Source: Peribolospora baueri
Lineage: Eukaryota
Assembly (NCBI GenBank): GCA_029717555.1
Contig: JAMDHS010000012.1
Location: forward strand, 1-64,000
Direction: 5' to 3'
DNA length: 64,000 bases
In this document: positions 1 to 64,000 of the stretch, in pieces
Layout: every line of letters begins with the position of its first letter
Position numbering within the stretch: position 1 is the first letter of the stretch
Program-made: the position numbers and the translations under genes
Notes under the pieces: generated by a model
Databases searched by the model: none
What the model was told of the DNA's origin: nothing
The model's input: only the letters and a program-made list of their open reading frames with translations

Positions 1-57
<57 letters not shown>
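1..57 (+). repeat. Poly(A) homopolymer of at least 57 nt, truncated by the window edge
   Basis: 57 consecutive A at the start of the window. Confidence 0.95.
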
Positions 58-60
<3 letters not shown>

Positions 61-88
61 ACGCCAGTGGTCGAATGCAACAACCATG

Positions 89-651
89 TCATCGGACGGT
101 GCGTAGCACGCGAAACGTCTTCCAGTCCGCATCTCCATCGTCGTCGTCGACGACGACCTCCTCCTCCTTCAACATGGACACCTTTTCCACACGCGCCGCC
201 GGGGGGCCGCGGCGCAGGAAGGCTTTACTGGAGGCGGGCGAAGGGGAGGGAGGAGAAACGGAAACAAGACGAACGGGTCAGACAAACAACCGGCGCGAAA
301 ACGATACGATCCCCCCTTTTTTCTTTTTTTCCTTCACTCACAACTCGTCCAAACCCCGCCTGGACCCCTGAGCAACGCCCTCAACATGTCCGTTAGCGTT
401 GTTATTGCGAACCCAACCAGTGACGCCAAGCTTGCGCGCCATGTGGACTGTCGAGTCGCGAAAGAAGACGCCCTGGACGAGGCCGGAGACCTGATGAAGG
501 TGACGGACGTTAGGAAGGGGGAAGAGATACGGAGCGGGGGGGAACGTGACATGCATGACACGAGGAGCGCCGGGGCACTTGGGAACGCATCGTCCCGCAC
601 ACGAAGGACCGGCTGGGGGATGCGCCTCACCTCGTACTGAATACGAAACAT
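89..651 (-). CDS. Acylphosphatase, 3 exons (about 651-631, 490-342, 227-89)
   Basis: The spliced product MFRIQYE|VSGLVQGVFFRDSTVHMARKLGVTGWVRNNNANGHVEGVAQG...|KAFLRRGPPAARVEKV...F contains the acylphosphatase motifs V.G.VQGV.FR, GWVRN and GPP.ARV. Donors are GTGAG and acceptors CAG. An upstream N-terminal extension cannot be excluded. Confidence 0.85.
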
Positions 652-1567
652 CCTAGAAACGGACGGCTGGTGGGACGAATAATCGGCTCTAGCTACCGAA
701 GACGAAGACGAGTCGGGAGCTCGGTCCATTGACAAAGCGACGTCGACAGGGGAGAAGGAAGGAAGGGAAGTAGGGCGGACAACGACCGACGGTTGGGCAC
801 GTGAATAGCGAAAGTCTCGATCGGCCGCATCATCGGATATACACGCTTACAAGCGGAACCTTGAGAGCCCAGTCTGGGAAGGCGCACAGGACGGTGAAAT
901 CCAAGACCTCGATTCTACCGATCGAGCGAGACGGAGGGGAGAGAGCAACAAACGTTTTACTGCCACTGCGCGAGATGAAAAAGGCTGGGGCCCGGAGGGG
1001 GAAGGAGGCGACGAAGGAGAAGGAAGACAGCTGCCTACAGGGGGAGGAGGGGAGATTAAGAGCTGAAAAGGGAAACAAAAGACGGAGGAAAGAGCGCCGG
1101 TCGACGACGAAGGAGGGATCCATCCGAAAGGGCAAAGAGACGATAGGATGAGGGGGCGAGGGAAAGAAACAAACGGACGGATGGGGAGGGAGGATGGGTA
1201 TACACTCGATCGATCGGTAGCCGGCACGGCACGTCAACGTCACGTCAACACGACACGACAACATCAAGCGGGGACAGCAATGGCGAAGAAAGAGTTAAGG
1301 GTTCGAAGAAGCGGTAAGGAGGAAATGAAAGGGCAAGTGAAACCCGCGCGCGGGGAATGAAAATGTGAACGACGAACAAAGGAATCATGGACGGATGAAG
1401 CGAAAGGGTGGCAGTGCGAAGGAAGCGCCGGGGCGCTGAATCGAAACGGAAGGACTGCATGGCAGTCGTGTCCAGAGACGACGGTGGAAGAGACGATGCG
1501 AGTCGAAATGGAAAAGGGAAAGACAAAAAAAAAGCAGACGAACGACGACCGACGGCGGCTGATCGAA

Positions 1568-4500
1568 TCAGATGAGGTACGTCGCCGGTACGACTCCGGT
1601 CCTGCCCGTGGCGTCCCTGGCGAGCCACCAGGAGGAGTCCTGGTCGTCGAGAATCTGCAGTTGCTGACCGGCGTGCAGGGAGAGCTCGGAGAGGTGGGTG
1701 GCTTCGAAAGAGTATCTCGCATACGCCGTCACGCCCTCGTCGCTACCCATGCCCTCCGTCGTGCTCGCCGCGCCAGCTCCCGCTGCGCCGCCCACGAGGC
1801 CCTCGTACGACTCTATCTGCGAGTGTGAATCGTACCCCTCGTCTTCGTCCGTGTGGCCATGATCGTGGCGGGCGCCAGCTGCTGCTGCTGCCGCCGCCGC
1901 ACCCGTCACCACGCCGCCCGCCGCGGCGACGGCGGTGGCCTGCTGAAGCGTGGCCAACAGGTTGTTCGAATCCTTGTACTCTTCCCCTCCGGTCACAGGC
2001 ACTGGCGCCGGCGGCTGATCATACTTGGGACTGCGCCTGGCGAGAGCGACGAGCAAGCCGACGAGCACGACGAAGAAGACGACGCCGAGTCCGATGGCGA
2101 TAGAGACGAGGATGACGATGCCAACGGCGAGGTGGCGCGAGGAGGAAAAGGTGAGCACCTCGTTGGAGCGGAAGAAGGAACGGATGACGCCCATCCCTCC
2201 AGTGGACGACGACGCGAGCAGGAACGGTCGCCACGAGGCGCCGTCGAAAAGGGCCGAGGAGACGTTGCCAAAGTCGGACATGACAAGCGAACCGCTGACG
2301 AGGAGCATCCGGTCCGACTCGAGCACGTTGTTGCCGTTGTGGTTCTCCAGAAGGGGGACGAACGTGAGCTGCTGCACGCCCGTGGGGCCGACGAGCTCCT
2401 GAGACACGGCGTCATAACGCTGTCCGTCCCACTTTACCAGGTAAGGCGTCGTGTCGTCGCTCGTCCGACCGGCGACAAAGATAGCGTTCTGGTTCAGGTT
2501 GTCGACGCTCAGCGCCGTCGCCGGGCCGGGAACCTGACCGTCCGCCGAGCCCATCGAGCCAAGCGCAGTCCAGGCCTGGGCGTTGAAGTCGTACGAGCCG
2601 ACGGCCGTCTCCGAGCCGTCGGGCAGGGTGATGTCGCCGCCGACGATGAGCTGATCCGCCTTGTTGGCCGCAAAGTCGATCGCGTTGACCGTGCCGCTGA
2701 TGCCGGCGCCGAGGGCGGACCACTGCCCGCTGCCGGTGTCCCACATGCAAATGCTCTGGCAAGGCAACGAACCGGCGGAGCCAAAGTCGCCGGAGACGAC
2801 GACGGTGCCCGTGTTGGGCCGGTGCGAGATGCCCGTCACGGTCAAGTTGTTCGAGCCTGACGAGGCCTGGAGGGGTGCAAAGTTTTGCATCCACGTCTTG
2901 GCGACCAGGTCGAACGCCTCGATGCCTCCCTCGCCGCCCACGTAGACCATGTTGTCCACCACGGACAACGCCCTCACTACGGTCACGACGGCCCTGTCAC
3001 CGGACTGATGAGGAGGGAAGCTCGTCAGCGTGTCGTTCTGGTCGTCATACAGGCCGAGGTTGACGACGCCGTCGGTGGTGGTGAAGTTGCCGCCGACGAT
3101 GGTGTAAGTGTGCTTGGCACCATTCGGGTCGGACCAGAACGCGCCCGCATAGACCTCGTTGTCTCCCGTGGCGTCGAGCGAGATGGGGCTGAGGGCGGCG
3201 AGGCGAAGCGACGAGAACGAAGGGCCGCTGCTCGTCGTCGCCGCCCGAAGGCTGGACAACGCTTGGGACGAGATGGCGCCATCCCTCACGGCCACCGCCG
3301 CAGAGTTCGACGCCCCCTCAAGGCCCCCGCTCCGAGCGGGAAGGTGGCCAGGCGAGGAGGCGGCCCGACCCCAGAGCATGTCGAACACGTTGCGACGATG
3401 GCCAACAGCGTGAGATGGCACGCTAGCCTGCGCTTCGCTCCTCCTTGACGGGTTCGAAGACGCAGCGCCGCCCGCAGAAGAAGAGACAGACCCGGAGGCC
3501 GACGAGCCAGGGACGGGCTTGAAAGTAAAGTTGAGAGGGACAAGGCCGGGATCGCTGGTCTTGTTCTTGGGCGCAGCAATGTTGAGCACACCGGGGGCAG
3601 CGACGTCGGAGACTCCCAAGATGGCACCGGCGAGGTAGATGACCGCCGTATTGTCCGTCTTGTTGGTCGTCGGGAGGGAGGAGGTGAGCGTGCCGGAGAG
3701 GAAGCCCGGCTGGGAGACCCACTGTCCGACTGCGTGGTCCCAAATGGCCAGTCCGCTGCTCGCGCCAGCGCCGGGAGCGTCGGTGAACGAGCCCATAACG
3801 AAGATCTGCGTGCCCGACACCGACAGCGACCAGACGGGCCCGTTGAGACCGGGAAGGGCGGCCCACTGGCGAGCGACGGTGTCGTACCTGATGACGTACG
3901 GCAAGCCGACGACCAGCCCGTCTGCGGTCTGAGTGAAGCTGCCGCCGAGGTAGAGGTAAGTGTCGATGGCGACGATCGAGTTGACCTCGCCATTGAGACC
4001 GCCGTTGGGGAGAGGGACAAGGTTGGTTCCGTCGAAGGCGACAACGTTGGCGAAGCTGACGTCGATGGCTTGCGAGACATTAAAGTCGGACGAGGTGAGG
4101 TTGAAATCCCATAGGGGGCCTTGGGAGGTGGCGGTGCCGTTGCCGCCGTAGGGCACGCCGGCCCTGGGGACGGCGGCGCTCGAACCCGAGCTTGAGGCAG
4201 GCACCGGGATCGGAGCGACCTGCCTTTGCGCCAACGAGCCTCTCCGATATCCTGCTGACGCCGTCGCGCCGCCACCGACGACGCCGTGCCCGCTCGTAGC
4301 GGTGGTGTTGAAACCGGAGGGGATGGGCGCGGTGAGGCCACCGAACTGGGAGAACTGACCGCTGGCGAACTTGCCCGAGACATAGGTCAGACCGCCGACG
4401 GTGACCGCGCCGGTGATCGCCGAGCGCTCGTTGCGCAGCAAGACCGTGTCGGCAAGGGCCACGCCGAGCAGGTCGAACTGACTCTCCGAGTCGGTCGCGT

Positions 4501-6610
4501 TGATGGGGACGAGGCCGGTGGCGTTGATCTGGCGCTGGATGAAGGCCGGAGAGGTGCCGTTGAACTCGAACACGCCGTACCCCGTCAGCTTGGGCAGGGT
4601 GAGGCTGGTCAGCGTCGCCTGGTCGTGGAGGACGAGGCGAATATGGTCGGCCACCATGTGCTGCGTGTTACCCCCGGAGGGCGCGGACGGGTTGGGGGGC
4701 AAACTGAGACGGACGTGGACGGGAGACGAGGTGCCGCCGTTGGTGGCCTCCAAGGGGCCGTTGTAGATGGGCATGTACTCGTCTTGCGCGTTCGTCTGGC
4801 TCACCGTCGTCGTGGTGGGCATGCCGACGCTGCCGGGGCTGACGACGGTCTGAATCTGTCCACGCTCGGCGCATGTTCCCACCTCGGTACAGCCGGGGGT
4901 GAAGAGGTAGATCGTGTAGTTGGCGACGGACGGCACCTGAGGGTAGAAGGTGACGGTGGGGTTTTCGTTCGCCGCGTCGGACACGGGCACCTGAGCTGCC
5001 AACCTCCACTGATCGGCGCCGTTGATGACGCCGGGGGCCATGGTCTGATACCAGCCTCCTTCGGCGACGGCGGTCGCGTCTGTGCCGTTGATGCCGGGCT
5101 GAGTCGAATTGCACGAGCCGCGGTTGAAGGAGTCGACGGCGTAGGTGATACCGCCGTCGGAGAGAGCCTCGAGGAGGTGCAGACCTGGACCGGCGCCGGT
5201 CCAGCCGGCCATGTGGACGGTGAAGCCGTCGGCCGAGATGGTGCCGTTGGTGACGCCGGGAGCGTTAGCGGCGATGAGGAAGTCTTGGTACGGGATTGAA
5301 GCGTCGGTCGACAGGGTGCAGTTGTTCGTGCACTGCACGATCTGCTTCCTTCCGGGGTCGTAGTAGATGAGGGAGAGCACCTGGTTCAAGGGGGTGGCTG
5401 AGATGCTGAAGGTGGTCAGACCCCGGCCCTGGTAGTGGGTATTGGCGAGACGGAAGCCACGAAGGAAGACCTGCCTGTACCACCGAGCGGTGAGGGAACC
5501 GCCGGTGCCGTCGCGCATGAGGAAGGAATTGCCGGGCCCATCGCCTCCCTCCGGGCAGAGGATCCTGTTGGGATCGCCAAAGCCAGCGAGGTCGCTTGCC
5601 CCGGTGGCGCTGAGCGTGGCCGAAGCGAGAGAGATGGGCGCGAGGTTCTCGGTGGCAGGCAAAGGCGAAGTGTCTGTGCCCGGGTTCACGGGGCCTGCGT
5701 TCGCCGCCGCGTTGCCAGCGGCCAAGACGGCGCCAGAGCGGGTCCTGGCGACGTCGGTGAGCGTTTGTAGGGTCGAATTGATGCCGAGAGCGGGGATGAG
5801 GGCCGAAATGTCGGAGGTGTTCTGGTATGTGACGGTGAAGTTGCCCATGAAGCGGATCGAGGAGGGCGAGGTGCCAGGGGAGATGGCGAGCACCGGCCCG
5901 TCCAAGCCGCCGAAGAGGGGCGGCATCCAGGCCTGGTTGGCAGTGGACCAGACGGCGACGTTGCCTTGAAACGGCGGCGTCGTTGTCGGGTCAGGGGCGG
6001 GGATGGGGCGGTGAAAGTCGCCGCCGGCGAAGACCTGCTCCCCGGCCTCGTCGCAGTAGAGCACGTTGACCTGGCCGTCGAGCCCTGACCCACCGACGAC
6101 GGCGCTGGAGCCCAAGGGGGCGAACGTGTTCGAGGCGGGGTCGTAGGAGACGACGTTGAGGGCCTGCACGTCCGCGACGGTGTCGAAGCGGCCGCCGAAG
6201 AAGAGGGTGCCCTTGGTGGGGAACTGGCAGACGACGGCGACACGGCCGCCGGGGTTGGTGGAGGCGAGCTTGGTGATCGTGCCATCGGCGTGACGGGTGA
6301 CGATGGAGGAGGCGCCGGCAGGGTAGATGGCGTCGGAGACGTTGGCGGACGGGAGCGTGTCGGCCCAGGTGAGGCCAGCAAACGCGCCGGCGGCGCCGAA
6401 GTTGCCCAGCGAGTCAAAGTCTATTCGCGGGGTGGTGGAATCGCCGACGACGAGAGAGAGGGCGGAGAGGAGGAGGGAGAGCAGGAGGAGAAGGGAGGAG
6501 GGCCATGAGAGCGGCAATGACCTCGGACGTGTTGGTCGTCGCGACGAGGAGCGGGGAGGGCGCGGGGTTGGGGGTATTGGCGGCAAGCGCGAGCGCGGAC
6601 GTGGCCGCAT
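1568..6610 (-). CDS. RAX2: Rax2-like cortical polarity marker: type I membrane protein with a C-terminal SH3 domain, single exon, 1680 aa
   Basis: N-terminal hydrophobic signal (SLLLLLSLLLSALSLVVG). Repeated beta-propeller-like GG.F / L.G.V..L units. Motifs GFRLANTHYQGRG and AGSLPCQSICMWD. TM helix LAVGIVILVSIAIGLGVVFFVVLVGLLVAL. SH3-like tail ARYSFEATHLSELSLHAGQQLQILDDQDSSWWLARDATGRTGVVPATYLI. Confidence 0.88.
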   Translation of the reverse strand: MRPRPRSRLPPIPPTPRPPRSSSRRPTRPRSLPLSWPSSLLLLLSLLLSALSLVVGDSTTPRIDFDSLGNFGAAGAFAGLTWADTLPSANVSDAIYPAGASSIVTRHADGTITKLASTNPGGRVAVVCQFPTKGTLFFGGRFDTVADVQALNVVSYDPASNTFAPLGSSAVVGGSGLDGQVNVLYCDEAGEQVFAGGDFHRPIPAPDPTTTPPFQGNVAVWSTANQAWMPPLFGGLDGPVLAISPGTSPSSIRFMGNFTVTYQNTSDISALIPALGINSTLQTLTDVARTRSGAVLAAGNAAANAGPVNPGTDTSPLPATENLAPISLASATLSATGASDLAGFGDPNRILCPEGGDGPGNSFLMRDGTGGSLTARWYRQVFLRGFRLANTHYQGRGLTTFSISATPLNQVLSLIYYDPGRKQIVQCTNNCTLSTDASIPYQDFLIAANAPGVTNGTISADGFTVHMAGWTGAGPGLHLLEALSDGGITYAVDSFNRGSCNSTQPGINGTDATAVAEGGWYQTMAPGVINGADQWRLAAQVPVSDAANENPTVTFYPQVPSVANYTIYLFTPGCTEVGTCAERGQIQTVVSPGSVGMPTTTTVSQTNAQDEYMPIYNGPLEATNGGTSSPVHVRLSLPPNPSAPSGGNTQHMVADHIRLVLHDQATLTSLTLPKLTGYGVFEFNGTSPAFIQRQINATGLVPINATDSESQFDLLGVALADTVLLRNERSAITGAVTVGGLTYVSGKFASGQFSQFGGLTAPIPSGFNTTATSGHGVVGGGATASAGYRRGSLAQRQVAPIPVPASSSGSSAAVPRAGVPYGGNGTATSQGPLWDFNLTSSDFNVSQAIDVSFANVVAFDGTNLVPLPNGGLNGEVNSIVAIDTYLYLGGSFTQTADGLVVGLPYVIRYDTVARQWAALPGLNGPVWSLSVSGTQIFVMGSFTDAPGAGASSGLAIWDHAVGQWVSQPGFLSGTLTSSLPTTNKTDNTAVIYLAGAILGVSDVAAPGVLNIAAPKNKTSDPGLVPLNFTFKPVPGSSASGSVSSSAGGAASSNPSRRSEAQASVPSHAVGHRRNVFDMLWGRAASSPGHLPARSGGLEGASNSAAVAVRDGAISSQALSSLRAATTSSGPSFSSLRLAALSPISLDATGDNEVYAGAFWSDPNGAKHTYTIVGGNFTTTDGVVNLGLYDDQNDTLTSFPPHQSGDRAVVTVVRALSVVDNMVYVGGEGGIEAFDLVAKTWMQNFAPLQASSGSNNLTVTGISHRPNTGTVVVSGDFGSAGSLPCQSICMWDTGSGQWSALGAGISGTVNAIDFAANKADQLIVGGDITLPDGSETAVGSYDFNAQAWTALGSMGSADGQVPGPATALSVDNLNQNAIFVAGRTSDDTTPYLVKWDGQRYDAVSQELVGPTGVQQLTFVPLLENHNGNNVLESDRMLLVSGSLVMSDFGNVSSALFDGASWRPFLLASSSTGGMGVIRSFFRSNEVLTFSSSRHLAVGIVILVSIAIGLGVVFFVVLVGLLVALARRSPKYDQPPAPVPVTGGEEYKDSNNLLATLQQATAVAAAGGVVTGAAAAAAAAGARHDHGHTDEDEGYDSHSQIESYEGLVGGAAGAGAASTTEGMGSDEGVTAYARYSFEATHLSELSLHAGQQLQILDDQDSSWWLARDATGRTGVVPATYLI

Positions 6611-7921
6611 GGTTAGGAAGGAGGGAAGGAGTCCGTGACGGGGAGCGGGCGCCGGGGGAGTGGTAGGAAGGACGGTGTCTGTGGTGTTGGTGGTGGCGAG
6701 CGGGCGAGCTCAATCAAAACAAGGACATTCCCGAGGGGCGGGGGCGGCGATGAAGGAATAGAAAACGTCGAAGAAAAAGGGGCCGAGGATGAAGGAGTGA
6801 CGGGGATGAGAGGATGAGAGAGAAAAAGGCGAAAAGCCGAGAGGAGGGTGGCTGATTTGGAGTGATAGCGAAGGGGAAGGGTCCTTCAAGGAGCGCGAGT
6901 CGGATGGAGGAAGAGAGGGGAGGGAGGGTAGGGAGGGTGGGAAAGGCAAAGGCGAGGATGGCAAAGGCAAAGGAGTGTGGGCGGACGAGGAAAGGGGAGA
7001 GGAGGAAGGTGCGGTGTGTGGGTAAAGAAGTCGCTCTGACGACGACGACGACGACGACGAAGGGAAAGGGGAAAGGAAAGTGACGATGAGGTAGATGGGT
7101 AAGAGAAGAGCGAGCCGGGCGAATGGCGGCGAATGGCGGCGATGAGGCGGCGACGAAGGTACGCAGCGCAGCGCGGATGAAAGGCGGCGGGCGCCAAGCG
7201 GACAGATGAGACGCAAAGATGGGGCGCGAGTCGGTGGAGTAGGGTTGGACAGGCAAGACAGGGGCGTCATGAACACCGACATGAAATCCACGACGCCGCC
7301 ACGCTCCTCCTCCCCGCTTGTTTGTCGCCCAGCGGAGCAATAGCAATAGCAATAGCATCTCATAGCTTATCATAGCACACCACAGCCCACAAAACCAGCC
7401 GGGCGAGCGTAAGCTGCTCCCACTCGCAATCTCGCCCCACCGTGTATCGTGCACATACCCTACCTACTTGCGTGCCCTCCCCCTGCCCTGGCGTGTTGGC
7501 ATGTGCCCTCTCGTTCTCGCTCCTCCAGCCTCCGTAGCCGGTGCCCCTCACGCGCGCCTTTTCTCCTCTTCGAACTCGCGCAGAGCAGAGCAGCCGCACA
7601 GCATGCAGAGAGAGAAGAGCAGAAAGAGCACTGCTGTGCGATGAACTGAACCGCGACAGGACCGTTCCGGAACGCGCGCAGCCGGCGTTAGTGAGACCCT
7701 CGTATGTATTAACGGGATAATTCACTAAGTAACAGCGAGCGGCGCACCCTGAAAATAAAATGCCTTATGCACGGCGTTCGAGACGGCGCAGAGCGGTCGC
7801 GCCCGCACGCTCCGATCGGCTACGTGGCATAGACGGAGACCGCACCCGAGTCGACTACCGCACGTGACCAGCCCGCTCGTCGCCGTCTACCTTCCATCGG
7901 CCGAACCCGTGGTCCCGACGT

Positions 7922-8017
7922 CAAGCAAGCAAGCAAGCAAGCAAGCAAAGCGACGATCTGGCGCACTAGACAAGACAAGGACAAGGAAAGGACAGGACAA
8001 GGACAGGATAGGACAAG
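7922..8017 (+). repeat. (CAAG)n and degenerate (GACAAG)n microsatellites in the 5' region of the complex I subunit gene
   Basis: caagcaagcaagcaagcaagcaagcaa followed by gacaag/gacagg/gatagg repeats. Confidence 0.8.
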
Positions 8018-8019
8018 CA

Positions 8020-8802
8020 ATGCTCCACCCGTCCCCCTTCCTCTTGCGCCTCCGCGCATCTCGCCTCGCCCTCTCCAACCCGCCCTCCCTCTCCCTCGTC
8101 GCCAGGACTTTTTCCTCCTCCGCGCCTGCGAGCGACGCCGCGCACTCTCACGATCAGCACCAGCAGCCGCGTGGCGGCCAGGAGGAATATCCTCAAGAAG
8201 GTGAGTGGGAGCGACGGCGAACGGAGGGACGGACGCCTTTTCTCATCTCCATCTTCTCTCCACTCGTTCACACTCTCCCCTCCTCCACCATTCCCTCTCA
8301 CCAGGCTTCTCCACCCCCATCTGGCGCAACACGCTCCTGGCCCTGATCGCCGGCGTCGCTCTCTACCGCCTCTCCCAATCCACTTCCGCCTCGCCGACGC
8401 TCTCCGAGCGGGGCTCGGAAGACGCCGTGGCGCGCGTCGAGCACGAATCGGCCGAGGGCGCGGTCGACAACCGGCCCTTCCTGACGAGGTACATCGAGTA
8501 CCACACCACGCCCGTTGAGGAGTACAAGAGGCGCAACGAGCGTCACCTCGACCTCGCCCGCATCGCCGCCGAGGAGAAGCTGCTCTTCCAGGAGGCCGAG
8601 AGGCCTCCGATCCATCGGCTCCGGTTCCCTGCGTGAGTCTGCGTCCTTTTTCCCCTTCGAAAGCATCCCCGCTGACTCGTCTTTTTTTTTTCCCTTCTTG
8701 CCTCCCATTCGCAGCACTTTTGAGCAAGCAAGCCCTCACGCCATCCCAGTGGGCTCCCAGATCGACCTCTCCGACTTGAAGGTCAAAGGCGCCAACGAGT
8801 GA
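8020..8802 (+). CDS. Probable mitochondrial complex I accessory subunit, 17.8-kDa (NUO17.8) type; 3 exons (8020-8200, 8305-8632, 8715-8802)
   Basis: Arg/Ser-rich presequence, then HSHD..EEYPQEGFSTPIW, one TM segment (TLLALIAGVALY), PFLTRYI, RNERHL and RFP.TFEQASPHAIPVGSQIDLS. This matches the fungal 17.8-kDa subunit as I recall it. Introns are canonical GTGAG...CAG and keep the frame. Confidence 0.75.
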
Positions 8803-9538
8803 GCGTCCGCTCTCTTCCGTCCATCCCTCCCACCCGTCCCTCCGTAGCGCTGTCCTCGGACAATGTCGAGTGGCGATGGCGATGGTATCGTACCGTAGAC
8901 GAAGGACGAGTCCGTGTCGTGTCGTGCCGTAGAGAAGACGTTGGAAATCGATCGGGCGGAGGAGCGTTCGCGCCCCGCCCTTGCATTCTACCGAGCTGGA
9001 GTACTACAATCGCGGACAGACGGACCGGGACCGCCTGAGAGCTCTATCTTGATCGAGATGGACGTGCAACTCGGTCGAACATCAGACCTGTTGTGTTGCC
9101 TCCCTCGTCCTTAGCAAACCGTTCGAAGCTTCCAGCCAGGCAGGCAGGCAGGGCAAAGGGGCGCCGCCCGGTCGTCCTCTTCTTTCCTTTTGGCAATCCA
9201 GTCGCCACGCCTCTCTCATTCCCGTTCGGGCGCTATGTAATGGCCAGACCGAAGAGGACGGCCTGTCCACCCGAGCGAGCGAGGAGCACGCACGCTCGGG
9301 GGCGACGGCGAGCACGGGCCAACGAACCGCTCGCTCGTCGAAGACTCGGGCGAGGAAAGAAGGAACAGCGGATCGAGCCGGTTAGGGTTATGGCCCGACA
9401 GAACCGCCGCTAAAAACCGCACTCTTCCGACGATGACGGTCTTGATCTTCTCAAAGAAGGTTGATGACCCCCTCGCTCGCTTGCTCGTCCGCAAGACCCG
9501 TTTCGTTGGCTCTTCCCATCGCATCGACGCCTTTGATC

Positions 9539-10828
9539 ATGTCCTTGTCCCTCTCCCGACCCACCTTCAGGGCTTTACGCGCCCTCGACCTTGCCATCGC
9601 GTCCGGCGCCGGCTCGTCTTCGTCTGCGCCTGCCGCGTCCGTCGTGGTGCAGAGGCGAACTCCGGTCGAGGTTCAGCCTCACGCTCGGACCAGTGCGCTC
9701 TCCTCCGCCGACGTCGGCGGCGCCCGCCACTTCAGCACCACTCGTCCCGCCTCCGCGGCCGGCAAGGTAGCGGTGTCGACGAACCCGCGCTCGTCCAGGG
9801 CGCAAAATCAGCAGTATGACATGAACGAGCTGGAAGAGTTCCGCTTCGACGACGTGCCCACTCTCGGGCACATGATCCTCGAGAGGCAGAGGGAGCTGCT
9901 CAAGTATTTCAGGCTCGTCGAGTTTGAGTTGCCCAAATTGAAAGGTGGGTGCGGTGGCCCGGCGGTGTGGGGGGCAGGATAGGGGAGAGGAGAAAGACCT
10001 CCTAGAGCATCATCCGAACCGGTCTGACATGACATGACTTGTCGGCTCTTCTTTGTCCCACCTCACAGCGTTCCGAAAACCCTTCACGCCCCCCCCCTCC
10101 AGCTCTTACCTCCGCTTCCGCATGCAGCACTATCAAGGCGAGCCCCACCCGGCGGCGCGCAAGGTGGTCCTCTCCGTGCCCGTCTCCGCGCTCGTCTCCT
10201 CGGGCGCATTGAAGAGCGCCGAGGCGAAGCACAAGTTTTTGCTTCTCGCCGGACCACGGTGGAGGCCATTGAGTGACGCTCCTTCTGTCGCGGGCGATAG
10301 CAGGGTCGGGGTGGAGGCGAAAACGAAGGAAGCGATGGAGGATGGTGAGGTGGTGATCAGCTCCGAGCTGTTGCCCACCGAGAAGCAGAACATGAAGTGG
10401 TGTTCTGACGCGTTGGACAGGCTTCTCAAGGAAGCCAACGTGAGTTTCCAGAGTCTCGTCTTAGTTTCTCCCGAGCCATCCCGCGCGCTTCAAAACTTTC
10501 CTGTTCATATGCTCATTCTTCTCTCTCTCTCTCCCCCTTCACATATTGCCAGGACCTGGCGGACCCGATGACCGACCTGCCCCTCGACCGACGACACCTC
10601 CTCTCAGCCTCGCGCAAGCGCGGTGCCAAAGGCCTCTCTCGCCGAGTCAGCCTTCGCGACTTCCCCAAGGAGTGGCTGAGGCCTTCTTCTTCTTCTGCCC
10701 CCGCTTCCTCTTCTCCGTCTCCCCCACCGTCTGGGCCGACTGCCGAGGGTCCAGGGCATGCCGCCACTGCCAATGTCGGGTCTCCATCCGGTTCCCCGTC
10801 TCCCTCTCCGTCTCCGTCTTCCCCGTAG
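9539..10828 (+). CDS. RSM24: Mitochondrial small ribosomal subunit protein mS35/Rsm24, 3 exons
   Basis: Presequence, then F.FDD.PTLGH..L..QRELL.YFRL..FELPKL|.FRKPF.PP..LRFR..HYQGEPHPAARKVVL, HKFLLLAGPRW, ISSE......QN.KWCSD.LD.L..EAN, DLPLD.RH and DFPKEWL. Confidence 0.88.
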
Positions 10829-12646
10829 TCATTGTACGCTCGTTTCGACCTCGCGTCGCGTCGCTTGCGTCCGTCGTACTCGAGCGGTTGGCCCCGTCCT
10901 CCTCCCTTGCGTCCTTCCGTTTGTCCGGCCGTCCGTTTGACAGCTGATGTCTCTGCGTTGCCGCATGCATGGGCGACATGACGGCTGGTGGGAACCGATC
11001 CTTGCATAGTCAAAGTTGCCTCTGCTTTCGGGCTGACGATCGCGACAGACCACTGAGAGACGGCGGGTTCGATGAAATGCGGTAAAGACGGAGGAGCGAG
11101 CAATAGAGGAAGCCAGCGGCATTCAGTTACTTTCGCTTCCGAAACCTTTCGCCCGAAGCGGAACGAAGATCGGCCCCGCTCACCGGTGTACTTGGCTGAA
11201 CGTGCTCGCGCCGATGAAGGGGCGGATGTCCTGACCTCTGGCGTGAAAGCATACAGTCTTATCCGGCATCAGGCCTTGGCCTCGTGTGGCTCGGAGACGC
11301 TGGCATAGGTTGGTCTGCATTGCCAAGTCCCGGCCAAAGGAAGCGGGGGAGAGAGAAACTTGGTACAATCGCACCAGACGAAAGAAGGCGGTGCTTCCTC
11401 TTGCCTTTCCAAACTTGCAGCGGCGAGCATGCAGAGCAGAATTTCAGGGACGGACGACGGGAGACGATGCGCTGAACTGAATCGGCGCCGCTTCGATACG
11501 ACGTCTCGAAAACGAGTGCTTCACCGTGCACTCCCTACGTTCCGCAGTGTAAAGCAAGATGCCAAAGTCGCATGGTATAACCCCCATCACATCTTCACCC
11601 GCAGATTTAGACCGAATGGGGGGCTGTCAGAGGCGACTCACGACTCTGGCGCCTTCGTGACCTGCGAGAAGCAGAGACGTCCCTGTCGACATTGGATTCA
11701 GTCACTATCGGGGAAATTAATGTCGGCGGGTTAGCAGCTTTTCATCCGGGATGCAAACAAGGAAAGGCGTCCTCAGGATCCCGTCCGCAGTGACTGTACG
11801 CATCGACTGGGGAAAGCAGAAGGGAAGTCAGTCGCCAACACGGCCGGACGTCGTCCACAAATACTGCTATAGGGCAGGAAAAGAAGGTCTCTCTGTCGCA
11901 GTTCACGGTGTAGGTCACCTTGGCCCTCACCTCAGGTCCAATTTGACGGTCCTGGACAAGCGGGGGTGCCTGTAGCTCCCAGGCGACTGCTCAGGCAGTG
12001 CGTAGGAACGGCTGGTTCAGTTTCAAGTCCCAAGCTGTCCAAATGAGGGCGCGGCTAAAACCAAAGGCGGAGTCTCACCAGTTTTGCACGTGCTGGTCTG
12101 GACATACGGAGACGAGGATTGCGAATGCGAATCGCGCACGGGCCACACTCCGCCGCAACCGGCAAGGCCATCATCGCGACGACATGCATCCGACGACTTC
12201 CTTTCCGCTTCCATCACGACTGCAGCTCGCAAGACTCTACTGAAGCTGCTCCACTTTGCGAGGGGCTCACTCAACGACCGCTGAAGCCGATAAAACGAGG
12301 ACGGTAAAAGAGCGCTGCTCAATTCGAAACGGTCGACATCGCTCTAACATTCGACATGGAAGCGGACACGTCTCGCGCGCTGAGCTACGCTTTGTTTTGG
12401 CAACTGACTGACGCTTCTGGACACGCCTCGTCTGTCTGTTTGTTATTGCACCCTCAAGATAGAAGGTCCTCTCACGATTATCTCGAATAACAGGGGCCAC
12501 GTTCGCCGGACGATAGCTTAAAAGACGGGCGTGTCGGGCGTGCTCGTTGTTGATCTTCGTTCTTCCCTCTTCCATCTTTCTCACACCTCAGCAATCTCGC
12601 TTTCTCACTCTCTATCCTCTCGCGTATTGCTCTCATCTTCCAAAAC

Positions 12647-13696
12647 ATGTCCGTCTCGACCCTAGACACCTCCCACATCAACATTCGGTCGCATCTGAAG
12701 ATCGTCGAAGACGCCCTCGAGCAGGCCCGTAGGGACTCTCTTCTCCAGACGTCCATCACCAGTCTCATACGTCGTGGCAGCTCCGCTTCGCGTCACAGCG
12801 TTGCCTCTCAGCGTAGCACCGCCACCCAGCGTAGCACCTCCTCGCGGAACCACTCCTTGCGCGCCAGGGAGGTGGTGCTCGTCCGACAGACCCCTAGGCG
12901 CAAGGTCCACGTTCAAAGAAGGGTCCACGGGAACCAGTTTGTGGCTGACAGCGGACTAGTCTCCACCCTCGAGGAGGACGAGCAAGAGATCTTCGGGACC
13001 TGGACCCAGTGGTGCTCTGAGGTCTGCTCTGAGGCTTGGGCTCCGTATGACGACGCCGCGGGCCAGGTCGTTCCTTGTGCCTTGACACAGGGCGAGTCTT
13101 TCGTCTTCGAGTCTGGCGTCGACTCCACGGACAGTCCCGTTCCGCCTCTTCTGAACCTCCCAGCGACGCGTTTGGTGAGCACGGTGGGCAATGTCCAAGG
13201 CGGTCAGCGACGAAGCAACTGTACCCTTGAGCGCTCCGGTGCTCTCCGTCGCTCGACCCGCTCGGCCGTCTTCTCCGAGTCGCGGCAAGGCTCCGCCTCG
13301 AATGATTTGGAACAGGTCAACCCGGATGCGATGGCAGTTGACTTGGACCAGGATCGGTTGCCTGCCATGAATGCTAGCGCAGCAGTTTCATCTACTTGCG
13401 CCCTGAGCGGTCCGCGCTCCAGCTTGCTGTTCTTTTGGCAACGCCAAAGCCAGAGGCAGCAGAGGAGCGCCGTCGCTCCCAGTGGTGTCGAGGGCGGGGG
13501 CGGAGCATACAAGGGCCAGACGGCGTCATCGGCTTTGCAGGATGCGCCTAGGAGAAGGTCGAGGAGGTGGGTGTGGAGCCCGGAAGCTCATGGGAAAATG
13601 GCAGAGGGTGATGTGAGGGCGGGCGACGAGGCGAAGGTGGCCGGCCGGACGGTGGGAGCGCTGTCCCAGCATAGCGAGAGGGAGAGGTGGTGGTGA
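12647..13696 (+). CDS. Intronless orphan protein, 349 aa, Ser/Arg-rich, no recognisable domain; its 5' end is copied in the nearby inverted repeat
   Basis: ATG in good context (aaaacATG) after a pyrimidine-rich 5' tract, with a 1050-bp uninterrupted ORF. One ordered-looking segment: LEEDEQEIFGTWTQWCSEVCSEAWAPYDD. Confidence 0.6.
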   Translation: MSVSTLDTSHINIRSHLKIVEDALEQARRDSLLQTSITSLIRRGSSASRHSVASQRSTATQRSTSSRNHSLRAREVVLVRQTPRRKVHVQRRVHGNQFVADSGLVSTLEEDEQEIFGTWTQWCSEVCSEAWAPYDDAAGQVVPCALTQGESFVFESGVDSTDSPVPPLLNLPATRLVSTVGNVQGGQRRSNCTLERSGALRRSTRSAVFSESRQGSASNDLEQVNPDAMAVDLDQDRLPAMNASAAVSSTCALSGPRSSLLFFWQRQSQRQQRSAVAPSGVEGGGGAYKGQTASSALQDAPRRRSRRWVWSPEAHGKMAEGDVRAGDEAKVAGRTVGALSQHSERERWW

Positions 13697-13834
13697 GGGA
13701 GGTCGGCTCGCTTTCGCATAGGTGCTGCTTGAGTCTGGATTGTATAGGTGTTTTTTTTTTCGGTTTGTTTCCCTGCTGTCTCTTTCCCGTCGACGTCCTT
13801 TCTCTTTCTCTCTTCTCCTTTCCCTCTCGAACTT

Positions 13835-13898
13835 GATCGACTCTCTCTCCTTTCCCACTTAATCGACTCTCTCTCCCCACCTAATCGACTCTCTCTCC
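13835..13898 (+). repeat. Three near-tandem copies of ATCGACTCTCTCTCC
   Basis: gATCGACTCTCTCTCCtttcccacttaATCGACTCTCTCTCCccacctaATCGACTCTCTCTCCtg. Confidence 0.85.
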
Positions 13899-14249
13899 TG
13901 TAGTAGTAGCATTTAGAAGAGACATGGCGATGTCATCTTCCAGGAGGAATTGGAACCAGGCTGTTCCGTATGCAAACTCGAAGAGCCCTGTCTGAAGGAG
14001 AAGGAAAAAAGCGAACGAAAGCATATATGTACAGACGCGAACGTCGAACGTCGGCCGGCGGCGGCAATCTGACGGGAGAAAAGATCTGGGGACGTGGCGA
14101 GTCGAAACAAGGAACACACGAGTCGGGACTCGGTCGGCTGCTTGCCATCGCCGTTCGGTCTCCTTTCCTTCTCTTACCACCTCGGTCGCAGGTCGTCACC
14201 ACCACGCGGCTGTGCGCTCACGACGCAGCCATACGATCCGGAAAGCGTC

Positions 14250-14694
14250 ATGGACGCAGCTCCCTCCGCCATCTCCGCCGAGGCGTTGTCGACGCTCACT
14301 CCGGAGAGCCAAGCATACATACGACGGCTCGCCGCCTTTCGGGCGAAATCGAGGTGGAACGAGTGAGTGGAGCGGTAGTTGAAGGGAGGAGTCAGGATAG
14401 GAGTCGCTTGCTGAATTCCTCCCCCCCTGACGAAGCATCTCCAAAAACCGTCAAGCGGCCGTCCTGGTCTTGCTCTTCGAAGCGCCCGCACATCCCACCG
14501 ACGCCGCCGCCGCCGACGCCGACGCTATATGCTCCGCGGCCAGCACATCGGCCACCGCGTCGACAGCGACGGCGCCAACGGAGCTCAGGGTCTTGTTGAC
14601 CACCCTGGCTTTGCACCTTCGTTCGCACCCGGGACAGACGGCCTTGCCTGGCGGGAGGGTGGATGAAGAGGATGGGTCGTATAGGATCACAGCG
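14250..14694 (+). pseudogene. 5' fragment of a Nudix CoA pyrophosphatase (PCD1/NUDT7-like); exons 14250-14362 and 14436-14694, truncated inside the Nudix box
   Basis: In-frame splice gives ...RQAAVLVLLFE...LRVLLTTLALHLRSHPGQTALPGGRVDEEDGSYRITA, which is the CoA-Nudix motif LLTxR(S/A)x3Rx3Gx3(F/L)PGG plus the start of the Nudix box. The first conserved Arg is Leu here, and no REx2EExG exon follows. Confidence 0.8.
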
Positions 14695-14890
14695 GTGCGA
14701 ACCAACGCCAGACATAGGATAGGTCGCGCGACACAGCGTTTCTTTTGCTAGGGACATCGCTGCTGATTTTCTTCTTCTTCTTCTTCTTCATTCCGCCCGC
14801 ATTGCTTGGATGTCGTGTGCATCCTTCATCGGGCTCAGATCCCGTCGACGTCCCTTCTCTTTCTATCTCTCTTCTTCTTTCCCGCTCGAA

Positions 14891-15321
14891 CCGTACTGGC
14901 TGGGGGTGCCCCTTTTTTGCTCTCATCTTCCAAAACATGCCCGTTTTCGACCCTCGACATCTCGCACATCAACATTCGGTCGCATCTGAAGATCGTCGAA
15001 GACGCCCTCGAGCAGGTCCGTAGGGAGTCTCTTCTCCAAACCTCCATCACCAGTCTCATACGTCGTGGCAGCTCCGCTTCGCGTCGCAGCGTTGCCTCTC
15101 AGCGTAGCACCACCTCCCTGGCGCGCAAGGAGCGGTTGCGGGACCTACCACGACGTATGAGATTGGTGATGGAGGTTTGGAGAAGAGACTCCCTACGGAC
15201 CTGCTCGAGGGCGTCTTCGACGATCTTCAGATGCGACCGAATGTTGATGTGCGAGATGGGGGTCGAGACGAGCATGTTTTGGAAAATGAGAGCAAAGAAG
15301 GGGCACCCCCGGCCAGTACGG
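14891..15321. repeat. Long inverted repeat: arms 14891-15068 and 15148-15321, spacer about 79 nt; derived from the 5' end of the 12647 gene family
   Basis: The arms are reverse complements, with a perfect 95-bp core (14958-15052 against the right arm). Both encode HINIRSHLKIVEDALEQVRRESLLQTSIT, nearly identical to the 12647 ORF. Confidence 0.95.
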
Positions 15322-16262
15322 GGGCCGAGCTTCCTTCCCACTCACCTCGGAAGTCCTCCCTCCCACGTCAAATCCCCAAGGTCCTGCCCGCTCTCGCCTA
15401 TCCCTCTCGGGACTCGCCTTCGCCTACACTTCCACCTTCCGGCCCTGAACCCCAGCATATATCCACCCTTCCATGACTATGGTCATGGCTCAAGGCGGCC
15501 TCCTACCCGCGAGCATGGCTGCGCCCCAGCTGGTCGTGATTCCGCATCTGAATGCGGCAAACAGGACAGAGACATTGAGTTGTAGCGCGCTCTGCTCTCT
15601 CTGAGACGGCGAAAAGGGACGGGGAGGCGACTGGATGGCTGCATTGAGCAGGCAGACTCTGTCAACCCTACCCATCGATCGTCCCTTTCCACCGAGAGCC
15701 TAGAGCAGACCGGGAGAGAGAGAGGAAGAGAGAGTGAGAGAAAAAGAAAAACGCGCCCGTCATTGTCCTGATGGCCTCGTCGGACGCGCCTTCGTTGCCC
15801 CGATCCGATCCGGCGCGGGCGCCGTCGCGCGTATTGTCCTATTGACGACTCATGACGGTGCTCGTTCGTCCCGTCCGCGAACGGGAATGGACCGCCATCC
15901 ATGCCTCGCCTCGCCTCGCCTCCGCTCGGCACCAGCGATGAGATGAGATGGGGAGAGGCGAGGCAAGGGTTCGTGTCAACATGCGGGCAAGTCGCTCGGA
16001 GAGGGAGGAAGCAAGCCTGACAGCAGTGGCAGCGGCGTGGAAGGGAAAGGAAGGAAAGGGAGCAACGTGTGGACGGGCCATGGCAGTCGGCGGTGTGTAT
16101 GGTATATATATCTCTCTCTGCAGAGCCGCATGGCGGTGAACATGCGGTGAGCCGGCTGCCAGGAGTGGGCGGAGGAACTTGGGGACGAGTAAGACGGGCG
16201 GGGCGCGTCCAGTAAGTACGTCGGTGCTGCATACGAGTGGGCTACGGAAGGACGAGGGAGTT

Positions 16263-16287
16263 CTGTCTGTCTGTCTGTCTGTCTGTC
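16263..16287 (+). repeat. (CTGT)n microsatellite
   Basis: ctgtctgtctgtctgtctgtctgtc. Confidence 0.85.
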
Positions 16288-17117
16288 CTTCCTGTTCTTT
16301 TCTGTCTCTATTCTCTTCGTATCGTCATTTCGTGCGCCGTCCCGTCCTATGCAATCCCATCCGTCCCATCCGTTGCCTTGATGCCGACGCGGCGCGAGCG
16401 AGGGCGTCAAGGGGTTAGAGCATGTACGATCTATTATGTACATCTGCGGTAGTAAGCGAGCATGAGAGGGGTCACGTGCGACGTGCCGTGACAGGCGAGG
16501 GAGGGCGCGAATGGGACGGAGAGAAAGGATGAAGTGAGACATTAGAGACTAGTCTCCGAGCCAATTGTAGTGGCGCTTAACTGCCGCACTTACATCCCAT
16601 TAGGGCGCCGTCGCCTCCGCAGGAAGGGGAATAGAGGGGGCTACGAGGGGGCATTACAAACTGTGTGAGGGCGCGGTTATAAAGGTTACAAAGGGAAGGC
16701 GGCGCAGATCGTCTGCTCGTCGGACGCGGGACGTCCGGAGTGGGAGCCGACGGACATAGCGCGCAAAGGGCGGCGCGGATGGCGGACAGCCGTTGGCTAG
16801 GCCGGTGGGCGGTGGGCGTGGGCGGTCAGGCTAAGGCTCAGCGCACCGTCGTCTTCTCTGCTCAGCCCCCTTCTCACCTCCGGCAGGGCCATCGTCCACC
16901 ACTCCCACCACCATCACCACCACCACCACTACCACCACAGCTTCTTCATCACCGTCGCCACCACCCCCTCCTCTCCCCCCGTCTTTGGTCCCCGTCCTCC
17001 CTTCCCCTCCTCGCCTGCCCCCTTTTCCCGCTCCCTTTCGCCCACCTCGTCCCACTCTCCCTCGACCCTCCCCCTCACCCCTCCTCCGCCCTCCGCCTTG
17101 ACACACCTCTTCGCGCC

Positions 17118-19103
17118 ATGGGTTGCGGACAGGTGCGTCTCTCCCTCTTCCCAGACGCCCATCCATCCCCTCCGCCTTCCATCCAATCTCGTCCCCCTCC
17201 CGCGTCACACCGTCCATGCTCACCCCTTCTCTTCTTTCCCTCCCCGCGTCCAGTCCACAGAAGACAAGGAGGGCAAAGCCCGCAACGAGGCCATCGACGC
17301 TCAGCTCCGCAAGGACAGGCTCGCCCTCAAGAATGAAATCAGTGAGTCCAAATTCCGTGGACTCGGCTCCATTGCCGCTTGCACGAGCCCGTCGGTTCGA
17401 TCCGTTTCCGCGCTCGCTCTCGCCGTCCTTTTCCCCGCCTTCGTTAACCCCAATCGCTCTCGCCCCTCTCTTCGTCCTTTCCCTTCCTCCGCCGTCGCCC
17501 GCATCCGCAGAGATGCTCCTGCTCGGAGCAGGAGAGTCGGGCAAGTCGACGATCCTCAAGCAGATGAAGCTCATCCACCACGGCTCCTACTCGCCCGATG
17601 AGCGCGAGTCGTACAAGGAGATCATCTTCTCCAACACGCTCCAGTCCATGCGCGTCATCCTCGATGCCATGGAGAACCTGGACATCCCCCTCGCCGACCC
17701 GTCCAACGCCCGTCGGGCCGAGGTCATCCTTGCCCTGCCCCCGCAGATCGAGGCAGACGTCTTGCCCCACGAGGTGGCCGACGCCATCTTCGGTCTCTGG
17801 CAGGACGCCGGCGTCCAGGCTTGTTTCAGCAGGAGCAGGGAGTACCAGCTCAACGATTCGGCTCAATAGTGCGTCTTCTCTTACAAGTCAAGACGGCTCG
17901 CGTTTCCATCCTTACCGCCCGCCGTCGTCCCCGCTGGCTCCGCTCACCACCCGCTTGCCTCTCTTTTCTCTCCCCGCCTCCCTTTCCTATCTTGCTTCGC
18001 TCACAGTTACTTCGACTCCATTCAACGAATGGCCGATCCCCACTACTTGCCTACCGACCAAGACGTGCTCCGGTCGCGTGTGAAGACGACGGGCATTACG
18101 TGAGTCGCGGCGGCCTGGGCCGACATGGGTCTTCTGCTGCGTGCACGGCTTGTCCGCACGGGCTAGAGCCAGTCTCCTTCAGTCGTTCTACTTTCTCAAC
18201 CTTCGCGCCTCGCGCCCCACCATCGCTCTGGCTTACAGTGAAACGTCGTTCCAAATCGGCGATCTCACTTACCGGCTCTTCGACGTCGGAGGCCAACGCT
18301 CCGAACGAAAGAAGTGGATCCACTGCTTCGAGAACGTCACCGCCATCGTTTTCCTCGTCGCCATCTCCGAGTACGACCAGCTGCTTTACGAGGATCAGAA
18401 CGTGGTATGTTACCGTCTTCCTTCTTCAACGGCTTCATACAACCGTTTCGGTTTGGCCCACTTCACCGCTGCGTCACGTCGCATCGCACCCTGACCTCAC
18501 CCCCCTAACCATCCCACCCGCCAGAACCGCATGCAAGAAGCTCTGACGCTCTTCGACTCGATCTGCAACTCGCGATGGTTCGTGCGCACCTCTATCATCC
18601 TCTTCCTCAACAAGATCGACCTCTTCCGTCAAAAGTTACCCGTTTCGCCCATGAGCGACTACTTCCCCGACTACATAGGCGGTGCCGATTACGAGTCTGC
18701 TTGCCAATACATCCTCCAGAGGTTTGTCACGCTGAACCAGAGCGAGGTCAAGACGGTGTACTCTCACTTTACTTGTGAGTCCATGCCCGAAAGCGTTGCA
18801 AAGCGGAGATTAACGTCCGGCCTTTCTTGCACTTCTTCTGACGACGACGACGATGTGTCCTCTCCATTCCCGTCTTGGGTTCTCGTCTCGATCCCCACGC
18901 GACGCTGCTCCAGGTGCCACGGACACGCAACAGATCAAGTTTGTCCTCAGCGCGGTGAACGACATCATCATTCAGGTCAACTTGTGCGTGCTCGTCTTTT
19001 CGTCGCGACGCAGGTGGTGGCCGCTTGGATCGGACGACACGAGGATGGCTGACTGACGGTTGATTTTGTGCTCTTCTCCAGGCGCGACTGCGGTCTGCTG
19101 TGA
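17118..19103 (+). CDS. GPA1: Heterotrimeric G-protein alpha subunit, group I (Gi-like), about 8 exons including a 15-nt first exon
   Basis: MGCGQ myristoylation/palmitoylation N-terminus, [10 protein letters not shown]-loop, [38 protein letters not shown] and C-terminal LRDCGLL. Very similar to U. maydis Gpa1 as recalled. Confidence 0.95.
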
Positions 19104-20139
19104 TCGTTCCGAACGATCGTGCCTTCGCTTTTTCTTCCCCTCTCTCTCTATATTCATGTTATCGCGTGTGTCAATTCTGCCATGTAGCCGGCGGTCTCAT
19201 GGCCACTGCCACCGCCACAAGACCGGTGTGCGGGTTTCGTCACTGTGCTTCTCCTGGCGAGAGTCATCGTATACTTTTTTCTTTGTTTACCCCGCTCTTT
19301 TCCTTCGCTCCCTCGTCGTGGCATCTCGTTCCTTTCCTCTACCACTGTGGTTCCTCGCTCCTCTTTCCGTCTCCGCTTCGCTTCCTTTCGAATTCCACCT
19401 CACTCACAATCCCCCCTTCCGCCTTGTATACCCTTCATGTCCCCCTGCCGGCACGCTTCCACCCTTCGGCCCACCGTCCGGATGGATTCGATCGAGCAAC
19501 CTCCGCCCTTCCCCGTTTCCCCCGGCCTTATTTGCCCCTGTCTATCCCCGTCACGTTCCCGCGAGTCGGCCCCATCCACGTCCCGCCTCCGCCTGTGACG
19601 ATTCCTTCCTCCCTCCCTCCTGCCTTAGCTGCTTTCCTCCCACGCGTCTTCGCCCCTGTTTCGTGCAAGCGAATTCAACTTTCCCTCCATTCTCCGCTAT
19701 CCCTCCCGGTTTCGGTCGCAGTCGCCATCAGGCGGAGCGACGGGGATGTGCCATGCATGAGCCGCCGCTGGCTGGCCGTTCGTTCAATGCACCTCGTGCC
19801 GTACAGACTGGAAAGACGACGAAAACGGGGAAAGATGTGTTCGCCGGACATGTCTCTATCGCATGACGTCCTTCACCACGGCTTCCTAAGCGAGCAAGAA
19901 GATGACGACGATTTTGGCCTTTGATCCTTTCCCATTGTCATCGCACGCTCAAGTGCATGCACGGCGGCGTTGCTTTGCTTCCTTGCTTGCTTTCTCTTCG
20001 GACGCATCGCAAGGAGAGGCGAATCGGGACAGCGGACCGTGGGAACTGTAACTCCGGCCCAGCCTCTGTTATGTCCGTCGGCCGATCACTTCGGCTTTGG
20101 GAGACGCGTTCCCCTTCGTTAAGTGCGTGCCGTGCACAA

Positions 20140-20141
<2 letters not shown>

Positions 20142-20172
<31 letters not shown>

Positions 20173-20179
20173 AGCAGCA
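20142..20179 (+). repeat. Compound (CAT)n(AGC)n microsatellite
   Basis: catcatcatcatcatcatcagcagcagcagcagcagcag. Confidence 0.85.
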
Positions 20180-20292
20180 GTACGCCACCGTCCACTGCTC
20201 CTTCTTATACTTGTCCATCACCGTCTCCCTCGCATAGCAGCTCTCATCCACCCTCTGTCGTACCGACCGTGATAGTGGCGGATCGGCAAAGA

Positions 20293-21416
20293 ATGTCAGA
20301 AGCAGGCGCGACCACCACCGCAGCAGCACCAGCACCTGCTGCTGCTGCTGCTCCCAACGTGCCGTTCTTCAAGAAGAAAGGTCCAAAGTCGCGCGCCAAC
20401 ATCCGCCAACGAACGACGGCGGAGGAGGACGGTGGGAAGTCTTCCACGGCCGCCGCCGCCACCGCCACCACCGACGGGGCGTCGTCGTCGTCTTTGCGCT
20501 CGGGATCGGCGGTCGTGAGGCAGTCGAAGAAGGAGGTGTTGGGCCATCCTCTCGTACAAGGCACGAAGCGGTTGCGGGACAAGGAGGAGCGGGAACGAGA
20601 TCGGAACATCTTTGCGGTCGAATGGGAGGGGAGCGGGTCGGGAAAGAACGAGAATCGAAATTACGCTACGAGAGATATCGATTGGGATTTGGACGAGGAG
20701 GAGAAGGAGAGGGAGAGGGAGAAGGCTAAGCGGGCTCGTTCGGATGACGACAACAAACGGCGAGACAAGCAACGAGGACCCGTCCGCGCGCCGGCGAACA
20801 TCCGCTCGGTCACCGTCGTGGATTACCAGCCGGACGTGTGTAAGGACTATAAAGGTGAGTTTGGTTTCCTCGTCCGTATACGTCGCCAGGTTCGACGACA
20901 GTGACTGACACCGGCTCCCATCGCTTTGGGTTTTTTTTAGAAACCGGATTTTGCGGTTTCGGCGACACCTGCAAGTTCCTCCACGACCGAGGCGACTACC
21001 TGCACGGCTGGCAGTTGGACGGCGGAGTGGGGAACGACGTATCGGACGCCGAGGCAGACGATTCGGAGGAGGAGGACGTACCCTTCGCATGCCTCATCTG
21101 CCGACGCCCTTTTACGGACCCAGTGGTGACGCTATGCGGACACTACTTTTGCAGCGCGTGCGCCATCAAGCGGTACGCAAAGACGCCCAAGTGTTTCGCG
21201 TGTGGGAAACCGACGCAGGGGGTGTTTAACAGCGCGACCAAGGTGCTGAAGCGGATGGAGGCGCGGAAGAAGGCTAGAGAGGAGGAGAGGGCGGAGAGGA
21301 GGGGGGGCGGTCTGGAGGGCGTGGAAGGGATCGTTGAGGTTGAGGGCGATTGGGAGGAGAAGGACGATGGACGAGGGGACGGCGGGGACGACCGGGAGGA
21401 GGAAGAGGAGGACTAG
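20293..21416 (+). CDS. CWC24: Pre-mRNA splicing factor Cwc24 (CCCH zinc finger plus RING), 2 exons, intron about 20855-20940
   Basis: GPVRAPANIRSVTVVDYQPDVCKDYK|ETGFCGFGDTCKFLHDRGDY..GWQLD, then the RING PFACLICRRPFTDPVVTLCGHYFCSACAI...CFACG. Confidence 0.93.
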
Positions 21417-23155
21417 GGCGGGTGTTGGAGATTGGAGGCGACGAGCACCGTGGTTACGCGGTGGAAAGCGGACATGGAAAGGTGGATTATGCGACGAGGG
21501 TCATCCAGGACGAAGAGGAGGAGGAGGACGACGACGACGACACTGCGCGATCCATGATGACGCCCGTATCTCTGGCTCTTTCGGCGCCGGACAGCGACGG
21601 TGGCGCAAGTGAGCGGAGCCTGTGTCGACTCGACTGGTGACGAGAGCGTCGTCGTCCGTCTGTGTCCTCGCTCGTCGGTTCTGACTTGACTTTGTCTTCT
21701 TCCCTCGCGGAGCGTACATACATATATGCATGCATACATACATGCACACGACGAACGCTTGGGATCATCCGTCGTTTACACTGCCCTGTACTGTACTTAC
21801 TGGACAATCCTTGCGTATACCGTCTCCGCGGGCGCGGTCGAACTCGAACTGGGTGCATTTACTATGAGCGACGAGAGCTGGGCTAGGCCAGGCCATGTGA
21901 TGCCGCGTGCGGCGGTGGTGGTGGCGGTGGGGGTTTCGGCTCGAGTGGTGTGAGGATAGGATAGGATGGGAAACGCGGGCCGTCTCGACGACGTCCATTC
22001 GCTTAGATAAGGCCGGCTGGGAAAAATAAAAAGTCCGAGGGGTTGTTTCAGCTCGGCGGTCGGGGTTGTCCCACGGGGGAGGGCGTTTGCCGCCGGCGGG
22101 CCTGGAGGAGTAAGCGGCCGATCGAAGTGAAAGTGGAAGTCGACGTCGAAATAAAACAGGCAGCGAAGATCAAGGAAGGTGCGTCGTGCGTGAGTCGTCC
22201 GGTCCTTCGGTCGAGGCGAAGCCGCGCTTCGCTCGGAGGCTTCTTTGAGCCCGATCTCGCTCTCGCTCGCGGTCGCGACGTTGGGCGATCGATCGCCGAT
22301 GCGAAACCGCCAAGCACGGAAGGAGGAGCCGGCCGAGAGTTATGTAAGCCGCGCGAGGCGAGGGATGAGCACGAGGATGAGGATAAACATGAGGATGAGC
22401 ATGAGCGGCGCGACGGGGCAGGGCAGGGCAGGGACGAGTTGAAGCGGGTGAGTCAAGTGGTGAGTCAACGGATATTTTGAGTCGTTTTGTAGAAGGAGCA
22501 TAGCGCGAGTTGAGTGAGGGAATGAATTGAGTGTGGGTTGAGTGTATGCTAGTTAATTTAATGCCGCTGCACGCCTTTACCCGCCGTCGTCTTCCTATGT
22601 CTCTCTCGGCCGCGCCTATCCGTCCGTCGGCTCCTCCTCCGTCGAACCGTCGAGAGCCGCGAGTTCGCAACTCCCACTCGCAACTCCAACTACCACTCCC
22701 TCACCCACTCCCTCTCCCTCTCCCTCGCCCTCGCCCTTCTCCGCCTTGCTCGCTTCCTCATCGCCCGTCTCGCACCGCGGCGCGGTCCAGATCCACCCGC
22801 CCAAGCGCATGCCCAACCTCGGCTTCGGATTCGGCCCCACCGCTCCGTGCTCGGTCATCCCATCGCCGCCCCCACCCCAGCCCTCCGTCCCACAACCCCC
22901 TTCTCTTTTTACCACCACCACCAACCCTCGCCCGCCCGTCATCATCCCCCACGCTTCCCACCACCGCCTCAAGCCTGCACGCCGCCCCCTCGCCATCCAC
23001 CGCTAAACATACACGCCCCATCGCGGCGCCTGCCAACGCGGCCACCGGCCGACCGCGGACGGACGGGCGGACGAACAGCGGAACGGACGGATAGATAGAC
23101 GAACACACGAACACACGAACAGACAGACAGACAATCCGAAGCAAAAGAGACAAAC

Positions 23156-26100
23156 ATGGCAGATCCACCCACCACCACCAAGCTCTTCGATTGGACGCCG
23201 CCCAAGCCCGAGACCGACGCCGACTGGGCTCGCTTCCTCGTCGCCTACCAGCGCGGTTTCCCCGATCCCGGTCCTCCTCCTTCCTCCTTGCCCGCCCCGC
23301 CCGCCGCGCAACGGATAAAGGCCGACGGCGGCGGCACCGGCGCGTCCAAGGCCGCCAAAGCGATCACGATCGTCGGCGCGACCGCCATGGCCGCTGTCGG
23401 CCGTCATGCGAGGAAAGCCGCCGGCAGGGCTCAGGCGAACGGGCGAGGGGCGGACGAGGAAGCGGACGACAAGGACGACGACGACGACGACGACCGGGAT
23501 CCGTCGGACGGCGACGTCGCGAGCGTCCGCGTAACCGCCGGCGCCAAGTCCATGTCTCTGCCCGGTGAGCGTAAACGGGCGCTTGGAGACCCACTCCCGT
23601 CGTCCTGTCCTTCCTTCTCGCCCATCCACTGACTCCCATCATCCTCCGTTCGCCCCCGACCCAGAGTTTTACGACCTCTTCGGTTACCTCCCAGCGCCCC
23701 GACCGCCGAACCAGATGCTTCGGCTCACCGCTCTGTGAGTTCTTTGCGCACTGTCTGCCGCATGGAAGAAGGCACTTGGCTCATTCCACTCACTCCTGCG
23801 TCCGTCTCGGCTCCATCCCCGCTTTTGCGCCGCTGGCCTTCCCCTTCTTCAGACGCCGCTACGGACTCGACTCGTCCTCCCGTCGCGCCTTCCTCGAGCC
23901 CTACACCGAATTGGCCCGCACGCTGCTCAGGACGCGCATATGCAACGTCAGCATCATCACCGAGGACGAGCTCTTCGTTCCCGCCTCCGACGGCTCCGCC
24001 GTCACTTTTCAGGATCGGAAACAAGCAGGTACGTGCTCCCACGTCCGCCTGGCTGCTCTCCCGCCGGACGACATCCGCGTCCCTTCGCATCGCCCACCGA
24101 CCTCGTTTTTCCTTCGCCCCTTCGCCTCGACAGTCTGCCCTCATGCGCTCCTCTTCGCCGATAAGGGCGTCTTCGTCGTCAAGGACATGGCCGAGGACTG
24201 GCGGTTCGCCAAGAGCGTGAGTCGGCGTCCCGGCCGGCCGCGCATTCTCTTCCGTCACTGAACCCCGTCTCGTCTTTTCCTTCCTCCCCTTCTCGTAGCC
24301 CATCATCAAACAGTACACCGAGGAATGCGGCGCCGAGCCCCGCTTCTATGCGGGCGCGCCCCTCGTCCTGAGGGGCGAGGCGTTTGGGGAGGGGACCGTC
24401 ATCGGCGTGCTCGCTCTTTTCGACCCGGAGGTGAGAAAGATGTTACGTTTCGCCCTCCCCGTCGCGCTCATCGGCTGAGCGGTCTTTTTCCTTTGCATTC
24501 CCTGGCGTGCGTGCGTGCGTTCGTCGGTGTGCCCTTGCCCCTTCAGCCCCGAACCGATTTCACCGAGGTGGAGGGAGGGCAACTGAGCATGATCGCCGAT
24601 ATGGTCGTCCAAGCCATCGAGCGAGCCTTCTACGCGGCGCGCCACACCATCTCCGAGTCGATGGCCAAGGCCACCGTCGGCCTCATCCGCAAGCGCGACG
24701 CCCCGCCACCACCGCCGTACTCCAAGCACGAAGGCGACGATATGGTTATCGACACGGCCGCCGGAGACGACAGTTCGCCGGACCTCACCTCCGAGCTCTT
24801 CCAGGACGGCGTGGACACGATGCGTGACGTGCTCCACGCCGAGTCGGCTTGGGTCATCGACTTGAGCGGCTTCCACCTGAGCTACCAGAGCGGCACTAGC
24901 CCTTTGCCCTCTTCTGACGACGACGAGGTGAGCAACACGACGGAAAGCGAGGACGACGACGTGCAGGGCCACGACTACCACCACCACCAGCCGTCCAGTC
25001 GTCCCTGTTCGCCCTCTCCGTCCCGAACCCCGCCGCTCGACGTCCCCGACGCGATCACACCCTCATTCATCACGTACAAGCCGCGAAGGAGCGTAAGCGC
25101 CGACGCCGACGCCGTCGTCGTGTCCGCCGCCCGCTTCTCTGCGGACCGTCCGGTACCCTTGCTGGCGTCGAGCGTGTCCGACGGCGCCAAGCCGCGACGT
25201 CGGACTCTCCGTCTGACCGGCGCTCGAGCGCGCTCCTCGATCGCCACCTACCTCCGTCACTTGCAGGAGCACCGTCTGGCGGGCGAGAAGGAGGACACGC
25301 ATACCCACGTGCTCCGCTCCTCCGAGACGCCTCGCTACCTCCTCCGGCCTATCATGCCCGACGGCGGCAGCGGCACGTTCATGGTCGTCCCCGTCTTCGA
25401 GCTCGACCAGCAACCGGCCTTCCTCCTTCTCGTCGTCTTCGAGTCGCCCTACGAGATGGTCGAAGAGATTGACAAACGCTTCGCCGAGCAGCTCGGTGCG
25501 ATCCTCTTGGGCAGCTTTATCCGCGAACGTGTGCACGCCGTCGACCGCGCCCAGATTCGGTTCATTCAGCAGATGCAGCACGAGACGAGGACACCGCTCA
25601 ACGGCATCCTCGGCAGCGTCGAGATGATCTCCCAGAGCCTCTCGGCGCATCATGCGGCGGCGGACAACAAGGACAAGGCCAAGACTAAGGGTGGCGGCGG
25701 CGGTGGGCCCTGCTATTCGCCTTCGCCTGAGTTCCTCGCTTACGAGGCCGAGCTCGAGGAACACGTCAACGCCATCGCCGTCAGCGGCAGGACGCTCAAA
25801 ATCATATTAGATGGTGAGCGTCCCCGATCAAAGAATATATATCGAGCGGAGTGGGCGGGCCTCTGTCTATCCACGTCTTCGAAAGAAAGATTTCTTGAGT
25901 CCATTCATTCATTTCTGTGGTTTCTGGGTTTTTTTCCCCCTTCTTCTCCACCGTGGACGCGCAGATGTTTTGGAATTTGGCAAGGTGCGTAAGACTTGTT
26001 AGATAGAGTTGGAGTGCGCGGGACACGCTTCGTCGCTCATCTTTTCCCGCTCGTTTCCACAGGTTGTAGGCTTCTCGCCCCGGTCGTCGTCTCCCCCACC

Positions 26101-28149
26101 CGGCAAGGACGCGTCTTCGCGGTCTTCGGTCCTCGACGACGACGTCAAGGAGGAGAGGCTCAACGTCGGCTCAATGATGGAGGCTGTGGCGCGGCAAGAG
26201 TGGAATGACCGAATCCAAAAGCTCCCACTCACGCCCTCTCCCGGCTCTGTGGATAAAGACGCGGCGACGACACCGGAGATGCTCGTGCCCGAGCTCATCG
26301 TCAACCTTCCGCCAAAACACGAAATGACGGTCTCGTGCGCCGGTCCTGACATTCGGAGGTGGGTGGGCCCTTGTCCGTTTTCCTGAATGGCCGTCGGCGT
26401 GTGTGTGTGCGCGCGCGCGCGTGTGTGTCCCATCCGACCTGACCATCGTTCCTTCGCTCACCTTTCAGGATCCTGCACAAGCTCATCTCAAACGCTCTCA
26501 AGTTCACCCGAGAGGGCTACGTCGAGCTCTGCCTCCGCGCGGTAAAGGAGACCGGCAAGGGCGGAACGTATCTCGAATTCGTCGTCGACGACACGGGCTC
26601 GGGCATGTCCAAGAGTTTCATCGACCAGAAGCTCTTCAAGCCTTTCAGCAAGGCTGACGCCTTCTCCGCTGGCGCCGGCCTGTCGATGACGTTGTGTGCT
26701 GTGAGTGGGCCGGTCGTCGATTCAGCCCAGACTCAACCCGAGCTTAGTTCGAGTTCCGAGTTCCGTCGTCGTGCTTACGCTCCGCTCCTTCCTCTGTCTC
26801 GCTGTCTGCAGACCATCATCAAGCGCATCGGCGGGACACTTCGCGTGCAAAGCGAGGCCGGCGTCGGAACGCGCGTCGTGTGCTCTATTCCCGTAAAGTC
26901 TCCGTCTCGCCGGCCCGAGGCGTACGACGAGAGCGCTAAGGGCGTCCGCGTCGTCCTCGTCGGCTTCAAGGACACGTCTGGCCGGCGTCTCGCACCCGTC
27001 ATTCGACAGCAGGTTGGCCATGCGGGCATCATCGTCGTCTCCAATCTGGCCATGGCTGACCTCGTTATCTTCCGCGGCGACTCGCCGGACCAAGACCTGG
27101 CCCGGCTCAAACAGCACCTGGGCGGATGCAAGCCCACTGTCGAGGTCATCTATCTCACCACCGCCGGTGCGAAGGCAGCCACGGCGTTCCCCTCCGTCGT
27201 CTCAGTGCCATTCCACGTCGCCCATCGTCCTTACGGCCCCACCGCGTTCTCCGTCATCCTCTCCGTAGCGTCCTCCGTAAAAGCGCGGATGTCCTCAGGC
27301 CCGGCGAGTCCGACGATGACGATGACGACGACGACGACGACTGAGGAACAGCGAGGGCAGTCCTTGTTCCCGTCCGTCTCGTCTTACTTCCCTCCTGTCG
27401 AGACAGCCGCTTTCGCCAGCCTCGCTGTCGACTCTGGCCCGATCCTGTCGGCTCAGCCAGTGAAAAACGTCTCGAGGAGCAGCTTGTTGACGACGCCAAT
27501 GTCGGCGGAGGAGACGCCGTCACCACCGTACTCTTCCATACGTCCTCCAGGCTGGTACGATCCTCGCGAGGAGCCCTTCACGGCCCTCGTCGTCGAGGAC
27601 AACCCGCTGAACCTGCGCATTCTCACCGCTTTACTCAAGCGGCACAATATTCCTTTCATCGAGGCTTACAACGGCCTCGGCGCCGTCGAGGCCTTCAAGG
27701 CTTACCTTCCCTCCGTCACTCTCCTCGACATCTCCATGCCCGTCATGGACGGCTTTGAAGCGTCGAGGCTCATTCGCGAGGTACCGACCCGCCGCCGGCA
27801 TCGAATCGTCGCCATTACCGCACTCTCTTCCCCCGTGGACAAGAAGCGAGGCCTGCTCGACTGCCGCATGGACGGCTGGATCACCAAGCCGGTCGTCATC
27901 AAAGCTCTCTCGAACGATCTCAGCGCGTGGAAGAAGGAGTGGGACGAGGAGGTCGGTCACCTGTCTCCGACCAGCACCGACTCGGCCGGGTCTGGCGATC
28001 CTGATCAGCCGGCTGCGACGACGGCGGTCGTACCTTCGCTCTCCGATCTCGCCGTCGGCGGCCGTGGCGGCGCGTCGGCCTTGGAATCCCCCGCGCAGAT
28101 TCTGTCTCCCCCTTCCGGCGGCACACTGCACACGCTGCCACCGACTTGA
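23156..28149 (+). CDS. Multi-exon hybrid histidine kinase (GAF - HisKA - HATPase - receiver)
   Basis: GAF motifs TVCPHALL, FVVKDMAEDWRFAK and RFYAGAPL. H-box QHETRTPLNGILG, N-box KLISNALKFT, G1 VDDTGSGMS, F-box LFKPFSKAD, G2 GAGLS. Receiver LVVEDNPLN...LLDISMPVMDGFEA...ITALS...ITKP. A 20-nt micro-exon lies at about 25965-25984. Confidence 0.9.
26397..26428. repeat. Alternating purine-pyrimidine tract (GT)n(GC)n(GT)n in a histidine-kinase intron
   Basis: gcgtgtgtgtgtgcgcgcgcgcgcgtgtgtgt. Confidence 0.8.
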
Positions 28150-28869
28150 TGGCCCTTGCCTCCTTCTCTTTCTTCTTTGGTCACCAACTATTATTTTCCT
28201 CTCTGGAGACGTCGGTTCTTTTCCTCGGTGTTCACTTCGGTTCATGATTACAACGCTTTTTCTTCTCTTTCCCGGGTCACCGTCCGTCATCGTACATGTC
28301 TATTTGCGGATCTGTCTCCCACTCCGTCCGTGTCTTCTCTCCTTCGGCCTGCCCTGCTCAGCAGCTCATAGTTTCCCACCGTCCCTTCCTTCGCTCCCTG
28401 GCATGTCATGATACCACGCACCACCCTTGACACTGCTCCTCCCCCAACCGACTCTTTTCGCATCGCTCTTCCCGCTCTGTACTTTACTAAAGCTTGGTTC
28501 GCTATCGCCTCCCTCGTATCGTTTGGGTCTCGTCTTTTTCGTCTTCTATTCTTCCCGGTCTCGCCCTTTGTCGCCCTTTGTCGCTTTTTTTTTCGGGTTC
28601 TTGGTCTCTGTTAGGTAATCTTGCCCCCCCTTGGTTTGTTTGATAGAATCATTCTATCTAACCCTTTCGGAGCAGCGCACATCGGCTCTCTATCTCGGAT
28701 CGCGCACGTCGCTCGAGGAGAACACGATGGCCGAACATGCCGACACCCCCACCGCCACGATTCCGTCGGCACCCCTCTCGTTCTTCCTTCTTACAGACGT
28801 CGGGCGACGGTCACAAAAAAGAAAACTCAAACCACCTCACTCGATCCGGGCTCGCGCCGCGTGCAGTCT

Positions 28870-29090
28870 GCTGCTTGGGATCTAGCTCATTCTCAAGAAC
28901 TTAAGGATTTTTGGTCACTTACAAGAAGTACACCAATATTTATTTATAGTGCAGTCACTCTTTGCTTTATTTCTATAATTTATGGTTTCCAACGACTAGC
29001 AGACTTCTTAGATGTACATGTTAATACTGCTAAACGAATTACAAAATCTGGTCTAGTTTATGCTAACCAATATATAATTTCTTTAGTGCC
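28870..29090 (+). mobile_element. AT-rich insert, probable nuclear mitochondrial DNA (NUMT): C-terminal NUMOD-like part of a GIY-YIG intron homing endonuclease
   Basis: Abrupt AT-rich block in GC-rich DNA with A/T-ending codons, reading HSQELKDFWSLTRSTPIFIYSAVTLCFISIIYGFQRLADFLDVHVNTAKRITKSGLVYANQYIISL. This resembles a NUMOD3-like HS.E.K motif followed by a NUMOD1-like P.(Y/F).Y...A.FL..H..T..R..KSG..Y.N.YIIS motif. Confidence 0.7.
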
Positions 29091-29620
29091 CCCCCGTGTT
29101 CGTCGTCCCCTTCGTCGCCATGATGCTCTCGGACGGCGATGGACCCCCGACCCGACCCGAAGTCCCTTTCTGTTCAAACCGGTTTTTGGTCCGATACGAT
29201 CCGTCGTGTCGTGTCGCCTCTAGGTTTGTCACTCGACGACCACCGCCACAAGCCCAGAGGTGAAGTTTTGGCAGACAGCGAACCGTCCCGTAGCTGAGGT
29301 TGCTCGCTCTTTGACTCCGATGACCGATCTGCATGTACCAACGATGCAATGCCTCTTTCTTTGCTCGCGATTTTGTCCTTGAATCACTGCCCGTTCTCCA
29401 GGTTCGATGTTTCCTCGTCGATGCTCGCCAAGCCGATCTATCTTCCACAGACCGGGAATGACCACCGGCCTACGCCGCCAGTTACGGCGGTTCACCGCTG
29501 CCTTCCACTGCCGTTGAGCGTTTCGTCGTGCCACGTTTGGTTCCATTCCAAGGTTCGAATTCCAAGGAGAAGACGACGAGGACACGCGTCCCAGGTTGGT
29601 TGCTGCCCGTCGTCGTCCGT

Positions 29621-34064
<4,444 letters not shown>

Positions 34065-34142
34065 GCCTCGTCGCTGGTCACCCGTGCAAGCAAGCGTTTC
34101 CCCGCTTCTCGGCAACCAGTTCGATGTCGCACTTGCTCGTTT

Positions 34143-34148
34143 ACGCGT
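34143..34148. promoter_or_regulatory. MCB-like element ACGCGT in the divergent RecQ/MRC1 intergenic region (a second, ACGCGA-type site at 34205-34210)
   Basis: Exact ACGCGT 79 bp upstream of the RecQ ATG. MCBs drive G1/S replication genes in ascomycete yeasts. A 6-mer alone is weak evidence. Confidence 0.35.
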
Positions 34149-34532
34149 TACCCGTCGTGTACGCGGCACTCAACACGCCGGCTGCGGCAAGTCGGGGCGC
34201 GAGCTCGCGTCTCCCCAGACCTCCCTGGAACGTCTTCCCTCTCATCACTCAGACTTCTCCTCCCCTCCTTCTCTTCTTCTTTGTCAATTTCGTAGTTCTC
34301 CTCTTCTCTCTCAGCTAGTTTAACACGGTACCGCCCTCGTTGCCCACCTGTCTCTTTCATTATCGTCATCGTCAAAGCGTGCTACCTGTTGTCCGTACGT
34401 ATCATGCCGTGCGCGCCCTTCTTTTCGCATGTCACCTCTTCTGATCCCTGCCTCGGTGGCAATTACGTGACATGACTTTGACGTACTCTTATTTGTTGGC
34501 AGTTTTACCCCTTAATATATTGGCTCGCGCCT

Positions 34533-37500
34533 ATGACTTCCCCAAACGGCGATGGCTCCCCCGTCGCCTCCCCTTCGGGAGGACGCGGCAAGGAGGGTCG
34601 GAGGAAGCCCAAGGTAGGATGACTATTTGCGTTGTAATCCTCGTGCCGGCATCACCCTGACTTTCACTGCTCATGCTATCTTTCACCGTTTGTGTGTCTT
34701 GATGCAGGGCTTGAATAAGAAGGAGTTGGATGAAATGCACCGGACCTCGGCCCGCCTCGCCAGGGGTCAGTTCTACGAACTCGCGCCTGATCTCCCTGCT
34801 TGAAACAATTGCTGACGTCTCAGTTCTGTGCGCATCGTTGGTTCAGGGATGGAAGCGCACGTACCTCGCGCAGAGGTAAAACGAATGAGTATTACCGACA
34901 TCTTCTCCAAGTTCCAGATGCCGGGAGGCGATAGCTCTCGAGACAAGCAATCTTCACCAGCAGCCGAAAAATCACCATTGTCCGACCCAATCGAATGCGA
35001 CAGCGAACAGCCGTTTGCCTTTGTGTCAGACGGCAGCAACGCGATCATGGATTCAGGCGGCAAAAGCAAGAGCCTTGTAGTCAGCACGTCATCCCGCAAA
35101 ACGTCTCGAGCTCGTCCCGACGTCACTGGGCTCACTCACGAAGAAGTCTCGGCTGCGGCTCTCCGCCGAGCTCAGCTTCAGAGTGCGGATATTCGAGCGA
35201 AGAAGGAGAAGGAATTCGGTATCCGCCACTCACTCAAGGAAGACGAAGGTGGGAAGGGCAAAGAGCACGAAAGGGGAGAGGGTGAGGAAGGAGAGAAAAA
35301 GGGAGGGGACAAGCAAGACGAGGATGTTGACGACGGCGACGGCAACGACGATGAGGATTTTGCCCTCAGCGGAGAGGACGACAACGAGGACGACGACGAC
35401 CCCGTTCTTGACGCAGAAGAAGCAGGGAAGGAAAGGGACGACGAAGAGAAGCGGGGAGACGGTTCCCATGTTCTCCACGAGGAGAATGACGGGGACAAAG
35501 ACGATGAGGGTGAAAGGGAAGAGGACGAGGACGAGCAGGAGCACATCCGAGCAAGGAGAAAACGTCAAGGGGCTCGGAAGTTTAGGCTAGAGGACAGTGA
35601 GAACGAGGAGGGCGGGCGCGAGGACGGAGAAGAGGACGTCAGGGATGAGGCGGAAAAGGGTGACGGATCGGGCAAAGGGCAGAGGGAGGGCGAGGATGAT
35701 ACAGAGAAGGGCAGGGACGAAGCAGAGGACGACGAGGATGGGCAGAACGTCGCGCCTGACAACGTTTCTCCGTCGGACCAAGGCTTCACTCAGTTCTTCA
35801 ACGACAGTGGGAGTCAACCTGGCCTGGTCATGGGCCCTGCAGCCTCTGCGATGGGGTTCTCTCCTCTGCGCGACGCGAACGGAACGCAGCATCTGCTTCC
35901 CACCCCTTCCGTCCTGCCATCCCTTCGCATTTCCACGCCTGAACGGGAAGTCAACGATCGCGAGATCGATGCAGTGCAAGCACAACGGCTGCGAGACCAG
36001 CCGGGCAGTGCACCTCGGCAGTACATTAACAAGGATGGGTGAGCGTTTCTCTCATAATATTGGCCTCGGTCTCTGGGCTTGACTCAGTGAAGCTGAAGCG
36101 TCTTAACCTGCTCGTGTCGATCAGGTTATTCACTCAAACGCGTCCGTCTCAGTTGTTCGACTCGCAAAACGACTCCCAACCTCAAGACGTCGGCCCTGCG
36201 TCGCCAGAGTTGTCTCCAAGCCTGCCGACTCCACCAATAGAGACACCCGCTCTGCCGTCGCCATCTTCAAGAAGGAGGCTGAAAAGGCTTGTTCGACATA
36301 ACGGCGATTTCGAGCGGCAAGGCGATCAGCTGATTGCAGACGGCTTCGAGCCTTCCCCGACTCAGCTGGACGATGGGCGAGGGAGGGAGGATGGCGACGA
36401 TGATATCGGAGACCAAGACGAGAGCTCGACTGTCCCAACCACCCGATCCCCTCATGATACTTACATTCCTTCGCCGACTCAGTTGGACGACGGAGGGGAG
36501 AAGGAGGATGACAATGATGAAGCCGGAAACGAAGCCGAGGGCTCAACTTCCCCGACTGTTCGATCCTCTCGCGATGCCTACGCCATCCTGATACAAGGCA
36601 GACAATCGCCGGAGGTCAACTCAGATGACGAGTTATCGGCTGGTCAACAGAAGAAGAAGAAGAGGTCGAAGTACATCGATGCACGTGCCGAAGAGTCTGA
36701 CGAGGATGGCATTCTCGGCGGGTACAGCCGTGGTCTTCACTCCGGCTCGGATGAGGACAGCGATATCGATGAGGAGGATGACGGCTCTGTCGTCGAGGAT
36801 TTGATTGGAGAAGACGATGACGATGAGGAGGAACGGGCGAGGAAGGATGCCCTAGCGAGGGAACGCTACCAGTGAGTCTACTCGCTCTATAGCTGAGAGC
36901 AGGGCAGTATCTGACCGCATCCCCCGTATGACAGGGAGGATGTCACTAAGGATGACGCGGCTAATCAAAAGCTACACCAAGACGCCGTCGCGGGCCGCTT
37001 GCGAAAGAAGCGGCGTGAAGGTGATATGGGTGACTTTCTGGAGTTCGACGAACTGGAGGACGAATTTGGCAGAAAGAGATATCGACGTATTATTGCCAAG
37101 AAGCGAAGGCTCGACGGTGGAGACGATCTCGACGGGCTACGTGAGCGGTTTAAATCTCTTATGAGTGTACGATTTCGCTCGCTTACCTTCGTCGGTCCTA
37201 ATTTTTTCCGCAGTCTCACGCGAGGACACAAAGGCTTTCGCGGAGCATTACAGCGAGACGCACAAAGTCGAAGATCCAGACGAGAAATATGGCTTCTTGC
37301 AGATGGATGCAGAGGGGCAAGGGGAACAAGAGGAAGTCCGAGAAACTGTGTCAGCCGAGAAGCTCCATCGGGAAATTCAAGAGCGCGCCAAGGCGCGGGC
37401 TCGAGCGCGGCCAGTAGTTTCAGACGACGAGGAGGACGACGAGCTGGAGATTGTACCAGACAGTTCGCCGACGGAAGGCGCGCTGTCACTGACGCGCGAC

Positions 37501-38030
37501 GTTGAGGTGCGCTCAACAACGTTCGTGCGCAACCGTCGCACTGCCGATTTCTCGGCCCGGAGCAACTTCCTTCCGAACGGTCGCATGGCCTTTCAAGCCG
37601 CGAACGTCAACGACGCGGACGAGGACGATCTTAAGGTGAGCCCCCATCGTTAGTTTCCAGTGTACGTTTCTGTAAACATGTGGTTGATGAAGTTGGCTTG
37701 CTATCGTTATAGGAGCCCTATCGTGGGTACAAGGCAAAGCCAAGGTCCGAGAAGGAGCGGGAACGCTTGGCACAGTACGCTCTGGAAGAGGGCCAGAACT
37801 CGCGGGGAGGGACGTCCGGCCGGGCCGGCAAGCATTCCTCCGTCACCGGCTTCTCTGCCGCTAAGCGCCCTGCCACCTCCACAACGACGACGAGAACAAG
37901 CGGCCGCAAATCTGGGTCGACGGTCGCCCGCCAAGCAAGTCAGGCTTCTGCTCTTACATCTGGTAAAGTCCAATCAAGGCTAGCAAACTTGATCACCAGG
38001 GACGAGCGCTTCGTCGAGCATTTTGTGTAA
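34533..38030 (+). CDS. MRC1: Mrc1/claspin-like replication checkpoint mediator, about 7 exons
   Basis: LNKKELDEMHRTSARL, acidic tracts, clustered SQ/TQ sites (FTQFF, FTQTRPSQLFDSQNDSQ, PSPTQLDD twice), and the MRC1-like domain SKYIDARAEESDEDG...EDLI...D..KD....QKL.QD...G.LRKKRR...TKAF. The start codon is uncertain. Confidence 0.8.
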
Positions 38031-38353
38031 TTGTAGTCTTGTACTTGGATACCCTCTACATAGTCCACTCTTGTCCTGGAACGGGCCCGATCCCGACTCT
38101 ACTGCGAGAAAGAGGTCCATAGATTGCATAGGGCGAACAGCTCGGCTCATTTACACGTGTCTCCACGTGGCCGACGCGCCTCTCAACACGACCCTGTTGA
38201 TTTATAACGCGCTCGTCGCGCAATCCTTCACCGATCGTGCCGCCCTCTCCACACCATCGCTTCCCTTCTTCTTCTAGTTGCTCTCCTTTGCGACGAGAAC
38301 CCGCCTGCATACGCTTCGGACCGTCCCTGCTCTACCGCCAAGCTCTTCTGAGC

Positions 38354-41300
38354 ATGCCCGGGTCAACTACATCTCGCCCTCTCTTCGAAGGAGTCGTCTA
38401 TTACTTCCATCCGAGCCTCGATCACGAGCAAACGTCCCATGTGAGAGGCGATGCGCTTCAGTTGCTCGCAGCACTCAGCAACTCTCGTTAATGCGTTCTT
38501 ATGTTTCTTCTTCCAGCTGAGTTCTATTCTCAAACCAAATGGGGCCCGGGAAACGACCACTCTTGCTTTCGTCGACGCCCCTGGTGGAAACGGTCTCGCG
38601 ATGACACATGTGATCTCCAATCATGTGGACTTTAAGGAGTATCAGGAGTGCTTGCGAAGGGGCGTAAACGTCGTAACTGTGAGTGTGAAATCAGATGTGA
38701 TGGAAGTTATTTCTAGAATGTAGAACAAGGCTTGGAGCCGACGTGCGGCAAGTGCAACCCTGGGTCGGCACGCATGCCCGTGCCCTCGCCGATGGAGACT
38801 GGAAAGAGTTGGGAGGATGGGAGTGCTCACTACTATTCCGTTCTTTTTTGCTGTGATCCATTATCATTTAGGACAAATGGGTAACGCGGTCGTGGCATAT
38901 TGGGATCCTGCAGCAGTGAGTCTCTGTCCAGTCGTGGTGTTCCCGGACCTCACGCTGACGCCGACTGCCCTTCCTTAGGCCAAAATTCTTCTCACCCGAT
39001 CCTGCCCTCATCTTCTCGGGTGTTGTTGTATGCACTTCTGGGGTGAGAACCAGCGTCGCCATGCACTTGCTCTACACTCGCGCGACACTGACGCTCGCAC
39101 CCTCTCGCCGACCAGTTACCTGTAACGGACAGCGAAGCTATCTGCGCTGGTGTCGCGTCCCTCGGTGGCGCCTGGCGCGAATTCTTGACAAAAGAGGTCA
39201 CGCATTTGATATGTCTCAACGGGTCCAGCGTGAGTCCCAGAGGACGAAGGACCCATGCTCGAGTCAGACCTAACATCTTGAAACTGATGTTTATGCAGAC
39301 GAAGTACAAAACGGCTCTTATGAATCCGTCCGCCGGGATTAAGATCGTGTTGCCACACTGGTGGGTTTGAGTCGTGCGCCAGCGCTCACAGGCAACCAAT
39401 ATCATCCCTGACTTAAGTACTTTCAACGACCTTTACCGGCTATCACCAGGTTTGACGACTGTTTCAAACTTCAACGGCTTGTTCCAGAGGATCCTTATAT
39501 GTTCCCCAATCCGCCTCTGCTCTCCCGTGAGAAATGGGGTTCTGACGTTTTGTGTGATCCAGCTCCGCCTTCTCGTCTCGCAAACCCTACGTCAAATTCG
39601 CCAGCGCGCAAAGACGTTGCTCGGGAGGCCTATTATGCCTCAGTTCAGCAAGCCAATGCAGACGTTGCTCGAAGGGCTTATAATACTTCAATGCAGCAAG
39701 CTAACGCGGACACCGGTTCCAGTCAAGCCAGGATCAAGGAGAAGGGATTCAATGGGCTGACGCCTCGCTCCAACGTGTTGCAAGGAAAAAAAGTTCTCCT
39801 GAGCTCGCAGCTCGGCATGAAGGGCGGTTTGCTCGACGCATACGAGGATCGGATACGCGCTGCCGGAGGTGAGCCTAAGCGCCCGGGTACGCCGATAAAG
39901 GAGGTGGACATCGTCGTTTGCAAGGAAAGGGCAGGAGCAGAGTACCTCGAGGTTAGTTTCAAAGCCAGGCGTGAAAGATCTCAGCGTAGATTGAGTCGTT
40001 GGTGACGATATTCTTCGTATCGAACGGCTCTCTCCCATCCGCAGGCCTACGCTGAGGAGAAGGTCGTGGGCACGCTCGCCTGGCTGTGCACGCTGTTCGC
40101 CACCGGCGTATTCACAAGTTCGAAGGAAAAGCTGTTACACTACCCTATCCCGCCGACTCCAGCCGAAGGATTTGAAGGGCTTGTAGGTTTCCGCTCTCGT
40201 GGAAATTAGATGGCTTATAAGCCGAGGGTTGATGTCTCACCCTGTTCTTCTCGACCCCCGCGACGGATAGGTCATTACGATTACAAATTATACCGGAACA
40301 GCGCGCGCGTACTTAAAGGATTTGATTTCCAAGACGGGTGCTCAGTTCACGCCGACGATGAGCCATGCCAACACGCATGTCATTGCTGCCAGGTGAGCAA
40401 GGCTGTCTCGTTACTTTTGACTATCACTTCCGCGCTCAGCCTTCGTCTGGACTCACACTTTGTTGACGACGTCTCGGCTCCAGCAAATCTGGTGAAAAGG
40501 TGGCTCGAGCCGAGGAGTGGAATATCATTATCGTCAATCATCTCTGGCTGGAGCAATGTTTTATCAAGTGGGTCAGACTCAGCGAGGCCAATCCCCGGTT
40601 CACAAGCTATCCGCCAGGCATCAACTATATGCAAGTCCTCGGTGACGCCCACCTCACGGACCAGGACCTCCAACCTTGGGCCATGCCTGCAACCTCCGGC
40701 TCGAGCTTGCCTGCAAGCCCGGTTAAGGATGAGACAGACGCATACAGGTTCGACTCGAATGGAGATGCCCGCATGACGGATATGAACGGTCGCTCGTCGA
40801 CGCAAATGCGTGTTCTCTCTGGAACGGCAGAGCAAGATGACACTAGCTCCTATCCACCAAAGTCTCGGACGATTCTCTCCAACTCCAATGCCCGGCCTGT
40901 ATCTGCTCAGGCTGACGATGCCGTATCGACGACTAGTTCGGGGAGTAAGGACATTCAAGGCAGCGTCGCTTCGATCACCGGCACCTCCAAGTCGACCTCA
41001 CGGCAGAAGAGGAGTCTAACACCTGTGACGACCCCACGCGCCTCGAATTTGGAGCGGGACACCGATGCGTCCAATGTGCTACCTGCAATGTCACGTCGAC
41101 GGGCCGCCCAAGCCGCGGAAGACAAGCTGCACAACGAAATCATGCCGGACGCAATCCGCTGGGAGTCGGAGAAGCGGCGGAAATCACCAAGGAGCCCGAT
41201 GGAGCGGACGCCCAAGAAACGTGGTCGCAGAGAACATCCATCAGAGGCACATGGTGATGGCGGCACGACCCCTCCGACCAAGAAGGGACGGGCTACTGCC

Positions 41301-42391
41301 TATCTTAAAAGGCAGAAGCGGAAGAGCTCGTCGCCGAATTCAACAGAAGTCGAGAGCGACGATGAAGGGGAAGCCGTCGATGAAGCACGAAGGTAAGCAG
41401 TGTGCGCCCGGGATGGCCTGTGTTCACGCTTGCATTAGAGGCTGACCAAGCTTTGTGATTCGACGTAGAACGAAAAGTGGTCGTTCACGGCCAAGCCAAA
41501 ACAACACGGTGCGAGACACTCAAGCGAAGACTGCTGCGACGACGAAAGGAGTGCGATATTGCACAACCGGTGTTAAAGTTTCTGATGCTAACCAGAAGGT
41601 AAGGGCCCCATCAGGAGGACGGTCCTAAATTACGCTGTCGACTTATCTGAAACATCACATCCTTCCCATGGTATCTGCAGGCGCTCGCTCGACTAGGCGC
41701 AAAGCAAGTTTCGAACGTGACAGAGTGCACTCATCTCGTTTGCATGGGCATCAGTCGCACGGAAAAGTTCCTGTGTGCTGTCTCCCTAGCTCCGTTTATC
41801 GTAACGGAGAAATGGCTATTGGATTCGATCAAGAACAAGACCCTGCTCGGTGAGGGAACGACTACTTCGCTCAAGTTGCGAGTGAAAGAAGTGATACAGG
41901 TAATGACTCCCAAATTTCTTATTCCAGATGAGGCGGATTACCTTCTGCAGGACCCCACCAACGAGGCGAAGCACGGCGTCATCTTGGCCGACTCGCTTAC
42001 TCGTGCCAAGAAGGGAAAGTTGTTTGCTGGACACACCTTTTACGTCACACCGAAAGTGGAACCCAAATACGAGACGCTCCGCAAGATTGTCGAGACCGCT
42101 GGTGGAGAGGTGAGGGCGGATTTCAGGGCGTTGTCCCCGCTAATGAAGATGAAGAGACGGCTGCGCTGAAGCATTCTCCTGTTTCGCTCGATGTAGATCA
42201 GCAAGCAGCGCGTGACGACGAGACTAGCGGACCGCCGCGACCACCATGTCATCTCTTGCTCAGCAGATCGCCAAATCTGGGAGCCGCTGCGCGAGGGGCG
42301 CATCTCCATCTACACGTCGGAGATAATCCTTGTCTCGGTACTCAAGCAGAAAGCGGAGTGGGGCAAACATCGTTTGGAGGAGTGCGAGTGA
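38354..42391 (+). CDS. Multi-BRCT scaffold, Brc1/Rtt107/PTIP-like, about 12 exons
   Basis: LFEGVVYY; FFSPDPALIFSGVVVCTSGL...AICAGVASLGGAW...VTHLI...KY..A...IVLPHWFDDCFKL; LHYPIP; ITITNYTGTARAYL..LI..TGAQFTPTM...NTHVIAA; IVNHLWLEQCF; C-terminal pair CTHLV..GISRTEKFLCA..IVTEKWL and LFAGHTFYVTP..L.KIVETAGG. Confidence 0.85.
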
Positions 42392-42591
42392 ATTGTATGA
42401 ATGAATATCTTGTCATTTTCGCTCATCTGCTCCGTTCGATCGACTGCGATTTGCAAACCCATGTATTACTTCTTGTCTTGGTGTGGTCGGTAATTCAATA
42501 TGTAGCGGGGAGTTGATACCCTATTAAACGTTCGTCCAACCATACATGCACATTCAATGAAAAGGAAGACATCGAGCGGCAAGTCCAGTCA

Positions 42592-45500
42592 TCACTGCTC
42601 TCCTCTGCCATGCGGGTTGTTCTCCGGCTGCTGTCCCACGTTATCCCCTTGATAGAAAGCACGATCGCCGTCGTACCCTCTCGCAATGCCGCTCCGTCCT
42701 TCGATCAGTTGGCTCGGCTCGTCTTCCCCAAGCCGCTGTTCAAGGCCTCTCCAGCTGCGATTGGACAGAAATTCACCTGTTACGTGCACGAAGGAGCCAG
42801 CGATATGGAAGGGAAGAGAAAGAGAAGTGCAGAGGAAGAAGAATGGTGATTGGCACACAACATTATTCTTCCGCGCGTCTGAGCAAGCAAGCGATCCTCG
42901 AACCAATGTGCTCACCAGCAGCACTACCAAGAGCTTTTGATACTGTCCCATCCATGTTGCGAACGGCGACTTTGCCTGCTCGTTGCTGCTCCTCAAGCTC
43001 CTCTTCCGCCTTTTGGTCGTCCGAACCGTAATACCGTCGCGATTGCTTGTACTGGCCGGTAACGAGAGAGAAGTGTGGTCGGTCTTCATCGCCTTCGCCA
43101 TCCGAGTCTCGTTCGGAGAGTGCGCTTGGGCCTTGCCGACTTTGCTCGCCTTCAGAGCCTGTGGGAAAGCCACAAGACGTACGGCACAGCCAGCCAGCGA
43201 TAAGCGCGATGACATGTCAATAGAAAGCGGACTCGCTGACGTGTAGGCCTCGCTCACCTTCTATTTTTCCGTCTCCTGACCCACGCTCTTGGCTCGGCTG
43301 CTGCCCCACTAATCGTCCTTCCACGAGCTTTCCAAAATCCAACGCATACTCCGCGCTGTCCCACGCGCCCTCTCCCTTCAAAGCCATAACCAGCTCCCAA
43401 GGCGTGACGATAGGCTTGAAAAACTCCTTGGACTCAACGAGACTGTTTTCTGGACATGCCACGAGGACAAACGCTTCAATCTCCATGTAGTTGGCCAGCT
43501 TCGCCGGGTTGAGCTTGCCCACGCTGATCGTATACGTTTTCTTGTTCGAACGTTTGAGCAGTGTTCGGAGGTGGGTGATGAGGGGAAGGTAAGAGGCTGA
43601 ATGAATGCATGACAGGGGCAGAAGCAATCCGTCAACGGTTGGTCACGAAATGTATGGATCCAGTTCAAAGCGTGCGACCGCTGGATAAATAAAGCCAGCG
43701 CTCACCAACACCCAGAGTTCCCACGAGAATACCGATGACATCGGCATCCCTAGCTTTCTGGACGAGTGCGTATCTTCTCATCAGGAGTTTGTTCGACCGG
43801 GCGCTCGCCAAGCTCGTCTTTTCAGTGTGCGGATCGTGGGCGATGATCTGGAATGACGAGACATGATGCGAGACATAACGCGAAGGTACGCAATGAGAAC
43901 GTCGCTGACTGAGCGAGGACACCTCGGGTTCGAGATATGCCAACGCCAACTACCCACGTCGAGGCGCTAGGAGGATCTGACCGATAATGCAACTATCCGC
44001 TTACCGGGCAAGAAGGATGGGTTATGACCACATTCGTGAGAGCAAGACTCTCTCCCCCGACGTACAAGATGGCACACTCGTCAATAGACGACACGCCTTC
44101 TGGAAGAGCGTACGATCGAGGGGAAGAAGAGCCAGAAGGCTGGCGTGGGTCAGAGATTTGCTCCGGCACCGTGCTTACGCTGGTACCGTTGGGAGCCGAG
44201 CATGTAGTACACAATGCTGCCGGCTGGTCATCGCTATTGCCTTGGCCACTCGCTTGTCCTCCACAGCACCCTGAGGACTGGGGCGCCTTTCGCTCACAAG
44301 AGCACGTCGTAACTGGCCCTGAGCCAACGTTCGGGCTCGCTCCTTGGACCGCCTTCGCTTGTTGCCCTTCAGAAAAGCGGGTACCAAAGTTTGCCCGTCG
44401 GTCCAGCCTTGACAGAACGACGGGTACTTCAGCAGATTCACACGCTCGCTCTAGTTTCGAGCTCTCGCTAGAGAGCGCAGATGGTGAAGGAGACAAAGGT
44501 GCGGCACGCTTGGAGAGCTTGCGCTTAATTCCTCTGTGCAGTTCGTCTGCGATCGCGTCGATGCCGGACAGGAAAGATTGCGTGAGCAGAAATCGCAAGG
44601 TATTACTTTCGACAATATGGTTCACATACCCGTAGCGTGCGTGTAGCCAACGTCATACATGAGCACGATCGCCTTGACCTCCTTTCCCTTGCCGTCAGCC
44701 GCCGGATGCTCTCCGCTTGTCATATTGGAATACAGGGCTGGCAGATGTTGCTGCAGACCCTCGACAAGTCCGTCTATTGTCTGTTCTATGGAGATTGGCC
44801 GTTTGGTGAAGACGTAGATGGCGGGCAGACGCGATGCGCTGCCGAACAAAAGGGGCCAGGACGACGTCTCTACGGTTCAGAGCTCAGGTGAAAGCCACAG
44901 CAATTTGATATGTAGACAGAAGAACAGACACCGACGCTCACGGGCTCATGCATGCGTGTCCATAATGGACTACCAGGTCCGCATTGACGTGCTCGGCGGC
45001 GACTTCGTCGACACAACAGCTGCATGAAGAGGTAGGTAGAGCAACAGGCGTGTGCAATGAGCGTAAAAACAAAATTTCTCTTATGGGGTCGGCCCCAACC
45101 TGGGGCCAGTCACCACAACGTCTTCGTTCTACTCCACGTGCTCTCAACCAAATGCTCACCTCCCATAACTCGTATCTGCGAGCACGTAAAGGTTCGCCAT
45201 CGACTGCTTGGAGTCGTTCTTCGCACGCTCCTCCCCGCCCTCGGAAGCCCGCTGTGCTTTTCCACGCTCAGCTATGGCGCGCCTGAGCGCTTGATAGACT
45301 GGCACCGAGTCTATTAGGTTCTCGTCCGGAAATTGGAGCGCCACCTGTCGGCAAGTTGGAACCACAGAACCAGTAAATAAAAATTGGACAGCCAGTTTGG
45401 CTCCAAAACATCCTCTGCCTTCCTTCCTATCAACCGTCATGCGGCATGTAGTCCCTCACTCACAGCTCACCTGCTTAAAACCACCGTTGACGATCTCCTC

Positions 45501-45632
45501 GGCCGTGCTCTCAATCTCGTACAGCTCCGCTAACTCGCCACCTGCGGCGCCGAGAGTCGTAGCCGCCTGAGCTTCGTCCAGGTCCAGCGTACGAGAGATG
45601 GCGTCCTCTGCCGCTGTGGAAAAGGTGGCCAT
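42592..45632 (-). CDS. DPH2: Diphthamide biosynthesis protein 2, multi-exon
   Basis: [19 protein letters not shown]....[107 protein letters not shown] and RSWRGLE....GRSGIARGY. Confidence 0.92.
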
Positions 45633-46222
45633 ATTGTAGCATGTGGGATAAATATCCTCTTGCTGCCGCCTGCCTGTCTTCTCTTCTGCGTGAGCATCGA
45701 CTTTCGACGGTTGGACGAAACCGCAGTCGCACTGCGGGAACAATCACGTAGTCTAGCCCGGCGGCACTACCTCTCGTCCCAGGTCCTTCTCGTTCCTCGT
45801 TCCATCAGGGAAAGTCGTCCACCTTGGCCTCTAGAAACAATTTGGGCACAGGATGATGGGATAGAACGATCTAGTGGGTGCTGCTATACATGGAGCGCTA
45901 GCTGCTCGTATAGATCAATTAGATCGGGAGGCGAGACCACAGCGAATAACCGTCGCGAATGCTAGGTTTCCAAAAACACGGTGGGGCGTCACTGGGTTTC
46001 CATCCTTTGTCGTTTCGCAATCCTTTCGCGCGTTCCTCTCCTTGTCTTCGACGGCCTATCGCTCTTCGTTGCCGCAGGAAGCTCGGATGCTGGAGACGCC
46101 GAGACGCGGACGGTAGTAACCTTGCGAGCAATGCGTCTCAACTGACAGGGGAAGAGGGAAGGGAGGAGCGAACGAGATAAAGCAAAACAAACAAGAGCGT
46201 CGCATCGCATTAGTCGCTTCCT

Positions 46223-47185
46223 TTATCTAAACAAGAAGAGTTGAGATGACAGAGTTGAACCCACTACAATCGGCATCCTCGCCTGCTGCACCACCCATTG
46301 GCCGTCGACAGCGCTGCTCTGCGCTCGCGCTATCCTTTGGGCAGAAATTTTCGCAGTATCTTCAGCACCTCTGTCGCAAGGAAGGGGTAAAAGGAGAGGG
46401 GAGTGGATGATTAGCGATGTAAGATGACAGTGAAGAGAAAACCTTGCGCACCGTCCATCGACTAGGCTGACCGCCTCCCACAACTTCGTCCTATCGATAG
46501 CAATCCTCCTAAGCCCTATCCTCGTCTCCAAACCACTCCCTTCCGCTTCCTCTTCTCTTCCGCGCTGTTTGAATCCAACTCCGCTCTTTCCTTCCTCTCC
46601 ACAGCGACCGCCCATTCTTGGCCTGATGAGCCGAAAATCCACAACCCTCCTCTTCCTCCCTCGTTCATCCTTCTCCACCTCCACCCGATCATCAAATACA
46701 CCCTCAAGGTCGCGCTTGCGCTCCTTCTGTTTTACTTTTCGGAGACGTTCTTTCTCCTTTTTAGATAGCGGTGCGGTCGACGGCGTCGGGGTGGCCGGAG
46801 CAGGGAGATTCAGATGAACGAAGAGAAGAGCGCTCAGCTGATCCCAACGCTGCTCCTTGTCTGTCTCCATTGTCGTATCCGAGTCCCAGTCGTCCGTTCC
46901 ACCTTGCTCGTCGCCAGCGCCCGTGGCCGTTGTACTATCCTCGCTGCCATCGCCATCGTCCCTGCTTTCGCCGCCGATCGACTGTAATGCGAAAGCCCGA
47001 GAAACCTTGCGCACGGTGGTCGAGCCCACAACAGAGGTACGAGAGTGATGCGGATTGGCACCGAGTGGAGTGCTGTCGGTCAGAAGCAAATCATTTTCGC
47101 CAGCAGAAAGAAAAAAACCGAACGCATAAATAAAGATCGACTGCTCCCGTCGGATGGAGCATCGCTTCCTTTCCTCTCGAGCCAA
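46223..47185 (-). CDS. Hypothetical protein, probably spliced; exact ends unresolved
   Basis: 320-codon open frame with charged, protein-like segments (LSKKEKERLRKVKQKERKRDLEGVFDDRVEV; IGLRRIAIDRTKLWEAV) and internal GT/AG candidates. No family recognised. Confidence 0.4.
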   Translation of the reverse strand: MAREERKRCSIRREQSIFIYAFGFFLSAGENDLLLTDSTPLGANPHHSRTSVVGSTTVRKVSRAFALQSIGGESRDDGDGSEDSTTATGAGDEQGGTDDWDSDTTMETDKEQRWDQLSALLFVHLNLPAPATPTPSTAPLSKKEKERLRKVKQKERKRDLEGVFDDRVEVEKDERGRKRRVVDFRLIRPRMGGRCGEEGKSGVGFKQRGREEEAEGSGLETRIGLRRIAIDRTKLWEAVSLVDGRCARFSLHCHLTSLIIHSPLLLPLPCDRGAEDTAKISAQRIARAQSSAVDGQWVVQQARMPIVVGSTLSSQLFLFR

Positions 47186-47647
47186 ACTGGTTTGGCAGGG
47201 TGTAAAAGAGGACGCACCTGGTACAGCTTGCCATTTCGCTGCGCTCTTCCGCTACCTCATATCTCCTTTCCGATTTGTTCAGTCACTTGTGGGTATCTCG
47301 CGGTGAAGGTCGAGCGCATTGCACGTCAACCCGTGAATGGAGGTGGTGCCGCAGCAGGCACCTTGTTCGCGAAGGTCGGCCGGCGGATCTGACAGAACAT
47401 AACATCAACACGAACGCGACGGACAAGCTGCGACGACGACAGATGGGCGGAGAGGCCGACCCGTGAGTGCCCCCCTTTGCCCCATAGACGATCATTTGCA
47501 CCTCTCTTGATTTTGAGTGTCCTTATGCCGTCGAACGGGCTGACTAACTTCAAGGACGACTGCCACGTCCGCACCTTCGTCTATAAACGCCCCTATCTCA
47601 TCAACGATCGTCTCCTTCACTCGTCCGCCGCATTACTCCAACCAACT

Positions 47648-49360
47648 ATGCACGAGCCCAGCGCGTTTGAAAGCCACGCGGAGGAAGCGGCTTACTGGAA
47701 GGCAAAGGCTGCAGAGCTCCAAAACACTCTCGACGACACCGAGGCGGCGCTCGAGGAGTTTCAGCAGGAGAGCAAGCAATTTGAGCAGGAGCTCGAGAAG
47801 GAGCTCGCCTCTTCCGAAAAGAGACATGCGGACTTACAGGCTGGGAATGAGAGGTTGAGGGGCGAATGTGACGATTGGAAGGTGGGTGTTTGCGGGATAC
47901 ATTGTCGAGTCAAAGGCCTCAACCTGATATGTGATCCGCGACCGATCGCACCAGGCTAAGTATCAGCAAGCGCTCAAGGAGCACAATGCAACTCTCTCTC
48001 AAATGCAAAAGGAGCTGGAGACGCTCCGAGAGTCTCACAACGCGTACAAGGACCAGTTAAGGGACATGGAGCTTGACAATGATGCGTTGGAGAATGCTGA
48101 AAGGTGAGTAGCCATCTTGGAGCACTTGTGGCTTGAGCTTACACAATGGTTCGTGTTTTCTTCTCTTACCCGATGACAGGGCCGTTGCCTCCTCACTCGC
48201 GGACATGGAATCGCGGTACAACAGAGCCATCGAGCGGACGGCATTGTTGGAGGAGGAGCTCATCGAGAAGTCGAGGCTAGAGGAGGAGAATCAGCGATTA
48301 AGGGACGAGTTGAGGGGTGAGTCCAATGCGCCAGACTCGGATTCCAGTGTTTCTTACGCTCGTAGCTAACAGGAGGGATTGATCTCCCAACCGTGTGACT
48401 TCGACAGACCTGAGCGAAGAGGTGTCCGTAATGCGAGAGCAACGGTCCGCTAGCCACACGCCCTCAGCCAGCCCGGCGAACGACTCGCCTCAGCCCCGAC
48501 CAGTGTCTGAGCCAGTTTCAGAGCCGGAGCTCAGCTTGGCGGACTTGGTCGTGTCAACGAAGCCAAAGCCGAGGCCTACTTCCCCTAGGCGGACCAAGCC
48601 GTCGACGCCTTTCGAACAGGTCATGGACAAGACTCGGCCACGGTCGACTAGTCCGACTAAACCTGTGGGCCCGCTGCCGGGTCGTAGCATCTCGCCATCG
48701 AAAGTGCCGTTCAAACGGTCCTCCTCCGGCTCGCCAGATCCTTTGGCCAGCTCCATCCCTCGCTCGGTGTCCTCTCGGGCGCTGGCAACACATCTCACCG
48801 GCGTACCGTCTCCTCGAACCGCGGCACGCTTGCGGGTTGCGAGTGGCGGTGCGTCAAACCCGGTGAAAATGGTGCAAGACATGTCTGCTCGCGTGAAGGG
48901 TCTGGAGGCGCGCTTAGCCAGCGCGAGGAACTTGGCCAACTTACAAGGCAAAAGAGGGTCGGGCAGTGGCATTCCCCGACCGAGATCAAGCTTGCGGAGC
49001 AGCATCGGCCCATCCGATTCTGGCAGCACTTCAGGCAGTCCTGCGCATGCCCCTCCCTCTGCTATCTCTGGGCCGAGCAACCCGGCACTGGCGAGGACGG
49101 TAGCGCCAGGATCTGCTCCAGGGGGACGCGCAACTCCCATCGCTCCCTCCGCAGCTGCAGCTGCGGGTCTCAATCGGAGACGGAGCAGTGTAGGTCCATC
49201 CGATTCGCTTATCCCTGGCTCGGGCAACTCCTCTCTGCCTAGAGGTGTGAGCGGACGCACAACCCCTTCTGCTGTTGGTCCTGGACATTCGACATCGGGT
49301 GGACCGCTGAGGAGAAGTTTAAATCGGTCTAGCTGGGGCCGTCCGGCGCCTTCAAGTTGA
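47648..49360 (+). CDS. NUDE: NudE/Nde1 dynein regulator, 4 exons
   Basis: F.S..EE..YWK...LEEFQQES..FEQELEKEL coiled coil, LRDMELDNDALENAERA..SSL.D.E..YN.AIER.ALLEEEL...QRLRDELRDL..E, followed by a Ser/Pro-rich tail containing KMVQDM..RV..LE.RL. Confidence 0.9.
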
Positions 49361-50080
49361 TCGTCGACGCAGCATGTCTCGTCTGGGCGTCGCGCATCGT
49401 CGTGGCGCAGCTTCCTCCCGCCAGTGATCAGTCATTCGACGGCATATTTGATCGGCTCAGATGGATTGGACGCACTGCGTCCGCGTCCACTTCGTGCTGT
49501 CCAGTCCTTGCCCTCTCATCACCCTTCCTTTCGCCTTACCCTGCACCCCACCGTGTGCCCTCCGTATTTGTTCGTGTAGTACAACCTTATCTAGTCTATT
49601 TCAGATACCAGTCTAGCGAGCCTTGGAAGAGATGTCTTGCAATTGCGCCAGTAAGCGTCGATGGCCACTTCACGCCGACGGTTGGACCCCCGTCACATCA
49701 ATTCTCCTTCAACCTGCTGCCGCGCTTAAAGTGGGAACGCGGTCGAAACGAGGCGCTCCCACTCATCGCGCCACGACCACGTCCAACTGAGCCCGTCAGT
49801 CTCTAAAACGACCGCTGCAAATCCTCGTCGTCACTTCTTCCACTTGTGGCTGCACTTTGGGAAGGAGTACGGCGCCTAGTGTACGCGACTGGCGGCGGCG
49901 TGCGCGAGTCACGTGCAAGCGTGCACGGCATCTCTCGCGCGCAACGTCCGGCCAAGCCACGATGGAGGTTCGCGACCTTGATCGCCATCGCCACCGACAA
50001 TAGCCACCTCGCAGTTCCTGGTGTGCCATCGCACCTCGAGACGTTTGGACACCCCCTCACATCCCTTGCAGTCGCCCCCT

Positions 50081-53000
50081 ATGGCGGACGAAGCTGAGGA
50101 GATCAAAGCGCTCCAGGCGCAGAGGAAGGCCGCAAAGGCGCAGAAGGCGTCGGCAGCCGGCGACAAAGTTGCCCTCGGTGGCAAGGGTGGTTATGACGAG
50201 GAGGTTTATGGCTCGCGAAAGGGTCGTTTTGAAGGTTACAACCAGACGTTGCCAATGGACGAGGACAGGGAAATGGATGGTCCTGATGACGACAACGAAC
50301 CTCGGGACGTCAACCCGCTCGACAAGTTCACCGCTCCGAAGCACGTCCTCGACGAGCTTGCAGACGACGAAGGGGAGGATCCCTTCGCCGGCACTTCGAA
50401 GTCGCGACGCATCGTCGACCGGCAGAGCGACTACCATCTTCGACGCTTCAACAGGGAGGCGGGTGAAGGGGCACGGCATGACCCTTTCGCCGAGAAGAAG
50501 GAGGGCGAGGAGAAGGGCACCTCGTACGCTGAGGCGATGCGACTCGCTGAAGTGGAGCGTGAGGAGAAACGGATCGCTGAGTTGGAGCGTGAGGAACAGA
50601 AGAAGAAGGAGGAGGCTGGAACGAAGGAGGAAGGCGGGAAGAAGGAGGATGGCGGATGGGCTGGTGCTGAGGAGAGACCTCGGAAGAGACGTTCACGCTG
50701 GGACGAGACGCCAGTCGCTGGTGCTGGCGCAAGCGCGCCCGGGGAGACGCCGAAGCGTTCGCGTTGGGATCAGACACCCGTCAACGCCAACGTCGCAGCT
50801 ACTCCTGTTGGGCAGTACGGCATGACGCCTGTCGGCGGTGGGGAGCTCTTCGGTGCCATGGACGTCGACAAGCGGAATCGTTACCTGACCGACGAGGAGC
50901 TCGACGCCACGCTCCCTTCCGAAGGATATGTCATCGTCGAACCGCCCGCAGGGTATGCGCCAATTCGCACCCCCGCTCGCAAGCTCATGGAGACTCCCAC
51001 TCCCGCTGGAGGTGGTGGCTTCATGATGCACGACGAGAGCGCGGCTCAACAGGTTGCTGCTGGCTTGACTCCTGAGCTCCCCAGCGATATCCCGGGGGTG
51101 GGCCAGCTTGCCTTCTTCAAAGCGGAGGACCAGCAGTTCTTCAAGAAGATCCTGGACGATAAGGAGGACGAGTCGGAGCTGAGCGTAGACGAGCTGAAGG
51201 AGAGGAAGATCATGCGATTGCTTCTGAAGATCAAGAACGGTACGCCACCGATGCGCAAAACAGCTCTGCGCCAGATCACCGACAAGGCGCGCGAGTTCGG
51301 TGCGGGACCTTTGTTCGACAAGATCTTGCCGCTGCTTATGGAGCGTACTTTGGAGGACCAGGAGCGCCATCTGCTCGTGAAGGTCATCGACCGCGTTCTC
51401 TACAAGCTGGACGATCTCGTGCGGCCATATGTTCATCGTATCCTTGTCGTCATCGAGCCGCTCCTCATCGATGAGGACTACTACGCCCGCGTGGAGGGCC
51501 GCGAGATCATCAGCAACCTTGCCAAGGCTGCCGGTCTGGCCCATATGATCTCTACGATGCGACCCGACATTGACCACGTCGACGAGTATGTCCGCAACAC
51601 GACTGCACGAGCTTTTAGTGTCGTCGCTTCTGCCCTCGGCATCCCCTCACTTCTGCTTTTCCTGAAGGCAGTCTGCCGTAGCAAGAAGTCTTGGCAGGCC
51701 AGGCACACCGGCATTCGCATCGTCCAGCAAATTGCGATCATGATGGGCTGTGCTATCCTTCCACATCTGAAGAACCTTGTTGACTGTATTGCGCACGGTC
51801 TCGAGGACGAGCAGCAGAAGGTCAAGACGATGGCCGCCCTCGGCATTGCCGCTCTTGCCGAGGCGGCTGCTCCTTACGGTATCGAATCTTTCGACTCAGT
51901 CCTCAAGCCGTTATGGACGGGCATTCGTCAGCACCGCGGGAAGGGTCTCGCAGCTTTCCTCAAGGCCATCGGTTTTATCATCCCCCTCATGGACCCTGAG
52001 TACGCCAACTACTACTGCAAAGAGGTGACGCCGATTCTTATCCGCGAATTCCAGAGCGCTGACGAGGAGATGAAGAAGATCGTCTTGAAGGTCGTCAAAC
52101 AATGCGCAGCCACCGATGGCGTCACGCCTGCCTTCATCAAGACCGAGATTTTGCCGGAATTCTTCAAAAATTTCTGGGTGCGACGGATGGCGCTCGACCG
52201 GCGCAATTATCGGCAGGTCGTCGAGACAACCGTCGAGTTGGCTCAGAAGGCGGGTGTAACCGAGATTGTGGGGCGCATCGTGACGGAGCTCAAGGACGAG
52301 AACGAGCCGTTCCGAAAAATGGTTATGGAGACGATCCAGAAAGTCATCGCAAGCCTTGGAGCGAGCGACATCGACGACCGCCTCGAGGTGCAGCTTATCG
52401 ACGGCATCATTTTCGCCTTCCAGGAGCAGACAGTCGAGGACCCTGTGATGCTGGACGGCTTTGGCACCATCGCCAATGCCCTCGGCGTCCGCCTCCAACC
52501 GTACCTTGCCCAGATCGTCTCCACCATCCTCTGGCGTCTCGGCAACAAGAGCCCCAAGGTTCGGCAGCAGGCGGCTGAGCTGACAACGAAGCTCGCGGTA
52601 GTGATCAAGCAATGCGGAGAGGACGCGCTCCTCTCCAAAGTGGGCCAATCACTGTTTGAGCAACTCGGCGAAGAGTTCCCTGAGTCGCTCGCGGCTATGA
52701 TTGCGGCCGAGAACGCTATTGCGAATGTGGTCGGCATGACACAGATGAATCCCCCCGTGAAGGATCTCTTGCCGCGCATGACACCTATCCTGCGCAATCG
52801 CCACGAGAAGGTGCAGGAGGCGTCGATCAACCTGATCGGCCGTATCGCAGACCGCGGTGCCGAGTTCGTGTCAGCGCGAGAGTGGATGCGCATTTGTTTC
52901 GAGCTGCTGGACTTGCTCAAGGCGCACAAGAAAGCCATTCGGCGCGCGGCGGTCAACTCGTTTGGCTACATCGCGAAGGCCATCGGTCCACAGGACGTCT

Positions 53001-53641
53001 TGCAAGTCTTGCTTACCAACCTGCGTGTGCAAGAACGCCAGAGCCGTGTGTGCTCAACCGTCGCCATCGCCATTGTCGCCGAGACATGTGGACCGTTCAC
53101 GTGCATCCCGGCAATCTTGAGCGAGTACCGCACGCCGGAACTCAATGTGCGGAACGGTTGTTTGAAGGCGCTTTCGTTCGTGTTCGAGTACATCGGAGAA
53201 ATGAGCAAGGACTACATCAACTCGGTCGTCACCTGCCTCGAGGACGCCCTCACGGATCGAGACCTCGTGCATCGCCAGACGGCCGCTGCCATCGTCAAGC
53301 ACCTCGCCCTCGGTACCGCCGGTTTGGGCAACGAGGACGCACTGATGCACCTGCTCAACCTGGTATGGCCCAACTGCTTCGAGTCGTCACCCCACGTCAT
53401 CCAGAACGTCATGGACGCCATCGAGGCCATGCGCGTCGGACTTGGTCCCGGTATCCTCCTCAGCTACTCCCTCCAGGGCTTGTTCCACCCGGCGCGCAAA
53501 GTCAGGGAAGTGTACTGGAGGATCTACAACTCCAACTATCTCGGTGCCGCGGACGCTCTCGTTCCTTACTACCCCAGCCTCGGAGACTTGTCCGACGACC
53601 GCAACTCGTACGAGCGCCATGAACTTGCCTTCTTCATTTGA
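50081..53641 (+). CDS. SF3B1: U2 snRNP subunit SF3B1 (Hsh155/Prp10), single exon
   Basis: RWDETP/RWDQTP repeats, [57 protein letters not shown], and HEAT repeats through to HPARKVR.VYW.IYN. Confidence 0.97.
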
Positions 53642-53812
53642 GCCTCTCGTTTTACCCTCACGGGAGAGACGAGATGGATTTCGGTTTTCGTTTCGATTTC
53701 GGGTCTGTACGATAGGCCGAGGCTTTCGGGTCAAGTAGGAAAACACTTCCACCTCGAAATGACATGATCTTGTTGCAACAGCGTGAAATACGACGTGGAA
53801 ACAAACTCGCGC

Positions 53813-55728
53813 TCAGATGCCCAGCTCCTTGGCGATGACAAACCTGGCGCACTCCCAGATCCGCCTCTTCACCAAGCTCCAATCCTTTTCGTCTTCGCCT
53901 ACCAGCCTCTTCACCGCTTCCTTCACCTCCGTCGTCGGGGAAGAAGCGTCGAAGACGAACCCACTCGCCTTCCGCCACTTCACGTCTTTTGGAGATCCAG
54001 ACACGACGGAGAACCGAGAAGCGCGGAGCTCGCGACCCGGCCAGCCTCCGAGGACGTCAGTGAAAGGGTAGGGTGATACGCGGGAGAGGATGAGAGAGAT
54101 GGAGTGAGGGGAGAGGGGGATTAGCATTGGGACGCTGATGAGGGAAAACGGACGCGCCGGCGGATGGTAAAGGGAAGATGTGCCGAGAGTGGAAAGGGCC
54201 ATGGTAGGAGGAAAAGGAGGCGTTCACACTCGAAGTCAGTAAGCGTCTCATCTTTGCTCTTGCTGGCCTGGACTGGGAGACCCCCCAGTCAAATTCAGTC
54301 CTCAAAGCAAAGCTCAAGTCCGCGTCCAATGCAGTGCCAGACGACCCAACGCGAGCGCAGTGACACGCACCTCCACATAAACGAAGCGCCCGAGCCATCT
54401 GGGCTGATCATGATCGAGTCGGCCGTGCAGAGTAGGCCTCCGTCGGTTCCGTTCGTTCGTTCCTTGGCGTTGTCTTTGCCATTGCTGTCGGCAGCCGTGC
54501 TTGAGTTACGGTCCCAATAGAGGACGGAAGAGCCGGCGAAATGGCTATTTGTGGGCACGTTCGATCGTCCGAATTCACCGTCGTCGTGGTGTCGGCAGGC
54601 GGGCACGAAACAAAGAATCGACGTCAGTATGGGAGAAAATAAATGAGAGGATGTGCGTCTCCTCCTCTCGAGGATGCACTTACCCTTCGACTCGAATTAG
54701 TATGACCCCCTTGCAGACCTCCCTTGCCTCTTCCTTCACCCTCACCGTCCACTCCGGCTCCTCCTCACCAAGCCAGCCTCCCGGCCAACCCCTTTGTAAC
54801 CACTCCTTATCCGCTTCGCTGACCCACACATTACATTCTGCCTTTCCCCTTCCATGCCCTCCGTGTTGCATGTCGTTTAGGGTGTTTAGAGCAGACAAGG
54901 CACGAGCGTAGGTGAGGTGGGAGCTGTAGAAGTGAGGATGCGAGATGCAGATGGCGACGATGCCCCCAAAAGGGGAGAAGGTGCGGTCGAGGAGGGCGAG
55001 CGTCTCTGCATCAATGTAAGAGCTGTACGAAATGGATATAAGAACCAATTCAGAGCTCAGGAGCGCACGCATCACTCCAGTCTGTGCGCATTGCGAATCG
55101 CCCGTCACCGCCCCAGACTCACATGCAATCCCACATGACCACACCCTCTTCGGTGACGAGCAAGATCGCTCTCTGTCCGATCCCGAAAGCCGGCTCTGTC
55201 TGGAGGAACCAGACTCTGTCGTTCTCCTCGTCACGCCAGAGCTTGTTGGTATATTTGGCGTCCCCAGGGGATGGGGAAGGGGACGTCATTTCGCGGAGCG
55301 TCGTCCAGCGCTGGCCCGAGGGCGGGAAGGGCTGGCGGTCATCTGAGGGTAGGAGACAGGAGCGAGATGGAGTTGAGAGGCCAAGAAGTTGAGCGAGACG
55401 TGAGTTCTAACGAACGACGAACAAAAACTCAGACCCGCCCACCTCGACAAACGACGCAATCGCCTTGCTTCCACCCCCTCACGCCCTCTCCGTAGATGCT
55501 CTTCTCTTCTTGGCCTTTGTCCTCCGCAGCCTGCAGGTCTGCTCGCGTGAGATGATACTGATACCCGCACGTCTCGCATATGAGCCAGTCGATGTGGTGG
55601 GCGGGAATCAGCGAGGCGTAGCGGGCGCGCTCTGAAGAGGAGAGGTCGAGGCGCTTCGACGAGCCCGAGGTGGAAACGGCGGAAGTGAATGAGACGGGAG
55701 CGTTGCCTGTTGCTGCGCGGCTTGTCAT
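53813..55728 (-). CDS. Metallo-beta-lactamase-fold hydrolase with an N-terminal Zn ribbon (YmaE-like), about 5 exons
   Basis: ICETCGYQY...CVVC..DDRQ..P..GQ.WTTL, TEPAFGIGQRAILL.T..G.VMWDC, AICISHPHFY, HFAGSSVLYW, L.TADSI, SFMW and P.LIPL. Confidence 0.82.
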
Positions 55729-56192
55729 CTTGGCGGTGGTGATGGTGGTGATGACGAGGAAGGGCCATGAGACGAACTCGCATCGGTCAATAGAAGAACC
55801 TCATTTTGGCCCCACACCATCTTTGCCACATGTCCTTTCGCCCAGTGGGGATCTTCAGATATCCCGACCGGCGGACAGCTTCCAGCTCATGCAATTCTCA
55901 AGGTTGTCATGTTAAAGAGATCGGCCCTGACCCTCTCTCTCGGGAAAGCTTCAAATTCGAAGAACCAGCCTCGCGGACATGATCTTGCTTCTCTCTTGCG
56001 GACGGGTGCGTGCGACGAAGGAGATCTATCCCCGAGTTCATGTGTCCAGGTTGTAATGCGGGTGTACACGGGAACATCCAAATGACGCAAAGAGAAAGGA
56101 AGGAAGAAAGCGAGCCGTCCTCCACCAAGAAATCGCGAGGCTGTCTGGAGTAGTCCGGTCGAACAAGCGGTCCTGGACGATCATCCAACCCA

Positions 56193-57634
56193 TCAGTTGT
56201 CCTCTTCGTCCTCCTCATCCTCGTCTCCTGACTCGTTGTCAAACCGGAATGGTGTAGCTTTTACGACGTCTTCGTCCACTTGACTGCCGATAGCGTTGTA
56301 ACTATGAACGTGAAAAAAGTGATCGAATCGACGTGAGGTGAGGCAGGGCAAACCCGACGAGGGGAAGAAGCATCGGTGAGCGAAATGAATTTGAACCGAG
56401 AAAGGTGGAGCACGCCGCACCGTGGCTTCAAGCGGGTGCTTGTCATCACAGAGAAACGAAGGCCTACTCACCGAAGGAGCAAGTCTCGGACCGCCCTCTC
56501 CTCCGTGTTCCTCTCCAGCTCCAGATCGACCCGCACGAGGTTGGCCTCGAGCTGACCACCTCTGTAGATGAGCAACGTAGGCAGCACAGCGTCCCTTGCT
56601 GCTCTCGTCGCTTCGTCTTCCTCTACCTCGTCTTCCTCGTCGTACTGACCTCCTGTTCGTCGCGTTGCTGACCCACCGCCAAAGCCGATGCAAGAAGCTT
56701 GAACGCGCAGGAACTTTGTGTGCGGGTTAAGGCGAGCAAGCAGGGAGAGGTGCCGGTCGATGATGTGGCAGAAGGGTACGGTCTGCATGTCGACGAGGCG
56801 GAGGCGAAAGAAAGAGAAGAAACACAGCATGGGAGAAGGGAAAGGGTGAGCAAGTTGTAATGGCTGGCCTCTGCAAGGCAGGACCCCCCAGCGGCATCGT
56901 CAGCACTCCACACGCAAGGCTTCACAAAGACGACTCACTGTAGAATAGATATGAATGACGACAGGCACCCTGATATCCTCGTCGTCAATGGCCTTCACAT
57001 ACCCTCTCGCCGTAACTTCTCTCAAGTGTCCAAACCACTTTCCCCGTCCCACCACACCTTTCTCCAAGCCCAGCTTATCCTTCGCTTTCTCCTTGCTCCC
57101 GCCTCCTCCTCGGAGCTCGCGTAGTCTTCGAGCCCGGTGGGCCGCTATGGCCATCGCTTCTTCGGCGTTATTATCGTCTTGCTCCTTCTCCTCGTCTCCC
57201 CCGTTCACCCTTTCCCTTCTCTCCAATATTTCCTCCCTTCTTCTCTGCCTCTCCGCCTCGTCCTCCTCATCTCTTTGATCCTCCTCGAAAGTCCTCGCGC
57301 TCAACGCCATCCTCTCCATCCTTCTGTTCGTCTCCATCATCGCTTTCGCCCTCGCTCGTCTTTGCGTCGCCTCGTGGACGTTCCGATCTCGGATGACACC
57401 TTTTGGGCCTGTTCGAGCGCCCCCTCCGGCTCCTCCGGGGGGACCGGAGGGAAGAGCTCCAACAGGTCCTGCGGCCTGGTCGTCATCGGACAAATCCGAG
57501 CCGAGCTCATCGTCCGTGTTCAAAGGCGAACCGGCGGCGGAAGACGAAGGGCTGCGAGAAGGTTCCGGGTCGGACTCGTTGGCGCCGAAGAGAGCGCCCG
57601 AAAGGACGAGCTGTTCGAGGGGGTCGTCGGACAT
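56193..57634 (-). CDS. Phosducin-like protein, group I (PhLP1/PhnA type), 3 exons
   Basis: TGPKGVI.D signature, then FGHLREV....YVKAID, VVIHIY, L..LAR..P.TKFLRV.A and VLPTLLIYRGGQL..NLV (thioredoxin-like domain). Confidence 0.85.
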
Positions 57635-58439
57635 GGACGTAGTGGAGTGAGATGGTAGTGGGGAGGATGGGGAGGATGACGAGGCTAGTAGGTTGACCAA
57701 GACTCGAAGATCGAACTACATATAGATTTGATGAAGCTCAAAATTGAAATTGAACCCAGAGCGCAATTGAAACCACAGCGCTCCTCGTTCGCGTCGTTCA
57801 AACGATATCGAGCCGTCTTCACCTCGCTGCAGTCCACCAGGGTCTGGCTGCCGAATGGTAGAGCAGATGGAGCTCCGACGCACACAGGAAGACGAGACCG
57901 GAAAAGCGAAAGAAAAACGAGCCACTGGAGGTCTCTTCGCGTCGCCCGGGGGGGAAACTGCCCCCCCCCCCCTCCTCCGACCCCCAACCCCCCATGGCGG
58001 AACCACGCACAAACAACTCCTTCAGGCTGAAATAGATCATCGAGTTTCTCACCACCGCCAGGGAAAGAGATGGCAAGGAGGTATGCAACTCGTTACAACT
58101 CGTTCATTTTACTCTGCGTACGCATGACCTTGAAGAGGTCGCTTTCACGCGTCGGGCGTTCAGCTCCGCGCAGTTGGACCTGGCTTGGTCATCATCTTGC
58201 CTCCTCGAGGGCAGTCGCTCATCGGTGGATGTCGTCCTGCTTCTGTCGACCAGCTCCATCACCAATCTAACCCTTACGAATAGCTCCCTGTCTGCTTGCC
58301 GCCTTGTCGAAGACTATCACCGTCCGACGCCATGATGTGCGTCAACCTTCTTCAGAAGGTGGTACCCTTTCAGGCCGCCGCCTCCCTGCTGCTCAACGTC
58401 CTCGCCTCCTCCGATTCCAACTCTCTGATCAAGACGCAG

Positions 58440-59161
58440 CCAAGCGAAGACGGTCGCTGTCCCGTTTGCAGTTCCTCTCCGGCCATGCAAGCGTATCCCG
58501 ATTCTGGGACACGTACCCTCGTTTGTGAAGCGACTAATGAAGGAGGCGGCGGAGAGAGTAGTACAGAAGGCAGAAGAAGAGGCTGATGCTGCTGTGGAGA
58601 AAGCAAAGAGAATAAGAGAAGAGGCGGAGAGGCTTTTGGGGAAAGGTGCGGATCAAGGAGCAGGCGGATATTCAACGTTTCGTGAAGGAGGTGGACGGAG
58701 GGAAAAGGCGACCAACGGCCGTGCCGTTCGTAGATTTTTGCAGGTGAGCCAAACAAAGGCTATCTTCGCTCAGACACCGATCACCGCTCTGCTTTATTTG
58801 ACACCATCTTCCGACCTGATGTCCTCCCAACCTCCCGGTTAGACAACTGCTGGCAGACTTTGAAGCGAAACGCTACTGCCCAACCCAAGAGCGCACGCTC
58901 CGTTTCCTAGCCGAAGAGCACGCCGGTGGCGTACCGCTCGAAGAGGCAGCTTGTGGCATTTCCAATGCGCCGGTGCTCATCTTCCTTCCAGAAGAAAGCG
59001 GACTGAGCGCGGAGGAGCTGGAAATTGAGCGTATGCTGCTTGAGGCCGAGGCGGAGCGTTTGGTGAGGGCGGAGATGAAAAGGGAAAAGAGGCTCAAGGG
59101 AAGCCCTAGGCGCAGTACAAGCACTGGGATCACTGCCGAGCCGCCTGGAGAGGTAGGCTAA
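58440..59161 (+). pseudogene. Hypothetical coiled-coil protein, possibly frameshifted
   Basis: Helical segments (KRLMKEAAERVVQKAEEEADAAVEKAKRIREEAERLL; ELEIERMLLEAEAERLVRAEMKREKRL) separated by a GTGAGC...TAG intron. They join only with a one-base shift near 58640. Confidence 0.3.
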
Positions 59162-59840
59162 CGAAGACAAGGGTCGAAAACTGGAGATGAAAGAAGACAT
59201 TGAGATACGAAGAAGGAAAGATAAGGGCGGCGAAAAGGCCGACATTGGGCGATTGTGTTCATGCAGGCCCTTCCAAACGCGGACAATGGTGAGAGGTGTA
59301 TCTGATCCGATATGGGTCCTGTGAAGCCAGTAGAAAGCTCGCCTAGAGAAGGTATCGTGAGCGTGTGATGGGATTAGAGAGCACCGTGTCATTGTGAGTT
59401 GTGGAGGTCATTGCGTATCGAAAGCCCTTAAAGAGCTTGGAGAGCACATTGCGTCTCACTGTGGAGTGCTGCAACTCAGTCCTGCGACAGGTCCTGTCAA
59501 TCTGGCGAGACGAACACGACCTCGCTGAACACATGACAGGGGCGTGCATCAGCCACTGGCGCCAAAGGCCCAGCTGGTTACTCACACGCTACCTTCTCAC
59601 ATCGCTCCGACGATGTCTGCGAGGGAGAGGGACGGACGAAAGAGACTCGTCAGCAGTCGAACCGACTAATTGCTGCTGCGGCAACGGCGAGCGCCCTAAG
59701 GACGGATCTCAAACCGTCAGATCTCATCCTTCTTTCACCCTGACCTTCGACTCCATACCCTCTGTCGCCTCCCCTCTCTATCTCGTACCCCGTCCCTCTC
59801 TATCCCACCCTTCTTGCCCTTGAAACAAATTTAGAGCCCC

Positions 59841-61703
59841 ATGTCCTACAGGTACAGCACCGGAGGTGGAGGCAGCTCAGCCTCGTCCTATACGTCCTCC
59901 AGGACGACGCAGTCCAAAGCGCAGAACGAGCGCAACGCGCAGACACTCCGTGCACTCGTCAAGATGGCTGACAATAAGCTGTGCGCGGACTGCAAGAGGA
60001 GCGGTGGGTGATTTTTTCTTGGCTGGGCATGTTTGCATGCTGAGAAGAGTTTACGGCGAAAGCGCATCCTCGCTGACCTTTCGGAAATGGTACGGCTTAT
60101 CGGCGAACGTGCTGCTTTGTCGCACCTACAAAGACGCACGATGGGCTTCATGGAACATGTGAGTCTCTCGTCTTTGTTTCTCTATCTCGCTTTACGGTGT
60201 CCGCCAGTTACTGCACGACTAACGAATGAACGTCTTCGATTCATGTGCCGTGTTCAGAGGCGTGTTTGTGTGCATTCGCTGCTCTGGCATCCATCGCAGC
60301 ATGGGCACTCACATCAGCAAAAGTGAGTGAACGGCTCCCACGTCTTCTCTTAACCGGCATCGAAAAGTCTCGCTGATCATCGCTCACGCGCACCCCACTC
60401 CGCGCTGCCAGTCAAATCTATCGACTTGGACATGTGGACGCCAGAGCAAATGGCTTCGATCCAGAAGTGGGGGAATAAGCGTGCGAACAAGTACTGGGAA
60501 GCCCACCTCCGCTCCGGTCACCAGCCTGCGGACCACAAGATGGAAAGTTTCATTCGGAGCAAGGTGAGCTGTCGGTCAATGGGGTCATTGCCAAGGGTTT
60601 TGCGCTAAACGAACCTGATCTTCGGTGCTTGTTCTTGCTGCACATAGTACGAATCGCGACGGTGGGCTATGGATGGTCCTCCGCCTTCCGACCCGTCCGT
60701 TTTTGACGACGATGGTGCGAACGTACAGGCTGAGCAGGTGCGTTTTGTTGGTTCTGCTGGGCGAAACCTAGCTTCAGTCCCAGTGACCTCGTCTCCATCT
60801 TTTCTCGAGCAGCCCCAACCGCCGTCAGGCAAGTCGACGCCCAAATCCTCTACAACGGCATCTAAGCCGGCTTCCACGAACCCCGTATTCGATCTCCTTT
60901 CCGATCCCTCCCCCTCTCCTGCCGCTGCGACCGCGCCGAGCACGTCAAGCAACGGAAATGCCGGCGCTGGGGTTGCTTTCTTAGAGAAGGGCGTCGCTCC
61001 ATCGGCGTCAAAGGCAGCAGCTGCTCCTGCAGCCCCGACGGGCGGCGGCGGCCTGTTCGATCTCGACTTCTATGCCCCATCTCCATCGGCCACCTCTCCC
61101 ACGTCCGACGCTCCCAAGCAGAGCAGCAAGTTGGACATTCTTTCGCTCTACTCCTCCCCTCCTGCCGCTCGCTCGCCTGCCGTCTCCGCGGCCAACAGCG
61201 GCGCGGCCTTTGGCGCTGCATTCGCTACGCCCGGTTCAGGACAGCCGGGAGCAGGTCAGGCGGGGATCGGCGGAGTTTCGAGCGGGTTGGCGGGATTGAG
61301 TTTGGGAGGCGCCGCAGCGGCAGCGGGCTCGTCAGGCGGGGGAGCGGGAGCGGGAGCGTTTACAGGACTAACGGACTTTGGAGGCTCGTCTGCCAATCCT
61401 TGGGCCCAGCCTTCCGCCGGGGCGACAGCCGGTGCCCGCCCTTCCGCAGGTGGGGTCAGTGCCACGGCCGTGGGAGAAGGAGGAGGAGGAGGAGGCGCGT
61501 TCGGCGCACAGGACCTGTGGGCCAACTCTTCGACCACCGGTGGTGGCGCGGGCGGAGGCTTTGGCGACTTTAGCAGTGCCGCCCCTTCTTCCATCTGGGC
61601 CTCCAACAGCTCCTCTTCCACGTCAGCAGCGACGGCGGCCGCTGCACCTCCCTCACAACCTAAGAAGGACGCCTTTGACGACTTGTGGGGCGACTTTAAG
61701 TGA
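59841..61703 (+). CDS. ArfGAP, Age2/SMAP-like, multi-exon
   Basis: [43 protein letters not shown].WTPEQ...WGN.RAN.YWE, ESFIRSKYE.RRW. The low-complexity tail carries coat-binding-type motifs (LFDLDF, FGDF, DAFDDLWGDF). Confidence 0.9.
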
Positions 61704-61965
61704 TCGCCGTCCGTCCGTCCGTTTTTCCCTTTTCTTGCAGACGCGCCGCCCGAGGCGCAAAGAGCGATGATCGACGAGGTTCGGTCGGCTTCTGACCCGA
61801 GCGGGTCGTTTGGCGGGGAGGGGAGCGGACGAATAGGGCGGGGGGTCGGGTCGGGGTGGGAGGCGAGGAAACGGAGAGGGGGACGAGACGATAAGGAGGA
61901 AAAAAGGAAGGAAGGGAGAATCGGCTCGACGAGGGGGGCGCGGGGTTGCACGAACGGCGACGCCA

Positions 61966-61993
61966 CGCACGCACGCACGCACGCACGCACGCA
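61966..61993 (+). repeat. (GCAC)n microsatellite
   Basis: cgcacgcacgcacgcacgcacgcacgca. Confidence 0.85.
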
Positions 61994-63145
61994 TATCCAT
62001 ATCCTCCTCTACCTGTCATGTTTTCTTGCGGAACGTTCACATCACATCCAACCCTTCCCTTCTTTCCTTCCCGCTCGTATCGCGCCACATCACACGAGAG
62101 TCTCGTCCGTCGCGATTAGCGAGCGCCAAGGACAAGGACGTCCGATGTGATCCGATAGCGTGACGTGCGTCGTGGGGTTGGGAGTGGGAGCTGCTGGACT
62201 GGCGAGCGACTGACGGACGGATGGACGGACATGTCTTTCGTATCACAACCAACCAGCCAACAACCAGCTAGCCAACCAGCCGGCCAGACAGACAAAATAG
62301 ACGTGTTCGAATTCAGGGAGGGGGGTTAGGACGAAGAGTGTATTAAGCAGAAGGCGTTGCAGGGTTGTGGGCGTACTCGACTCGAACTCGAACTCGACTC
62401 GTAGACAGGGGCGTTAAAGCTACATGCGTGCATGCTAGCGTAAGAGGGCAAGCGGAAAAGGAGGAAGGAAGGAGTCAAACACGGGGCGGGGATAGGCTAG
62501 AGGAGGCAAGTGGACGGATGGACGCGAGGGGTGAGAGGGGGGGGTTAGGGGAAGCGGTAAGGTTTGACCGACCGCGACGAGGAGAGCCCCTGAAGTGAAG
62601 TGAATGCCCCTGGGGCCTTGAGGCCAGGCCTGCCTGGGATGGGACAAGACTAAAGTGAAGAAAAAAAAAAGAGTAGACGAAAATGGGTTTCGTGATACGT
62701 AACTAGGTGACTACGAGTGCGGGCGAAGGGAAGGGACGCGGCCCGATCCAAAGGATCAGGAGGAGACGGGGGGCGTACGGGAAGGAAAGAGCATAGCGGG
62801 GAGAAAGGCGGGCACTGGACGAGAGAGAGGACACAAGAGCGGGGGCACAGGGGAACGGCAGCATAGATCGGGGAAAGGATAGGAAGGACGAATGGCACAA
62901 GAAGGGGAGGCAGAGCAAATCTCGCGGACGAAAAATGGGCGACGGGCGCGCCCAAGTAAAAAATAAACTGACCGTGCCGGCGCGAGCAGATGGGGTACGG
63001 CGGGGCGGCAGCTCGAAGGGTCAAATCAAAGAAAGGACGCCGCCTCGGGCGCGGGGGGTGAATGAATGACGAATGGGAGCCATTAAAAGACGGGGTCGAA
63101 AAGGGGGGAAATAAAAGATGGGAGAAAAGGGGGTGTGAAACCGGT

Positions 63146-64000
63146 TCAACACAAGATGGCGTCCAGGCCAGTCTTGGCGACGCTGTCGCCGGGGAGACAC
63201 TTGCTCGAGCTCCTCGGCCTGCCGGTGCCCAGGCTGGACCTCCGGCCGCCCGTGCTGCCGGCGGGCGTAGCGGCGACTCCGGCGGGCGAGACCGAGCAGC
63301 CCGAGCCGCTGCTCGAAGGCAAGGAGCCCCGACGACCGGCAATGGTCACCGCGGCGGCAGCGGCGGCCGCTGTGGCCGCTTCAAAGGTGAGGTCTTGCAG
63401 GCTCGTCCTGCGGCCACTGCTACGAGGGCGTCGGGAGAAGGAAGAGGAAAAGTAGTCGCTCGTGCCGGCGACGCCGCTGACCCAGGTGGCCTTCGTCGGG
63501 AGAGCCGAGCTGGACTGATATCGACCGGGCATGCTAGGTCGGGAGCGTATGGCGGGAGGAGAGGGATTGGAGGGTGTGATCGCGGGCGAAGGGGCCGAGT
63601 GCGAACTCACGGGCCTCGGCAGGGAGGAGGGCGTGAACGGAGGTGAGCAGTCACCGGACCCTCCGCCGGCCCGCCGACGACCCGCGGAGGGCGGCGGCGA
63701 GCTGGTCGCGTCGGAGCCGGAACCCGAGCCAGAGTTGCCGTACTCATCACCGTCTTCCCTCTTGACCCGATCCGCATTCGAGGCATCGACACGACGAGGC
63801 AACCTACGAGGGTCGCCGCCGGTCACTTGACGAAGGGAGGCGTCCCCGTCGCGGTCGAAGGTGCGATCGACGTCCATCTTCTCTTCGTCGTCTTTGCCGC
63901 CGCCGCCGGCCTTGGGGTCCTTGCCTCTCTCCCGCTCGCCTCCCCCACCACCATCGCCCTCCTCCTCCTCTCGTTTCCGCTTCTCGCCCCTGGGAGGCGG
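63146..64000 (-). CDS. 3' end of a gene entering from beyond the window; disordered Ser/Arg-rich C-terminus ending KTGLDAILC
   Basis: GC-rich open frame of more than 240 codons to the stop at 63146, with repeated RRxS motifs (RRTSL, RRGSL, RRSSL). No domain is visible. Confidence 0.55.
   Translation of the reverse strand, partial: PPPRGEKRKREEEEGDGGGGGERERGKDPKAGGGGKDDEEKMDVDRTFDRDGDASLRQVTGGDPRRLPRRVDASNADRVKREDGDEYGNSGSGSGSDATSSPPPSAGRRRAGGGSGDCSPPFTPSSLPRPVSSHSAPSPAITPSNPSPPAIRSRPSMPGRYQSSSALPTKATWVSGVAGTSDYFSSSFSRRPRSSGRRTSLQDLTFEAATAAAAAAAVTIAGRRGSLPSSSGSGCSVSPAGVAATPAGSTGGRRSSLGTGRPRSSSKCLPGDSVAKTGLDAILC

Follow-up and report, generated by a model that had tools for sequence, protein, structure and literature searches.

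An inverted repeat copying the 5' end of a multi-copy orphan gene in a Ustilaginomycotina fungus: apparent rearrangement scar and candidate silencing trigger

The window analysed here, a stretch of 64,000 nucleotides (64 kb) from Peribolospora baueri, contains a long inverted repeat at 14891-15321 whose two arms are copies of the 5' end of an intronless gene, and this gene belongs to a family present in several copies. On balance, we favour the view that the hairpin is a rearrangement scar within a repeat island, a by-product that might also act as a trigger of the Mu-killer or hairpin-RNA (hpRNA) type, this function being a candidate only. The way in which it formed is reconstructed from this one locus.

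The inverted repeat and its predicted fold

The repeat consists of inner arms at 14958-15075 and 15141-15258 (118 nt, 97% complementary, 65 nt apart) and outer arms at 14891-14944 and 15268-15321 (54 nt, 93% complementary). In a global alignment of one arm with the other, 189 of 200 columns are identical, the differences amounting to nine substitutions and two indels; none of the nine substitutions falls within the 95-nt core listed below (Fisher p = 0.001). This is the sole inverted repeat of at least 40 nt with more than 90% complementarity in the 64-kb window, the remaining two of the five listed inverted pairs being GAC-type low-complexity sequence at 73-75%. The elements of the repeat are as follows.

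14891-15118, plus strand: left arm in sense orientation, with a 27-nt flank, the 5' leader, an ATG at 14937 and then about 60 codons' worth of sequence
14958-15052 paired with 15164-15258, no strand assigned: perfect stem core of 95 nt, the longest perfect run in the arm alignment
15106-15111, no strand assigned: junction of the two copies, AGCACC (6 nt), which could belong equally to the end of the left copy or to that of the inverted right copy
15106-15321, minus strand: right arm, sense on the minus strand, with the 27-nt flank, the leader, an ATG at 15275 and a 58-codon open frame

The stem of about 175 bp with a 95-bp perfect core that the first-pass annotation had described at 14891-15321 is borne out by the arm alignment and by the fold that it had proposed as a check. 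RNA of 14880-15335 is predicted to form a very stable hairpin on the plus strand (-393.6 kcal/mol, z = -32.5; 0 of 100 shuffles fold equally well) and on the minus strand (-394.0 kcal/mol, z = -35). A stem of this length with such a core is the extended RNA duplex expected of the hpRNA class. The inverted repeat is confirmed in the assembly, as read from the letters of the window. A scan of the whole window against Rfam gave 0 matches.

Several arm differences had also been taken as G:U wobbles favouring a plus-strand RNA. This did not hold: seven stem transitions would give four wobbles on the plus strand versus three on the minus strand (binomial p = 1). Since the wobbles divide 4 to 3 and both strands fold with equal energy, neither RNA strand is marked as selected, and a G:U strand bias as the mark of a selected RNA was rejected.

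The source gene and its copies in the arms

The full-length family member lies 1.2 kb upstream of the hairpin.

12627-12646, plus strand: conserved 5' leader block just ahead of the ATG (repeat families D6 and I5), present in the gene and in both arms
12647-13696, plus strand: intronless 349-aa open reading frame (ORF), basic, Ser/Arg-rich and mostly predicted disordered

By composition, the ORF looks coding: GC3 is 0.73, the codon score is +0.05 in frame 0 and between -0.17 and -0.68 in the five others, and 0 of 200 shuffles yielded an open frame of 380 codons. The predicted protein has a pI of 9.4 and no hydrophobic segment; a secreted-effector reading was rejected, as there is no hydrophobic N-terminus. 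Its predicted structure, with a mean pLDDT of 40.6, is too poor a model for a fold search and contains a single confident helix, at residues 9-47. Homology searches with the ORF returned 0 Pfam families, no relative among 5.8 billion proteins in a word-indexed search confined to near lengths, and no accepted homologue among 1.84 billion representative proteins searched with phmmer, the sole match there (a 528-aa repeat protein, E 6e-4) being judged spurious. The ESM Atlas gave no usable match, and of 144 pattern matches in JGI metagenome contigs 0 were confirmed. The host is a Ustilaginomycotina fungus, and its Rax2 shares only 45-51% identity with the nearest one sampled; the orphan status of the ORF is therefore partly a sampling effect. 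The suggestion of a toxin/antidote or drive/suppressor pair found nothing in its favour, the protein having no domain, signal peptide or homologue.

The left arm (14917-15118) is 93.6% identical over 202 nt to the gene at 12627-12827. The right arm matches the reverse complement of the gene in two parts, 15141-15295 against 12627-12784 (89.9% over 158 nt) and 15106-15143 against 12842-12879 (92%). The stem does copy, as first proposed, the 5' leader and first codons of the ORF at 12647, to the extent of about 46-78 codons, and it represents a partial inverted duplication of a gene's 5' end of the Mu-killer type. Alignment of the arms with the gene also upholds the claim of 52 nt of perfect identity at 12674-12725: the block is identical in the gene and both arms, the nearest differences lying at 12673 and 12726, and it covers codons 10-26, within the protein's only confidently predicted helix. 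Among 21-mers, 63 of 208 from the left arm and 39 of 196 from the right arm are identical to the gene locus; together with the 52-nt block, they give the extended perfect complementarity to a target mRNA that is looked for in hpRNAs.

Seven substitutions relative to the gene are common to both arms, as is a flank of about 27 nt (14891-14917) that the gene lacks, in agreement with what had been noted before. In a three-way comparison of 155 columns, the arms are alike but unlike the gene at seven, the right arm differs alone at six and the left arm alone at one. An 18-nt paralogue-specific insertion after 12847, seen in contigs, recurs in the right arm. This insertion and the diverged copies in the contigs substantiate the earlier proposal that the arms derive from other paralogues, or have traded sequence with them, and that there is a family.

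The two arms are also unlike each other. The left arm is frameshifted by an extra T at 14944, a base missing from the other copies in the contigs, and its frame after the extra T stops after 28 codons (read by eye). In a hand alignment with the paralogue that carries the 18-nt insertion, the right arm shows in-frame deletions of 3 nt and 78 nt, and it extends to the equivalent of codon 78. The alignments of the left and right arms to the gene overlap at 15106-15118, where that of the right arm is perfect, and the centre of the hairpin is asymmetric, assembled from different parts of the gene. We count this unlikeness, a +1 frameshift on the left versus a 58-codon frame, in-frame deletions and the 18-nt insertion on the right, in favour of a rearrangement scar.

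The multi-copy island and the formation of the hairpin

The gene and the hairpin lie in a mosaic island of repeated pieces, roughly 4 kb long, between the ordinary housekeeping genes MRP-S28 and G-alpha. From left to right it comprises the family gene, the NUDIX relic, a 3'-flank block of the family and the hairpin.

11500-15550, no strand assigned: island present in several diverged copies, seen in contigs of four DNA runs from two related organisms in one study
13785-13832, plus strand: pyrimidine-rich block following the ORF, in its 3' flank (repeat families D2 and D5), recurring directly left of the hairpin
14250-14751, plus strand: truncated NUDIX (NUDT7-like CoA diphosphatase) relic, with a putative exon at 14250-14363, an intron and a second exon running to the stop
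14840-14891, plus strand: second occurrence of this 3'-flank block, directly adjoining the left arm and aligned to the first at 86.5% identity over 52 columns

Position 11500 is where the contig comparison starts and not a measured left edge. Many contigs of 100-300 nt cover the island; the differences number 0 in some of them and 21-27 in others, and copies with 0 differences and copies about 90% alike occur together at similar depth. Up to 7-8 contigs of one run carry the same alternative letter (12222, 12263). To the right of the island, a single 5855-nt contig matches 15595-16894 with 0 differences. A gene family, or repeat family, is real. By hand count, the substitutions listed among copies within the ORF fall 3, 7 and 5 times at codon positions 1, 2 and 3, and 3 of 3 listed indels are in frame. 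Other copies show an opposite-strand junction between 13110 and 13208, a possible second fold-back, and a back-joint from 14839 to 11513, and further copies skip 3551 nt or 1942 nt; these variant junctions suggest a rearrangement-prone family.

The contigs also bear on whether the hairpin could be a chimeric fold-back produced by sequencing or assembling a repeat region, a type of region in which misassembly is common. The window's own arm core was unseen in the contigs of the four runs, all contigs at 15017, 15023 and 15041 carrying other letters, and among the pieces listed none spans the repeat. Only a fraction of 0.66-0.69 of the words sampled from 12400-15600 occurs in the best runs. It should be noted that contigs drop variants and collapse inverted repeats, which makes their silence on the arm core weak evidence. 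Artefactual fold-backs have identical arms, whereas here there are nine substitutions, two indels and an asymmetric centre; moreover, the repeat lies mid-window between two distinct flanks, of which the right one continues into the sequence matched by the 5855-nt contig. We therefore consider an artefact very improbable.

The NUDIX relic retains only about residues 36-106 of homologues of roughly 280 aa. It has 217 homologues (best E 3e-8), nearly all with PF00293, and its own match to PF00293 in Pfam (E 0.037, 14.5 bits) is under the 21.1-bit cut-off. The homology is clear for the N-terminal part alone, and tblastn with eight full-length homologues located no C-terminal half anywhere in the window. 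With what we take to be the Nudix box pattern, no Glu-Glu pair was found in the expected stretch of the translation, and a stop follows soon after; an intact Nudix box with catalytic glutamates and a full-length domain are both missing. A NUDIX gene split by the hairpin, with its second half on the downstream side, was rejected, the only downstream match being a Pro/Ser-rich stretch (E 0.43).

Could the family instead be a transposable or otherwise mobile repeat, with an element-encoded 349-aa ORF and the hairpin as a fold-back or internally deleted derivative? Such a reading is improbable. Neither the 77 frames of at least 45 aa (10830-16830) nor the ORF gave a match to a transposase, reverse transcriptase, integrase or any other domain of mobile elements, and the ORF has no database homologues. 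The multi-copy state does extend beyond the ORF into non-coding flanks, and the island, an insert between conserved housekeeping genes, includes the NUDIX relic, which looks like a captured gene fragment; the island is not, however, bounded by terminal repeats, direct or inverted. Both arms stop at one sharp boundary, 14891 and 15321, but the bases outside these positions share no direct repeat, so the hairpin has no target-site duplication of the kind that accompanies the terminal inverted repeats of fold-back or MITE-like elements. Within the 64-kb window, no further copies of the fold-back unit were found; there are no telomere repeats either, hence no sign of a chromosome end.

The hairpin consists of two 5' fragments, both truncated, from a family that is lineage-specific and multi-copy; they lie tail to tail and, as a scar, would have been brought together by DNA rearrangement. 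The arms stem from different family members, or sequence has been exchanged between them later. They would have been joined at the 6-nt microhomology, through a fold-back (template-switch) event or through the deletion of DNA between two copies in convergent orientation. The copy of the 3'-flank block next to the left arm stands where a junction of two head-to-tail family units would place it. Gene conversion between the arms most likely preserved or re-established the 95-nt perfect core, which may also reflect an earlier protein-level constraint on the one predicted helix of the family. Palindrome arms are kept alike by arm-to-arm gene conversion, and inverted duplications mediated by fold-back or microhomology are known. 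The hairpin resembles such structures in its near-identical arms, its substitution-free core and its asymmetric centre at a short microhomology; these mechanisms account for the origin and upkeep of the structure, not for a function.

A candidate silencing function and known systems

Any transcript across the hairpin would yield dsRNA of about 175 bp. The transcript would most plausibly come from the plus strand, either starting at the pyrimidine-rich block (14840-14891) or running on from the NUDIX relic. If the host is RNAi-competent, the family would then be silenced by this dsRNA in the way that MuDR is by Mu killer, a step that is possible and unproven. The presence of RNAi is patchy across the Ustilaginomycotina, according to passages of PMC7763443. 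No Dicer or Argonaute was found among the scanned ORFs of the window, which represents 64 kb of a roughly 23-Mb genome and is uninformative on this point.

That the hairpin is a working locus of the hpRNA or Mu-killer type, in which a transcript of 14891-15321 forms dsRNA that is diced into siRNAs silencing the gene and its paralogues, incidentally or under selection, appears rather unlikely. Its stem and core are very stable on both strands, and selection for a perfect dsRNA stem would likewise leave a core without substitutions. The shared 21-mers and the 52-nt block match a full-length family member next door, the target family is multi-copy and fast-changing, and immediately upstream come a pyrimidine-rich block and a gene relic on the same strand. 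The possible second fold-back junction in another copy might indicate that hairpins form repeatedly, as in arms races between hpRNAs and drivers. The sequence shared upstream is, however, only 27 nt, so that neither arm contains the family promoter, and the wobbles carry no strand-specific signal. As for the host, functional RNAi is described in some Ustilaginomycotina, such as U. hordei, but has been lost in part of the subphylum, as in U. maydis (both from passages of PMC7763443).

In maize, Mu killer (Muk) is a naturally occurring, partial inverted duplication taken from the 5' end of a multi-copy element's gene. Its hairpin RNA is proposed, in the sections of PMC3440606 used here, to originate as read-through of a neighbouring gene and to supply the production of siRNAs. 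Here too, the leader and first codons of a multi-copy family member are inverted and a same-strand gene relic lies upstream. Unlike Muk, whose hairpin is about 4 kb with a known transposon target, the present one is about 175 bp and its family has no transposon signature. In Drosophila simulans, Nmy and Tmy are hpRNA inverted repeats derived from the young, fast-evolving and proliferating Dox family, and their transcripts give siRNAs through Dcr-2 and AGO2 that repress this family (excerpts of PMC10292708 and PMC10317233). The source family described here is likewise lineage-specific, multi-copy and fast-changing. The fly hairpins are, by contrast, unlinked to their X-linked targets and proven functional by deletion, whereas ours lies 1.2 kb from a family member, in a fungus, and is known from sequence alone. 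A fungal counterpart of Dox/Nmy-Tmy or Mu killer appears quite improbable; in it, an hpRNA locus would lie beside its target, and siRNAs from recurrently formed fold-back copies of the family's own 5' end would check a fast-evolving, proliferating orphan family in an unsampled lineage of the Ustilaginomycotina.

If the hairpin were transcribed and diced, it would represent a natural fungal gene family making its own silencer by inverted duplication, beside a full-length member; the birth of silencing triggers and the role of the orphan family could then be tested directly on a small genome, within a subphylum in which some lineages keep RNAi and others have lost it. If it is a scar only, it still marks a rearrangement-prone, lineage-specific repeat island amid ordinary genes. 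Long inverted repeats, a general source of siRNAs, are frequent in eukaryotic genomes and can give rise to hpRNA transcripts; LIRBase catalogues 6.6 million of them from 424 genomes (as summarised in part of PMC8728187). Compared with these catalogued repeats, mostly without a shown function, the arms described here are the 5' end of a gene and lie beside that gene.

The inverted repeat and the orphan gene

The inverted repeat that the first-pass annotation had put forward as a candidate hairpin-RNA silencer of the adjoining orphan gene (an intronless 349-aa ORF, 12647-13696, + strand) was recovered at 14891-15321, both by repeat search and by global alignment of its arms. The left arm is in sense orientation on the + strand and the right arm on the - strand, and the arms pair as follows:

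14958-15075 with 15141-15258: inverted-repeat arm pair, 118 nt, 97% complementary, 65 nt spacing
14891-14944 with 15268-15321: inverted-repeat arm pair, 54 nt, 93% complementary

Globally aligned, the arms are identical at 189 of 200 columns, and the longest perfect run of the stem is 95 nt (14958-15052 with 15164-15258). This is the sole long high-identity inverted repeat in the whole 64-kb window, two other pairs of the five listed being low-complexity (73-75%). RNA of 14880-15335 is predicted to fold at -393.6 kcal/mol (z -32.5) when read from the + strand and at -394.0 kcal/mol (z -35) from the - strand, none of 100 shuffles being as good in either case. A 272-codon stop-free frame (14767-15585, +) passes through both arms, probably as a by-product of the palindrome and of the high G+C content.

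The left arm (14917-15118) shares 93.6% identity with gene positions 12627-12827; the right arm (15141-15295) shares 89.9% with 12627-12784 in reverse complement, as 15106-15143 does with 12842-12879 (92%). Gene positions 12674-12725 (52 nt) are identical in both arms, which moreover share seven substitutions relative to the gene and, upstream, 27 nt of flank absent from it. The inverted repeat is real, and the earlier description of the repeat, its perfect core, the gene origin of its arms and their shared differences was borne out throughout. Over the 155 columns common to the gene and the arms, the right arm alone differs at six and the left arm alone at one (binomial p = 0.125).

The silencing function proposed for this hairpin is unproven, and that it represses the orphan family is a possibility to which we give about one chance in four. 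The stem would make an ideal Dicer substrate, 39 of 196 21-mers of the right arm and 63 of 208 of the left are identical to the gene locus, and upstream of the hairpin stand a block rich in pyrimidines and the relic of a gene on the same strand. Against this reading, RNAi is described in PMC7763443 as lost in some Ustilaginomycotina and kept in others. The hairpin has the same build as Mu killer, described in PMC3440606 as a partial duplication, in inverted orientation, of the 5' end of a multi-copy element with proposed read-through from a flanking gene. Another resemblance is to Nmy and Tmy, fly hpRNAs that arose from the rapidly evolving Dox family (PMC10292708). Among the features defining such loci, a predicted duplex and target complementarity were found here. 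A non-specific search of the fungal inverted-repeat siRNA literature gave, by title, no natural hpRNA locus in Ustilaginomycotina among the matches listed, such an absence being unproven. The hairpin is best filed among gene-derived long inverted repeats, a known kind.

Anatomy of the arms

The hairpin arms are not mirror copies. The ATG frame of the left arm, read by hand from the sequence, stops after 28 codons because of an extra T at 14944. On the - strand, an ATG at 15275 in the right arm opens a 58-codon frame that follows the family protein and, by hand alignment, holds in-frame deletions of 3 and 78 nt and part of an 18-nt insertion found after 12847 in other copies. The centre of the hairpin is asymmetric, the left copy reaching to about gene position 12820 and the right copy to about 12879, and the two alignments overlap at 15106-15118, where a 6-nt stretch fits both. 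Since the arms differ in substitutions, indels and content, it is very improbable that the hairpin was created by the assembly.

We lean, somewhat beyond even odds, towards a rearrangement product within a repeat island (11500-15550) that holds the gene, its 3'-flank block, the relic and the hairpin: two truncated 5' fragments from different family members would have been joined tail to tail at microhomology, and the joined arms would afterwards have been partly homogenised. The pyrimidine-rich block 13785-13832 of the gene's 3' flank recurs, at 86.5% identity, at 14840-14891, where it abuts the left end of the hairpin; a 3'-flank block followed by the hairpin is what one would expect where two family units meet head to tail. 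In addition, three tandem copies of a C+T-rich motif of ~22-26 nt (13823-13896) lie in the ORF's 3' flank.

Seven of the eight arm substitutions in 14891-15070 are transitions, and the pairs that they form in RNA are as follows:

14901, 14915, 14946, 15053: G:U pairs in + strand RNA (n = 4)
14927, 14941, 15069: G:U pairs in - strand RNA (n = 3)

The suggestion that G:U wobbles point to a + strand RNA did not hold, because every transition wobbles on one strand or the other and 4 versus 3 (p = 1) carries no signal; the near-equal fold energies of the two strands agree. The position of the arm differences is non-random: all nine arm substitutions lie outside the 95-nt core (Fisher p = 0.001). 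This clean core would fit any of three explanations: arm-to-arm gene conversion, selection for a perfect duplex, or earlier protein constraint. The common 52-nt block codes for residues 10-26, within the protein's only helix predicted with confidence (residues 9-47; pLDDT 73-88 over residues 11-40).

The orphan ORF and its diverged copies

The composition of the 349-aa ORF is coding-like: GC3 is 0.73 compared to 0.74-0.84 for Rax2 and SF3b1 of the window, the codon log-odds are +0.05 in frame 0 and lie between -0.17 and -0.68 in the remaining five frames, and no open frame of 380 codons arose when local non-coding sequence was shuffled 200 times. With a pI of 9.4 the protein is basic; Ser and Arg are abundant in it, most of it is predicted to be disordered, and no hydrophobic segment was found. 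No Pfam family was detected by profile search, no match by word-indexed protein search, and nothing in the ESM Atlas or in metagenome contigs. The single match among 1.84 billion representative proteins (E 6e-4) was judged spurious.

The gene family implied by the arms is supported by contigs of four DNA runs (two organisms, one study) that contain parts of 12400-15600 and were compared over 11500-17000. Many contigs of 100-300 nt cover 11500-15550; some have no differences to the window (for example at 11763-11963, 13235-13465 and 13563-13748), and others, of similar depth, carry 21-27 differences per about 230-285 nt. The same alternative letter occurs at one site in up to seven or eight contigs of one run, summed contig depth not being a copy number. 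From 15595, a single contig of 5855 nt has no differences. Several diverged versions of 11500-15550, non-coding flanks included, therefore exist in both organisms. Among the 12 indels listed (with 136 more), the three inside the ORF measure 18, 3 and 9 nt and the nine outside it 1, 13 or 14 nt; 15 listed substitutions in the ORF fall 3/7/5 on codon positions 1/2/3 (hand count). By these listed changes, the reading frame of the family is kept and its protein changes freely.

In other copies, 13110 and 13208 are joined on opposite strands (two runs of one organism; 48-nt matching side, depth about single copy), which points to a second fold-back junction in a different family copy. A back-joint from 14839 to 11513 and skips of 3551 and 1942 nt were also seen; some of these other-copy junctions rest on short matching sides and can be taken only as leads. 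The multi-copy flanks are suggestive of a mobile element, a reading we regard as unlikely; no supporting domain, terminal repeat or target-site duplication was found. Running counter to confirmation of the repeat, the window's own arm core was not seen in the four runs: every contig aligned at 15017, 15023 and 15041 differs from the window there.

Host and neighbouring genes

Rax2, SF3b1, a hybrid histidine kinase, MRP-S28 (9540-10826) and G-alpha (from about 16800) mark the neighbourhood as one of ordinary fungal genes. The best relatives of the Rax2 homologue (1568-6709) are spread across Ustilaginomycotina at only 45-51% identity, and none above 51% was found among 5.8 billion proteins; the host therefore belongs to a Ustilaginomycotina lineage without a close sampled proteome, and the label "orphan" is in part an effect of this sampling. 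Between the orphan gene and the hairpin, just upstream of the latter, on the same strand and inside the multi-copy island, lies a gene relic:

14250-14751 (+): NUDIX (NUDT7-like) gene relic, 217 homologues, best E 3e-8

It keeps only about residues 36-106 of ~280-aa proteins before its frame stops; the N-terminal part alone is left and the catalytic box is lost. Its Pfam NUDIX score is below the Pfam cut-off. The C-terminal half was not found in the window with eight full-length queries. Elsewhere in the window, two adjacent open frames of the hybrid histidine kinase gene (24262-28149) carry its HisKA, HATPase_c and response-regulator receiver domains, and a 48-nt unit is present at 39612-39707 as two tandem copies that are 77% alike.
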